Shown in pieces: positions 1 to 42,190 of a stretch of 42,190 nt of DNA (positions within the stretch are counted from its first letter, which is position 1; the number at the start of each line of letters is the position of its first letter). This stretch comes from an uncultured Candidatus Saccharibacteria bacterium (GTDB lineage: Bacteria > Patescibacteriota > Minisyncoccia > Phycocordibacterales > PALSA-1337). The stretch spans positions 1-42,190 of the forward strand of contig CAYOER010000005.1 of assembly GCA_964403205.1 (NCBI GenBank), given 5' to 3'. The notes beneath the pieces were generated by a model. That model was not told where the DNA came from and did no database searches. It worked only from the letters and a program-made list of their open reading frames with translations. Both the position numbers and the translations under genes were made by a program.

Positions 1-91
1 CTGCGTTTTCTAATATTTTAGGTGTACCAGCTTCCATCACTGCTACTGCAGAGTTGGTGGTACCTAGGTCGATTCCGATTATTTTAGACAT
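1..91 (-). CDS. dnaK: Chaperone DnaK (Hsp70), N-terminal fragment; continues beyond window start
   Basis: Manual translation from ATG at 91: [30 protein letters not shown], the Hsp70 signature; grpE nearby. Confidence 0.96.
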
Positions 92-135
92 AGTTAAATA
101 GATTAAATTATAATGTTAATAATAAAACAAAATAA

Positions 136-438
136 TTATCTATTTGCTGGCGCTCTCGTAGGTTGACTCATTAAAAATTCAAGAGAAAAATACGGAGAAA
201 GTATAGGAGTGAAAGCAATAGAAGAATCAATAGAAACTTTAGGAGATTTTATACATGAAAGACATAATACTTTTTCTTTTTCAACCTTAGAAACTAGAGG
301 TTCAGCTGAAATCACATGTCCTCGGAATACGCCGTCTACTTCTATAATAGTGAATCTAACACGGACAAGAACACCATTCTTATCTTCTACTATTCTTTCG
401 AAAATACTATTCAGTTGTCTATTTTCTAAAGCTAACAT
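136..438 (-). CDS. Hypothetical protein upstream of dnaK (C-terminus ...SQPTRAPANR)
   Basis: 100-aa ORF co-oriented with dnaK, 44 bp gap; no family recognised. Confidence 0.65.
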   Translation of the reverse strand: MLALENRQLNSIFERIVEDKNGVLVRVRFTIIEVDGVFRGHVISAEPLVSKVEKEKVLCLSCIKSPKVSIDSSIAFTPILSPYFSLEFLMSQPTRAPANR

Positions 439-477
439 TATGTATGTATTATATATTATTTGACACTTTTTTCAAGT

Positions 478-506
478 TTGCATTATAATTAAACTTATGA
501 TATAGT
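478..506 (+). promoter_or_regulatory. Putative sigma70 promoter
   Basis: TTGCAT (478-483), 17 bp spacer, TATAGT (501-506), with TG at 498-499. Confidence 0.45.
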
Positions 507-508
507 AT

Positions 509-698
509 GGGTGGATCATTTCTAACACCAGCACTCACCACGGCGTCAAGCAAAAGGTGCTGTCTTCAAATAAACCTGGTGATCCAGCCCGTCTCGCTCC
601 AGGATCCTCAGAGACAAATAGTCCCCAAGAAGCCGACCCTGTCGTGAACAGACATCCTACCGTTGATAAGTATGATGTAGGGGTCGGCTCTTCTTTTA
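509..698 (+). ncRNA. Candidate structured non-coding RNA (~190 nt), family unknown
   Basis: GC-rich intergenic island with stems 509-518/580-590, 529-534/557-562, 591-595/611-615 and 631-639/681-689, followed by a T-tract; promoter immediately upstream. Confidence 0.45.
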
Positions 699-750
699 CC
701 TGAATCTCGATAAAACAGTATAATATGATACAGTTATAGAGGAGAAAATT

Positions 751-891
751 ATGAATACAACACAGATCTTTGGGGTATGTCTACTAGTCATACTCTTCAT
801 CATCACAATAATCTCATATATAGCCAATAAAGACGGCGTAGATCACACTCCTCCGGAAGAGAAAGGTTCGGAGAGAGAAAATGCATGGTAG
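751..891 (+). CDS. Small single-pass membrane protein (46 aa), not in the ORF track
   Basis: MNTTQIFGVCLLVILFIITIISYIANKDGVDHTPPEEKGSERENAW; GAGGAG Shine-Dalgarno at 739-744; terminator hairpin downstream. Confidence 0.65.
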   Translation: MNTTQIFGVCLLVILFIITIISYIANKDGVDHTPPEEKGSERENAW

Positions 892-916
892 TTTGTAAGT
901 AACTAATAACTTTCTC

Positions 917-954
917 AAAGAGGCCATAGACTTATGTCATGAGCCTTTTCTTTT
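917..954. terminator. Probable intrinsic terminator between the small ORF and the convergent grpE
   Basis: Imperfect hairpin AGGC-CATAGAC-ttat-GTC-ATG-a-GCCT followed by TTTCTTTT. Confidence 0.5.
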
Positions 955-972
955 ACCTAAATCTTATTTTAA

Positions 973-1524
973 TTATTTCTTATAGTCCCCCACCTTTACC
1001 TTTGGTGCTTTGATTATCTTTCCATTTAGCTCATAACCTTTCTGTATAACAGCAGTAACTGTATGATCTTTCTTTTCATCATCAACTATTTCATGTTCTA
1101 CTGCTTCATCTCTCATAGGGTCAAAGGGTTTATCTATAGGATCAATCTCTTTTAAACCAAAATCTCCTAATACTTTCTTCAATTGATTAGCAATATACTC
1201 AACACCAGTACGCCAATTCTTATCTGCTTTTTCCCAAGCTTCCTTATTATTCATTGCCATATGGAAACTATCGAGAACTGGTACAAGCTCGCTTATTAGA
1301 CTTTCATTTGAAAATTTTATAAACTCCTTCTGTGATTCCTGATCACGCTTGCGAACATTTATAAATTCTGCTTTATCTCTCTGCCAGCCATCTAGATACT
1401 CCTGCTTTTCTTTCAAAGCTGTTTTCAATTTCTCTCGAAGATTTTTTATTGTTTCTTGAGTAGATTCTTCTGCAATTACAGAATCATCGAGATTTTCATC
1501 TGTTTCAATTTTTATATCATCCAT
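973..1524 (-). CDS. grpE: Nucleotide exchange factor GrpE
   Basis: QRDKAEFIN, LVPVLDSF, FDP..EAV and QKGYELNG motifs. Confidence 0.96.
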   Translation of the reverse strand: MDDIKIETDENLDDSVIAEESTQETIKNLREKLKTALKEKQEYLDGWQRDKAEFINVRKRDQESQKEFIKFSNESLISELVPVLDSFHMAMNNKEAWEKADKNWRTGVEYIANQLKKVLGDFGLKEIDPIDKPFDPMRDEAVEHEIVDDEKKDHTVTAVIQKGYELNGKIIKAPKVKVGDYKK

Positions 1525-1545
1525 ATTAGATAGTATAGATTACAA

Positions 1546-1968
1546 TTACCTTTTACTCCACTGTGGACTCTTACGAGCTTTCTTCAAACCGAATTTTCTT
1601 CTTTCCTTTGCTCTCGGATCACGCTTTAGAAGCCCTGCCTTTTTTAGCTTTCCTCTGAGTTCTTTATCGTATTCTACTAGAGCACGAGCTATACCTAGCT
1701 TTATAGCATCTGCATGGCCACTTATACCTCCACCAGTAACTCTTGCTGTAATATGAAACTTTGTAGTAGATAACTTTGAAGTATGGAATGATTCTTCTAC
1801 ATTCATACGGAGCTCTCTCGTAGGAAAATATTCTTCTAGACTTTTATTATTTATTTCATAAGACATCTTTGTAGATGGTGTTATACGTACACGTGCTATA
1901 GCAGTCTTTCTTCTACCTATTGCTTCTATATATCTTTCCCCTATTGTCTTGTTTAATATTGTATTCAT
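1546..1968 (-). CDS. rpsI: 30S ribosomal protein S9
   Basis: GRRKTAIARV, GGGISG and C-terminal KARKSPQWSKR. Confidence 0.98.
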   Translation of the reverse strand: MNTILNKTIGERYIEAIGRRKTAIARVRITPSTKMSYEINNKSLEEYFPTRELRMNVEESFHTSKLSTTKFHITARVTGGGISGHADAIKLGIARALVEYDKELRGKLKKAGLLKRDPRAKERRKFGLKKARKSPQWSKR

Positions 1969-1973
1969 ATTGT

Positions 1974-2318
1974 TTATTCTGTAATAGTAAGATTCTTCAT
2001 CATAATTCTTCGTAGAGTATTGGCAGGTAACATACGGTATATAGCTCTATGGAAAGCTTCTGTTATACCCTTTCTACCGATAAGATGAGATAGAGTCTCT
2101 GTATTTATCCCACCTCTGAAACCTGTAAAAGTTATATATTCTTTATTATCTTTCTTTTTCAAATCAATATCTGCTTTACCACAATTGATTATTGATACTT
2201 TTACATCTACAGCTTTATTTCTTACATAATTAACAGAATTCTTACCCATTAGTAAATGTGCTGCTTCACTAGCTATTCTTCCCATCTTTTTACCTTTTGC
2301 ATCTATTATATAATTCAT
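1974..2318 (-). CDS. rplM: 50S ribosomal protein L13 (short form)
   Basis: IIDAKGKKMGRIASEAA..LMGK and AIYRMLP; directly upstream of rpsI. Confidence 0.95.
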   Translation of the reverse strand: MNYIIDAKGKKMGRIASEAAHLLMGKNSVNYVRNKAVDVKVSIINCGKADIDLKKKDNKEYITFTGFRGGINTETLSHLIGRKGITEAFHRAIYRMLPANTLRRIMMKNLTITE

Positions 2319-2326
2319 AATTTTAT

Positions 2327-2677
2327 TTATACAAATTCAATCATAGCCATAGGAGCAGAGTCAAGATCTCTCAATGGAAGTCTGATTATCCTAGTATATC
2401 CACCATTTCTACTCTTATATTTTGGTGCAATATCTGCGAAAAGAGTTTTTACTTCTTTTTCACCCATTATTCTTTTCATAACCAATCTTCTAGCAGCCAG
2501 AGTATCTGTCTTTGCCTTGGTTATTAGTTTCTCTATGAATGGACGTAGGGACTTGGCCTTTGGGAGTGTTGTTTTTATTTTCCCTTCATTTATTAGATTC
2601 CTAGAAAGAGAACGCATCAGAGCGTCTCTCTGAACCATTTCTCTACCGAATTTTCTTTTTGAAGAATGATGTCTCAT
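2327..2677 (-). CDS. rplQ: 50S ribosomal protein L17
   Basis: MRHH..KRKFGR, IKTTLPKAK and RNGGYTRIIRL. Confidence 0.98.
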   Translation of the reverse strand: MRHHSSKRKFGREMVQRDALMRSLSRNLINEGKIKTTLPKAKSLRPFIEKLITKAKTDTLAARRLVMKRIMGEKEVKTLFADIAPKYKSRNGGYTRIIRLPLRDLDSAPMAMIEFV

Positions 2678-2686
2678 TTTACTTGT

Positions 2687-3658
2687 TTATTTTAAATTTA
2701 TACTGTATCCAGCTAGAACTTTCTTTATTTCTTGTATGCCTTTATTTCCTAAACCATCAATATCTAGTATATCTGCTTCTTTCTTCCTTGCTAGCCCTCC
2801 GACAGTACGGATATTGGCATTGGAAAGTGCCTTCACTGTTCTTGGAGATAGACCTATTGCATCTATGCGAGTCTTTAGGAATTCCATATCCAATTCACCT
2901 TTTGATTCTATAGAATTATCTGAATCCTCTTTTACTTCTTCTTTTATTTCTTCAACTTTTTCTTCTTCTTTGAAACCTATTATTGATTTTAATTGAGAAA
3001 TCATAATAGTTATAGACTGCTCTAGAGCTTCTCTAGGGGAAATAGTACCATCTGTTTCTATTGTTATACGCAATCTATTGAAATCTGTTCTATCACCAAC
3101 ACGCATATTCTCAACTTCATAATTCACCTTTCTTACTGGAGTAAATATAGCATCTAATGAGATAGTACCGATATCAACTCTGTCTTTATGTAATATTTCT
3201 TTTGAAAGATAACCTAGACCCTTCTCTACTGTTATCTCCATATCCAATTCTGAACTTTTATCAGTAAGGGTAGCTATTTCTAGATCTGGATTTACTATTT
3301 CTACTTGGCCTGGATATTCTATATCACCTGCCTTTATAGTCTTTAGCCCTTTTGCTTTTATATTTAGAACTTGTGGTTCATCTGTAGATAGTCTAGTACG
3401 GAGCTTCTTCAAATTTAGAAGTATAGTGATTACATCTTCTTTAATACCAGAAATAGAAGAGAATTCATGTTCAACACCCTTTATCTTTACCTTTGTTACA
3501 GCAGAACCAGATAGAGAAGATAATATAATACGACGTAGGGAATTGCCTAGTGTATGCCCATATCCTGGATAAAACCCATCCATTTCATAAACACCGACAA
3601 AACCATTCTCCTCTATTATCTTTGGCTTTGATGGTATCACTATAGTATTCATAGACAT
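2687..3658 (-). CDS. rpoA: RNA polymerase subunit alpha
   Basis: GYGHTLGNSLRRIILSSL, HEFS..GIKEDV and an alpha-CTD. Confidence 0.98.
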   Translation of the reverse strand: MSMNTIVIPSKPKIIEENGFVGVYEMDGFYPGYGHTLGNSLRRIILSSLSGSAVTKVKIKGVEHEFSSISGIKEDVITILLNLKKLRTRLSTDEPQVLNIKAKGLKTIKAGDIEYPGQVEIVNPDLEIATLTDKSSELDMEITVEKGLGYLSKEILHKDRVDIGTISLDAIFTPVRKVNYEVENMRVGDRTDFNRLRITIETDGTISPREALEQSITIMISQLKSIIGFKEEEKVEEIKEEVKEDSDNSIESKGELDMEFLKTRIDAIGLSPRTVKALSNANIRTVGGLARKKEADILDIDGLGNKGIQEIKKVLAGYSINLK

Positions 3659-3689
3659 ATATTTATTATTAAAAAATTAATTTGTAAAA

Positions 3690-4298
3690 TTAACGACTAT
3701 AAAATTCGAGCACAGCTCCGACATTGAATAATAGCTCACTTTCCAATGCATTTGGAATCCCATCTACAGTCATTTCTTTCTTGTCAAAGTTGAGCTTGAG
3801 CCATGGTGGTAACTTCATGCTTTTCAATCTTTCATCCAGACTGTTAAATAGTGCCTTTTTCTTGCTACCTTCTCTTATACTTATAATATCTCCAACTTTC
3901 ACTTCATATGAAGGAATAGTGACTTTGACACCATTTACTATTAGATGTCCATGGGATACCATCTGTCTAGCTGCTTGTCTAGTAGGGGCAAATCCAGATC
4001 GGAGTGCAACATTATCTAAGCGTCCTTCTAGCTTTCTAATCAATAATTCTCGAGAATTACCCTTTTTATCTATTGCTTGCTTTACGTATTTTGTAAATTG
4101 CTTCGATGTAATACCATAGCTCCATCTTGCCTTCTGTTTCTCTAGCATTCCGAGTCCATATTCGCTCTTTACACCTCCTCTTTTTTTAGAATTTTCTCTC
4201 TTTTTCTCTGCACGAATAGCGTACTTCTGAGTCTGAGTTTTCTCAAATACTGGTGCACCGAGGCGTCTTGCTATTTTGTATTTTGGTCCAATTATCAT
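3690..4298 (-). CDS. rpsD: 30S ribosomal protein S4
   Basis: LEGRLDNV and ARQMVSHGH S4 motifs. Confidence 0.98.
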   Translation of the reverse strand: MIIGPKYKIARRLGAPVFEKTQTQKYAIRAEKKRENSKKRGGVKSEYGLGMLEKQKARWSYGITSKQFTKYVKQAIDKKGNSRELLIRKLEGRLDNVALRSGFAPTRQAARQMVSHGHLIVNGVKVTIPSYEVKVGDIISIREGSKKKALFNSLDERLKSMKLPPWLKLNFDKKEMTVDGIPNALESELLFNVGAVLEFYSR

Positions 4299-4312
4299 TT
4301 TATTTATTAAAA

Positions 4313-4759
4313 TTATACTCTTCTTGGTTTCTTAGGCTGTGGTCCATTGAATGGTACAGGTGTTGTGTCCTTTATTGATAATATATTGACACCTTTAGAG
4401 ATGAATCCTCTAATAGCACTCTCACGGCCAGATCCTACACCCTTTACTACAACATCTATTTCTTTCAATCCATAAGTCTGAGCCTTTGTAGCTAGAGTTT
4501 CTCCTACCTTGGCAGCGGCAAATGGTGTGCCTTTCTTTGCACCTTTGAAACCTAGAGTTCCACTCGAAGACCACATTATGGCTTTACCATCTCTATCTGT
4601 TAATAAGACTTTAGTATTATTATAGGTAGATTGAACATGCAATATTCCAGAATCTAAACGCTTAGAAGAAGAGACTTGCTTTGCAGGAGCGTCCTTTGCA
4701 CCGTCTTTTGATGCTACTTTTTTCTCTCCTTCGGTTGTTACAATTCTTTTTTTACCCAT
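4313..4759 (-). CDS. rpsK: 30S ribosomal protein S11
   Basis: STYNNT, GFKGAKKGTPFAA and DTTPVPFNG. Confidence 0.98.
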   Translation of the reverse strand: MGKKRIVTTEGEKKVASKDGAKDAPAKQVSSSKRLDSGILHVQSTYNNTKVLLTDRDGKAIMWSSSGTLGFKGAKKGTPFAAAKVGETLATKAQTYGLKEIDVVVKGVGSGRESAIRGFISKGVNILSIKDTTPVPFNGPQPKKPRRV

Positions 4760-4800
4760 TTTATTTATTATATTTATATATTATACCTATACATTATCTA

Positions 4801-5181
4801 TTATTTCTTCTCTTCTTTCTTTCTTCCGGAACCCATGGTCTTCCTAACATTTCCTCTTAGAGTTCTAGAATTTGTCTTTGTTCTCTGACCACGAGAAGGA
4901 AGTTTCCTAGCATGACGCATACCTCTATATGTCTTTATATCTTTCAATCTCTTTATATTCCCAGCAACTTCTCTTTTCAAATCTCCTTCTATACGGAAGG
5001 ATTCTATTATCTTTCTTATTTCATTTTCCTGTTCAACAGTTAGATCCTTTGATGTTATATCTGTAGAAACTTTAGCTTTTTTCAAAATAAAAAGGGCTCT
5101 TGATCTCCCTATACCATAAAGCTCCGTCAGTGCAATCGGAAGTCGCTTAGTATCTGGAATTGTAATACCTAATATACGCAT
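4801..5181 (-). CDS. rpsM: 30S ribosomal protein S13
   Basis: LYGIGRSRA and YRGMRH..KLPSRGQRTKTNSRT. Confidence 0.98.
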   Translation of the reverse strand: MRILGITIPDTKRLPIALTELYGIGRSRALFILKKAKVSTDITSKDLTVEQENEIRKIIESFRIEGDLKREVAGNIKRLKDIKTYRGMRHARKLPSRGQRTKTNSRTLRGNVRKTMGSGRKKEEKK

Positions 5182-5187
5182 AAATAT

Positions 5188-5304
5188 TTATCCTTGTCTT
5201 TGTTTGTGACGGGGGTTAGAGGAACAGATAACATAAACATACCCTTTTCTTCGGACCACGCTACATTTTGAACAAATCTTTTTTACTGAAGCTTTTACTT
5301 TCAT
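5188..5304 (-). CDS. rpmJ: 50S ribosomal protein L36 (missed by ORF track)
   Basis: Manual translation [38 protein letters not shown]; between infA and rpsM. Confidence 0.97.
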
Positions 5305-5306
5305 AT

Positions 5307-5555
5307 TTAAAGTCTTTTACTAATCCTAGCTCGTCCGCCATATGGATCAAGAGTAAGCTCTACCTTGTCCCCAATGAGTACCTTTATACGATGCATTCTC
5401 ATTTTACCGGCTAAATATGCCATAACAATATCATCTTTCCCATCAATTTTTACCCTAAATAGGGTATTCGGCAAGGCTTCTACAACAACTCCATAAGATG
5501 TATTTGTTGTATTGTTTTGCTTCAAATTATTGGAATTATTGATATCTTGTTGCAT
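5307..5555 (-). CDS. infA: Translation initiation factor IF-1
   Basis: [14 protein letters not shown] and [20 protein letters not shown]; ATG at 5555 (the ORF track uses TTG at 5558). Confidence 0.96.
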
Positions 5556-5599
5556 CAATTTGGCACGTCTAACAATCCTAACAAAGGATTATAAAAAAG

Positions 5600-6958
5600 T
5601 CAATGTTTTACCTCTATAGTTATATCTTTAGAAGTATTTGGGAAAGATCTCATCCAAAAAGGTGTGATTCTAGAATAGGCATTATCTATTGATGGATAAT
5701 CTCTGAAAACACTTGGGCTTTCATTTAATTTTATGCCTTTTAATTTATCTTTCAATTCTTCTTGATTGAGTTTACCAGTAATCTTTACCTTTCCTTTCAC
5801 TATAAAATTGAGTGGACTAGCGATCCTAGGAGAAAAGTCTTTTTGATTTATTATAGAGAAACTAATACTATCCAATCCATCTATATCATATTCTGTAGTA
5901 GGAAAATTATTGATATCTTTATCTGCTATTACTTTTATAAGGACATTTTTCTTGAATACTATACCGTATATTGTAGCGGTTGTAGATATAAATGCATGTT
6001 CTGCATCTTTCCTACTAGGTTCTGGAGTATCGTATTCTATAATATATGCATCAGAGAACATTATGCGATCAGTCAATACTTTTGACTTTATTTCTTCGGA
6101 AAGCTTTGTCTTTAGAGATTCTTTCATATTATCTACCGTAGCTTTCTTTATATCGTCTGGAACATTCTTCTTATTACCTTTGAATCCACCTATTATGTCT
6201 GTTTTCATCTTTGCATAGACTGTACTATATCTAGTCGTGCCTTTAAAAGCCACAATATTCAGAACTGAATCATTCAATCTACTATTATAATCACTACCAC
6301 TTTGATCTGCTATAACCTTTACCGATATAGATCCTGGTACTAGCCTTCCATCTACTGTTCTGGACTTTGGTATAACGATAGCAGAGACAGTTCTATATAT
6401 AATACCCGGGGAATTGGAAAGTCTAGTGCCAGCAATAAGAGTCTGTTGAGCTGATTGTTCATTGTATATATTGACCATACCAGAAGCCTTCGTCTCTATC
6501 ATAGGACCATCAGAAGCTAGAACGCTCTGCTCTATAGAGCTAGTAGCTGTGATTATCTCATATGCTAGATCTGGGAATTTAGCATCTCTATTAGCAGTGA
6601 ATGTACCATTAGTATTTATTTCTGCAGTCTTTGGTATCACAGTTACTACAGCTTTCAAATATAGTAGGGATGATGCAGCAGCGATAATAGCTACACCTAG
6701 GAAAATAATAAGAAATGTAAATAAAGTACCTATAATTCTTCTTTTCTTTGTTTCTTTTATTGGATTGTCTTTATTAGAGCCGTTATTTATATTTACGATT
6801 TCATCTACTATATCTTCATCTATTACTGGTACTTTCTTTGGTAATTCTTCTTCTTGAATTTTATTTATCTTTATACCAGCGCGTTTTGTAATAGAAAGAT
6901 TGCGAATTGTACGCCTATTATTTGGTACTATATCTTGTACTATTCTTTTTTCATTCAT
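5600..6958 (-). CDS. Single-pass membrane protein with a baseplate-J-like extracellular region (tentative)
   Basis: One TM segment, then KASGMVNIYN..QTLIAGTRL..PGSISVKVIADQSGSDYN, resembling baseplate J/gp47-like proteins; recognised by eye only. Confidence 0.55.
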   Translation of the reverse strand: MNEKRIVQDIVPNNRRTIRNLSITKRAGIKINKIQEEELPKKVPVIDEDIVDEIVNINNGSNKDNPIKETKKRRIIGTLFTFLIIFLGVAIIAAASSLLYLKAVVTVIPKTAEINTNGTFTANRDAKFPDLAYEIITATSSIEQSVLASDGPMIETKASGMVNIYNEQSAQQTLIAGTRLSNSPGIIYRTVSAIVIPKSRTVDGRLVPGSISVKVIADQSGSDYNSRLNDSVLNIVAFKGTTRYSTVYAKMKTDIIGGFKGNKKNVPDDIKKATVDNMKESLKTKLSEEIKSKVLTDRIMFSDAYIIEYDTPEPSRKDAEHAFISTTATIYGIVFKKNVLIKVIADKDINNFPTTEYDIDGLDSISFSIINQKDFSPRIASPLNFIVKGKVKITGKLNQEELKDKLKGIKLNESPSVFRDYPSIDNAYSRITPFWMRSFPNTSKDITIEVKH

Positions 6959-6970
6959 ATATTATGATAA

Positions 6971-8116
6971 TTATACCATACCATCTAGAGCAAAAGCATA
7001 TATACCGATAAGAGAATTCTTCTCTATAGTGCCTTCGAAGACTACAGCTTTATCTATAAATGAATCATCAAAAGAGAAAACCTCTAGATGCTCTTTTTCT
7101 ATTATATTTTTAAAAATATTGAAATGTCTATGTATAGATAGATATATAGAATATGGTGTTGTTTTCTTGCCCTCCATATCTGTAATTGATTTCAAAAAAG
7201 ATACTTTCCACTCCTCTAGAATAGGTGTCAATAATTTTGACACTTTCTGTTCTTCATTTTTATTTAATTTACCATCTTCATACATAGATATAGAAGAATC
7301 TGCAATCTTTATTGTATTTTTCATAGATTCAGCAAGCATTCTAACCATAGTGGTTCTGCCAAATGGAAAAGAAGATAGATGTGAGCTAAAATTATTTCTT
7401 ATAATTACTATATCTGTCAATTCACCATGCACATGAACTGATATATATTCATTTTTATTATCAATAAGTAAACGTAGAGCAGTGTATCTTAATAATAATG
7501 CAGAATGATAATGGAATTTCTTAACCTTTATAAAATTCTTTATCATTTTATCTAACTTTTTCAGAACTTTATCTGAGCTAAATGTAGTTGCAAAAGATAT
7601 TTCAAGGAATTTTGCTTTCTTACCTTTATATTCAGAGACAGAATATCCATTCAATTTTACATCGAAAATATTTTCTTCTATGAAAGCAATATCGTATTCA
7701 TATTCTTTACTAAGATTACCTTCTTTGAATTTTGCAGATAATTCTTTCCTTTCTTTATTTATAATATCTAAAATAGTAGAGTCTTTTATTTCTGTCTCTG
7801 TATCGTATTCAATCTTTACTGTTTTTGACTGAGGTATAACCCATGGTGAAGATAATATATAGTGCACAGACTTTATGTCTTTTATACCATCTCTTACCAT
7901 TCTATTACATATATCAGAAACAGATTTTACCATAAGCTCAGTGATCCTATTACCATCTACTTTTGATTCGAAAGATATACTCTGATTAGAAGTATAGATA
8001 ACATGTGGTTTATCTGTATTGGAAAATGAAATAAGAGCTACGCGGACTAGATCACTCTGAATATCGATTATAAGAGAAATGCCACTCTCTGTATTTTTAG
8101 TATTCAAAGAAAACAT
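6971..8116 (-). CDS. Degenerate actin-fold (FtsA/PilM-like) protein
   Basis: N-terminal IIDIQSDLVR (phosphate-1-like), VHVHGELTDI (phosphate-2-like) and SFPFG. Confidence 0.5.
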   Translation of the reverse strand: MFSLNTKNTESGISLIIDIQSDLVRVALISFSNTDKPHVIYTSNQSISFESKVDGNRITELMVKSVSDICNRMVRDGIKDIKSVHYILSSPWVIPQSKTVKIEYDTETEIKDSTILDIINKERKELSAKFKEGNLSKEYEYDIAFIEENIFDVKLNGYSVSEYKGKKAKFLEISFATTFSSDKVLKKLDKMIKNFIKVKKFHYHSALLLRYTALRLLIDNKNEYISVHVHGELTDIVIIRNNFSSHLSSFPFGRTTMVRMLAESMKNTIKIADSSISMYEDGKLNKNEEQKVSKLLTPILEEWKVSFLKSITDMEGKKTTPYSIYLSIHRHFNIFKNIIEKEHLEVFSFDDSFIDKAVVFEGTIEKNSLIGIYAFALDGMV

Positions 8117-8140
8117 AGAGACATTATAACATGAGTGTTT

Positions 8141-9907
8141 CTAGACTAGTACTGCCTTGATCCTCCTTATCCCCTGTGCCACGGCTTCTTCTTTTTGTAT
8201 TTTGAATTTCAATTCTTTATTTGGACCAGCTAGCTCTATAGTATTCCCCACATGCGGACCTCCACAGAATTCCTTGGAATATGCATTCTCTAGAGAATTA
8301 CCAATAAAATAAATAGAAACTTCATCACCATATTTATCTCCGAAAGAATGTCTAGCTCCTGTTTTCTCTGCTTCACTTTTATCCATTACTATCATATTCA
8401 TAGGTAGACTTTCTTGTATCTTTTTATTTACGATATCTTCTACTTTTTTCTTCTCTTCATCTGTCATCTTCCTATCTAGGGAGAAGTCGAAACGCAATCT
8501 TTCTTCTGTAATATTCGAGCCCTTCTGCATAACCTTATCACCTAATATATCATGTAATGCCTGATGGAGAATATGAGTAGCCGTATGATATCGTAGAACC
8601 ATTTCATTTTTTGGATCTGCGAGTCCGCCTTTGAACTTCTGCTCTGCGCCGGAACGGGAGAGGGATTGATGTTTCTTCATTTCTTCTTCATATTTCTTTA
8701 TATCTACTTCTATTCCCTTTTCTTTTGCAAGTTCTAGAGTAAGCTCTATTGGGAATCCATAGCTAGAAAATAGGGTAAAAGCATCAGTGCCTCTATTGAA
8801 TTCTCTCAGACCTATCTCCAATGTCTTTTCGAATCTAGCAATTTCTTTTTTTATTTCTTCTTTTATTTTTTCGTCATTTGATTGTACTAATTGAATCAGA
8901 TCAATATCTAACCCTATAACCTTGGAATGCCTTATGGCACGTCTCAATAATCTACGTAGAATATAACCTCTATCTGTATTTGACGGTTCTACTCCATCTC
9001 CTATGAGGAAAGTCGAGGCTTTCAGATGATCTGCTATTATCCTAGCTGATTTCAAATCATATTTTTTAGAACTATTTTTTATCTTATCCATTACTGGTTT
9101 CAATAGATCTGTATCATAGATATTGTCTACTCTCTGCATTACCATAGCTAGTCTCTCTAGCCCTGCACCTGTATCTACAGATGGCTTTGCTAATTTACCA
9201 ATAATTTTCCCATTCTTTTTTTCATATTGCATGAAAACATCATTCCAGATTTCTACAACATCCCGAGCTTCATCTGCTTTAATAAATTCATCATGATGCA
9301 AGCCATTGTTCTTGAATTTATTTAAAATATCATAATACATTTCTGTATCTGGACCGCATGGACCGTTTTCTCCTATCTCCCACCAATTGTTCTTTGCTGG
9401 TAAATAGAAAATTCTATTTCCTGGAATCCTATTTTCTCTAAATATTTTTTTCCAAATATCTGCGGATTCTTCATCTCTCGGAACACTTTCATCTCCTTCA
9501 AAAACAGTAACATAGAGCTGTTCAGGGTTTAGACCTAATCCTTCTTCCTTTGAAGTTAGGAATTCATAACTCCATTTTATTGCATCTTCTTTCCAATAAT
9601 CCCCTAGAGACCAGTTGCCGAGCATTTCGAAAAATGTGGCATGAGTCTTATCCCCTATACCATCTATATCTACTGTGCGTAGACATTTCTGTACATTTAC
9701 TAGTCTTCTGCTACCAGATGGATGTGGAGCACCGAGAAGATATGGCATGAGTGGCTGCATACCAGCAATATTAAATAGTGTGGAATTTGTAATCCCTTTT
9801 TCATCGGATGTTACAAGAGAAGCAGAATCTATAATCCTATGACCCCTTTTCTCAAAGAATTTTAAAAATCGTGAACGGATTTCTGCACTCGACATATTTT
9901 GATTCAT
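8141..9907 (-). CDS. alaS: Alanine--tRNA ligase, short form lacking the C-Ala domain
   Basis: TFFEMLGNWS.GDY, DTGAGLERL, editing-domain HTATH and EFCGGPH; ends at GIRRIKAVLV. Confidence 0.97.
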   Translation of the reverse strand: MNQNMSSAEIRSRFLKFFEKRGHRIIDSASLVTSDEKGITNSTLFNIAGMQPLMPYLLGAPHPSGSRRLVNVQKCLRTVDIDGIGDKTHATFFEMLGNWSLGDYWKEDAIKWSYEFLTSKEEGLGLNPEQLYVTVFEGDESVPRDEESADIWKKIFRENRIPGNRIFYLPAKNNWWEIGENGPCGPDTEMYYDILNKFKNNGLHHDEFIKADEARDVVEIWNDVFMQYEKKNGKIIGKLAKPSVDTGAGLERLAMVMQRVDNIYDTDLLKPVMDKIKNSSKKYDLKSARIIADHLKASTFLIGDGVEPSNTDRGYILRRLLRRAIRHSKVIGLDIDLIQLVQSNDEKIKEEIKKEIARFEKTLEIGLREFNRGTDAFTLFSSYGFPIELTLELAKEKGIEVDIKKYEEEMKKHQSLSRSGAEQKFKGGLADPKNEMVLRYHTATHILHQALHDILGDKVMQKGSNITEERLRFDFSLDRKMTDEEKKKVEDIVNKKIQESLPMNMIVMDKSEAEKTGARHSFGDKYGDEVSIYFIGNSLENAYSKEFCGGPHVGNTIELAGPNKELKFKIQKEEAVAQGIRRIKAVLV

Positions 9908-9933
9908 GGAGAGATTTTATCATAAAATTCAGC

Positions 9934-9962
9934 TTGACTCTAGTCGTTTGGTTTGCTATATT
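9934..9962 (+). promoter_or_regulatory. Sigma70 promoter divergent from alaS
   Basis: TTGACT (9934-9939), 17 bp spacer, TATATT (9957-9962), with TG at 9954-9955. Confidence 0.55.
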
Positions 9963-9968
9963 TTCAAT

Positions 9969-10050
9969 GGTGTTTGGGGAGTACGCTCCTTCACGGCTTT
10001 CAAGCCGTAGCCAAACACTAATAAAGAACCCGCTTTTAAGCGGATTTTTT
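9969..10050 (+). ncRNA. Candidate ~80-nt small RNA (three-way junction plus terminator)
   Basis: Closing stem 9969-9977/10011-10019, hairpins GGAG-tacg-CTCC and ACGGCT-ttca-AGCCGT, then CCGCT-ttta-AGCGG and T6. Confidence 0.5.
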
Positions 10051-10053
10051 ATT

Positions 10054-10081
10054 AAAAAACCAGCGTCCATTGCGGACGCTG
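10054..10081 (-). terminator. Intrinsic terminator of the minus-strand membrane-protein gene
   Basis: Perfect 8-bp stem CAGCGTCC/GGACGCTG followed by T6 on the minus strand. Confidence 0.7.
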
Positions 10082-10104
10082 TTTGAAATTCTGATGCTCA
10101 TTCC

Positions 10105-10515
10105 CTACTTGGAGGAAACGGTGTTGGTGGTTTGGCTGGTGGTAGAAGGTGTAAGGGGTAGAAGAGTTTTGCCATCCCATCTTACCATCGTCCCATTCTC
10201 AAAAGAGAGAAGAAAACTTCCTATGTCAAATCGAAGGGCTCTCAAAGAACCATTTGGACACCTAATGATAATCACAGATTCCAAACTCGTAGTCTTTACT
10301 TGTCCGACGAATTCATAATAAGTTCCTTCACTAAGATTACGATCCATGTCCCCAATTCTTCCCATCGCCGCATAAAAACATAATACTATAACGAAGATAC
10401 CGAGCACAAGACCAATTATAACAGCCCCAGATCTTGCTTTATTGTCTGAAAGAGATGCAATAATCATAATCATAAAGATCACGAGAATGATTCCAAATGA
10501 CAAGTAGTAGTTCAT
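10105..10515 (-). CDS. Hypothetical membrane protein (two N-terminal TM helices)
   Basis: ORF track 10105..10578; the ATG at 10515 (MNYYLSFG) is preferred because GGAAAGGGA precedes it. Confidence 0.65.
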   Translation of the reverse strand: MNYYLSFGIILVIFMIMIIASLSDNKARSGAVIIGLVLGIFVIVLCFYAAMGRIGDMDRNLSEGTYYEFVGQVKTTSLESVIIIRCPNGSLRALRFDIGSFLLSFENGTMVRWDGKTLLPLTPSTTSQTTNTVSSK

Positions 10516-10624
10516 AATAAGATCCCTTTCCATCAATGTTCTTGCTACAACCTCACCCCAAAAGGGTTGAAAAAGCATGGTTTGTTCAGGTTGTTCTAAC
10601 TAAAAATAGTATACTATAATCAAC

Positions 10625-12406
10625 CTATTTCGTCAATCTCTCCAATCTCTCTATATCCCTCTCTATCTGCCCTAATCCCTCTTTCCATATTTCCCCAGAA
10701 CGTACATCTATACCTATTTCTTCCAATATCTCCTCCGGTCTTGCCTTCCCTCCTGCCTCTAGGAATTTCTCTATTGATTTCCAGAAACTTTTATCTTTAT
10801 AATATTTTGAAATAAGTGCCTTGCTGACTAGCTGACCATAAGCATAGGTATAGACATAGAAGAAATTCCGTATATGACTCCAATGTACAAAGAAATATCC
10901 ATCATCTTCTCCTATATCAAATAGTGGACCGAGATATGCTTTCATATTTTTATTGTGAATTTCCACTATTTCTTCTTTTGAAATATATCCTCTCTCACGA
11001 ATAGTATTATGTAATTCTAATTCAAAATTGAAACATGCTATTTGACGGAAAATAGTAGAAATATCATCATTTATTTTATCGTGTAATACTATTATTTGCT
11101 CTTTTGGAGATAATTTCTCTAATACGGCATCGAGGGCAATAGTTTCGAAAAGTGTACTTGCAGTCTCTGCTAGAGATAATGAATAAGAATGATAGAGTAT
11201 GCCCTGCTTTTTCGAAAGTTCAGTATGGAAAGCATGACCCATCTCATGAGTAAAGGTAGTGAATGAATGTAGATCATCTATATGATTCAATAATACGAAA
11301 GTCGGTCTCTTATATGAACCAGAGCAATACGCTCCACCAGTTTTACCAATTTTCGGATATACATCTATCTGGCCATTATTTATATAATTATCTAGAATAT
11401 TTACGAATCTATTATCAATACCAGCTAGAATATCTCTGAAAATCTTCAATGAATTTTCAAAAGAAAAAGTAGTTTTTATCTTACCTATCTTTGCGACTCT
11501 ATCATAATATCCGAGTCTTTTCTGTTTCAATAATCTGGCTTTTAATTTATAAAATCTTTTAGAAATATGAAAACTATTGGTAACAGTTTCTCTCAGATCC
11601 TCAACAACTCCCATATCATTTTCACAGCTGACTATCCTACCTTCATAAGGTTTAGTATATCCTCTGAGTTCATCATTTACTTTTTCATTATTCATAATAG
11701 CGTTTATTTCTGCTTCGGAGAATGATGCTACATCTTTTAATACTATAGTGATAGCCTTTGATAATTCTTTCCTTTGTGAGCTTTTCCCTAAACTTTGTAC
11801 CATATCTAGTGCTTTAGCAATAGGTAACATTTCTCCTTTATATTTGACTGTTCTGGCATTCAATATTCTTTCATTTCCAGAAACCCACATATCATATGAT
11901 GTTTGGGATTTCAAACTCATTATTTTCTCTTCTTGTATAGAAAGATGGTACTTTGCTGTATCGAATACACTTTTAAGAAAAAAGTGAAAATGCTTTAATC
12001 TCTGACTTTCTAGAAAGATCTTCTGCATATCTTTCTCTATTTTACCTATAGAGATAATGAAAAAAGTCATTTTATTACCAATCTTCGTAAGACGATTTCC
12101 TAATAGTTCTAGCTTCGCTGTTGCAGTCTTGTCACTTGCATCTAGAGATTGGATAAAAGAAAAATATGACATCACATCTATATCGTTCTTCTCATTCAAT
12201 TTTTCATAATCATTCAGAGCTTCTAGAAGAAGATTCTCATCTCTGAGATAATTCTTTTCAGTAATATCATATTTAGTAACAAAATCATCTATATCTTTCT
12301 CTATATTGACTATATCCTTCTCTATTTGTGGATCATTGTAGCCTTTATAGAGAAGTTTCAAATTCCATTTTATATTTATTTTTGTTTTTTCTTTTTTAGC
12401 TTTCAT
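10625..12406 (-). CDS. pepF: M3 family oligoendopeptidase F
   Basis: WNLKLLY, GKTGGAYC, HEMGH zinc motif, AETAS and FYVYTYA. Confidence 0.92.
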   Translation of the reverse strand: MKAKKEKTKINIKWNLKLLYKGYNDPQIEKDIVNIEKDIDDFVTKYDITEKNYLRDENLLLEALNDYEKLNEKNDIDVMSYFSFIQSLDASDKTATAKLELLGNRLTKIGNKMTFFIISIGKIEKDMQKIFLESQRLKHFHFFLKSVFDTAKYHLSIQEEKIMSLKSQTSYDMWVSGNERILNARTVKYKGEMLPIAKALDMVQSLGKSSQRKELSKAITIVLKDVASFSEAEINAIMNNEKVNDELRGYTKPYEGRIVSCENDMGVVEDLRETVTNSFHISKRFYKLKARLLKQKRLGYYDRVAKIGKIKTTFSFENSLKIFRDILAGIDNRFVNILDNYINNGQIDVYPKIGKTGGAYCSGSYKRPTFVLLNHIDDLHSFTTFTHEMGHAFHTELSKKQGILYHSYSLSLAETASTLFETIALDAVLEKLSPKEQIIVLHDKINDDISTIFRQIACFNFELELHNTIRERGYISKEEIVEIHNKNMKAYLGPLFDIGEDDGYFFVHWSHIRNFFYVYTYAYGQLVSKALISKYYKDKSFWKSIEKFLEAGGKARPEEILEEIGIDVRSGEIWKEGLGQIERDIERLERLTK

Positions 12407-12996
12407 ATATAATTTTTAAGTATTAAAAAATCTTCTTTCAATTTACCTATATTATTAGGATTATATACTGCCACACATGGATGGTATAAAGCAACAATAT
12501 CTATTGGTCCATAGGAAGCCATGCTTTTATAGGATTTACCATGAGCTTTGCCTATTGGCTCTAGTTCTAGATCCATATCGAATTTATTCATAATATAACC
12601 TAGAGCATATCGTCCGAGAGTAGCTATAACCTTGGGCTGTATTATTTCTATCTGTCTATCTAGAAATGGTCCATAGATTTCTATTTCTTTTGCTGATGGA
12701 TCCCTATTCTCTGGTGGTCTATCCTTCACAATATTTGTAATATAAATATCTTTTCTTTCTATTCCGACATGTGAAAGTAGCGTATCTAGTACTTTACCTG
12801 CTGTACCACAGAATGGTTTGCCAGTCTTTGCCTCATTCCTCCCTGGTGCCTCGCCTATAAATATTATTTTTGCATTATGATTACCCTCTCCAATAACAGG
12901 AAAATATCCATTGGAGGTTCTATATTCATACAGTGGGGATTTCTTTAGAATAAGTATTTCATCCCTTATCTTTTTCATTTCATCAGTTCTTGACAT
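12403..12996 (-). CDS. Uracil-DNA glycosylase, family 4
   Basis: IGEAPG..E..TGKPF.G.AG, YITNIVK.RPPENRDP and YHP motifs. Confidence 0.93.
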   Translation of the reverse strand: MSRTDEMKKIRDEILILKKSPLYEYRTSNGYFPVIGEGNHNAKIIFIGEAPGRNEAKTGKPFCGTAGKVLDTLLSHVGIERKDIYITNIVKDRPPENRDPSAKEIEIYGPFLDRQIEIIQPKVIATLGRYALGYIMNKFDMDLELEPIGKAHGKSYKSMASYGPIDIVALYHPCVAVYNPNNIGKLKEDFLILKNYI

Positions 12997-13008
12997 AGTC
13001 TATTTTTT

Positions 13009-13854
13009 CTATTTCCCGCTATTTATTATAATATTTGCTTCTGAAATTATTTCTTTTATTTTCATCTTCTCTATTCCTAGAGTATCTAGTAGACTCGGAT
13101 CATCTAGTAGATCTGCGCATATTAGTATACCTCTGTCTATCAAATCTCTTTTATTTTGATTTGTAAATAAAGAGATACTGGTAATAGGTTGTAGTTTGTA
13201 TTCAGTGATAATATCATGTAGATTACCTCTAAGAGGATAATTCCAACCAATTAATTTTAAATCCTGACATTTGCTGTATTGTATTGCTTTATCTGTAAAT
13301 TTTGTATTTGTAAATATATATTTCTCTGTAAGCCTCCTTTCTTTATGGCCAAAATTAAAAACTTTCTTTGAAAGATCATCATAACGAGCTTTGACATATA
13401 GCACTACTTTGAGGTCGCTCTTCATACCAAATTCATTGTGGAATTTTGCCTCTACCATAGCTAGTTCATTACCCCTCCATGCTACTACATCTATTTCATG
13501 TTCTACACAAGAACCGACTATTATCTGATCAGTTATAGTCTCATATCCCCAGGTATTGAATATTCTGGCTACAAATCTCTCAAATGGGAATCCATCTGGA
13601 CCTAACTCACCTATAGCTCTACGTAGAGAATACTTTACCGCTATTGGTACAGAATGATTGCGGAGTAGATCAAAGGCATGCTTATAAATATCCGATGTGG
13701 TCATACCATCACGGATTTCATCATTTATATGTTTAACAATTCCATTTACTATATCATTGCTACCACCGGCATTACGTAGAGAATGGAAAAGCTTCTGCTT
13801 GTCGAAAACTTCCTTCTGACCATTGGCTTTGGTAATAGTTATAACTCTCTCCAT
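13009..13854 (-). CDS. ATP-cone domain fused to an Mrr-like PD-(D/E)XK nuclease domain
   Basis: ITKANGQKEVFD..KL..SL (ATP cone); FERFVA, HEIDVVA and VEAK nuclease motifs. Confidence 0.8.
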   Translation of the reverse strand: MERVITITKANGQKEVFDKQKLFHSLRNAGGSNDIVNGIVKHINDEIRDGMTTSDIYKHAFDLLRNHSVPIAVKYSLRRAIGELGPDGFPFERFVARIFNTWGYETITDQIIVGSCVEHEIDVVAWRGNELAMVEAKFHNEFGMKSDLKVVLYVKARYDDLSKKVFNFGHKERRLTEKYIFTNTKFTDKAIQYSKCQDLKLIGWNYPLRGNLHDIITEYKLQPITSISLFTNQNKRDLIDRGILICADLLDDPSLLDTLGIEKMKIKEIISEANIIINSGK

Positions 13855-13861
13855 ACAGAGA

Positions 13862-14938
13862 TTATACTATAATCCCGCCACCTACGCATATATCCCCATC
13901 GTATATTACTAGACTCTGTCCAGAAGAAAGAGTGTATTGTGGTCTTTCGAACTCTATAGTAGATTCGTCTTTTACTTTTATTTTATCCAATATTTGTCTA
14001 TATCTAGATCTAGCTTCTAAACTGATACCGAACTTTGGCTTTTTATTTATCCAATTTATATTTTTCAATATTATTTCTTTTTTACCATTTACTATTTCAT
14101 CCATATCATTCTTATTGGATACAGTTATAGTATTCTTATCTATATCTTTTGAAATTATATAATATGGGAGATCATTGGGAGTTTTCTCTGTAATTATAAA
14201 CCCATGTCTTTCCCCTATAGTATAAAGAAAAGATCCACTATGATAACCTATAATATTTCCATTTATATCCAATACATTACCTTTCTTGGGAATAATATAA
14301 TGAGAAAGAAAATCCTTTATATCTATTTTACCGATAAAGCATATTCCCTGACTATCCTTTTTCTCTGCAGTATAGAGTTTCAATCTTTTTGCTATTTTCC
14401 TAACTTCTGGTTTCTCTAGATTTCCAACTGGGAAGAGAATATGATTCATCTGATCCTTCTTCAATGTCCATAGGAAATAACTTTGATCTTTATTCTTATC
14501 ATTTCCCATTTTGAGATTACCATTATCTATCTGTGCATAGTGCCCAGTAGCGACATAGTCTGCTCCATTCTCCATAGCCCAATTATAAAAAGCACCGAAC
14601 TTCACATGAGAATTACACATAATATCAGGATTAGGTGTTCTTCCTGCCTTATATTCTTCTATCATATAGTCCACAACTTCTTTCTTATATTCTTTCTCTA
14701 GATCAAGAGTGATAAAAGGTATATTGAGATCAAGCGCTACACGCATTGCATCTATCCTATCTTCTCTAGCAGTACAGGGTAGCCAGTCTGGTTGCCAGAC
14801 CTTTATGAAGACCCCTGTGACATTATAACCAGCTTCCTGTAGCAATGCCGCAGATACAGAGCTATCTACTCCGCCAGACATGCCGACAAAAACTTTCTTT
14901 GACTTATTCTCTACCTTTTTTCCTACTTGACTTTTCAT
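13862..14938 (-). CDS. mnmA: tRNA-specific 2-thiouridylase MnmA
   Basis: GMSGGVDSS, TPNPDIMCN, ATGHYA, KDQSYFL and KDSQGICFIG. Confidence 0.97.
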   Translation of the reverse strand: MKSQVGKKVENKSKKVFVGMSGGVDSSVSAALLQEAGYNVTGVFIKVWQPDWLPCTAREDRIDAMRVALDLNIPFITLDLEKEYKKEVVDYMIEEYKAGRTPNPDIMCNSHVKFGAFYNWAMENGADYVATGHYAQIDNGNLKMGNDKNKDQSYFLWTLKKDQMNHILFPVGNLEKPEVRKIAKRLKLYTAEKKDSQGICFIGKIDIKDFLSHYIIPKKGNVLDINGNIIGYHSGSFLYTIGERHGFIITEKTPNDLPYYIISKDIDKNTITVSNKNDMDEIVNGKKEIILKNINWINKKPKFGISLEARSRYRQILDKIKVKDESTIEFERPQYTLSSGQSLVIYDGDICVGGGIIV

Positions 14939-15015
14939 ATATATATGATATCATATTTAACAGATTAAGACAACAACAAACCCCTAGTACCGCAGAAAAG
15001 CGAGGAAAGCTAAAA

Positions 15016-15378
15016 ATGAAAATCTTAGTAGTAGACGACGAAGAATGCAATAGAGAAATCTGTTCCGGTATCATCAAAAGATTTGGAGGCCACGAAGTGA
15101 TGTGTGCTAAAGATGGGTATGAAGCCATGGAAACCCTCAGACAAAATGCAGACATCGACCTGGTCGTTAGTGATATCGACATGCCCAGACTTGACGGGTT
15201 TGGTCTTATGGAAGAGATGACCAAACTTGGTCACAAAGCACGAAGACTCATTATGACTGGACTCCTCCATGAGGAAAGAGTTGTCCGTGGAAAACAGCTT
15301 GGAGCAGAAAGAGTCTTTAAGAAATTTGATTTCATGGATGTATTCAAAGAGTTAGGGATCATAGTCACGAAAATGTAA
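15016..15378 (+). CDS. Stand-alone response regulator receiver (CheY-like)
   Basis: MKILVVDD, DLVVSDIDMP.LDG and IMTG; GAGGA upstream of the ATG at 15016 (ORF track start 14845 overlaps mnmA). Confidence 0.9.
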   Translation: MKILVVDDEECNREICSGIIKRFGGHEVMCAKDGYEAMETLRQNADIDLVVSDIDMPRLDGFGLMEEMTKLGHKARRLIMTGLLHEERVVRGKQLGAERVFKKFDFMDVFKELGIIVTKM

Positions 15379-15399
15379 CTAACTCTCACTCCCATTTTT

Positions 15400-15437
15400 A
15401 GAACCCCTAGCGTCCTATCCGCTTCGGGTTCTTTTTT
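15400..15437 (+). terminator. Intrinsic terminator after the receiver gene
   Basis: AGAACCC...GGGTTCT stem followed by a T-run. Confidence 0.6.
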
Positions 15438-15463
15438 ATTTTATTTATTATTTCTATATAAAC

Positions 15464-16429
15464 TTATTTCAAATACTTCCTCTTATTTTCTAAATGCCCT
15501 TTATAGTCAACAGCATAATGCGTCTCCCCTTCCTTATCAGATAAATAATAATAATATTTACTAGATTTCGGATTTATAGCTGATAGTATTGCATCCGTAC
15601 TCGGATTAGATATCGGACCTTTTGGCAAACCTTTATATTTATAAGTATTATATGGTGAATCTATTTTCGTATCTGCGATAGATACAGATATTCTCGAAGT
15701 AATATAAATAATAGAAACATCTACTTGTAATGGTATATTCTCATCTAAACGTTTCCATAGAATACCAGATATCATACGACGATCTTCTTTATCACTTGCC
15801 TCTTTTTCTATTATAGATGCCATAATTATTATATCCTCTTTCTTCCTACCAGAAAGAATAATATTTGGCATTATAGAGGTAATCTTGGAATCAAATGCAT
15901 CTCTCAGAGTATCAAATACTGTTAAAGCATTCACATTTGTATAGAAGAAATATGTATCAGGAAAAAGATAACCTTCTGATGTACTAGCGATATTCATAAA
16001 AGCTTTTTTATCAAAGCTTTTTATTCTTTTTGATATTATATTGGCAATACTATAAACAGTTATACCTTCAGGAATTGTAATCTTTACTTTCGATAATCCA
16101 TGCTCACCCTTTATCATTCTATATGCAATAGTTATTGAGCTCTGCTTATTTTTGAATATATAATCCCCTGCCAATATTTTATCCTGTCCACCCATAAGTA
16201 CAGTTTCTACAATGAAAAGTAGGGGTGACTTTATAATACCTTTTTCATCCAAAATTTTTGCGATTCCAGATAGACCTGTATTCTTTGGAATATTAATCTC
16301 TATGCCCTTGGGAAAATCCTTTGGAGGTAAAGATAAAATTATTATAATTAATACTATAGATAAAATTATAAATATAAATATTCTGAGTAATAAGAATTTT
16401 TTACTGTTTAATAATTCGAAAGATATCAT
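15464..16429 (-). CDS. mltG: Endolytic transglycosylase MltG
   Basis: N-terminal TM, ITIPEG, EGYLFPDTY, MASIIEKE and SPYNTY..GLP.GPISNP. Confidence 0.95.
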   Translation of the reverse strand: MISFELLNSKKFLLLRIFIFIILSIVLIIIILSLPPKDFPKGIEINIPKNTGLSGIAKILDEKGIIKSPLLFIVETVLMGGQDKILAGDYIFKNKQSSITIAYRMIKGEHGLSKVKITIPEGITVYSIANIISKRIKSFDKKAFMNIASTSEGYLFPDTYFFYTNVNALTVFDTLRDAFDSKITSIMPNIILSGRKKEDIIIMASIIEKEASDKEDRRMISGILWKRLDENIPLQVDVSIIYITSRISVSIADTKIDSPYNTYKYKGLPKGPISNPSTDAILSAINPKSSKYYYYLSDKEGETHYAVDYKGHLENKRKYLK

Positions 16430-17706
16430 ATAGGGAGATTTGCTGGAGCACCGGATTTCTTCGAAGGTAGTCTATCTAGAGTAGGGGTAAGAGCAGCTGC
16501 ACCTGGGAAATGATATATAGTAGCGAGTTCCTCAGTATTCAATATTAACTGTTTACCACCATCAAATGGCGGATAGAAGAAGGATCGCATCTTGTATGCT
16601 AGAAGTCCGCCTTTGAGAGCTCTGGTCTTCCTAATATCTTTGAAATCTTGCCAAGGGAACTTTAGCGGTCCTGTCCACATATCACCATTTGGTCGAAAAC
16701 CATTGAGATGTTCAGTATTGAATTGCTTCATACTACTTATGAGTCCACCCATACCAAATGGAGTATTGTATGACTCTCTTTTGCCAAAATATACCGTACG
16801 AATACCAACGTCGAAAGGTAATTTCGTAATACTTCTATCGAGTGCTACCACTATATCTTTTTCCCCTTCTGATAGTGTCGGTGGAGTAGTTCTACCAGAT
16901 ACTTTATCCAATTTACCTGCAATCTTAGTTTTTGTATCTCGCATCATTATTTTATTTTTCAATTCTTCAGCTTTATCTTTCCAGCTATCTGTCTTACCAA
17001 AGAGTGTACCGAGTTTCTTCTGCTCTGCTTTATGAGCTCTCACGATAAATTGCATCCATACTTGCTGATTGGGTCCTACACTACCGAGGAATTCTAATAC
17101 TGGTATTAGAGGATCTACCTTGAACTCTTCCTTTGGATCTTTATCTAATCCATAATCAATATATGTTTTTATAGGATATGGATCGTCTTTGGTAAATTTG
17201 AATTCACCTATCCACATTTTCATAGTTTTCGGATCATATTGAATGCCTTTTGTATAATCCTCAACTTCATTTATTTCTATTCCAGGAAACTGTGCATAGA
17301 GAGCAGACATGAGACCGATCTTCCTCTGATCTTCAGTCCATATCATGAACTTCACTCTACCTTCTACAGAGATAAGCTCCAGAGAATACCATGGTCTAGT
17401 CTCACCTTTTAGATATACTGCAGGCCATTCTCCATCAGAGGTATTGTGTATAGAATGTAAGAAAAGTTCCATGGCTTTTGGGGATTTTGCTATTTCCTTT
17501 GGTAGCTTTACCTCTACTACCACATATTTCATTTTGAAAAAATTCTTAGCACGAATATAGGCAAGCCATAATGGCCAGAATATAATACCGAGCATTATTG
17601 TAAGTGTCGGAATAGATAATAGAGTTATAAAGCCCCAAGCTATAGGGAAAAGAGTGTTATTGAACTCTGTAAATAGATATGGAAAATAATCTCCAAAGCG
17701 CATCAT
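16426..17706 (-). CDS. Hypothetical membrane protein
   Basis: 426-aa ORF with an N-terminal TM, KSPKAMELF and ILNTEELATIYHFP; overlaps the mltG start; function unknown. Confidence 0.75.
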   Translation of the reverse strand: MMRFGDYFPYLFTEFNNTLFPIAWGFITLLSIPTLTIMLGIIFWPLWLAYIRAKNFFKMKYVVVEVKLPKEIAKSPKAMELFLHSIHNTSDGEWPAVYLKGETRPWYSLELISVEGRVKFMIWTEDQRKIGLMSALYAQFPGIEINEVEDYTKGIQYDPKTMKMWIGEFKFTKDDPYPIKTYIDYGLDKDPKEEFKVDPLIPVLEFLGSVGPNQQVWMQFIVRAHKAEQKKLGTLFGKTDSWKDKAEELKNKIMMRDTKTKIAGKLDKVSGRTTPPTLSEGEKDIVVALDRSITKLPFDVGIRTVYFGKRESYNTPFGMGGLISSMKQFNTEHLNGFRPNGDMWTGPLKFPWQDFKDIRKTRALKGGLLAYKMRSFFYPPFDGGKQLILNTEELATIYHFPGAAALTPTLDRLPSKKSGAPANLPI

Positions 17707-17732
17707 TGCTTATATTATAGCACTGATTTTAT

Positions 17733-18761
17733 TTATACAATATGATATTTATCCTCTTTATCTTTCTTGAAAAATCTTTGATTTTGTAGATTAACAATAA
17801 TAGTATTATCTTTTACATATCTCTCCTTTAGGACTTTATCTATTATTTCGTCTTTAGTCATTGGGCCGTTCTTATCCAATATTTTCTTTATAACATCCTT
17901 TACAACACCAGACATATATCCCCATTCCGCTAGAGCATATAGACCACGTCCTACTAGGACGAATCTTGGATCTTTTATTAGTTCATTATGAGTTGTAGCT
18001 ACATGAGCTTTTTTATTGAAGACTATGCTGATCTGCTTTGCCACTTCTTTGAAATGTATTGGTGAACCATGTTTACGTATAACTAGAAAGGCATAGTCAC
18101 GCATACCCTTTGTTCTAATATTCGGAGAATGTGCTACACCCCATTCACCTATTGCATTCTTGCCGAGTCTCTTTGACAGAGATAACCATCTTTTCATTAT
18201 TTCTTGATTCTTGTATTTCTCTGAAACATCTTTTAGATGTTCTAGGAATTTGGAAACTATTTCTGATTCTGGTAATAGATCATCTAGAGAAAGTTTCGTA
18301 TAGAGCTTCTTCAATGATTCCTCTACTTGCTTTGATAATTCTTCATTTACATGCCAACGATGTTTGAAATCATCATCTTCTTTTCTTTTCTTGAATGAAT
18401 CACCGAGTACAAGAAGAAAGTTTATATGATTCTGTAGACTTTTGTCTTTTGAAATATGTCCTAGGAAATCATCCTCAACAACTATACCACCTAGAGAGTG
18501 TATTAGATTTTCAATCTCTATAAAAGTAGACTTTTCATTCTTATAGGCATTGGACTTGCGGATATTAGCTAGAGCATAGTTCTCTATCTGACGTACTCTC
18601 TCTCTTGTTATCCCATAATTTTTACCTATAGAATCAAGAGTCATTTTCTTTGGGTCTTTACCTAGACCATAACGACTAGTCAATACCTTTGCACCCCTTT
18701 CTGGTAATACAGATAGGAGCTTCTTTACTACTTGCTTTGGTTTGAAATTGATTATTGCCAT
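17733..18761 (-). CDS. Sigma70 region-4 HTH fused to a C-terminal winged-HTH (HARE/RpoE-like) region
   Basis: RYGL...TLDSIG..YGITRERVRQIE; C-terminal PIHF.EV and DPRFVLVGRGLYALAEW. Confidence 0.8.
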   Translation of the reverse strand: MAIINFKPKQVVKKLLSVLPERGAKVLTSRYGLGKDPKKMTLDSIGKNYGITRERVRQIENYALANIRKSNAYKNEKSTFIEIENLIHSLGGIVVEDDFLGHISKDKSLQNHINFLLVLGDSFKKRKEDDDFKHRWHVNEELSKQVEESLKKLYTKLSLDDLLPESEIVSKFLEHLKDVSEKYKNQEIMKRWLSLSKRLGKNAIGEWGVAHSPNIRTKGMRDYAFLVIRKHGSPIHFKEVAKQISIVFNKKAHVATTHNELIKDPRFVLVGRGLYALAEWGYMSGVVKDVIKKILDKNGPMTKDEIIDKVLKERYVKDNTIIVNLQNQRFFKKDKEDKYHIV

Positions 18762-18826
18762 AAATGATGGATTTCTTTACTATTTTTTATATACTTGTTT
18801 TATCATTATATTGATAATAAGTCAAA

Positions 18827-21247
18827 TCATACTACTATATTCACGAGTTTACCCTTTATAAATATAATCTTTTTTATCTCTTTATTATCTATCCACTTCT
18901 TTATTTCAATCATATTTAGAGCCATATTTCTTATATTTTCTTCACTTTCATTTATACCAATTTCAAATGATGCTCTGACTTTACCATTTATCTGTACTAC
19001 TATAGTGATTTCATTTTCTATGATTTTATTTTTATTATATTCTGGCCATGAGGAAAGTGTAATACTCTTCTTATTTCCTAAAATAGACCACAATTCTTCC
19101 CCTAGATGTGGTGCGAATGGACTTATAAGTTTCAATATTATTTCATAATTTTCTTTTGATATTTTTTCTTGTCTTTCAAATTCATTTACCAGTATCATAA
19201 GCGAGCTTATAGCAGTATTCCATTTCATTGCTTCTATATCTTCTTCTACTTTTTTTATTGTTTGATTGACCAAGGTCTCAGGAAAAAGTCCTTTTAATCG
19301 GCCTGCAGAACTCGCTACATCTGTCTCCGACAGATTCCGCTCAGACAGGCTTCGGCCTCTAAAAGAACTTTTTCCTTCGACCTTATCCTGAAGTCGCCAT
19401 ATTTTCTCTAGAAATCTTCTAACTCCAGCAATATTATTTGTATCCCATGATATATCCTGATCAAATGGTCCCATAAACATTTCATATAGACGTAGAGAAT
19501 CTGCACCAATATTCTTTATTATATTATCTGGGCTGATTACATTACCTTTTGATTTTGACATTTTCTCTCCACCTTCTGCGAGTATGAGTCCATGCGAAGT
19601 ACGCTTCTTATATGGTTCATCTGTCGGTACTAGGCCTTTATCATATAGAAACTTATGCCAAAAACGAGAATAGAGTAAGTGGAGTGTGGTATGCTCCATT
19701 CCGCCGTTATACCAATCCACCGGAGTCCAGTATTCTAGATTCTTTTTATCTGCAAAAGCTTTTTTATTCTTTGTATCTGTATAACGTAGATAATACCAGC
19801 TTGAGCCAGCCCAATTTGGCATTGTATCAGTTTCCCTTTTTGCGCTACTATTAATACCTTTTGCCCTACACTTTGGACATTTTGTATTTACCCATTTATC
19901 TATATTTGCAAGTGGTGATTCCCCTGTCTCTGTCGGTTTATAATTCTTTACCTTTGGTAACTTTATCGGTAATTCTTTCTCTGGTACTGGTACTATTCCA
20001 CATTTCTCACAATGCACTACAGGTATCGGCTCTCCCCAATATCTCTGTCTAGAGAATATCCAATCACGAAGTTTATATTTCGTAACCCATTTGCCACCCA
20101 CACTTTCTGTTATTTCTTTTTTATCAACTAGTTCTATCTCTCTAATAGGTAAATTATACTTTTCTGCAAATTGTCTATCCCGCTCATCATGCGCTGGCAC
20201 AGCCATCACTGCTCCAGTACCATAATCAGCAAGAACATAGTCTGCTATCCATACTGGTACTTCTTCATTATTGGCAGGATTTATTGCCTTTATACCTTGT
20301 AATTCTATTCCTGTTTTATCGGATTTCGCATCTGTTCTTTCTATATCGCTTTTATTTTTTATATCTTTAATATATTTTTCTACATCATTTTTATTTGAAA
20401 TAGAATTCATCAATTCTTTTACGAGAGAGTGTTCTGGAGAAAGTACTATATATGTAACTCCGAATATTGTATCGGGCCTCGTAGTGAAAACATTTATTTT
20501 TTTATTATCTTTATTATTTATTTTTATCTGAAAATCGATTTCTGCGCCTTCACTTTTCCCTATCCAATTCCTCTGTTGTATCTTTATTTTCTCTAGAAAC
20601 TCTGTATGATCTAGATCCCTATCTAGTCTATCTGCATACTTTGTAATAGCGAGCATCCATTGCTCCTTATCTCTTTTCTCTACTTTTGTACCACATCTTT
20701 CACAACATCCATCTATTACTTCTTCATTTGCAAGACCGATAAGATCCTTTGGACACCAGTTGATAGTCATTCTCTTTTTATATGCTAGACCTTCTTTCAG
20801 AAATTGTAGGAAAATCCATTGTGTCCATTTATAATATTTTGGATCTGTAGTATTTATCTCACAGGACCAGTCAAAGGAAAAGCCGAGGGCTTTCAATTGC
20901 TTTCTGAATGTATCTGTATTTCTTTTTGTAACTATTGCTGGTTGTATACCTGTCTTTATAGCGTAATTCTCTGTAGGAAGCCCGAATGCATCCCAGCCGA
21001 TAGGATATAAAACATTATAACCTTCCATTCTGCGTTTTCTAGAAATAATATCCATAGCAGTGTTACTACGAATATGTCCGACATGTAGTCCCTCACCAGA
21101 TGGATATGGGAATTCTATAAGTGAATAAAACTTTTTCTTTTTATTCCCTTTAGCATCTTTCGCATTTTCCTTTACTCTGTTTAGCTTCTTTGACTCCCAA
21201 TACTTCTGCCATTTCTTCTCTATTTTTATATGATTATAAGGCTTCAT
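18827..21247 (-). CDS. leuS: Leucine--tRNA ligase
   Basis: FPYPSG.GLHVGH, GWDAFGLP.EN, FTTRPDT, SRQRYWG and KMSKS. Confidence 0.98.
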   Translation of the reverse strand: MKPYNHIKIEKKWQKYWESKKLNRVKENAKDAKGNKKKKFYSLIEFPYPSGEGLHVGHIRSNTAMDIISRKRRMEGYNVLYPIGWDAFGLPTENYAIKTGIQPAIVTKRNTDTFRKQLKALGFSFDWSCEINTTDPKYYKWTQWIFLQFLKEGLAYKKRMTINWCPKDLIGLANEEVIDGCCERCGTKVEKRDKEQWMLAITKYADRLDRDLDHTEFLEKIKIQQRNWIGKSEGAEIDFQIKINNKDNKKINVFTTRPDTIFGVTYIVLSPEHSLVKELMNSISNKNDVEKYIKDIKNKSDIERTDAKSDKTGIELQGIKAINPANNEEVPVWIADYVLADYGTGAVMAVPAHDERDRQFAEKYNLPIREIELVDKKEITESVGGKWVTKYKLRDWIFSRQRYWGEPIPVVHCEKCGIVPVPEKELPIKLPKVKNYKPTETGESPLANIDKWVNTKCPKCRAKGINSSAKRETDTMPNWAGSSWYYLRYTDTKNKKAFADKKNLEYWTPVDWYNGGMEHTTLHLLYSRFWHKFLYDKGLVPTDEPYKKRTSHGLILAEGGEKMSKSKGNVISPDNIIKNIGADSLRLYEMFMGPFDQDISWDTNNIAGVRRFLEKIWRLQDKVEGKSSFRGRSLSERNLSETDVASSAGRLKGLFPETLVNQTIKKVEEDIEAMKWNTAISSLMILVNEFERQEKISKENYEIILKLISPFAPHLGEELWSILGNKKSITLSSWPEYNKNKIIENEITIVVQINGKVRASFEIGINESEENIRNMALNMIEIKKWIDNKEIKKIIFIKGKLVNIVV
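19272..19384. repeat. 113-bp palindromic (MITE/RPE-like) element inserted in-frame in leuS
   Basis: Left arm AAGGTCtcAGGAAAAAGTcCTTTTAatcGGCC versus reverse complement of right arm AAGGTCgaAGGAAAAAGTtCTTTTAgaGGCC; two internal hairpins. Confidence 0.7.
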
Positions 21248-21375
21248 AGTGATTTACATAATAATACTATGTGGGAATAAAAGCAAAAAATTTTACTATG
21301 TGGATTACAATTGTAAATACCCCCTAAATATGCTAATATTTATCTCGTAAATATAATAATAATTAATTAAAAATT

Positions 21376-22488
21376 ATGAAAAAATATATCATTGTTTTTA
21401 TCCTTATTTTAAGCATCAGTATAATACCAAATCTTGCAAATGCAGAATCATTGTTCAATATAAATAGATCAAAACAGTATAATAATACTGCTAGTATATT
21501 CTCTGTTATTCAGGAAAGATTCAGCTCTTTCTTTAGTAATAAAAAGAAAACTGTTACCATTCCTCCGAAGAAAGTAGAAACTATGCCTTCCACAAACAAT
21601 TCTGTAACATCTATCACAGAAAACAAAGAAACTTCTTCACTAGAGAATGAAAGATTGATTAAGGTTATGAATAATGCAGATACTGTAAATACTACAAATA
21701 GTAATACCAATAGTAAGAATAATATTCAGATAAAAGATGAGAAGAGTAGGCCGGTGACTCAGGCAACAATTGATCCTATTTCACTAAAGTCATATTCTTC
21801 TACACCGACAATAACAGGAACTGCTTATAATGTTTCGGAACCTTTCGGTATCTCCATAAGTAATAGTGGTGGAAAGGTTTGGGCTAGCGGAGATATAAAT
21901 ATCAATAATAATCGTTGGACAACAACAGTTAATGAAACTCTTAGTGCTGGTAAATATTTTGTACATGTCTATTCAAACAATATATTGGTAACAAGTGGGA
22001 TACTCGCAATTGCATCTTCACCTAGTCCAAGTAATACAAACAATAATATTATAATAACTGTACCTGCTAACCCTGCGACTGAACCTATGACTATAACAAG
22101 ACCGACAATTACAAGACCCGTCACTACGCCAAACTCCGCTCCGATGATAACGAAAGTAACTCCATCAGAGAGAACTATAAGAGTCGGTGAAAAAGGAATA
22201 TGGACAGTCTATGCTATAGATAAAGAAGGAAATAGCATGACATATAAGGCATATTGGAGAGATGGCCAATATGGTACAAATGTAGAGGACTTTGGTAATG
22301 GGAATACCATGACTCATGCATTCGATAAAGCTGGTATATATAATGTAATATTTGCAGTAAGAGATAGCGATGGTAATGTCACTCCAATAGGAGTAAAGGT
22401 AAGTGTTGTAGAAAATACTGCATTACCAGTACCATCAGTGAATACAGAGCCTGTTATTTCTACTCCTAGGAGTGATGAGAGTATATAA
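21376..22488 (+). CDS. Secreted protein with Ig-like and PKD-like domains
   Basis: Signal peptide ending ANA; TPTITGTA Ig-like segment; THAFDKAGIYNVIFAVRDSDG PKD-like; T/N/P-rich linkers. Confidence 0.75.
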   Translation: MKKYIIVFILILSISIIPNLANAESLFNINRSKQYNNTASIFSVIQERFSSFFSNKKKTVTIPPKKVETMPSTNNSVTSITENKETSSLENERLIKVMNNADTVNTTNSNTNSKNNIQIKDEKSRPVTQATIDPISLKSYSSTPTITGTAYNVSEPFGISISNSGGKVWASGDININNNRWTTTVNETLSAGKYFVHVYSNNILVTSGILAIASSPSPSNTNNNIIITVPANPATEPMTITRPTITRPVTTPNSAPMITKVTPSERTIRVGEKGIWTVYAIDKEGNSMTYKAYWRDGQYGTNVEDFGNGNTMTHAFDKAGIYNVIFAVRDSDGNVTPIGVKVSVVENTALPVPSVNTEPVISTPRSDESI

Positions 22489-22494
22489 GTAAAC

Positions 22495-23592
22495 TTATAT
22501 CTTAAACTCCACCACATCCCCATCCTTTACCACATATTCCTTCCCTTCAGTTCTAACTAAACCATGTTCACGAGCTTTACCATATGAGCCGGCATTTAGC
22601 AGTTCATCCCAATGTATCACTTCTGCGCGTATGAATTTATCTTTGAAATCCCCATGAATAGCAGTACCTGCCTCTGGTGCTGTCCAACCACGACCTATAG
22701 TCCATGCACGACTCTCATCTTCACCAGTTGTAAAATATGTAATAAGATCTAGGAGTTCATAGCCTTTCTTTATTAGATTATCTATTCCATCATCCTTTGC
22801 TCCTAGTCCTTCACGGAGTTCTTTCTTATCTTTTTCATCTATATCTTTCAGCTCATGCTCTATCCCCGCATCTACTATTACCCATTTTGCATTATTTTCA
22901 TTGAAAAATTTTACAAGAGCTTGATATCTCTCATCATTTATTTCATCTAGATTCTTCCCTCCTGCTTTTTTATTCAAAATATACATAAAAGGTTTAGAAG
23001 TGAGTAGATGAAGTGATTTCAAAAATGGCTTTTCGAATTCATCTGCAATAACAGAAGATGCTAATTTTCCTGATTCTAATATTGTCTTTATTTTTTCTAA
23101 TAAACCATGCTCTAATATTGCTTCTTTCTTTCCTGATTTCACTTCTCTACCGAGATTAGAGAGTCTCTTCGTCACTGTTTGAAGATCTGCAAGTATGAGT
23201 TCTAGATTTATCACTTCTATATCTTTTATTGGATTTATTTTGCCATCAACATGGATAATATCATCATCTTCGAATATTCTAACAACCTCTGCTATTGCAT
23301 CTGTTTCGCGAATATTAGAGAGGAATTGATTCCCTAGTCCTTCTCCAGCCGAAGCACCCTTTACCAATCCTGCAATATCTACGAATTCTATAGCTGCTGG
23401 TATTGTTTTATTTGATTTAGAAAATTCAGAAAGTTTCCATAGGCGTTCATCTGGTACTGCCACCACTCCTACAGATGGATCTATAGTAGCAAAGGGATAA
23501 TTAGCAACTAGAACACTCTTACGCGTAAGCGCATTGAAAAGTGTGGATTTCCCTACATTCGGTAGGCCGACGATACCGATGGATAGTGACAT
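22495..23592 (-). CDS. ychF: Redox-regulated ATPase YchF
   Basis: GIVGLPNVGKSTLFNALT, ANYPFATIDP, DIAGLVKGAS.GEGLGN.FL and a TGS domain. Confidence 0.98.
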   Translation of the reverse strand: MSLSIGIVGLPNVGKSTLFNALTRKSVLVANYPFATIDPSVGVVAVPDERLWKLSEFSKSNKTIPAAIEFVDIAGLVKGASAGEGLGNQFLSNIRETDAIAEVVRIFEDDDIIHVDGKINPIKDIEVINLELILADLQTVTKRLSNLGREVKSGKKEAILEHGLLEKIKTILESGKLASSVIADEFEKPFLKSLHLLTSKPFMYILNKKAGGKNLDEINDERYQALVKFFNENNAKWVIVDAGIEHELKDIDEKDKKELREGLGAKDDGIDNLIKKGYELLDLITYFTTGEDESRAWTIGRGWTAPEAGTAIHGDFKDKFIRAEVIHWDELLNAGSYGKAREHGLVRTEGKEYVVKDGDVVEFKI

Positions 23593-23601
23593 ATCAAAAT
23601 A

Positions 23602-25047
23602 TCATAACATACTTTCATTTCCTTTTCTGTATATAGTCAATGGTACTTTATCCCAAGTATTAACAATTGAAGTGATGAATTTCCAAGCAGATATTACCTC
23701 ATCCGTACTGGTAAATAGTGTCTGATCTCCCACAATAGCATCATATAATACCCTCTCATATGCATCTGGTAGGATCTGTAATGATTGTGAATCTGCATAT
23801 TTAAACTTCAGAGTTTTCGGCTCTACTGCCATGTCGAATCCCGGTGTCTTTACGAAAAATCTAACCTTTATTCCCTCATCTGGCTGTATTCGGAAAGTCA
23901 ATATATTCTGATCATCAGGATCTGCATCATATTTCATATTTTCTTCTTTATTTCTTCCTTTTGTTTCTATGGCTTTTATTTTATTTTTAATTTCTGAATT
24001 TTTGAAATATATATCTATTTCACTTTTTGATTCCTTCAATGCCTTACCACTCTCTATATAGAAAGGCACATCCCTCCATCGTGGAGAATCTATATATGTT
24101 TCTATACGAAAATATGTTTCTGTTTGACTATTCCTATTTACACCTTTTTCATTTGCATATCCTTCATATTGACCACGTACTATATCTGGCATGGACTTTT
24201 TATTATAAACAAATGGTCTGAGACGATTTATTATCTTTGCTCTTTCTTTACGTATTGAGTCCGCATCAAATTCTTCCGGTGGTTCCATAGCGATCAGTGC
24301 GAGCATCTGCAATATATGATTCTGTCCTACATCTTTCAGAGCTCCTAGTCCATCATAGAAGTTCCCCCGGCCTTCTATTCCATTTTTTTCTAAAAGCTTT
24401 ATATGTATTGCTGATATATGATCTCTATTCCAAAGTGGTTCGAAAAGTGCATTGGCAAAACGAAATGTCAGTATATTCTGTAATGCTTCCTTTGCAAGGT
24501 AATGATCTATACGGAATATCTGCTTCTCATCAAAAAGCTGTGCGAGTTTCTTATCCAATGCTCTAGCTGTATCTATATCATGGCCAAATGGCTTCTCCAC
24601 TAGCACACGTGTCCATCCTAGACCATCGCTACATGCTGTTGTCAGTCCAGATTTTGCCAAATATTCTAAAATAGTCTCATAGAAATGCGGCGCTACTGCA
24701 AGATGAAAAAGTTTATTGGAACATTGGCCGAAACTATCGTCTATGAGACTGAGTCGCAATGATAGTGATGCATAAGATGGTGGAGAATCAAAAAATCCCT
24801 GTTCATAGTACATATGATCAAGGAAATGCTTTATATCCTCTTCATGATACTGTCCTGGCTTTACCTTCATATTATCACGTATGTATTGTCGGAATTCCTC
24901 ACGGGTAAAAGATCGCCTAGAAAATCCTACTATGGAGAATTTCTGTGGTAGACGTTTATTGACATATAGATTAAGTAGCGAAGGAAGGAGTTTCCTACCT
25001 GCAAGGTCGCCAGTAATACCAAATATGATGAATACGGTAGGAGTCAT
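23602..25047 (-). CDS. zwf: Glucose-6-phosphate 1-dehydrogenase
   Basis: IFGITGDLA.RKL, VEKPFG, RIDHYLAKE and DVGQNHILQ. Confidence 0.96.
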   Translation of the reverse strand: MTPTVFIIFGITGDLAGRKLLPSLLNLYVNKRLPQKFSIVGFSRRSFTREEFRQYIRDNMKVKPGQYHEEDIKHFLDHMYYEQGFFDSPPSYASLSLRLSLIDDSFGQCSNKLFHLAVAPHFYETILEYLAKSGLTTACSDGLGWTRVLVEKPFGHDIDTARALDKKLAQLFDEKQIFRIDHYLAKEALQNILTFRFANALFEPLWNRDHISAIHIKLLEKNGIEGRGNFYDGLGALKDVGQNHILQMLALIAMEPPEEFDADSIRKERAKIINRLRPFVYNKKSMPDIVRGQYEGYANEKGVNRNSQTETYFRIETYIDSPRWRDVPFYIESGKALKESKSEIDIYFKNSEIKNKIKAIETKGRNKEENMKYDADPDDQNILTFRIQPDEGIKVRFFVKTPGFDMAVEPKTLKFKYADSQSLQILPDAYERVLYDAIVGDQTLFTSTDEVISAWKFITSIVNTWDKVPLTIYRKGNESML

Positions 25048-25085
25048 AGCAGGAATATATTAGCACACTTTTATACTATTTTGTA

Positions 25086-25394
25086 TTAGAGACTTAGTAT
25101 GAGTGGATATGCGAAGAAACTCAAAGCAAAATACACAATACAACGTACCAATGTCCATGCTTTCTGATTCTTTGACAAAGCACCATTGTTATACAATGCC
25201 AACACTATGTTCTTGAAAAGTAAAATAGGAAGTACAAAATATGATACGAATACCCACTGTTGTAGCCATAATTGCAATAGATCCTGTGGTATCTTCCCAG
25301 AGAAAACGATTATTATTGATACAATCAAATAAAAGAACTCTATTATCCCCAATACCCCTAGAACACTTTTTGTTTTTTGATTTTGTAGATTCAT
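25086..25394 (-). CDS. Hypothetical membrane protein (about 3 TM)
   Basis: 102-aa hydrophobic ORF. Confidence 0.6.
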   Translation of the reverse strand: MNLQNQKTKSVLGVLGIIEFFYLIVSIIIVFSGKIPQDLLQLWLQQWVFVSYFVLPILLFKNIVLALYNNGALSKNQKAWTLVRCIVYFALSFFAYPLILSL

Positions 25395-25467
25395 ATTATA
25401 TTTTATTAATAATTATTTATACCCAATATTCTAACATAGTATGTAAGAAAAGTAATCAACAGCCTCC

Positions 25468-25497
25468 CTATCTCCCCATATTATATAACTGTTGTAC
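25468..25497 (-). repeat. Orphan copy of the LamG gene 3' end (encodes VQQLYNMGR*)
   Basis: CTCCCCATATTATATAACTGTTGTAC at 25472-25497 is identical to 26035-26060. Confidence 0.9.
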
Positions 25498-25740
25498 TTA
25501 TTGAGTGTAAAATAGTCTCTTTATTTTTTCTTCATCAAAGCATCTCTCTAAAGATCTAATAATTGATTTGAACGTTCCTCTATCTAGTTCACTGTGCAAT
25601 GGAACAGTTATATAATGAGAAGTAGTAGTAACTTTTTTAACAAGCCTTACATGACTTCCTATCTGTCTTATTTCTGAAAAACCTTCAGAGAGAAGGATTC
25701 TTACAAGTTCTTTACCAGAGATTCTACGGAGTTTAGGCAT
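25498..25740 (-). CDS. hicA: HicA family toxin
   Basis: MPKL..ISGKELVRIL..GF..RQIGSH..TVPLH..L.RGT..SI. Confidence 0.92.
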   Translation of the reverse strand: MPKLRRISGKELVRILLSEGFSEIRQIGSHVRLVKKVTTTSHYITVPLHSELDRGTFKSIIRSLERCFDEEKIKRLFYTQ

Positions 25741-25957
25741 GAGCTATTCGAGAGAAATCCATATTCATCATTATAGGAGGAAAACCATCGGCCTTATTTC
25801 CTAGAATATCGCCCAGACTAACTTCTACTGCTTCCTTTATATTAGAAAGAAGATCTTCGAAGGACTTACCTTGCGTGTATATAGATACATCATCTGCTGA
25901 TGCTATATAGAAACCATCTTCTCCTTTTGAGATTTGGAAAGTTATGATTTTATTCAT
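25733..25957 (-). CDS. HicB-like antitoxin (short, no DNA-binding domain)
   Basis: EDGFYIA...YTQGKSFEDLLSNIKEAV; overlaps the hicA start by 8 nt. Confidence 0.85.
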   Translation of the reverse strand: MNKIITFQISKGEDGFYIASADDVSIYTQGKSFEDLLSNIKEAVEVSLGDILGNKADGFPPIMMNMDFSRIAHA

Positions 25958-26030
25958 TATATTTGTATATTAGCATAGTAGAATATACAAAATCAAGTTA
26001 ATAAAATTACTTTCAACTTTATAACTTCTT

Positions 26031-28121
26031 TTACCTCCCCATATTATATAACTGTTGTACCTCGCTTGCCGATAGCGCGCGGTTGTAGATGCGAACGTCG
26101 TCGAGGGAGCCACCGAATAAACCAGAGGTAGGACCATACCCTATGCCAATATATCTAAATATTATAGCCGTTGTAGATAGACTTGTAATTTGTTCAGAAT
26201 AAACACCATCTTTATATAAAGACAATGTGCCTTGACCATCAGACATTATGGTAATATATTGCCATTTATTTATAACGCTCACTGATGAATTATTTGAAAA
26301 AGATCTGACAGTATAATTAGGAGCACCTTCTCTATATACAAATCTTTTAAACCCGGAGTCTGCCACACCTAAATATTTAAACGTTCCTCCTAGCCCGGTA
26401 AAGGAATTATTTCCACTAACTACACCATTCCAATTCATCCAAGTAGAAAATGTCCATGGTACACTATCACCAAAAGTGATATCACTACTAATGCGTAAAT
26501 AATCATCCCCCCCATCAAACCTCCCCGCCTGCCCCACTTTTCCCTTCGTATAGAAAGTAGAAGAAGCGATATTTATGGGATTACCATGATTACCCTGACC
26601 ACTTTTGTCTCGTATTACTCCATTTACTACATCTTTACCATCGAAGGTCCAATATCCTACTAAACCGCAAGATAATCCTGAAGTACAGTTTGTATTCTTT
26701 ACTGGTTGGGAAGCAGAGACCTTGGAACCGGCGGTACTATTGTATAGTTGAGATACCTCACTTGCTGATAGCGCGCGGTTGTAGATGCGGATGTCGTCGA
26801 TAAGGCCATTAAATGTTCTATCAGTAGTATTTGAATTCCCTATTATCATATTCGTCGTACCCACTTCTGGTGTACCACTATTTTGATTAGCAGAGCCACT
26901 TAATTGACCATTAATATAAAGATTTGCAATCCCAGAACCATTTCTCGTAACAGTCACAAATACCCATTGATTATATGGTAACGAACCGGCTGCTGATTGT
27001 GCATTATTAGTTCCGCCATTACTAGATAAAACAATTATATTTGCTCCTAGACGAAATATTGTCTTGTTATTATCAAAGATACGCCCAGCAACCTGACCAA
27101 TACTTTTTGCATATATCCATGCAGAATATGTACCTGCGGTAGCACCAATTAAATCACTTCCTGTTTTTATTTTGTCATCCCCCCCATCAAACCTCCCAGC
27201 CTGCCCGATCTTCCCCTTCGTATAGAAAGTAGAAGTAGCGATATTTATAGGGTTACCATGATTACCATTTCCACTTTTATCTCTGATTACTCCATTTACT
27301 ACATCTTTACCATCGAAGGTCCAGTAACCCACTAGTCCGCAGGATAGTCCTGATGTACAGTTTCTGTTTTTTACTGGTTGGGAGGCAGAGACCTTGGAAC
27401 CGGCGGTACTATTGTATAGTTGGGATACCTCACTTGCCGATAGCGCGCGGTTGTAGATGCGAACGTCGTCGATCATACCAGAAGAAGGTCCTGAACCACT
27501 ACCTGATGCACCAATAAAAGTTTGAGTTGCTCCTGATGCTGGTGTACCACAGTTCTGGTCGGCAGTACCTGATAAAACACCATTTATATAAATATTGGAG
27601 ACACCACTACCATCTCTTGTAACAAGGACAAATACTTGTCTATTTAAAGGTATTGAATTAGTAGCACTTCTAACATTAGAGGTACAGGAGAATATTAATC
27701 TATTACTAGTTGAATCAACTGAAAATGTTGTATTACCACTTGTATTAGTAGTAATAGTACCACTTTGTTTCTTAGGATTTATCCAAGCTGATACAGAAAG
27801 AGTACCAGTACCTAACATATCAGAATTAATCATAACTCTGTCATCCACCCCATCAAACCTCCCCGCTTGCCCTACCTTACCAATATCATAAAAAGTAGAA
27901 GTAGCGATATTTATGGCATTACCATGATTCCCATTACCACTCTTATCCCTAATCACCCCATTCACCACATCTTTCCCGTCAAATGTCCACCAGCCGACAA
28001 GGCCAGAATTCATAGTAAGGGCATTACTAGGAACACCGATACTAGAAGCCAGGGCATGATCAGGATACAGAAAAAAAGCAGAGAAAATAATAGACAATAA
28101 AATAATCTTTGCAGATTTCAT
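26031..28121 (-). CDS. Secreted protein with three LamG-like (ConA lectin jelly-roll) domains
   Basis: Signal peptide; three copies of GLVG[WY]WTFDG...DD[VI]RIYNRALS. Confidence 0.9.
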   Translation of the reverse strand: MKSAKIILLSIIFSAFFLYPDHALASSIGVPSNALTMNSGLVGWWTFDGKDVVNGVIRDKSGNGNHGNAINIATSTFYDIGKVGQAGRFDGVDDRVMINSDMLGTGTLSVSAWINPKKQSGTITTNTSGNTTFSVDSTSNRLIFSCTSNVRSATNSIPLNRQVFVLVTRDGSGVSNIYINGVLSGTADQNCGTPASGATQTFIGASGSGSGPSSGMIDDVRIYNRALSASEVSQLYNSTAGSKVSASQPVKNRNCTSGLSCGLVGYWTFDGKDVVNGVIRDKSGNGNHGNPINIATSTFYTKGKIGQAGRFDGGDDKIKTGSDLIGATAGTYSAWIYAKSIGQVAGRIFDNNKTIFRLGANIIVLSSNGGTNNAQSAAGSLPYNQWVFVTVTRNGSGIANLYINGQLSGSANQNSGTPEVGTTNMIIGNSNTTDRTFNGLIDDIRIYNRALSASEVSQLYNSTAGSKVSASQPVKNTNCTSGLSCGLVGYWTFDGKDVVNGVIRDKSGQGNHGNPINIASSTFYTKGKVGQAGRFDGGDDYLRISSDITFGDSVPWTFSTWMNWNGVVSGNNSFTGLGGTFKYLGVADSGFKRFVYREGAPNYTVRSFSNNSSVSVINKWQYITIMSDGQGTLSLYKDGVYSEQITSLSTTAIIFRYIGIGYGPTSGLFGGSLDDVRIYNRALSASEVQQLYNMGR

Positions 28122-28256
28122 GGGTAAATTATAGCATGAAAATATAATAAAATAACTTTATAACTTTTTACTTTATAACTTCTTTTACCTCCCCATATTA
28201 TATAACTGCCGTACCTCTGTTGCCGATAGCGCGCGGTTGTAGATGCGGATGTCGTC
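28085..28256. repeat. Duplicated gene junction (gene end, ACTTT tandem, promoter, next start); second copy at about 34432-34610
   Basis: Near-identical TAGACAATAAAATAATCTTT..GATTTCAT..ATTATAGCATGAAAATATAATAAAATAACTTT.. at both sites. Confidence 0.85.
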
Positions 28257-30389
28257 CATGAGACCATTAGAAGTACGACTTCCAGCAGTATTTCCACCAA
28301 TAATAGCTGCACTTGCACTATCATCACTACGTGTCCCAATAGGCGTAATAGCTGTTGGTAATTGATAAAATATTCCATCAATATAAAGAGAGGGGACATT
28401 GGTAGTATCATCAGAATTGTAACTCAAAACAATATGGTGCCATTTATTGAATGAAATAGGCGGAGTTGTGCCGTTATATTTCCATTTACCCGTATTACCC
28501 GAAAATGTAACATTAAATTCAAACCCTGTTTCTCCTACGAAATGACTAGAAAAAGCAAAGAGAACCCAATTCTTACCAATCCAAAAACCTGCTTCACCTT
28601 CTCCTGCAGATTTCGGATTTACCCAATATGATATCGTACCACCACCATCCCAAATATTTTGTATAGAAGATGTATTGGAAATAGTAATATAATCATCCCT
28701 CCCATCAAACTTCAACCCCTGCCCGACCTTCCCTGCCTTCACCGCTGTAGATGTAGAAGTGAAACCGATCATAGCACCATTATTACCATTACCACTTTTA
28801 TCTTTTACATTCTGTATCATATCCGGCCCATCGAATGTCCACCAGCCGACAAGACCTTGATTGAGATTGCTGGGGCCAGGAAAAGAGATATTTTGTTTAC
28901 CAGATTTACTACTATCATAGACTTTCTTTATTTCAGTGGCAGACAGAGCCCTATTATATACTCTTATATCATCTAGATATCCATACCAATTCCCATTACC
29001 TTGATCATCACGCGCACCGAGTACAGAAGCTCCACCGGGAGAGTCAGTATTGGTACTTGTTGCAATAGAAAGTCCATCTTTATATAGATCTACATTATTA
29101 CCATCAAAGACATAGCAAACATGTACCCATGTATTATTGCTAAATACTGCAGAACTAGACTGGGAACCTTTCGCTGTTGCTCCAGAACGATAAGAGACAA
29201 ATAATTTACCATCATTTACTATACTCCCCATACGTATACCATTACTAGCATCAATATAGAAATTCAAGAATGTCTGATTCCATCCTGCAGGAGAAACTGT
29301 CAGATCTTTATTATATGCCCATGCACAGGATGAACTTGGATTACTAACTGTTGTTATTGGATTAGAAATTAGACCGATAGAAGTGACATTACCGTCAAAG
29401 GTAAGTGCCTGACCTACCTTACCTTGTCTCACTACAGTAGAAGTCGCTCCGAAATATTGGAAATATCCATGCTTGCCATTACCACTGGTGTCTCTGACAT
29501 TCGGTGTTAGATTTGCCCCATCGAAGGTCCAATATGCTACTAGATTATTATTTATACTATCAAAACTTGATGGGGTATTTATTTTGCTACCTTTGGTGGC
29601 ATTATAAAGTTGAGCAATTTCTTGGGCACCTAGTGCGCGGTTGTAGATGCGGATGTCGTCTATTGTTGCATTAGCGAATGCTGAAGCGTCATTATTAGTC
29701 CCAATCTTAAGAGGTGTACTGATGTTCGTATTAAGTGCTCCTCCTGTCCCATTAGTAGTAGCTTTCTGTACGCCATTAATATAGACATACGAGGCAGGGT
29801 CGTTATACATAACAACTACATGTGTCCATTGACCTAGTGGTATTGGGCAAGTAGCGGAGTTACAATTAATATCTAGCTGACTACCCCCAGTTCCAGAACC
29901 TCCATATCTCCAAATAGTTGCTATATCAAAAAAACTGCTACCGTATACACTGAATAATCTCCCTGTGCTTCCACTGTTACGATAAATAAAGTGACCCGTC
30001 TTATTATTATTTTTAACCCAAAAAGCTATGGTAGCCCCACTTGCACCTTCTAGGGAATCAAGGGCACTCGAATCAGGCGCATCCACATAATCATTACTAC
30101 CATCAAACTTTAGTGCCTGCCCGACCTTACCCGTAACCACCGCACTAGAAGTAGAAGTGAAACCAATCATAGAACCATGATTACCATTACCACTTTTATC
30201 TTTTACATTACTTATCATATCCGGCCCATCGAATGTCCACCAGCCGACTAGACCTTGATTGAGATTATTGGGACCAGGAAGTGAGGAGTTTATACCACTA
30301 GCAGAAAGGGCGATGGAAGGTAATAGGAGTATTGCTATAAAGACAATACTAGATTGTATTAAATATTTCAAAATAAAATTATTCCCCAT
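28185..30389 (-). CDS. Secreted protein with three LamG-like domains
   Basis: Signal peptide; three copies of WTFDG...DDIR[IV]YNRAL. Confidence 0.9.
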   Translation of the reverse strand: MGNNFILKYLIQSSIVFIAILLLPSIALSASGINSSLPGPNNLNQGLVGWWTFDGPDMISNVKDKSGNGNHGSMIGFTSTSSAVVTGKVGQALKFDGSNDYVDAPDSSALDSLEGASGATIAFWVKNNNKTGHFIYRNSGSTGRLFSVYGSSFFDIATIWRYGGSGTGGSQLDINCNSATCPIPLGQWTHVVVMYNDPASYVYINGVQKATTNGTGGALNTNISTPLKIGTNNDASAFANATIDDIRIYNRALGAQEIAQLYNATKGSKINTPSSFDSINNNLVAYWTFDGANLTPNVRDTSGNGKHGYFQYFGATSTVVRQGKVGQALTFDGNVTSIGLISNPITTVSNPSSSCAWAYNKDLTVSPAGWNQTFLNFYIDASNGIRMGSIVNDGKLFVSYRSGATAKGSQSSSAVFSNNTWVHVCYVFDGNNVDLYKDGLSIATSTNTDSPGGASVLGARDDQGNGNWYGYLDDIRVYNRALSATEIKKVYDSSKSGKQNISFPGPSNLNQGLVGWWTFDGPDMIQNVKDKSGNGNNGAMIGFTSTSTAVKAGKVGQGLKFDGRDDYITISNTSSIQNIWDGGGTISYWVNPKSAGEGEAGFWIGKNWVLFAFSSHFVGETGFEFNVTFSGNTGKWKYNGTTPPISFNKWHHIVLSYNSDDTTNVPSLYIDGIFYQLPTAITPIGTRSDDSASAAIIGGNTAGSRTSNGLMDDIRIYNRALSATEVRQLYNMGR

Positions 30390-30411
30390 CCCCTAATTAT
30401 ATCATATTCAC

Positions 30412-31275
30412 TTATTTCTTAATCATCGCCACTTTATACATTCCCTCTTTTTCTGCTAGATATATTTCTCTGGCTTGGGATACTGTGAATGCTTTTTTAT
30501 ATACACGAATATTATCTAAATAATATCTATTCGTAGGACCTCCGACTAATGAGCTACCTAATATATATAAATTATTTGAATTATAATGACAAACTCCATC
30601 AGTGAAACTAGAAAAATTAGTAACTTGTTTACCATTAATATACATAGCTACTTTATTATTATCACATACTGCCATAACATGATACCATTGATTAATTTTT
30701 ATAGGAAAACTTGGAAGTGGTGGTGAAAGTACTACTCCAGATGAAGATACAGTAGTAAATACTAAATTACTACTACTATCCATATAGAATCTCCAACGTC
30801 CAGGAATAGTATTTATAAAAAGGTTAGAAAGATATTCTATACTATTTGTACCTGTAGTATTTATCCAAAAAGAAACAGAATAAATATTTGTTGGCCCTCC
30901 AATTATAAGAGAAGGAGATGAAGCAGTTTTACCACTATCACCCGAAACAGATATTACTTTACCAATTTTAAATGGGTTTGTAGTATTAGTAATAATTCCT
31001 GGGTTAACTAAAAAGAGATTGTTTCCATTCCCTGTTTGATCTATTATATTATTAGAACCATCATGACTATCAAATTCCCAAGAAAGTACTAGATCATCAT
31101 TCCATGCAGAATATGTATGAGTATCGAATGTCTGCCCAGCTGCCACACCACTCCTCTCTCTAGTACCAGATAGACTAGCTAGAACAACAGAAGAGAGTAG
31201 ACCTATAATAGAAATTACTACGAGTAATTCTATGAGGGTAAAGGCGCGAGAATGTTTATAAGATATCTTTATCAT
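30412..31275 (-). CDS. Type IV pilin-like protein fused to a LamG domain
   Basis: Class III signal RA/FTLIELLVVISIIGLLSS; C-terminal WYHVMAV...LDNIRVYKKA. Confidence 0.88.
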   Translation of the reverse strand: MIKISYKHSRAFTLIELLVVISIIGLLSSVVLASLSGTRERSGVAAGQTFDTHTYSAWNDDLVLSWEFDSHDGSNNIIDQTGNGNNLFLVNPGIITNTTNPFKIGKVISVSGDSGKTASSPSLIIGGPTNIYSVSFWINTTGTNSIEYLSNLFINTIPGRWRFYMDSSSNLVFTTVSSSGVVLSPPLPSFPIKINQWYHVMAVCDNNKVAMYINGKQVTNFSSFTDGVCHYNSNNLYILGSSLVGGPTNRYYLDNIRVYKKAFTVSQAREIYLAEKEGMYKVAMIKK

Positions 31276-32171
31276 TATTTATTATTTATCTTTCCATTAT
31301 CTCCTATTGCCAGATTATCAAATTTATCTTTTTCTGCTAAATATAATTCTTCTGCCATAGCAACAGTGAATGCTTTATTATAAATACGAACATTATCTAC
31401 ATAATATGGAAAAACACTGCCATTAAGAAGTCTTGCATTCATTATAATAGGAACAGTGGATAAATAACTACAATTACCACCAGAAGATAGTAATTTGGAA
31501 TCTGTAGCTACTTTACCATTCACATATAAAGTACCTTTTGTACCGTTACATACTGCCATTGCATGATACCATTGCCCTGACTTTATTAATATTTGAGGAA
31601 CAGACGGAGAAAAACCAGAATTAATATTGGATCTAGCTAAGAAAGATAATTTTCCGCCGTCTTGTATAGAGATCATCCATTTCCCAGCTGCTAAAGGAGA
31701 GTAGAAATTGGAAATTATTTCAACACTACCAAACTCACCACCTCTTGGATATATCCAAAGCGAAATAGAAAAATCATTAACTATGGGAGTAGGACTATTT
31801 ATTGGACTACCGGTAACTGCAGTTTTGCTTGTATTTACAATATCTAATACCTTTCCATTCTTAAAAGGATTATAATTACTATCAGTAACTAGAGAAGTAG
31901 TATCCGTAAGTGTAAGATTATTCCCATTCCCCGTCTGATCTTGCACCGTAGTACCACTATCGGTATCGAAGTCCCATGCAAGAACAAGATCCTCATACCA
32001 TGCACCATATGTATGTCTATCGAATGTCTGCCCAGAAGCTAGAGTACCCTTTTCCCTAACACCAGAAAGAGTTGCGAGGATAATGGATGATAGCATACCT
32101 ATAATAGATATAACCACAAGCAATTCTATAAGGGTAAAGGCTTTCGATGAATTATTTTTATCTATTTTCAT
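31275..32171 (-). CDS. Type IV pilin-like protein fused to a LamG domain
   Basis: KA/FTLIELLVVISIIGMLSS; WYHAMAV...VDNVRIYNKA; paralogue of the neighbouring gene. Confidence 0.88.
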   Translation of the reverse strand: MKIDKNNSSKAFTLIELLVVISIIGMLSSIILATLSGVREKGTLASGQTFDRHTYGAWYEDLVLAWDFDTDSGTTVQDQTGNGNNLTLTDTTSLVTDSNYNPFKNGKVLDIVNTSKTAVTGSPINSPTPIVNDFSISLWIYPRGGEFGSVEIISNFYSPLAAGKWMISIQDGGKLSFLARSNINSGFSPSVPQILIKSGQWYHAMAVCNGTKGTLYVNGKVATDSKLLSSGGNCSYLSTVPIIMNARLLNGSVFPYYVDNVRIYNKAFTVAMAEELYLAEKDKFDNLAIGDNGKINNK

Positions 32172-32284
32172 TTCTCTATATTCAATTTATTGATAATTAT
32201 AGCATAAACATTATCTATATCTATATAATATTTCCACAGATTGTATTACTTTATAACTTTTTACTTTATAACTTTATAACTCTT

Positions 32285-34468
32285 TTACCTCCCCTGATTA
32301 TATAACTGCTTCACCTCGCTTGCCGACAGCGCGCGGTTGTAGATGCGGACGTCGTCGATGGTGCCATCTTGATTCTGTGTGCTTACAGAAATAGCTCCTA
32401 TTCTTATATTATATGAACCAGAGACAGGAGTCCCGGAATTTTGATTGGCTGTACCAACTAAAATACCATTTATATAAAAATTAGCTTGATTACTATTATT
32501 TCTTGTAACAGTTACGTGATACCAAGTATTAAGTAATAATGAATTTGTCCCAGAATGAGATGTTGTAGTAAAATTATTACTAGAAAATTCTAATCGCTTA
32601 TTAACACCGACAGTACGAAAAATTGTACTCCCATTAGTTAAAATCTGTCCAATAGAAACAAAAGATTTTAAATATATCCATGAAGAAATGGTCACATCAG
32701 TTGTACTAATTACAGATGATGATGTTTGAACATAGTCATCCCCCCCATCAAACCTCCCCGCCTGACCGATCTTACCCGGCACATAGAAAGTAGAAGTAGA
32801 GATACTGATTGCATTACCATGATTACCATTTCCACTTTTATCTAGCACTACGCCATTGTTCATATCTTTCCCATCGAAAGTCCAATAACCGACTAGTCCA
32901 CAGGAGAGTCCTGTGGTGCAGGAGGTTGGGCCGACCTTGGGAGAGGAGGCTTGCTTGGTTGCTGCACCCATATTGTAAAGGTAGGTGATTTCACTTTGGG
33001 AGAGGGCACGCATATAAAAACGTACATCATCTATTTTACCATCATGATAACTAGAACCACATCCATTGATAGCACCTATACAAGGTGAAAATGAACTATC
33101 TAATACAATATCTGATATAGCACCAGAATTAGATGAACTTATAACACCATTAATATATAAAAATACATTTGTACCCTGCCTTACAGCAATAACATGCGTC
33201 CATTTCCCAGTCGTTAAAGTGTTCGTTGGAGTTGTAGCTGCTACTGTCGCAATTCCGTAGTCTGTTATAGTAAAACTTAACCTATTCAGTGTACTTACAA
33301 TTATACTCGCAGAATCTCCCGAAGCAACTTTGTCATCATATAGAGCAGAACCAAATGCTACTCTATCATAAAACATCCATCCTGCTATAGTAAAATCTGA
33401 AGTACCTGGTGATAACTTAGGACTACTAGACGGTAATTTCACACCATCGTTTACCCCGTCAAAATTTACCGCCTGCCCCAGCTTACCTGGCGCATAGAAA
33501 GTAGAAGAAGCGATATTTATAGGGTTCCCATTATTCCCATTTCCACTTTTATCTAGCACTACACCATTACGCATATCCTTCCCATCGAATGTCCAATAAC
33601 CGACTAGGCCACAAGATAGTCCTGAAGTGCAGGAGGTTGGGCCGACCTTGGGAGAGGAGGCTTGCTTGGTAGCTGCACCCATATTGTAAAGGTAGGTGAT
33701 TTCTGATTGAGTGAGGATGCGGTTATAGATGCGAACATCATCTAGACCAGCATCTAGGTAATCCGATATTCCATTTGCACTACCAAGCATTAAATTACCG
33801 GATTCATCGGAATTTGCTGTTGCTCCATCTGTAGCAGATAAATTTGTCTGTAAAACTCCATTTCTATAGACCACAACACCAGTAGATAAAGTCATAGAAC
33901 CATCCCAAGTAAGGACTATATGTTGCCAAACATTATTGACTAATAAACTATTATAATTTTTAGAGGAGTCTGTGCCACCCTCTTTTGCGAAGCGCAAGCG
34001 TGCTGGATTTGTAGTAGAATTCTTTTGTATTTGCCAATATCCAGTACCATTTGAAGCTGCCCCTTTCTGGATTATGCTATTAATAGTATTCGTATCTGGT
34101 CTAATCCAAAAAGCCACAGTCATACCTCCTCCACCTTGACTCTGTATATCATCAAGTGATGAACCTGTGCCTGCATTGATATAATCATTACTACCGTCAA
34201 ATTTTAGTCCTTGTCCTATTTTCCCAGGTTTATAGAAAGTAGAAGTAGAGATACTGATTGCATTACCATGATTACCATTTCCACTTTTATCTAGCACTAC
34301 GCCATTGTTCATATCTTTCCCGTCAAAGGTCCAATAACCGACTAGGCCAGAACTGAGAGAAAGAAGATTGGGAGAAACACCGATCTTGGAAGCAGAGGCG
34401 GTGTGGGGGGAAAAGAAAAAAGTGAAAAAGAAAATAGTAGACAATAAAATAATCTTTACAGATTTCAT
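32285..34468 (-). CDS. Secreted protein with three LamG-like domains
   Basis: Signal peptide; three copies of GLVGYWTFDGKDM...DDVR. Confidence 0.9.
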   Translation of the reverse strand: MKSVKIILLSTIFFFTFFFSPHTASASKIGVSPNLLSLSSGLVGYWTFDGKDMNNGVVLDKSGNGNHGNAISISTSTFYKPGKIGQGLKFDGSNDYINAGTGSSLDDIQSQGGGGMTVAFWIRPDTNTINSIIQKGAASNGTGYWQIQKNSTTNPARLRFAKEGGTDSSKNYNSLLVNNVWQHIVLTWDGSMTLSTGVVVYRNGVLQTNLSATDGATANSDESGNLMLGSANGISDYLDAGLDDVRIYNRILTQSEITYLYNMGAATKQASSPKVGPTSCTSGLSCGLVGYWTFDGKDMRNGVVLDKSGNGNNGNPINIASSTFYAPGKLGQAVNFDGVNDGVKLPSSSPKLSPGTSDFTIAGWMFYDRVAFGSALYDDKVASGDSASIIVSTLNRLSFTITDYGIATVAATTPTNTLTTGKWTHVIAVRQGTNVFLYINGVISSSNSGAISDIVLDSSFSPCIGAINGCGSSYHDGKIDDVRFYMRALSQSEITYLYNMGAATKQASSPKVGPTSCTTGLSCGLVGYWTFDGKDMNNGVVLDKSGNGNHGNAISISTSTFYVPGKIGQAGRFDGGDDYVQTSSSVISTTDVTISSWIYLKSFVSIGQILTNGSTIFRTVGVNKRLEFSSNNFTTTSHSGTNSLLLNTWYHVTVTRNNSNQANFYINGILVGTANQNSGTPVSGSYNIRIGAISVSTQNQDGTIDDVRIYNRALSASEVKQLYNQGR

Positions 34469-34538
34469 AACTAGATTATAGCATGAAAATATAATAAAAT
34501 AACTTTCAACTTTATAACTTTTTACTTTATAACTTCCC

Positions 34539-36788
34539 CTACCTCCCCATATTATATAACTGCTTCACTTCACTTGCCGATAGCGCGCGGTTGTAGATGC
34601 GAACGTCGTCGAGGGAGCCGTTAAAATTTCGAGAATTGGCACTTACATTAGCGCCGATATGTGCTGATGAAGTAGTATCTGACACTATGTTACCAACACC
34701 ATCAGTTGGACTTGTGTATGCTGTTTCAACTCCATTAATATAAAATTTTATTCCTGTAGCATCTGCAGTACCATCCCATGTCATTGTAAAATAAGTCCAT
34801 TTATTTAAAGGTATAGCATTCACAGTTGATACAACTCTACTTAGATTAGTTGCGCCATCATAATCACGATAAAACCATGGGGTTAGTATTCCAGAGGAAC
34901 CAGCGCTATCTATTGATAAAAACCAACCATTCAATCCAAAACCAGTACTTTTCTCCATTATATATCCAGTATTATTAGACCCAGAACTTTTTGGGTATAC
35001 CCAAGAACTTATGGTAATAGCAGGCAAATCATTGAGACTACTAGGTGTACCAGCATTCACATAATCATTCGTTCCATCAAACCTCCCCCCCTGCCCCAAC
35101 TTCCCCTGAGTATAGAAAGTAGAAGTAGAAATGTTAATTAAATTTCCATTATTACCATTTCCACTTTTATCTAAAATTACACCATTACGAATATCTTGAT
35201 TATTGAAGGTCCAGTAGCCGACTAAGCCTGAGTCTAGTGAATTGACATTAGGTCTTAATGCTTGAGTTTCTTGGAGTTTAGTACCTGCGCCTTGCATATA
35301 TAGTTGCTTGATTTCTGAAGTAGACAGGGCGCGGTTGTAGATGCGGACGTCGTCGATAGAACCGTCAAATACTCTTGAACCACCAGCTACATTATTACCG
35401 ATGATCATATTCCTAGCGACATCAGTTACACGACTTGCATCTCCATCTGTCTGTGTAGAGTAGGTTTGTTCTACACCATCCTTATAAATATGAACATTTG
35501 TTGCAGTAGTGCTACCATCCCATGTTACAACTAAATGAACCCATTTATTAAAATTAGAAGTTGAAAATGTAGCAGAAGAAGTACGAACAACAAGATTTGT
35601 CACATCATAATCCACATTAAATTCTATTGTTCCACTTAAAGTTGAGCGGATATAAAATTCCCAGCCATTCGCATCGAAACCAGTTGATTTTTCTACTATA
35701 CCGCCAAGACTAGTCCCTCCAAATGATTTTGCATTTACCCATGCTGATATAGACATAGCTGACAAATTATTGAGACTACTAGGTGTACCAGCATTCACAT
35801 AATCATTCGTTCCATCAAACCTCCCTGCCTGCCCCAACTTCCCCTGAGTATAGAAAGTAGAAGAAGCGATACCAATTGGATTACCATGATTACCATTTCC
35901 ACTTTTATCTAGTATTACACCATTACGGATATCTTGATTATTGAATGTCCAGTAGCCGACTAGGCCTGAGTCTAGTGAATTGACATTAGGTCTTAATGCT
36001 TGAGTTTCTTGGAGTTTAGTACCTGCACCTTGCATGTAGAGTTGTTTGACTTCGGAAGCAGATAGAGCGCGGTTGTAGATGCGGACGTCGTCAATAATAC
36101 CATTAAACCTAGTATCATTATTTCCACGCTCTCCAATATGAAGGTCTCTGCCATTACTTACATACTGTGCCAATGGAATACCTGTAGTATTTTGTCCAAT
36201 AGATACACCATTTTTATAAATCTCTAAAGATACAGACGGAGTAAAAACTGCTACATAATGATTCCAAATATCATTATTATGTAAATCATTTACCGTAAGA
36301 GAAATGGTTTCGGTACTGCTAGTAGCGATGGTGAATGCTACATCATTACTATTGTTAATTCCAAAACTATATCCTCTAGTGGAACTCCCCCCTTGTGTTC
36401 CCAAACTACCAGTCGTAGCACTTGAACCTTTTCCTTTCAACCAAACTGAAATAGTCATGGCTCCTGTCGGCTTGAAAGAAGGATCGTTAGAAACATTCAC
36501 AACATCATCCCCCCCATCAAACTTCCCCCCTTGCCCCAGCTTTCCCTGAGTATAGAAAGTAGAAGAAGCGATATTTATTGCATTACCATGATTACCATTA
36601 CCACTTTTATCTCTAATTACACCATTTACTACATCATTGCCATCGAAACTCCAATACCCTACTAGACCATTCGTAAGAGACATAACATTTGGTGATACGC
36701 CGATAGTCGTGCCGGCGGAGGCGGTATGGGGAAAGGAGAAAAGGCTAATAAAAAATATAAATATTATTAAAGTAAGGTTTTTATTCAT
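34539..36788 (-). CDS. Secreted protein with three LamG-like domains
   Basis: Signal peptide; three copies of GLVGYW...DDVRIYNRALS. Confidence 0.9.
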   Translation of the reverse strand: MNKNLTLIIFIFFISLFSFPHTASAGTTIGVSPNVMSLTNGLVGYWSFDGNDVVNGVIRDKSGNGNHGNAINIASSTFYTQGKLGQGGKFDGGDDVVNVSNDPSFKPTGAMTISVWLKGKGSSATTGSLGTQGGSSTRGYSFGINNSNDVAFTIATSSTETISLTVNDLHNNDIWNHYVAVFTPSVSLEIYKNGVSIGQNTTGIPLAQYVSNGRDLHIGERGNNDTRFNGIIDDVRIYNRALSASEVKQLYMQGAGTKLQETQALRPNVNSLDSGLVGYWTFNNQDIRNGVILDKSGNGNHGNPIGIASSTFYTQGKLGQAGRFDGTNDYVNAGTPSSLNNLSAMSISAWVNAKSFGGTSLGGIVEKSTGFDANGWEFYIRSTLSGTIEFNVDYDVTNLVVRTSSATFSTSNFNKWVHLVVTWDGSTTATNVHIYKDGVEQTYSTQTDGDASRVTDVARNMIIGNNVAGGSRVFDGSIDDVRIYNRALSTSEIKQLYMQGAGTKLQETQALRPNVNSLDSGLVGYWTFNNQDIRNGVILDKSGNGNNGNLINISTSTFYTQGKLGQGGRFDGTNDYVNAGTPSSLNDLPAITISSWVYPKSSGSNNTGYIMEKSTGFGLNGWFLSIDSAGSSGILTPWFYRDYDGATNLSRVVSTVNAIPLNKWTYFTMTWDGTADATGIKFYINGVETAYTSPTDGVGNIVSDTTSSAHIGANVSANSRNFNGSLDDVRIYNRALSASEVKQLYNMGR

Positions 36789-36797
36789 TTAATAAAA

Positions 36798-37226
36798 TTA
36801 AATATTTTTAGATTTCAAATATATTTTGATACAATCTACATACTTTTCATATAATGGTACAAACTCTTTTGCTGAATTATAAAAAATAAAATTATCTTCA
36901 TCAAAATCGTATTCATGTATTAAAACATTTCTAAGATTAGAACTTTTTATGAATTTTGGCAATAAGTCTTCTTCTAAGACTTTTAATGATGCCATTCTTT
37001 TGAAAGATTCTCTATATGTATCAGGTGTTTCTGCTCCCATCTCCGCAATTATATGAGTATTTATATCGCTAGCGATTTCTACAATCAATTGGAAATTCCT
37101 TTCTGCAGAGCGGATATTAGTAAATATTTTTTTAAATTCAGAAAAAGGCAATACTAAAAGTTGATTTAATTCAATCAATAATACCTTCATTTGTTCTAGC
37201 TTTTTTAGTATCAGATCATGCGACAT
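36798..37226 (-). CDS. HEPN/DUF86 (HepT-like) ribonuclease toxin
   Basis: AERNFQL.VE...DI..H and the R-X4-H motif in RNVLIHEY. Confidence 0.9.
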   Translation of the reverse strand: MSHDLILKKLEQMKVLLIELNQLLVLPFSEFKKIFTNIRSAERNFQLIVEIASDINTHIIAEMGAETPDTYRESFKRMASLKVLEEDLLPKFIKSSNLRNVLIHEYDFDEDNFIFYNSAKEFVPLYEKYVDCIKIYLKSKNI

Positions 37227-37569
37227 AATTTTCTAATATTACACGCTCACGCATACGACGGAATTTTGCAGTATCCTGATATTCCTTAAAGGATCTTACC
37301 TTGAATCTAATAAAATCATATACATCACCTTCTATCAATTTACCTTTCTTTGCAACTTCAAATTTCAATATTGGCGATGCAGTAGAGAGATCAACAAGAT
37401 CGATTTTATCTTCATTGATATTAAACTTTTTTGATAAAAAATGAGATAAATCTGTACGTGAAGCAAGGGTTAATGGATTATAAGAAAAAACTCCAAAATC
37501 AAAATCTGAAGTAGATATTGCCCTACCAGAAATCTGAGAACCAAATGCTATTATAATCGGTTTTTTCAT
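37216..37569 (-). CDS. Minimal nucleotidyltransferase (MntA-like) antitoxin
   Basis: FGSQISGRAISTSDFD (GS-X10-DXD) and IDLVDL; overlaps the HEPN gene; start could be 37584 or 37605. Confidence 0.88.
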   Translation of the reverse strand: MKKPIIIAFGSQISGRAISTSDFDFGVFSYNPLTLASRTDLSHFLSKKFNINEDKIDLVDLSTASPILKFEVAKKGKLIEGDVYDFIRFKVRSFKEYQDTAKFRRMRERVILENYVA

Positions 37570-37591
37570 ATTATATATTTGCATTATACCA

Positions 37592-38197
37592 TTATTCCTC
37601 CTCATTTACCACCTCCTCTTCCTGATCAAACACCTCTTCTTGACTGACAGCACTATTGACAGCACTAGTATCGAATTTCCAGCTAGAAAGCACGGCTTTT
37701 AGAACTTCATCATATTTTATATATGTACGGATCTGATACAGATTCCTATTGAGGACGAACCATACCTCCCTACTCCTACCGTCAAAGGCACTATCATTGC
37801 TGATAAAAGCTACACCTTTACCTGCATCTCCGAGTATAACATCTTGTGGAGATTCTATGAGTAGATTAGGTAGATCCTTCCTTATCCTCTCTACTGTCAG
37901 AGCTGGTATGTCCTCATCTATAGGGCTGATACTCACCTGGAAACCTTTACCTGTAGTTATCTCCTGTACCACTATATTTTCCATTCCATCTTCTGTAGTG
38001 AATGATGATGCAGAGAATGAACTAGGATAATCAAAAGTGAAATTCAATGTTGGATGACTATATGTCTCTGTTGTTGTAGCAATAGTAGATAATGTGGATT
38101 CAGCTGGTAGGAAAGCATCTTCTTTTTTATTTATAAAATATGCTATTCCTATTACGATGATGATTATAATTATTATGAATTTTATCTTTTTTGACAT
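37592..38197 (-). CDS. Membrane-anchored PsbP-like hypothetical protein
   Basis: N-terminal TM; TYSH..LNFTFDYP and C-terminal VLSSWKF pattern; acidic tail. Confidence 0.6.
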   Translation of the reverse strand: MSKKIKFIIIIIIIVIGIAYFINKKEDAFLPAESTLSTIATTTETYSHPTLNFTFDYPSSFSASSFTTEDGMENIVVQEITTGKGFQVSISPIDEDIPALTVERIRKDLPNLLIESPQDVILGDAGKGVAFISNDSAFDGRSREVWFVLNRNLYQIRTYIKYDEVLKAVLSSWKFDTSAVNSAVSQEEVFDQEEEVVNEEE

Positions 38198-38237
38198 GGT
38201 GTTTATTATTACTTTTTTAATGGTTAATAATTAATGA

Positions 38238-41200
38238 TTAGGGTGTCGGTGCAGACTCAGGTGCCGGTGCAGGTGCAGGAGCAGGAGCTGGTTCTGGGGT
38301 AGGAGCTGGTACTGGCTCTACTGGAACTGGCTCAATAACAGGTGCCGGTACTGGATCAGCAACGGGCTCTACAACAGGTGTTGATTCTGGAGCTGGTTCT
38401 ACTAGAGCTGGAGTGGAATCCACAGGTGCTGGAATAGGATCTACGGGCGCTGATACAGGAGTGGAAGTAGCTGGAGTAGCTGGAGTGGATGTAGCTACAG
38501 GATCTGAAACTGGTATTATAACTTGTGCAGTCTCAGGTACTATAGCGGGTGCTACGGCAGGAGCTGATGCAGGAGTGGATGTAGAGGATGTAGTAGATGA
38601 TGCACTGACTCCACCAGCACTTATTAGCAAGCTCTTCAATTGCTCTTTATTTATACATACATCATCTACACAGAGCTTCTCTTCTATATGCAATTCTTTT
38701 ACAAATATTCCCTTTATACTAGTCATAGCAGATGATAGGAAATCCATAAATGAACTGAATATTTTACTTAATATAGGTGTAGATGAAGCGATAGCATCAG
38801 CAGTAGTAGAGGCAATAGAATCCAATATTGTTGTTGAAGCGAATAGATTCAATGTATTCTCATTTATAAGATCAATAGTAGTTGAAGAAAGATTATTTAT
38901 TCTATCATTTAGTCCTACTATAGCTAGATTAGTATTCTTCATTGAAGCTGTCAATTCTCCCAATGATGCTTCTGTACTATTCCTCGATGTGAATAGCAAT
39001 TCTGCTGTAGATGAAGCTAGAATATCGACATATTCAGAAAGCGAATTTATATCTTTACCGAAACATTGATTACCCTGATAACATACATCGCCAGCTAGGG
39101 AAATATTACCCTTCTCATCAATAGTCATCACATCCTCACTTTTTTGATTTCTCAATAATAGTCCTTGTGTAGAGCTTGCACTGAGCGGAGCCTCAGTAAA
39201 GGTGAAATTGTTTGCAAAGATCAAGTCACCAGCATAGGAATTCGTAGCGCGAAATGTACCATTTACATATAGATTACCATTAATTGTAGATGTTGCATTA
39301 TTTGAATCTGTAGTTGAGGCTGTGAATATACCATTATTTAGTATTTTGAATAATGTACTTGAAGCACTATTGACTACTTCGAATGTACCTTCTGTACCAG
39401 TACCATTACCGAATATTGTAAGCTTCGATGATGGTGGAGTACTACTACCGATAGAGATTCTAGGGTAATCATTCATAAGATTTCCATTACCAGCAGAGAG
39501 ACCATAGACCATGATAGTTGTACTACCATTGAGTGATGCAGTGTAACCTTGTGGTGTTCCTTCAGGAGCACTTTCAAGTAATAGATCTGTCCATGTGACC
39601 ATACCGGCATCTGTATCAAATTCCATATTTCCTGTTGTTAATGAATCTATAGAAGTGATACCTGTTGAGAAGTCATAGACTAATGAGCCATTGCCAACAT
39701 TTAACCCTCCCGCAAAAGTAGAAGTAGCGGTTGTAGATGTAGCGTGGAAGTATTCTGCTACTACTGGGCCGACTACAGATAGCTTTGCATATGGGGATGT
39801 GGTACCGATACCTACATTACCTATATTATCTATATGAATACGAGTGGCATTAGCAGTTTGAAAGGCCATATATTCATTAACACCAGAACCTGAACCAGAT
39901 ATTCTAGATGATCCTGCATTTCCAAATTGATAACCACTACCGGATGACACACGAACATAACCATTAACATCTAGAGCTACGGCTGGATCCGCTGTCCCTA
40001 TCCCCACATTCCCACCATTCGTAACAATAAAGTTTGTAGCTGTAGAAGAACCAATTGCAAATGCTGGACCAGTTATACCATTTGGATTAATTGAAAGTTG
40101 TGCCCATGGAGTGGTGGAACCTACACCCAAATTACCACCATTTGCCATACGGAAACGCTCTGTTCCAGATGTAAAGAATTTTATATTTCCTGCACTTGTA
40201 TAGTAATTTATATCATTACGTGAAGTTCCGACACGATCAATTGCCTCAATAATAACTCCATTATATGCACCATTTGAACTTCCTGAAATTGTGAAGCTAG
40301 CATTATTATCTACAACCTCAAATTTTGCACCTGGATTAGTTGTCCCCACTCCCACATTCCCATTCTTATCAACAATAAACTGTGTACCCGTAGATGAACC
40401 TACAGCAAATGCAGGTGAACCAGCTACACCAGATACAGCTAGCTGTGCCCATGGAGTGGTGGAACCTACTCCAACATTCCCATTTTCCTGTACCTGGAAT
40501 ACAGTAGTAGAAGCATTATTGACAAGAGCTAATAGATTAGCAGTACCAGTTCCCTCACCCCATACAGTGAGTTTAGAATAAGGGGTCGATGTACCGATAG
40601 CTACTCCTATGCTTCCTGGTTTTGTATATCCATTACCATCCGTCTGACCATATAGAGTAAGTGTAGTACTACCCATAAGATCGAAGCTATATGATTCTAC
40701 TGTGCCATCATCTGGAGTATCTGTAATAGGTAGATCAAGTGCTGTAACTATACCCGCATCAGTATCTAGATTAAGATTTCCAGTCTGTACGGAACCGATA
40801 GATGTGATACCTGTATATGAATCATAAACAAGTCCCCCATTTCCTACATCAAGCCCTCCTGCAAATGTAGACGTAGCAGTAGTAGATGTAGCATGGAAGT
40901 ATTCTGCTACTACTGGACCGACTACAGATAGTTTTGCATATGGGGATGTGGTGCCGATACCTACATTACCTTCTGCATTCCATATACCACTACCTGGGAA
41001 GAAGGCAGCACTGGAGACAGAGAGTGCTGTAGTTGAACCATATGTGAATGCTAGATTAGCTGTAGTATTGTTCCATGTGAATGCAGATGAGTCTATGAGG
41101 AAGCCACCTGTACTTGCAAATGGTACTCTACCAGAAGTTAGAGATGAAATCGATATACCAGTAGTAGATGCATATGGGAAAGTGGAAGCTGTAGAGGATG

Positions 41201-42190
41201 TTGATATGAAATATGATGAACGGACATAGTCATCAAATACTCCAATACCCGCTACTCCGAGTAGAGCGTATGGTGATGTTGTACCAATACCGACATTCCC
41301 TGCATCTTGTATTACAAATCTTGTAGTACTAGCTACATCTGATACTGCAAATGCATAACTTGTAGCACTAGTAGTAGTACCTGCTACAGATAGTGTAGCC
41401 CATGGGGATGTGGTACCGATACCTAGACGGAGATTCTTTGCATTACCTGATCCATCTGCTTCTCCATATACTGTGAATACTGGGAGACCGCCGATATTGG
41501 CGGTGTAGGCTTCTGGAGTACCAGCTATAGCATTACTATCAAGTGGCAGATCTGTCCAAGAAACTATTCCAGCATTTGTTTCAAAGTTTAATGATCCAGT
41601 CTGAAGTCCAGTTATAGATGTTATACCAGTATAGTAGTCATAAACAAGTCCCCCATTTCCTACATCAAGCCCTCCAGCTAGAGTAGACGTAGCAGTAGTA
41701 GATGTAGCATGGAAGTATTCTGCTACTACTGGACCGACTACAGATAGTTTTGCATATGGGGATGTGGTGCCGATACCTACATTACCTTCTGCATTCCATA
41801 TACCACTACCTGGGAAGAAGGCAGAGCTAGAGACAGTAAGTGCTGTAGTAGATGCATATGGGAATGTAGATGCTGTAGAAGATGTAGCTGTGAAGTATGA
41901 TGCTGTTACATTATTCCCTGCCCAGATATCAGATGAAGCGTATATAGATGAAGAAGCAAATAGATTATTCTGTATCCATAGTGCTGTAGTGGTAGAGTTG
42001 GTATTTATTCCATAGTTAGTAGCTGGTGTCCAAGCGAAAGATACAGATGATGGCCATGATGTTCTACAGTCAGTGGTGATACAGATAGTGGTAGCGGAGA
42101 GAGCTGTGGTGGAGGCGTAGGGGAAGGTAGAAGCAGTAGAGGATGTTGATATGAAATATGATGAACGGACATAGTCATCAAATACTCCAA
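38238..42190 (-). CDS. Giant repetitive surface/fibre-like protein, partial (over 1300 aa; start lies beyond the window)
   Basis: The frame of ORF 38238..40676 stays open without a stop to 42190 (read codon by codon); GNVGIGTTSP repeats, ICITTDCRTSWP motif, Pro/Ala-rich tail. Confidence 0.88.
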   Translation of the reverse strand, partial: GVFDDYVRSSYFISTSSTASTFPYASTTALSATTICITTDCRTSWPSSVSFAWTPATNYGINTNSTTTALWIQNNLFASSSIYASSDIWAGNNVTASYFTATSSTASTFPYASTTALTVSSSAFFPGSGIWNAEGNVGIGTTSPYAKLSVVGPVVAEYFHATSTTATSTLAGGLDVGNGGLVYDYYTGITSITGLQTGSLNFETNAGIVSWTDLPLDSNAIAGTPEAYTANIGGLPVFTVYGEADGSGNAKNLRLGIGTTSPWATLSVAGTTTSATSYAFAVSDVASTTRFVIQDAGNVGIGTTSPYALLGVAGIGVFDDYVRSSYFISTSSTASTFPYASTTGISISSLTSGRVPFASTGGFLIDSSAFTWNNTTANLAFTYGSTTALSVSSAAFFPGSGIWNAEGNVGIGTTSPYAKLSVVGPVVAEYFHATSTTATSTFAGGLDVGNGGLVYDSYTGITSIGSVQTGNLNLDTDAGIVTALDLPITDTPDDGTVESYSFDLMGSTTLTLYGQTDGNGYTKPGSIGVAIGTSTPYSKLTVWGEGTGTANLLALVNNASTTVFQVQENGNVGVGSTTPWAQLAVSGVAGSPAFAVGSSTGTQFIVDKNGNVGVGTTNPGAKFEVVDNNASFTISGSSNGAYNGVIIEAIDRVGTSRNDINYYTSAGNIKFFTSGTERFRMANGGNLGVGSTTPWAQLSINPNGITGPAFAIGSSTATNFIVTNGGNVGIGTADPAVALDVNGYVRVSSGSGYQFGNAGSSRISGSGSGVNEYMAFQTANATRIHIDNIGNVGIGTTSPYAKLSVVGPVVAEYFHATSTTATSTFAGGLNVGNGSLVYDFSTGITSIDSLTTGNMEFDTDAGMVTWTDLLLESAPEGTPQGYTASLNGSTTIMVYGLSAGNGNLMNDYPRISIGSSTPPSSKLTIFGNGTGTEGTFEVVNSASSTLFKILNNGIFTASTTDSNNATSTINGNLYVNGTFRATNSYAGDLIFANNFTFTEAPLSASSTQGLLLRNQKSEDVMTIDEKGNISLAGDVCYQGNQCFGKDINSLSEYVDILASSTAELLFTSRNSTEASLGELTASMKNTNLAIVGLNDRINNLSSTTIDLINENTLNLFASTTILDSIASTTADAIASSTPILSKIFSSFMDFLSSAMTSIKGIFVKELHIEEKLCVDDVCINKEQLKSLLISAGGVSASSTTSSTSTPASAPAVAPAIVPETAQVIIPVSDPVATSTPATPATSTPVSAPVDPIPAPVDSTPALVEPAPESTPVVEPVADPVPAPVIEPVPVEPVPAPTPEPAPAPAPAPAPESAPTP
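40822..41008. repeat. Internal 187-bp direct repeat in the giant gene (copy at 41638-41824; partial copy about 39707-39821)
   Basis: Near-identical DNA encoding FFPGSGIWNAEGNVGIGTTSPYAKLSVVGPVVAEYFHATSTTATST. Confidence 0.88.

Follow-up and report, generated by a model that had tools for sequence, protein, structure and literature searches.

Why does an ultra-small bacterium from groundwater carry a small gene pair resembling hicBA between two perfect copies of the 3′ end of a LamG gene, which encodes a surface protein? The stretch analysed here (the window, 42,190 nucleotides) is a whole contig of a 729-kb genome with 35% GC. The initial annotation had reported a 26-bp perfect direct repeat with a spacing of 563 bp, and sequence comparison confirms it: the 26-mer at 25472–25497 equals that at 26035–26060 exactly, the distance from start to start is 563 bp, and beyond the 26 bases the identity goes on for 0 bases in either direction. 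Read along the minus strand, LamG696 comes first, followed by a hicB-like gene (74 aa), hicA (80 aa) and the distal copy of the repeat, which, as had also been described, directly abuts the hicA stop and reads VQQLYNMGR* up to an in-frame stop of its own (25468–25470). A chance repeat was ruled out, as the number of chance 26-mer pairs expected in the window is 2e–6 and the longest exact repeat over 30 shuffles was 20. The 563 bp between the copies encode hicBA alone, without an integrase.

The naming of the pair as hicBA holds as well (Table 1). The toxin gene encodes a HicA domain (PF07927), and the adjacent 74-aa protein, which gave no match in Pfam and NCBIfam searches, matches PDB 2yzt TTHA1756 (phmmer, E 1e–5), which we take to be HicB-like; homologues of the 74-aa gene sit in front of hicA-like genes. 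Two small overlapping genes, a HicA-domain toxin and a leader inverted repeat are shared with the HicBA type II toxin–antitoxin (TA) systems, while the short HicB-like partner without a family match sets the present pair apart, and the toxin role is predicted from sequence. The inverted repeat in the hicB leader (z –2.3; 6 of 200 shuffles as good) is a candidate operator over the promoter, by analogy with the autoregulation of type II TA systems. The orphan tail was also considered as a promoter for the next gene: it holds a –10-like hexamer, and the next gene has a promoter-like motif of its own.

Table 1. Features of the hicBA site and of the neighbouring LamG array (positions in the window)
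Feature	Position	Strand	Remarks
zwf (glucose-6-phosphate dehydrogenase)	23602–25047	–	G6PD_N + G6PD_C; core flank
102-aa membrane-type gene	25086–25394	–	Fixed right flank of the site
Resident spacer behind orphan	25395–25467	–	Aligns with G018:C2 and L101, where a full LamG gene precedes the spacer
Orphan LamG tail VQQLYNMGR*	25468–25497	–	Distal copy, 25472–25497; read as displaced end of resident LamG gene
hicA, putative toxin gene, 80 aa	25498–25740	–	HicA_toxin PF07927, E 6e–14; stop adjoins orphan tail
hicB-like putative antitoxin gene, 74 aa	25733–25957	–	Overlaps hicA start; phmmer to PDB 2yzt
10-bp inverted repeat, 10-nt loop, in hicB leader	25962–25991	–	Candidate operator over promoter
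Array spacer with short tandem repeats	25992–26030	–	Common to spacers behind other LamG tails and PemK-cassette leader in L076
Conserved LamG terminal box and tail (DDVRIYNRALS...QLYNMGR*)	26031–26118	–	Contains proximal copy, 26035–26060
LamG696, three LamG domains, own promoter	26031–28121	–	Laminin_G_3 matched three times
LamG734	28185–30389	–	Resident last gene of array in relatives; orthologues 44–79% identical
Two pilin-LamG fusion genes, 287 and 298 aa	30412–32171	–	N_methyl + Laminin_G_3; synteny anchor
LamG727 and LamG749	32285–36788	–	More array members; same tail and spacer type
MNT-HEPN (HepT) toxin–antitoxin pair	36798–37566	–	90.5% identical copy directly behind LamG tail in L076/L077

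A contig of run X1, which may be the source of the assembly, covers 24224–26045 with 0 differences at an even depth of 10.1, and one of X6, from another sample and study, covers 24925–25578 and bridges the junction between hicA and the orphan. Since this junction lies inside unbroken contigs of two studies, a misassembly at 25497, for which a check had been advised, is rejected. Both contigs end by 26045, within the shared tail: a LamG tail precedes hicB, but its identity as LamG696 rests on the assembly. Read depth over hicBA equals that of the flanks, and neither a 563-bp skip (the empty allele) nor a circle joint was present among the 15 listed of 25 joints from four runs, in contigs that drop rare variants. 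The idea of a cassette that is being excised in the current population is thus not borne out by these data.

Four LamG genes with three domains each and two pilin-LamG genes form an array that has the hicBA pair at one end and the MNT-HEPN pair at the other. Four further full LamG genes (three in the window and one on contig C19) end in near-copies of the repeat tail with 2–5 mismatches, which the earlier reading had overlooked, and every full LamG gene of the genome ends in such a near-copy. The LamG gene of contig C19 stands between rplE and rpsN, a setting that resembles the minimal mobile element type. It shares with the window an identical 400-bp LamG core, from which a possible domain swap was considered; the depth of this core (11.9 versus 6.5–11 for single-copy pieces) is not clearly double.

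Comparison with relatives shows what the site looks like without hicBA. Both the empty site and the other cargo that the initial annotation had proposed to look for were found. In one relative (G018:C2) the position of the window's orphan is taken by the end of a full LamG gene, behind which come the same spacer, then the 102-aa gene and zwf; locus L101 has the same empty site, with a tail closer to the orphan. The last LamG gene in both is an orthologue of LamG734 (44% and 64% identity, respectively) and stands behind a pilin-LamG gene. Locus L076/L077 carries, behind its LamG734 orthologue, an MNT-HEPN pair with 90.5% identity to the one in the window, then a two-domain LamG gene, a PemK gene and the resident spacer, without an orphan; the junction of L076 lies past the LamG stop, and its PemK leader shares ∼20 bases with the hicB leader. 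The orphan 26-mer has one mismatch to the tails of two LamG734 orthologues (L101; L076/L077) and is of the resident type (EVQQ), while LamG734 of this genome now ends in the variant EVRQ. Given the empty sites and the differently filled site in relatives, the distal copy is best read as the displaced end of a resident LamG gene. Three relatives have no LamG696 in the interval from the LamG734 orthologue to the 102-aa gene, so that LamG696, too, probably came in as a unit. Judging from these alignments, the orphan would be the old end of the resident LamG gene, in front of which LamG696 and hicBA were added. In a survey of the orthologous site the 102-aa gene was present in 4 of 80 family members: twice in a transketolase region without a LamG tail, once at a contig edge and once at the empty site.

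Orphan tails behind unrelated genes are not confined to this locus. Pattern scans for the tail matched 8 of 45 genomes of the genus, 24 of 401 of the order, 17 stretches in species genomes, 38 in metagenomes and 1 in viral contigs. Twenty regions were taken from the 24 matching order genomes, and a profile built from 65 full tails was used to find orphan tails. This gave 31 orphans, the window's one and 30 in 19 other loci (∼17 sources after merging same-record or identical loci), a count that excludes 11 duplicate loci and L029 (a frameshifted LamG gene) and treats L028, L038 and L103 as chance matches; the search pattern fixed the right end of the tail, which biases both the sample and the picture of tail length. 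The search for other genes in front of orphan QLYNMGR*-type tails, likewise proposed from the sequence, was thus productive across relatives, while this genome itself has no further orphan besides the one linked to hicBA. The same tail is present in records titled Ca. Taylorbacteria or Parcubacteria, among others, and on this ground the present genome is taken to be patescibacterial. A phage origin was rejected, as the one IMG/VR stretch that matched the tail pattern is not a LamG tail.

Orphans form rows of up to three per locus (L099, L079, L097, L044 and L093): L099 reads PemK, orphan, MNT-HEPN, orphan, HicBA, orphan, and the cargo of the L079 row is GIY-YIG, a YafQ pair and MNT-HEPN. Among the 29 orphans with an upstream ORF, 19 have just upstream a gene of HicA/B, HepT, MNT, YafQ, PemK, PIN, Gp49/HTH or Fic, families which we presume to be TA; six follow RhuM, GIY-YIG, NYN, DUF2283, methyltransferase or EamA genes, and four a gene without a match. 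Some of the ordinary genes among them (EamA, methyltransferase) have no full LamG gene upstream within the fetched range. Cargo units measure 0.4–1.5 kb and have tight ends. The profile match begins within 20 nt of the cargo stop in 12 of 29 cases, inserted palindromes inflate several of the larger gaps, and many orphans retain just the conserved box. In L097, and likewise in L044, one and the same palindrome is inserted in two orphans of a row.

What kind of recombination site is the tail? Orphans keep ∼30 to ∼100 bases of it, their left ends varying from about –30 to about –100, and with the L076 junction lying past the stop no fixed crossover core can be drawn. When compared with the 65 full tails, the own upstream tail was the closest for only 4 of 22 other orphans, and the window's orphan ties with one other. 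The varying length and the mostly non-matching upstream tails argue that the orphans are not a fixed target duplication. On the same grounds a target-site duplication by a transposon or insertion sequence was rejected, no Y1 transposase (Y1_Tnp, the only transposase family searched) being present in this assembly. The att-like character ascribed to the LamG end therefore stands insofar as the tail is a recurrent insertion point, with empty sites and other cargo in relatives, and falls as regards a fixed att core, since orphan length ranges from ∼30 to ∼100 bp and the cargo of one relative has no orphan. An attC-type hairpin was not found either: the core pair RYYYAAC...GTTRRRY occurs in 0 of 31 orphans (a weak test, 0.135 being expected at random), the full tail folds no better than shuffles (z 0.44/0.54), and the fold at the orphan junction (z –2.6/–2.8) is a short stem with a 24-nt loop and without attC cores.

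The box within the tail has unusual codon properties. It uses codons rare in this genome (GAC 0.14, CGC 0.06, AAC 0.11), its GC3 is 0.68 in terminal (n = 50) and 0.64 in internal (n = 67) copies versus 0.30 in the variable cores, and it does not track core GC3 (r –0.13), the values for another conserved motif being 0.57 and r 0.37. Use of the same codon in the box is slightly above expectation (0.50 versus 0.43). A GC3 that differs from the cores and does not correlate with them is consistent with a shared, often recombining module, and the box may have been homogenised by frequent recombination.

The hicBA cargo can also be followed without using the tail. HicB homologues occur in 19 of 250 other genomes of the order; of 20 homologue loci scanned (one overlapping locus was left out), none has a LamG tail within 1.5 kb, and the closest homologue (72% aa identity) shares only the segment from promoter to stop. 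No mobile unit of hicBA plus LamG tail common to two hosts was thus found among these loci, nor among 40 relatives, in which the DNA of hicBA had no match beyond one 49-bp piece. At two of the 20 loci the homologue pair sits between the 3′ end of a host gene and an orphan copy of that same end: the duplicated tail of a histidine kinase gene (134 bp, 93%) and that of an ABC-F gene (44 bp, 93–98%, three copies). Of 28 control loci none passed the same test, and among the 759 ORFs of this genome just one did, at the hicBA site analysed here. With LamG tails at none and other gene tails at two of the 20 loci, it appears that hicBA cargo is not tied to LamG and that tail displacement is wider than LamG; the layout of the histidine kinase and ABC-F cases suggests a general mode of gene capture.

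As for the enzymes, no tyrosine recombinase (PF00589) was found in this 93.7% complete assembly and none lies inside the 563 bp, which speaks against the integrative element that had been suggested. The locus does share with such elements a duplicated target 3′ end, a restored gene and an empty site in relatives. One large serine recombinase is encoded on another contig of this genome (G000:C2), and ComEC, RecA and DprA are encoded as well. All five array-bearing relatives encode a tyrosine recombinase, which in the cases scanned is of Xer-like or phage-like type and encoded on a different contig. Five such proteins from four of the five genomes score 68–135 bits on TIGR02249 (cut-off 265), and no integron integrase (IntI) was found in this assembly or among the scanned recombinases of relatives.

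We regard homology-driven tail displacement, as in rhs arrays, as the best explanation of these observations and as probably, though not securely, correct. The last ∼85 bases of the LamG genes are nearly the sole DNA common to the whole family. Incoming DNA with a LamG tail, a promoter and a small cargo would recombine into the resident tail, presumably by RecA-mediated homologous recombination of the host and probably after uptake via the ComEC/DprA competence system; competence genes are described as prevalent in Patescibacteria (PMC12455944). The donor could be circular, or linear with a stretch of tail homology at each end. An equivalent C-terminus would remain on the LamG protein, the cargo would settle behind the LamG gene, and the old tail would be pushed downstream as an orphan open to a further insertion. 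Behind LamG734 of this genome two units would have been added, in what we infer to be the order LamG696, then hicBA. TA cargo would persist if its loss by tail–tail recombination is penalised, by analogy with the TA cassettes of chromosomal integrons, which are described as killing on excess excision (PMC13108822). Similarity of orphans to tails other than the upstream one and their variable length are expected for recombination between similar tails. A first tail could have come to lie behind a cargo stop by deletion of a downstream LamG body or by an illegitimate joint that was later trimmed, both being possible. A stretch of 26–30 bp is short for RecA, so the junction between hicA and the orphan needs either a longer donor arm that was later trimmed or a microhomology joint, and the perfect 26-bp identity needs a close-kin donor or later conversion. 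It should be noted that the lack of an excised or empty allele in the listed joints, the lack of a LamG tail at all 20 hicB-homologue loci, the tyrosine recombinases of relatives, the serine recombinase of this genome and the merely slight excess of same-codon use in the box speak against tail displacement.

The layout might also be the scar of a deletion, an alternative already raised in the initial annotation: hicBA entered an array spacer in some other way, the LamG gene behind it lost all but its last 30 bp, and orphans are remnants. Cargo directly before a complete LamG gene does occur (MNT-HEPN before LamG749; L024, L076), a short microhomology is plausible at the hicA junction, and both the dissimilarity of most orphans to their upstream tail and the orphans behind EamA or methyltransferase genes without a full LamG gene in reach fit such a history. 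Random deletions should, however, scatter, while 12 of 29 matches begin at most 20 nt from the cargo stop and many consist of just the box; for a row of three orphans, three deletions of this kind would be required, the palindromes shared within the rows of L097 and L044 point to copying, and the histidine kinase and ABC-F loci show the same layout with tails 93–98% identical. We thus hold a deletion scar to be unlikely as the account of this site, but it may describe how such cassettes first arise. The two histories are compatible: the first cargo-plus-tail unit could have arisen by deletion and then have been spread by homology. Rather unlikely, too, is a site-specific system in which the tail is an att site served in trans by an Xer-like or large serine recombinase, that is, a true integron analogue. 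It would account for the co-oriented repeat behind each cargo, its tight spacing to the cargo stop and the unusual codons of the box, and Xer-like genes in all five relatives or the serine recombinase at G000:C2 might supply the enzyme. Neither a fixed core or length nor an attC core pair (in the weak test of 31 orphans, with 0.135 expected at random) was seen, the full tail folds like shuffles (z 0.4–0.5), the recombinases of relatives stay at 68–135 bits against a cut-off of 265 and are encoded on different contigs, no tyrosine recombinase was found in this assembly, and the same layout exists at unrelated gene tails.

Elements that insert in gene 3′ ends are well known; e14 integrates in the 3′ end of E. 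coli icd, restoring the target gene and leaving the old 3′ end as a fragment. A prophage or integrative and conjugative element that carried the LamG 3′ end could have shrunk between attL and attR to an addictive TA module, the very part expected to persist. No integrase or other element remnant was seen in any unit, however, the units are only 0.4–1.5 kb long with tight ends and, unlike in e14, no fixed crossover, and the sole IMG/VR match is not a LamG tail; we judge this origin improbable. That the layout is an assembly artefact, arising from tails shared among co-occurring strains, seems very improbable. The runs do contain numerous related LamG pieces side by side, contigs end at the tail, and the depth of the 400-bp core in common with C19 is not clearly twofold, yet unbroken contigs of two studies contain the hicA–orphan junction and the layout recurs in many other assemblies.

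Tail displacement by homology has partial counterparts elsewhere. The minimal mobile elements of Neisseria exchange cargo by host recombination and transformation without an enzyme of their own, as proposed here; they have two different flanking genes and no duplication, whereas here one gene end provides both arms and multiplies. In rhs arrays, according to Jackson et al. 2009 (PMC2935791), recombination at a conserved core displaces the old end in the downstream direction; the circle through which it would proceed is proposed but was not seen. Both there and here an intact gene is followed by rows of dissociated fragments of variable length that share a conserved coding segment at which recombination takes place or would take place. 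An rhs gene, as described there, gains a new variable tip, while the LamG tip is conserved and the protein unchanged; what is added is an unrelated gene pair with a promoter, placed behind the stop and not fused to LamG, with no exchanged toxic tip and immunity gene, and the homology is just ∼30–100 bp. With chromosomal integrons carrying TA cassettes, as outlined in PMC13108822, the arrays share co-oriented small units, a repeat right behind the stop of each ORF and a richness in promoter-bearing TA modules; they differ in that no integron integrase, attC hairpin or cores are found and the repeat is the end of a protein-coding gene. LamG-tail arrays resemble in their working both an integron array and rhs displacement, and they belong neither to integrons nor to integrase-bearing elements nor to rhs proper. 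No description of such arrays was found in the literature searched, in main texts with few subscription papers among them.

If the tail is a universal homology arm, it would give genetic tools for these bacteria a neutral place to insert. A broader idea, which we put forward tentatively and which could well be wrong, is that the LamG box is a dedicated recombination module of Patescibacteria conserved at the DNA level, with either a swappable lectin domain or a stop plus cargo between boxes. Such an integrase-free, competence-driven platform would reshuffle host-contact adhesins and stack defence and addiction genes, the orphan tails being working arms that spread cassettes between species. 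The site lies at a pilin-lectin locus with a likely role in host contact and may tie adhesin variation to the turnover of defence genes. According to PMC12455944, reduced genomes have been regarded as being without most of the classical defence systems, TA among them. For Patescibacteria, with their tiny genomes, the end of a LamG gene would be a testable, integrase-free route to gain and stack small defence genes.

The genome containing the window (G000) holds a fifth three-domain LamG gene, on contig C19 (locus L127), where it separates rplE from rpsN within the operon for ribosomal proteins. The rplE/rpsN junction is free of a LamG gene in the three related genomes compared (G056, G018 and G019), and no orphan LamG tail, that is, no detached copy of the conserved LamG 3' end, was found at the C19 locus. 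The middle domain of this gene shares an identical variable core of ∼400 bp with the last domain of LamG696 in the window, and the boxes flanking the core differ between the two places. Sequencing depth of the core is not clearly double, and the identity may come from a recent swap of domains or, alternatively, from an effect of assembly or strain. A similar choice, between array reshuffling and an assembly effect, applies to locus L091 of a relative, where the gene start that comes after a LamG734-like tail is LamG727-like, an order that differs from that in the window. Upstream of the window's LamG array lies a gene that runs off the contig end and encodes a protein rich in repeats, more than 1316 aa long; a Pfam search with this protein gave no match, and similar genes also precede LamG arrays in relatives.

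Orphan tails in five loci (L044, L097, L041, L033 and L024) carry short inserted palindromic REP-like elements. The entry point is repeatedly the same, after the Y codon and before the N codon of the LamG box, and the same insert can recur in two orphans of one row. Directly behind LamG tails we often found Y1 (RAYT-like) transposase genes and palindromes (L068, L031, L032, L049, L070 and L021); the transposase was confirmed by PF01797 in L068 and assigned by sequence likeness in the other five. In L024 an MNT-HEPN-like pair sits between two copies of the 5' piece of a reverse-transcriptase-like gene (weak TIGR04416 match), with a partial LamG box on the opposite strand at the same locus. In L110, copy three of the ABC-F tail is joined to an apparent truncated hicA fragment.

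Coordinates of the features in the window, in G000 and in single loci (L)
Sequence	Position	Feature
Window	26104-26506	LamG696 core
Window	38238-42190	repeat-rich protein gene
G000:C19	5557-7742	LamG gene
G000:C19	about 6600-7000	core in LamG gene
G000:C1	7715 and 8255	20-bp 3'-end repeat
G000:C7	26338/28245	promoter-plus-start pair
G000:C17	11505/12962	promoter-plus-start pair
G000:C3	55464/56972	promoter-plus-start pair
G000:C2	52612/54315	promoter-plus-start pair
G000:C10	22437/24313	promoter-plus-start pair
L044	2737-2876 and 1260-1390	palindrome-bearing orphan tails
L097	3400-3535 and 4135-4271	palindrome-bearing orphan tails
L024	7640-7756	palindrome-bearing orphan tail
L024	274-1122 and 2111-2303	reverse-transcriptase-like gene, 5' piece duplicated
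L091	2525-2675	LamG734-like tail, LamG727-like start
L110	2560-2651	ABC-F tail copy, hicA fragment

Duplications in G000 extend beyond LamG genes. Intergenic DNA on contigs C1, C2, C3, C4, C8, C10, C12, C13 and C21 holds 15 copies of an A/T-rich repeat at least 34 bp long, pairs of which bracket variable segments of 1.3–5.8 kb. On C1, the 20-bp 3' end of a 197-aa gene is copied again behind a 165-aa hydrolase-like gene, which is a second tail duplication in this genome and a non-LamG one. Small genes are also bracketed by duplicated promoter-plus-start segments (five pairs), and the pair on C7 encloses a second hicBA-like gene pair of G000. These promoter-plus-start duplications are the 5'-end counterpart of the arrangement in the window, where hicBA lies between the LamG696 3' end and an orphan LamG tail.

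What the first reader, a model, noticed from the sequence alone, without database searches (positions are those of the whole stretch)
26031..36788. LamG adhesin array with constant DNA frameworks and hypervariable cores: candidate recombinational surface-diversification system
Seen: four co-oriented secreted genes carry 12 LamG domains. Most begin with a shared framework (GLVG[YW]WTF...DKSGNGNHGN...GK.GQ...FDG) and end in DD[VI]RIYNRALS..E..QLY, while the cores between are very divergent. Framework DNA is near-identical between domains: about 32783-32872 vs 34232-34321, 35035-35310 vs 35770-36050, and 26600-26800 vs 27270-27470. Linkers are homogenised within a gene but differ between genes. 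Established: LamG/ConA-like folds bind glycans or proteins, and cultured CPR are host-attached episymbionts. Inference: the cores are exchangeable cassettes swapped or gene-converted through the constant borders, giving a host-recognition repertoire.
Basis: partly seen in the sequence, partly recalled or inferred. Interest (0 to 1): 0.85.

Follow-up and report, generated by a model that had tools for sequence, protein, structure and literature searches.

The report
Mosaic LamG surface-protein genes swapping cores
A tiny groundwater bacterium carries a cluster of secreted three-domain lectin-like genes whose domain borders stay alike while whole domain cores are replaced, lost or copied by ordinary recombination, which could be how such episymbionts vary what they stick to.

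Summary
Four minus-strand genes each encode a signal peptide plus three Laminin_G_3 domains.

The recombination reading is largely supported, on an evolutionary scale.
- Synonymous sites in the frameworks are more alike within this genome than between genomes. Cores are near saturation.
- Core trees and N-framework trees disagree (AU tests).
- A 403-nt core is identical between unit A3 and the middle unit of a fifth gene on another contig, while its borders differ.
- Close relatives keep the gene-B backbone and middle core (0.72-1.00 identity), but carry unrelated cores (0.24-0.27) at positions 1 and 3.
- One sibling allele is gene A minus exactly unit 2.

The cores are not hypervariable: they are old domain types with orthologues in sister species. 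Nothing indicates a programmed switch: every copy is a full gene, no invertible structure or integrase was found, and the genome's one DGR targets another gene. The adhesin or host-recognition role is inferred only.

Within-population switching could not be tested, because only fragmented k=31 contigs were available. The pattern extends to the 218 Patescibacteria homologues examined.

The parts
26031..28121 (-). Gene A: signal peptide plus 3 LamG units (A1 27399-28004, A2 26727-27338, A3 26034-26666)
   Evidence: PF13385 scores 243 bits in 3 stretches.
28185..30389 (-). Gene B: signal peptide plus 3 LamG units (B1 29589-30254, B2 28902-29546, B3 28188-28856). Its linkers are not homogenised.
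   Evidence: Its orthologous backbone is found in P0124, P0125, P0126 and G018y.
30412..31275 (-). P1: type IV pilin-like protein carrying a LamG domain
   Evidence: N_methyl 31 bits (cut-off 21.2) and Laminin_G_3 64.8 bits. TIGR02532 27.1 bits (cut-off 16.3). Translation.
31275..32171 (-). P2: second LamG pseudopilin, a tandem paralogue of P1
   Evidence: It shares 74-75% nt blocks with P1 (families D10, D13, D14).
32285..34468 (-). Gene C: signal peptide plus 3 LamG units (C1 33671-34348, C2 32960-33610, C3 32288-32899)
   Evidence: The C1 core is orthologous to G018x1 (support 99/95).
34539..36788 (-). Gene D: signal peptide plus 3 LamG units (D1 36021-36668, D2 35283-35966, D3 34542-35228)
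26104..26506 (-). A3 core tract, 403 nt exactly identical to the core of unit E2 on contig C19 (6597-6999). The flanking frameworks and linker differ at many synonymous sites.
   Evidence: In a simulation, 0 of 200000 placements gave a run of 403 or more with 48 mismatches in 772 nt.
26503..26802 (-). Gene A junction module (C-framework, linker, N-framework), repeated at 27175-27474
32783..32872 (-). C3 N-framework block, 90 nt exactly identical to the C1 N-framework at 34232-34321
35035..35310 (-). Gene D junction module, repeated at 35773-36048
   Evidence: 92.4%. Exact runs of 63 and 57 nt.
28257..28681 (-). B3 core. In relative L028/P0125 this stretch is replaced by an unrelated core between borders that are about 91-96% identical.
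   Evidence: the match stops at 28682 and resumes at 28256; core3 identity 0.27.
28082..28177 (-). Inter-gene junction B>A (A's signal-peptide start, the TGCTATAAT box 7 nt before the ATG, and an AAGTTATAAAGT-type repeat), repeated at 34429-34524 (D>C)
   Evidence: family D12: 86% over 96 nt. Sequences. Tandem repeats.
36798..37605 (-). HepT/MNT toxin-antitoxin pair bordering the array. It lies at a different place in the array of relative L028.
   Evidence: PF01934, PF18765; 90.5% nt to L028 1099-1624, where it follows the B orthologue.
25498..25740 (-). HicA-type toxin gene at the other border of the array
   Evidence: PF07927, 52.3 bits.

Best explanation
What it is. The locus is a tandem array of paralogous secreted 3xLamG (Laminin_G_3) proteins with two LamG pseudopilins. 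It belongs to a large Patescibacteria/Paceibacteria family. Each roughly 215-aa unit has a family-wide conserved N-terminal framework (about 55 aa, the first strands of the jelly roll), a C-terminal framework (about 25 aa, the last strand plus a helix), and a roughly 140-aa core that forms most of the sandwich.

How it works. The junction modules (C-framework, linker, next N-framework, about 300 nt) and the gene ends are the only stretches alike enough for homologous recombination. Two consequences follow.
1. They are kept alike at the DNA level within a gene and genome by gene conversion.
2. They act as homology arms, through which whole cores are replaced, copied to another position or gene, or deleted.

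The outcome is a set of alleles and paralogues with one backbone and different core combinations.

Shown and inferred. The mosaic pattern, the incongruent trees, the synonymous-site signal and the allelic series are shown. Three things are inferred: general RecA-type recombination as the machinery (RecA present), natural transformation as a route for exchange between lineages (ComEC and type IV pilus ATPases present), and a role of the proteins as lectin-like adhesins on the cell surface or pilus. No evidence points to a programmed, high-frequency switch.
For: 1. Synonymous sites. The share of identical codons at identical amino acids in the N-framework is 0.69 within a gene (448/649) and 0.65 within the genome (2113/3260). 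Between genomes it is 0.47 (14043/29849), and 0.45 is expected from codon usage. For the C-framework the values are 0.58 and 0.56 against 0.37. For cores they are 0.48-0.49 against 0.44.

2. Best match of each of 49 units, counted as [same gene, same genome, other genome]: N-framework 27/7/15; core 6/9/34.

3. Core tree. It pairs C1 with G018x1 (99/95) and B2 with G018y2 (100/99), and groups {D2, D3, G015_1} (98/97) and {A1, A2, C3, G018y3} (95/97). Core data reject units of C forming one clade (p 0.0019) and units of B forming one clade (p 9e-6).

4. N-framework DNA tree. It puts 11 units of A, C, D and E in one clade (90/91). It rejects the core clades {A1, A2, C3, G018y3} (p 0.006), {D2, D3, G015_1} (p 0.002) and {A3, E2} (p 0.027).

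5. A3 and E2 share a 403-nt exact core inside borders of about 85-88% identity, with A3 in third position and E2 in second.

6. Gene-B backbone. Leader, frameworks and linkers are 0.72-1.00 identical to P0124, P0125 and P0126, and core2 is 0.89-0.99. Core1 is 0.27 in all three and core3 is 0.27 in two. P0125 and P0126 are identical through unit 2, then core3 is 0.24.

7. At the DNA level, L028 matches the window at 95.6% up to the B3 framework/core border. About 386 nt are then unrelated, and the match resumes at 91%. Housekeeping neighbours are only 74.6% (G6PD) and 84.6% (YchF) identical.

8. L028b/P0024 is a 2-unit gene with a D1-like core (77%) and an A2-like core (60%) on an A-type linker. 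In G018, x2 and y1 share a core (81% aa) at different positions.

9. P0005 equals gene A minus exactly unit 2 (224 aa), with no other substitution.

10. Family-wide, in 218 proteins and 648 units. Within-protein unit pairs with N-framework identity of 0.95 or more have cores under 0.3 in 13 of 14 cases; at 0.85-0.95 the count is 78 of 86. Between proteins with N-framework identity of 0.85 or more, core identity is bimodal: 90 pairs at 0.8 or more, 261 under 0.3, and 29 between.

11. RecA, ComEC and PilB/PilT-type ATPases are present.
Against: Some tests are neutral or go the other way.
- Two of four near-identical sibling alleles keep the same unit order: P0009 vs C and P0020 vs D.
- N-framework data do not reject {C1, G018x1} (p 0.16) or {B2, G018y2} (p 0.43). 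Core data do not reject D as one clade (p 0.21). Tests on A and E were uninformative because of identical rows.
- The clades tested on the N-framework data were named after the core tree had been seen.
- Gene B and its G018 orthologue do not have homogenised linkers. Only 7 of 13 genes have within-gene linker identity of 0.86 or more.

Assembly is a caveat. The exact-identity tracts (the 403-nt A3/E2 tract and the first 281 nt of L028, which lie at a contig end) and the short-contig variants P0005 and P0006 could be chimeric paths through shared frameworks. Public k=31 contigs break at every framework, so they confirm the cores but not their order.

The direction of exchange cannot be told: a core moved in, or a backbone converted around a resident core.

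The 218 proteins are the best hits to A and B, not a random sample.

Protein function, localisation and expression are untested.
Confidence: 0.72

Rival explanations
1. Programmed surface variation. The array is a dedicated high-frequency switching system, like pilE/pilS, vlsE or MgPa/MgPar or a shufflon, that reshuffles cores within a clonal population.
For: P0005, a precise one-unit deletion of gene A with no other substitution, looks like a population variant. P0006 carries the same core type next to E's framework in another assembly. Public contigs show many joints across the array.
Against: All five copies are full ORFs with start codon and leader. A, C and E carry their own TGCTATAAT box, so there are no promoterless donor cassettes. 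There are no meaningful inverted repeats (one pair, 29 nt, 72% complementary). No tyrosine recombinase was found in a 94%-complete genome, and serine recombinases were not searched. The only RT belongs to a DGR whose TR/VR pair has no match in the array. Cores are stable enough to have orthologues in other species. Two of four sibling alleles are unchanged. The joints have short sides (21-59 nt) and fit a co-occurring relative.
Confidence: 0.08
2. No recombination. Frameworks are alike only because the fold constrains them, and cores simply diverged fast by point mutation after old duplications.
For: The framework motifs are conserved across genus and order at the protein level. This shows real purifying selection: 5 invariant and 21 nearly invariant columns, mostly in the frameworks.
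Against: Framework synonymous similarity is raised within the genome but not between genomes. The trees are incongruent with AU p of 0.002-0.027. Core identity at similar framework identity is bimodal rather than graded. Linkers are identical within a gene yet differ between genes. A 403-nt exact tract sits between diverged borders.
Confidence: 0.04
3. Assembly artefact. The mosaics are chimeric contigs made by assemblers jumping between paralogues or strains through the shared frameworks.
For: Frameworks hold exact repeats of 24-90 nt. The 403-nt A3/E2 repeat exceeds a short read. The exact part of L028 lies at its contig end. P0005 and P0006 come from contigs of 3952 and 2068 nt. A related strain co-occurs in the same samples.
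Against: Several mosaics involve partners that are already 18-30% diverged, so they cannot be read-level chimeras. These are G018 x2/y1 within a 109-kb contig and the L028b D1-like/A2-like gene at 74% and 70% nt. The L028-type alleles recur identically in a JGI contig and in ENA proteins from a 70.7-kb contig. Exact repeats within the window are 90 nt or less, shorter than usual reads. The tree and codon statistics do not depend on the exact tracts. P0005 also carries a 15-nt deletion in the leader, which no k-mer shortcut explains.
Confidence: 0.06
4. Backbone conversion only. Cores never move. Each lineage kept a different old paralogue, and gene conversion merely overwrote the junctions and gene ends so that non-orthologous genes look like alleles.
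For: Conversion tracts confined to the alignable junctions are the simplest expectation. Frameworks cluster by genome. The direction of exchange cannot be read from the present data.
Against: This needs five separate tracts per gene converted in step. B, P0124, P0125 and P0126 also share the middle core at 0.89-0.99, and P0125 and P0126 are identical through two whole units, which fits one gene with a replaced third unit better. P0005 is a unit loss, not a conversion. This rival is a variant of the same recombination mechanism, not an alternative to it.
Confidence: 0.1

Closest known systems
Laminin_G_3 (PF13385) 'LamG domain-containing proteins' of Patescibacteria/Paceibacteria
   Same: Full membership. 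There were 2315 hits at E of 1e-30 or better among 8000 scored candidates, mostly about 700-750 aa. Sources name them only 'LamG domain-containing protein' or 'hypothetical protein'. Papers speak of CPR LamG/concanavalin proteins as presumed attachment factors (passages read in PMC11310336, and PMC12911398).
   Different: No paper found in four searches describes their three-unit build, homogenised junctions or core exchange.
Gene conversion between expressed paralogous adhesin genes, e.g. Helicobacter pylori babA/babB and sab (recalled; PMC3960876 seen only as a search listing)
   Same: RecA-type exchange between full-length, expressed paralogues with alike ends and a divergent ligand-binding middle. 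No silent cassettes.
   Different: Those are single-domain outer-membrane proteins of a pathogen. Here the exchanged piece is the middle of one fold, three per gene, in a tandem array, and exchange also occurs between related lineages.
Mycoplasma genitalium MgPa/MgPar and other cassette systems such as pilE/pilS and vlsE (recalled; PMC2169797 seen as listing and start of abstract)
   Same: A very small genome uses homologous recombination between repeated segments to vary an adhesin. Conserved stretches flank variable ones.
   Different: Those systems have one expression site and many promoterless partial donors, and they switch at measurable rates. Here all copies are complete genes and no rate is known.
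Diversity-generating retroelements
   Same: The genome has one. The RT is at C7:8495-9478, and a 120-nt TR/VR pair shows 20 of 20 differences at template adenines. DGRs also vary a ligand-binding protein.
   Different: It targets C7:10187-10921. No TR-like match exists in the LamG array. The LamG cores differ throughout, not at adenine-coded sites.
Lectin-like ConA/LamG domains of trans-sialidase, GH43 arabinanase AbnA domain 4 and the Hc-N domain of clostridial neurotoxins (structures)
   Same: Fold-level likeness of the predicted B3 unit. Foldseek E of 5e-10 to 1e-7 and TM (query-normalised) of 0.54-0.68.
   Different: 13-21% identity. This is a shared fold only; no catalytic or toxin part is present.

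Membership tests
Laminin_G_3 (PF13385) / ConA-like jelly roll | Profile match above Pfam's gathering score | tested here: met
   243, 225.7, 243.5 and 261.6 bits against a cut-off of 27.6, with three stretches in each of A-D. P1 scores 64.8 and P2 60.6.
Laminin_G_3 (PF13385) / ConA-like jelly roll | Beta-sandwich jelly-roll fold | tested here: met
   AF2 model of B3 with pLDDT 79 and pTM 0.81, all-beta plus a C-terminal helix; 295 PDB matches at E of 0.001 or better, led by lectin-like LamG/ConA domains.
Type IV pilin-like proteins (P1 and P2 only) | Prepilin N-terminal cleavage/methylation motif | tested here: met
   PF07963 at 31 and 30.1 bits (cut-off 21.2). TIGR02532 at 27.1 bits (cut-off 16.3). 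A-D lack it.
Silent-cassette antigenic variation (pilE/pilS, vlsE, MgPa/MgPar type) | One expression site plus promoterless, partial donor copies | tested here: not met
   All five copies are complete ORFs with ATG and leader. A, C and E have TGCTATAAT 7 nt before the ATG. The own-genome scan shows no partial LamG fragments beyond whole genes (19 matches, all inside open frames of 282-1029 aa).
Silent-cassette antigenic variation (pilE/pilS, vlsE, MgPa/MgPar type) | Frequent switching within a clonal population | not testable with these tools
   Only k=31 contigs of public runs were on hand. No raw reads were available.
Shufflon / invertase switch | Inverted repeats bounding segments, plus a site-specific recombinase | tested here: not met
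   one weak pair (29 nt, 72%); no PF00589 match in the genome, which is 93.7% complete. All genes are co-oriented. Serine recombinases were not searched.
Diversity-generating retroelement target | VR in the gene matched by a TR next to an RT, with adenine-specific differences | tested here: not met
   The genome's single RT and TR/VR pair is on C7 and has no match to the array.
Paralogue families under concerted evolution and gene conversion | Identity tracts bounded by diverged flanks; incongruent genealogies of neighbouring segments; raised synonymous similarity within the genome | tested here: met
   403-nt tract, 0 of 200000 in simulation; AU tests; 0.65-0.69 against 0.47.
TafC family fimbrial protein (NF052521) | Score above NCBIfam cut-off | tested here: not met
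   99.2 bits against a cut-off of 410. Only LamG-domain likeness.

The most novel reading that the evidence does not exclude
The 3xLamG family is an actively used combinatorial recognition repertoire of Paceibacteria. In this reading the framework-coding DNA is maintained as recombination arms as well as protein. Cores are drawn from a pool shared among paralogues and among co-occurring lineages, with DNA taken up through the type IV pilus and ComEC route. Exchange would be fast enough to give variants within one population (P0005-type unit loss, A3 to E2 core copying), and the core combination would set which host cells or glycans the episymbiont binds.
Probability: 0.25. Interest if true: 0.8.

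Novelty: new variant of a known kind. Interest (0 to 1): 0.6.

Why it matters
How ultra-small episymbiotic bacteria recognise hosts is an open question. LamG/concanavalin-type proteins are only guessed to be involved (passages in PMC11310336 and PMC12911398).

This locus shows that their commonest secreted LamG architecture is modular at the DNA level. Borders are kept alike and whole domain cores are interchangeable, and close relatives form allelic series that differ by one cassette. That yields concrete candidates for specificity determinants: individual cores. It also supplies natural swap series, B/P0124/P0125/P0126, that could be expressed and tested for binding.

There is a practical warning as well. 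These arrays are prone to misassembly and to collapse in metagenome bins.

Tried and rejected
- Promoter and terminator scan. Uninformative: 56 promoter-like sites against 52 expected and 3 terminator-like sites against 6.9 expected. The promoter statement rests on reading only.
- Public runs. Eleven rows from 4 studies, all stored as k=31 contigs, of which four runs were laid. The contigs break at every framework, so they give no verdict on core order, copy number or switching. Joints skipping gene A, P1, gene C and the toxin-antitoxin pair have sides of 21-59 nt and fit a co-occurring relative; they are not used as evidence. The raised depth over 25868-26735 is likewise not used.
- Metagenome scan with G6PD. 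Eight loci, the best at 79% aa, none at strain level. Only L028 held LamG genes next to G6PD, out of eight loci scanned with the unit profile (L027, L028, L029, L031, L032, L033, L015, L016).
- Same-genus loci of G020 and G019 (77% and 76% G6PD identity). No LamG array beside G6PD.
- The Pam pilus of CPR bacteria (preprint 10.64898/2026.03.03.709456, passages read) does not mention LamG or lectin, so it is unrelated. The PamR hit of ORF 21376-22488 is negligible (E 0.0098).
- No Pfam or NCBIfam family was found for the 1316-aa open ORF at 38238-42188.
- AU tests on A and E as clades were uninformative because A3 and E2 are identical rows.
- No binding prediction was run, since no binding claim is made.

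Full report
WHAT IS THERE

The window is a whole 42,190-base contig (C5) of a 729-kb, 43-contig genome rated 93.7% complete. Homologues are named by their sources as Patescibacteria or Paceibacterota proteins. On the minus strand lie, in order:
- a 1316-aa open ORF without a family match;
- a PsbP-like gene;
- an MNT/HepT toxin-antitoxin pair;
- gene D, then gene C;
- two LamG pseudopilin genes, P2 then P1;
- gene B, then gene A;
- a HicA-type gene, then G6PD.

A, B, C and D each encode a leader that reads as a Sec signal peptide (by eye; no tool was available) followed by three Laminin_G_3 domains and nothing else. P1 and P2 have a prepilin methylation motif followed by one LamG domain.

The genome holds 19 Laminin_G_3 matches: 14 in this window, 3 in a fifth 3xLamG gene 'E' (C19:5603-7723), 1 in a 1022-aa protein on C13, and 1 in another pilin on C11. 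Gene E sits, with its own promoter-like box, between rplE and the short rpsN in the ribosomal protein operon.

CHECK OF THE OBSERVATION

I cut the 12 units at the shared motifs and aligned them.
- The first ~55 residues and last ~25 residues are alike in all.
- The ~140 residues between are 15-47% identical.
- Identity along the junction modules is 0.8-1.0 and collapses to 0.2-0.5 on entering the cores.
- Over all 66 pairs, frameworks are 54-90% (N) and 49-95% (C) identical at the DNA level, so 'near-identical' holds for chosen pairs only.
- Linkers are homogenised in A, C, D and E but not in B.

IS THE FRAMEWORK LIKENESS MORE THAN PROTEIN CONSTRAINT?

The framework motifs are conserved across the genus and order, so purifying selection on the protein is real. 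To separate that from DNA homogenisation I compared codons at identical amino acids, leaving out Met and Trp and the identical A3/E2 pair. Values are within-gene / within-genome for this genome.

| Region | Within this genome | Between genomes | Expected from codon usage |
|---|---|---|---|
| N-framework | 0.69 / 0.65 | 0.47 | 0.45 |
| C-framework | 0.58 / 0.56 | 0.37 | - |
| Core | 0.49 / 0.48 | 0.44 | - |

So the frameworks share more recent DNA ancestry inside a genome than the cores do. Relatives show the same trend more weakly (0.57 within a gene, 0.51 within a genome).

GENEALOGIES

I extracted 49 full units from this genome and nine relatives.
- The best match of a unit's N-framework lies in the same gene for 27, elsewhere in the same genome for 7, and in another genome for 15.
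- For the core the counts are 6, 9 and 34.

A core tree of 30 units gives well-supported cross-species pairs: C1 with G018x1, B2 with G018y2, D2/D3 with G015_1, and A1/A2/C3 with G018y3. It rejects the units of C (p 0.0019) and of B (p 9e-6) as clades. D is not rejected (p 0.21), and A and E were uninformative.

The N-framework DNA tree instead groups 11 units of A, C, D and E together (90/91) and the three G015 units together (98/89). It rejects three core-defined clades (p 0.006, 0.002, 0.027) but not {C1, G018x1} (p 0.16) or {B2, G018y2} (p 0.43). These clades were named after I had seen the core tree.

The cores are therefore old domain types retained across species, not hypervariable stretches. 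By my clustering of the values, this genome's 15 units fall into about 11 core types: {A1, A2, C3}, {D2, D3}, {A3, E2} and eight singletons.

DIRECT CASES OF EXCHANGE

(a) A3 and E2. They share 403 nt without a single difference. The 370 nt around them carry 48 differences, 26 codons being synonymous changes. A3 is the last unit of A and E2 is the middle unit of E. Random placement of 48 differences never gave such a run (0 of 200000; longest run 206).

(b) The closest species, G018 (G6PD 84% aa). It has a syntenic but smaller array: large ORF, 3xLamG x, one LamG pilin, 3xLamG y, G6PD. Its x2 and y1 share a core (81% aa, 82% nt) at different positions, while their N-frameworks are 65% nt identical.

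(c) Metagenome contig L028 (G6PD 79% aa). It carries a B orthologue, then MNT/HepT, then a two-unit gene with a D1-like and an A2-like core on an A-type linker, then G6PD.
- Its DNA matches B at 95.6% up to the very border of the B3 framework.
- About 386 nt are then unrelated, and the match resumes at 91%.
- G6PD is 74.6% and YchF 84.6% identical.

(d) Protein searches. P0125 is the same allele as L028, from another collection and a 70.7-kb contig. P0124 and P0126 are further alleles.

| Compared with B | Backbone segments | core1 | core2 | core3 |
|---|---|---|---|---|
| P0124 | 0.76-1.00 | 0.27 | 0.89 | 1.00 |
| P0125 | 0.72-1.00 | 0.27 | 0.99 | 0.27 |
| P0126 | 0.72-1.00 | 0.27 | 0.98 | 0.27 |

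P0125 and P0126 are identical through unit 2, and then differ with core3 at 0.24. With G018y, five relatives show four core types at position 1 and four at position 3 of one backbone.

(e) Sibling alleles.
- P0005 is gene A lacking exactly unit 2 (224 aa) and five leader residues, with no other change. This is the product expected from crossing-over between the two junction repeats 672 nt apart.
- P0006 has E1 and the E2 framework identical to E. It then has an A3-type core with 4 substitutions, then A3's terminal framework and an A-type downstream sequence.
- P0009 (C) and P0020 (D) keep the same order, with 3 and 1 differences.
- So 2 of 4 near-identical alleles differ by a unit-level change.

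FAMILY-WIDE PATTERN

The 218 proteins in hand are the best hits to A and B plus A-E, not a random sample. Of these, 173 have three units, 21 have five, 15 have four and 9 have two; 648 units are full length.

Within one protein:
- 13 of 14 unit pairs with N-frameworks at least 95% identical have cores under 30% identical.
- 78 of 86 such pairs at 85-95% do too.

Between proteins with N-frameworks at least 85% identical, core identity is bimodal: 90 pairs at 0.8 or more, 261 under 0.3, and 29 between. A graded decline would be expected from fast point-mutational divergence. Two classes are expected from kept versus replaced cassettes. Core types recur at other positions in other proteins: B1's nearest core is a unit 2, and B3's nearest after P0124 is a unit 1 of a five-unit protein.

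MACHINERY AND STRUCTURE

- RecA (C12), ComEC (C13) and four to five PilB/PilT-type ATPases are present. No tyrosine recombinase was found.
- The region has no meaningful inverted repeats.
- The genome's single reverse transcriptase belongs to a DGR on C7. Its 120-nt TR/VR pair differs at 20 of 20 template adenines, and it has no match in the array.
- An AlphaFold2 model of unit B3, built from a 46-unit alignment, has pLDDT 79 and pTM 0.81. The N-framework forms the first four strands and the C-framework the last strand plus a helix, both with high confidence. The core holds the remaining strands and the low-confidence loops at residues 85-135 and 170-180.
- Foldseek finds lectin-like ConA/LamG domains: trans-sialidase, AbnA domain 4 and neurotoxin Hc-N. 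This is fold-level likeness only.

MOST LIKELY MECHANISM

Homologous recombination can start and end only where paralogues still align, which is in the junction modules and gene ends.
- Short conversion tracts there keep the junctions alike.
- Paired exchanges in two junctions replace or copy a core.
- Unequal exchange between the junctions of one gene removes or adds a unit.
- DNA from related lineages, possibly taken up by competence, can enter the same way.

This fits the B2 and junction stretch being far more alike between two lineages than their housekeeping genes are. The mosaic pattern itself is shown. The machinery, the rate and the selective agent (host range, or escape from phages that use these proteins) are inferred.

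CAVEATS

- Exact tracts and short-contig variants could be assembly chimeras through the frameworks.
- Public k=31 contigs confirm the window's cores without differences in three samples of two studies, but they cannot bridge the junctions.
- The evidence that does not depend on exact tracts comes from diverged mosaics, codon statistics, tree tests and alleles recurring in independent collections.
- Function is unproven. Literature statements that CPR LamG/concanavalin proteins mediate attachment are themselves conjecture (passages in PMC11310336, and PMC12911398).
- Four literature searches found no description of this architecture or of recombination in it. Supplements were not consulted.

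VERDICT

The recombinational cassette reading is supported as an evolutionary process, possibly also acting at population level, through general recombination. It is not supported as a programmed switch. It is a new variant of the known theme of gene-conversion-driven mosaic adhesin families, found in a lineage where host-recognition determinants are unknown.

Noticed in passing
G000 contig C7:8495-10921 (locus L036): A complete-looking DGR. The RT ORF is at 8495-9478 (-) (PF00078, E 1.8e-21). The template repeat at 9832-9951 and the variable repeat at 10194-10313 differ at 20 positions, all template adenines. The VR lies at the 3' end of a 244-aa gene (10187-10921). It is unrelated to the LamG array.
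   Followed up: partly
G000 contig C19:5603-7723 (locus L035): The fifth 3xLamG gene (E) is inserted, with its own TGCTATAAT box, between rplE and the short zinc-type rpsN inside the ribosomal protein operon. This is an odd place for a surface-protein gene. It was not checked in relatives.
   Followed up: partly
window 28122-28184, 34469-34538; C19 upstream of 5603: A, C and E have TGCTATAAT ending 7 nt before the ATG and no Shine-Dalgarno-like stretch, which would fit leaderless transcripts. B has a GGGGA stretch before its ATG, and D starts 10 nt after HepT's stop. This rests on sequence reading only, as the consensus scan was uninformative.
   Followed up: no
window 25956-26030, 28102-28177, 32244-32281, 34449-34535: Each 3xLamG gene in the window is followed by AT-rich 8- or 15-nt tandem repeats of the AAGTTATAAAGT type. 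These intergenic stretches are 61-86% alike, and gene E on C19 lacks them. Their role is unknown.
   Followed up: no
window 36798-37605 and 25086-25740: Toxin-antitoxin pairs border the array: HepT/MNT on one side, and HicA with a likely partner ORF on the other. In relative L028 the HepT/MNT pair (90.5% nt) lies inside the array after the B orthologue. The closest species, G018, has neither next to its array.
   Followed up: partly
window 38238-42188: A 1316-aa ORF, open at the contig end, has no Pfam or NCBIfam family. An unannotated large ORF occupies the same position upstream of the G018 array. It may be another surface protein.
   Followed up: no
window 37655-38000 and array joints: In the same groundwater runs a more abundant relative co-occurs. 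Its contig depth is about 21-28, against about 4-10 for the window's form, and it is about 92% identical here. One of its joints (37579>28154) matches the L028 gene order.
   Followed up: partly
window 21376-22488 (+): This is the only plus-strand gene of 100 aa or more in the neighbourhood. It is a 370-aa protein with a weak PKD-domain hit (22 bits, below the cut-off of 27) and a negligible PamR hit.
   Followed up: no

Follow-up and report, generated by a model that had tools for sequence, protein, structure and literature searches.

The window, a stretch of 42,190 nt from an uncultured Candidatus Saccharibacteria bacterium, contains an array of LamG genes on its minus strand. Four genes carry three LamG domains each: gene A (34539–36788, 749 aa, with a signal peptide-like start), gene B (32285–34468, 727 aa), gene C (28185–30389, 734 aa), and gene D (26031–28121, 696 aa). 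Together with a fifth triple-LamG gene on contig C19, the genome thus has 15 such domains in five intact ORFs. Two pilin-LamG genes (30412–32171, minus strand) lie within the array. The domains match the Pfam family LamG_3 (PF13385) above the cut-off and have its beta-sandwich fold, with PDB entries 4qvs and 5hon as comparators for LamG and concanavalin A-like domains. Fold matches to clostridial neurotoxin HcN domains (13–21% identity) reflect the shared lectin fold only. The host is an ultrasmall groundwater bacterium and the domain a surface lectin. The protein family and its fold are known; the DNA-level features described below lie outside its definition.

A preliminary description of the window reported a GC-rich 17-mer at the 3' border of nine of the 12 domains. 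We found it exact at all nine positions on the minus strand (chance expectation 0.01): 36067–36083, 35329–35345, and 34585–34601 for domains A1 to A3, 32331–32347 for B3, 29635–29651 for C1, 28231–28247 for C3, and 27445–27461, 26773–26789, and 26077–26093 for D1 to D3. The A3, B3, C3, and D3 copies lie at gene ends. The other three domains have decayed versions on the same strand: B1 keeps a copy with three mismatches (33717–33733), and B2 (33005–33031, a position derived from the offset) and C2 (28947–28973) use AT-rich codons, C2 being the AT-rich equivalent already noticed. The codons of the 17-mer are indeed rare in the genome (CGC 0.06, ATC 0.13, TAC 0.15, AAC 0.10, GAC 0.14), next-base context leaves these frequencies unchanged, and the probability of the 17-mer codons under genome usage is 6.9e-6 per copy. 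Genome-wide we counted 11 exact copies and one with a single mismatch, all in LamG domains; the C19 gene contributes two exact copies and the mismatched one. Recent duplication, which would have spread synonymous identity evenly over whole domains, is rejected: the cores are about 40% identical, and the motif is 89–100% identical in the 12 domains carrying it. Invariant synonymous codons also occur in the N-terminal block (Ser AGT 15/15, Ser TCT 15/15, Gly GGG 10/10, Arg AGG 9/9). Thus, DNA-level conservation is tightest at the 17-mer yet not limited to it.

Outside this genome, one draw of 24 genus relatives contained no exact copy of the 17-mer, although the domain family is present in 32 of 44; of 400 other genomes of the class, 21 had an exact copy (control, 0). 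Viral contigs gave four matches to a 26-nt pattern. A GTDB scan matched at least 130 stretches, which were picked by the motif and so yield no frequency.

The 17-mer belongs to one of a pair of G-rich boxes, mirror images of each other, that bracket each core, and is the most tightly conserved segment of its box. On the coding strand, the box 5' of each variable LamG core is G-rich (G-box) and the box 3' of it, which includes the 17-mer, is C-rich (C-box); both strands pointing into the core are therefore G-rich. The G-boxes, all on the minus strand, lie at 36510–36545 (A1, encoding GKxGQxGxFDGG), 35808–35843 (A2), 35070–35105 (A3), 34190–34225 (B1), 33452–33487 (B2), 32741–32776 (B3), 30096–30131 (C1), 29388–29423 (C2), 28698–28733 (C3), 27846–27881 (D1), 27180–27215 (D2), and 26508–26543 (D3). 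Those of A1, A3, C3, D2, and D3 match a G-quadruplex (G4) pattern. The G-box of B2 is weaker than most and those of B1, C1, and C2 are weak; B1 has the lowest G score, and its C-box is decayed too. The domains of the two pilin-LamG genes have neither box.

When 266 long ORFs are ranked by how strongly C and G cluster at third codon positions, the five triple-LamG genes take places 1–5. We scored the polarity in 231 domains without the 17-mer, in three GC classes, against expectations matched for codon context. The G-box was raised in G (2.39, 1.80, and 1.44 times expected) and not in C (1.05, 1.16, 0.92), and the motif in C (2.47, 2.80, 1.57) and hardly in G (1.28, 0.82, 0.77). The polarity survives this matching, so a codon-context effect is rejected. 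It was also present in four of five non-Patescibacteria genomes checked. The two box scores co-vary over 45 genomes once core GC3 is removed (rho 0.63). Per core, the coupling is clear in this genome (rho 0.71; n=19, of which four are single or pilin domains) but not evident within the other genomes (rho 0.11, p 0.19, n=144), and coupling per junction is absent (rho −0.02, n=86). The bias extends to single LamG domains in giant proteins (motif C 0.40 versus core 0.24) and so is not limited to tandem genes. AT-rich boxes go together with diverse arrays in several genus relatives, one of which, G018, shares cores. A literature search confined largely to openly accessible papers found no relevant publication on the polarity or on such a core-swapping system.

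We compared cores between paralogues and strains. The D3 core (26104–26506, minus strand, 403 bp) is identical to the middle-domain core of the C19 gene. The identical tract starts directly behind the G-box and stops 11 nt before the 17-mer; the flanks are about 88% identical and the tails differ. Part of this identity may stem from the assembly. In the close strain L223, gene C is 94% identical over 1593 nt with core 1 replaced: the left breakpoint lies about 10 nt 3' of the C1 G-box, the right one around the C1 17-mer, in a 19-nt island of identity, and identity is 100% from 28994 onward, near C2. In L222 a neighbour gene is 92% identical, and the LamG genes match only in junction blocks. 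Among 348 distinct domains, six pairs share cores within a genome and lose identity 30–90 nt past the DD codons. Contigs from groundwater runs join 28259 to 29694 and 29624 to 34579, at 85% likeness, so that other organisms are a possible source. Loose ends of such contigs accumulate at the motif; any conserved motif gathers loose ends at this likeness, and we therefore excluded them from the breakpoint count. As far as aligned sequences record it, these comparisons show that cores have been exchanged between paralogues and between strains, and that the tracts end in or beside the boxes. The tracts end near the 17-mer, but the breakpoints themselves are scattered over about 75 nt.

The C-box also borders passenger genes. 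A HicA toxin gene (Pfam) and a 74-aa upstream partner (25498–25957, minus strand) lie between two copies of a gene tail, one being the end of gene D and the other a non-coding, exact 26-bp copy of it (25472–25497, copied from 26035–26060) directly after the HicA stop codon. We read the partner as HicB-like; it has no Pfam match. An MNT-HepT-like pair (36798–37605, minus strand) lies directly upstream of gene A, and a close relative has other toxin-antitoxin modules in that region. In relatives, toxin-antitoxin modules are flanked by spare copies of the 3' box and gene tail that stand alone in non-coding DNA. These copies retain the motif. As read by eye, 18 of them have 5' edges between about −23 and +18 relative to the Arg codon, and the one in the window has its edge at +35. 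Small toxin-antitoxin genes apparently also use the right-hand box as a landing site. Uneven synonymous identity, exchange tracts that end near the motif, and motif copies outside coding sequence together uphold the earlier proposal of a DNA-level constraint linked to recombination. Its more specific form, a fixed recognition or cut site, is not borne out: breakpoints and the edges of the non-coding copies scatter, the 24 genus relatives drawn lack the exact 17-mer, and the motif is half of a mirror pair.

We propose that the boxes are probably homology anchors for RecA-type core replacement and that their polarity comes from a strand-biased exchange step, a step we infer. The DNA encoding DDVRIYNRA would be the 3' anchor, and the DNA encoding GKxGQAGxFDGG plus the preceding N-terminal block the 5' anchor. 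Exchange would occur by RecA-type gap repair or gene conversion, with a paralogue or competence-acquired DNA as the presumed donor. If the core is broken or gapped, the 3' tails that have to pair would come from the coding strand on its left side and from the template strand on its right, and it is exactly these strands that are G-rich. G on a pairing strand would accept either pyrimidine opposite it, and RecA, which prefers TG-rich DNA (PMC3763553), would form more stable filaments there; G-bearing copies would therefore exchange more often and spread. The 17-mer would be the tightest part because its peptide is invariant and its tract is common to all tail classes. Domains leaving exchange (B1, B2, C2) would drift back to genome codons, and toxin-antitoxin modules and others like them, once they hold one copy of the anchor with its tail, would enter gene ends by a single crossover that leaves the spare copy behind. 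The likely benefit would be new glycan-binding cores for host attachment. The model predicts the sign of the bias only.

The genome encodes RecA, RuvB, ComEC, and an AddAB-type nuclease. MutS, a tyrosine recombinase, and a Y1 transposase were not found in this 93.7% complete genome, so a dedicated enzyme may be absent from the assembly. Natural competence has been demonstrated in Saccharibacteria, and the shortest working homology reported in the available part of that source (PMC10633639), 221 bp, is far above the 26–70 nt of the right anchor.

The boxes might instead be selected cis signals of a dedicated diversification system, in which a G4 or R-loop at the G-box nicks the core border, as at Neisseria pilE, and the C-box marks tract resolution. 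In this genome of 729 kb, 7 of 12 G4-pattern matches are LamG G-boxes; the pattern occurs in 7 of 15 domains versus 0.04 expected from genome codons, G4Hunter scores reach at least 1.2 in 12 of 15 versus 1.1 expected, and the D3 tract begins one base behind the last G run. Neisseria pilE requires an oriented G4 (PMC3547852), and vls carries strand-specific G runs (PMC3585125). However, class-level domains lack the G4 pattern (0 of 38, 0 of 52) and 6 of 69 genus tandem domains have it, despite the polarity in these groups, and the template strand of the C-box always stays below the G4 threshold. We consider such a system doubtful.

A neutral origin is unlikely, and a little more so: the boxes would keep the codons of a GC-richer donor through flank refreshing by incoming DNA and GC-biased conversion. 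The higher-GC donor envisaged in the preliminary description has some basis, since class genomes of 41–53% GC often use these codons; the 17-mer in those 21 class genomes counts the same way, as does the N-terminal block that precedes the G-box, where C and G are both elevated. GC bias alone, however, lifts C and G alike and leaves the one-sided polarity unexplained: in all three GC classes the G-box lifts G only and the C-box almost only C, and the polarity recurs in four genomes of other phyla. As sole cause, this process is refuted unless a donor turns up whose polarity has another origin.

Selection on the message, whether for RNA structure or for cognate or slow codons where domains end, seems improbable. 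The C-ending codons do match the anticodons of the tRNAs identified (Asn gtt, Tyr gta, Ile gat, Arg gcg), and a weak pyrimidine-purine hairpin can be drawn over STFY plus the G-box (z +1.7 to −3). Yet 19 ribosomal-protein-cluster genes prefer T-ending codons, which also rejects optimal codons as the cause; Asp, Asn, and Tyr codons in the left flank remain T-ending, as do those for conserved residues of the core, and non-coding copies keep the motif. The motif has no folding signal (z 0.39, 1.16, 1.51), and neither sliding folds against synonymous shuffles nor three whole folds gave one for a hairpin at motif or junction. Pairing of the two boxes as RNA is rejected too (own pairs −26.8, other-domain pairs −25.4 kcal/mol, z +1 to −2), with no register-specific covariation in 231 domains (best 8-nt diagonal 48% paired).

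It is highly improbable that a site-specific recombinase or a homing nuclease has the 17-mer as the core of its target. The exact 17-mer is common to several families, passenger arrays are bracketed by its copies, and a GIY-YIG gene precedes one spare copy; against this, spare-copy edges and breakpoints scatter, an att site with a fixed crossover position is rejected, the motif is no palindrome, the genome yielded neither of the two recombinase types named above, and its sole large serine recombinase lies amid phage-like ORFs of a different contig and has no copy of the motif nearby. A Chi or DNA-uptake word was dismissed (no box 5–8-mer among the top over-represented words, LamG regions masked), as was a diversity-generating retroelement (the one reverse transcriptase has its template/variable pair on contig C7, with no LamG-gene match).

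If the boxes anchor exchange as proposed, core replacement between short coded anchors would give Patescibacteria a testable route for varying host-binding surface proteins. The mirror polarity would be a readable footprint of strand pairing during exchange and could thus help to recognise modules that have been shuffled in repeat proteins of other kinds. Should the boxes be selected signals, recombination sites would be written into conserved protein motifs common to several phyla. Tentatively, a widespread lectin domain may encode paired, inward-pointing G-rich recombination signals, a built-in cassette system that directs both the replacement of ligand-binding cores and integrase-free, integron-like arrays of defence modules across species and phyla.

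The array resembles known systems in part. Like Borrelia vlsE as described in PMC3585125, it places a variable cassette between conserved flanks within the gene of a surface protein and has strand-specific G runs that go against the AT-rich bias of the codons, with RuvAB present. By that account vlsE combines a single expression site with silent cassettes about 90% identical and has one-stranded polarity, whereas here all copies lie in intact genes, core identity is about 40%, and the polarity is mirror-symmetric around each core. Neisseria pilE (PMC3547852) likewise has homologous recombination, a competent host, and, at the edge of the converted region, a G4-capable sequence, which here is predicted from the pattern; its G4 is a solitary element outside coding sequence that has a small RNA of its own, whereas here coding G-boxes occur one per domain and the G4 pattern is restricted to some lineages. 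The feature shared with both is a variable region exchanged between conserved flanks; an expression site with silent, promoterless cassettes has no counterpart among the 15 domains of the five intact ORFs.

Integron cassette arrays consist of short modules, many of them toxin-antitoxin pairs, with a repeated site after each. The relatives, and one remnant in the window, have similar toxin-antitoxin-rich arrays of ORF modules with a repeated site after each, but the repeat is a protein-coding gene end with a variable 5' edge and no single-strand hairpin of the integron type, and the integrase family PF00589 had 0 matches in this genome. Elements that enter the 3' end of a gene, such as e14 at E. 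coli icd, leave a displaced copy of that end. Here too the gene end is restored and a spare 3' fragment lies downstream of the passenger; unlike e14-type elements, the passengers are many and unrelated, carry no integrase, and cross over at no fixed base, and within genes the same tract is at work too.

The nine 17-mers that the preliminary description had placed at the 3' borders of LamG domains are all present (9/9), on the minus strand, against a chance expectation of 0.01. We searched the host genome (729 kb in 43 contigs, 93.7% complete), whose small size and gene content suggest Patescibacteria, and found in LamG genes 11 exact copies and one copy with a single mismatch; three of these lie on contig C19, in a triple-LamG gene that is the fifth of its kind. 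Outside LamG, there was one more match, with 2 mismatches, on contig C1. The codons of the 17-mer, flagged as unusual, are rare in the host genome whether or not the next base is considered, and 19 ribosomal-cluster genes show no preference for them. The host tRNA set has a tRNA-Arg with anticodon GCG (no ACG was found) and a tRNA-Ile with TAT, in line with heavy ATA use. The fifth gene (C19:5600-7720) sits alone within a ribosomal protein operon, with rplE on one side and rpsN/rpsH on the other; in genome G295 (L243), a LamG gene adjoins rplC.

The LamG fold is an ordinary beta-sandwich. The 15 domains have a conserved N-terminal block (53-91% DNA identity) and a core of about 400 nt that is about 40% identical, with a genome-like GC3 of 0.16. 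The DDVRIYNRA motif lies 3' of the core, and behind it comes a tail belonging to one of several classes. Over seven of its positions (D, D, R, I, Y, N, R), the 12 motif-bearing domains show one differing codon in all; conservation is also present, but looser, in the N-block. The intergenic DNA behind each triple-LamG gene (window 28128-28185, 32260-32285, 34470-34539 and 26000-26031) carries short tandem AAAGTTAT-type repeats, one 7-nt unit of which is absent from some contigs, and a TGnTATAAT promoter-like element.

LamG cores undergo exchange. D3, the third domain of gene D, and the middle domain of the C19 gene have a 403-bp core stretch (26104-26506) in common without a single difference. 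This stretch opens directly behind the G-box, the G-rich coding DNA 5' of the core, and closes 11 nt short of the 17-mer; upstream of it, about 307 nt contain 38 differences, and downstream the two tails are not alike. Gene C has a counterpart in metagenome contig L223 (94% over 1593 nt) with a different core 1: homology is lost near 30085 and returns around the 17-mer, a 19-nt island with differences on either side. Identity is 100% from 28994 on, 22 nt ahead of the decayed motif of the second domain (C2). In L222, a neighbour gene is 92% identical and the LamG genes are alike only in junction blocks. In a set of 348 distinct domains, we found six within-genome pairs with cores alike at 84-100% that diverge 30-90 nt past the DD codons; three cross-genome pairs are alike on both flanks. 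Groundwater contigs from four runs contain the joints 28259->29694 and 29624->34579, among the 15 of 53 joints listed. With all evidence pooled, right-hand breakpoints fall between about -30 and +45 relative to the Arg codon. The DNA-level feature proposed earlier is thus real and tied to recombination, through core exchange and breakpoints around the motif.

The 17-mer motif is one half of a mirror pair of boxes: third-position G clusters at GKxGQAGxFDGG directly 5' of each core, and third-position C at LDDVRIYNRALS directly 3'. The five triple-LamG genes rank 1-5 among 266 long ORFs for such C/G clustering. In 18 relatives (17 from the genus, 1 from the order), values above those of the core were seen for right-hand C in 15 and left-hand G in 16, but for left-hand C in only 9 and right-hand G in 11. 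Fourteen class genomes without the 17-mer, chosen by protein profile, gave a motif C of 0.66 versus 0.35 in the core and a G-box G of 0.52 versus 0.34, yet G-box C was also 0.42. Five non-Patescibacteria genomes, reached via the motif, were scored without their exact copies; four showed the polarity and G460 had the G-box only. When 231 domains without the 17-mer were matched to cores by amino acid, first two bases and next base, G was 1.4-2.4x and C 0.9-1.2x expected in the G-box, while C was 1.6-2.8x and G 0.8-1.3x expected in the motif, counts that are not independent because the domains are kin and some adjoin motif matches. The two box scores co-vary over 45 genomes (partial rho 0.63). 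In the host, the three motif-less domains fall within the four weakest G-boxes (p 0.009); within other genomes, this coupling was not significant. Giant repeat proteins (window 38238-42190 and C15:3-8756) have STFPYASTT repeats with third positions rich in C, and some of their GNVGIG repeats are rich in G there. Since the window ORF 38238-42190 is sixth of the 266 for C/G clustering, the polarity may reach other shuffled repeats. Of the features of this system, the mirror polarity is the one of greatest interest.

The 3' box also serves as a landing pad for passenger genes. In L222 and G056, the only genus genome with such copies in the regions examined, a non-coding motif and tail directly follow MNT-HepT and PemK-like genes. 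Regions were examined from 17 of 21 class genomes that bear the 17-mer; 9 of the 17 hold spare copies, behind AbiEii, PIN, Fic, HicB, ParE-like, PemK, GIY-YIG and Y1-transposase-like genes. With G323 excluded, its 17-mer match being itself a spare copy, the contrast was 8/16 versus 1/14 controls (Fisher p 0.017), which is no more than suggestive, because G178 and G381 have near-identical loci and several control regions stop at contig ends. By eye, about half of 18 spare copies start at -20 to -23, the onset of protein conservation, and the remainder between -2 and -13 or farther downstream. Short inserts interrupt five clearly and three probably, at differing positions; hairpin-like ones lie at L227:12639-12751, L228:480-570, L231:1380-1503, L232:1990-2096 and L255:10775-10892, and one has 7 nt of the motif end duplicated at its flanks. 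In the window, the HicA stop codon is followed by a 26-bp exact copy of the gene D tail. Two different families have similar 351-aa Fic genes placed behind LamG tail copies (L228:1418-2473 and L241:10901-11956), which suggests that passengers move between families.

Other loci were noted in the host genome. A diversity-generating retroelement (C7:8498-10945) comprises a reverse transcriptase, a template repeat (9832-9951) and a variable repeat (10194-10313) within a 240-aa target, to which the C-terminus of ORF C13 12523-13296 is similar. A 577-aa large serine recombinase stands beside phage-like ORFs (C2:25816-33948), possibly an integrated element. The leucyl-tRNA synthetase ORF reads in frame through a 59-nt palindromic insert (window 19300-19358), 85% like another in-frame insert in a C7 ORF (11704-11762).

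As drivers, the retroelement and the serine recombinase are both unlinked to the LamG genes; neither hairpins nor box-to-box pairing nor Chi-like words stood up to our tests. The evidence is most simply explained by homologous replacement of cores, for which the two boxes would serve as anchors. The host encodes RecA, RuvB, ComEC and an AddAB-type nuclease; MutS, a tyrosine recombinase and a Y1 transposase were not found in the 93.7% complete genome. Evidence for natural competence is confined to Saccharibacteria (PMC10633639). A break in the core would leave 3' tails of the coding strand at the left and of the template strand at the right, and these two strands are the ones rich in G. Such tails might cause the G bias via wobble-tolerant pairing or via the preference of RecA for TG-rich DNA, as described in PMC3763553.

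In the host, the G-box also conforms to a G-quadruplex pattern: G-boxes account for 7 of its 12 matches across the genome. This is reminiscent of pilE (PMC3547852) and vls (PMC3585125), but relatives rarely show the pattern. A literature search returned no description of this LamG box/core-replacement system. Its working is similar to segmental gene conversion, from which it differs in having no silent cassettes. At gene ends, it is similar to an integron array; integrons, however, are marked by an integrase and a hairpin site, and neither was found for the LamG system in this 93.7% complete genome. The LamG box system is therefore a member of neither class, resembling the one in its working and the other at its gene ends.
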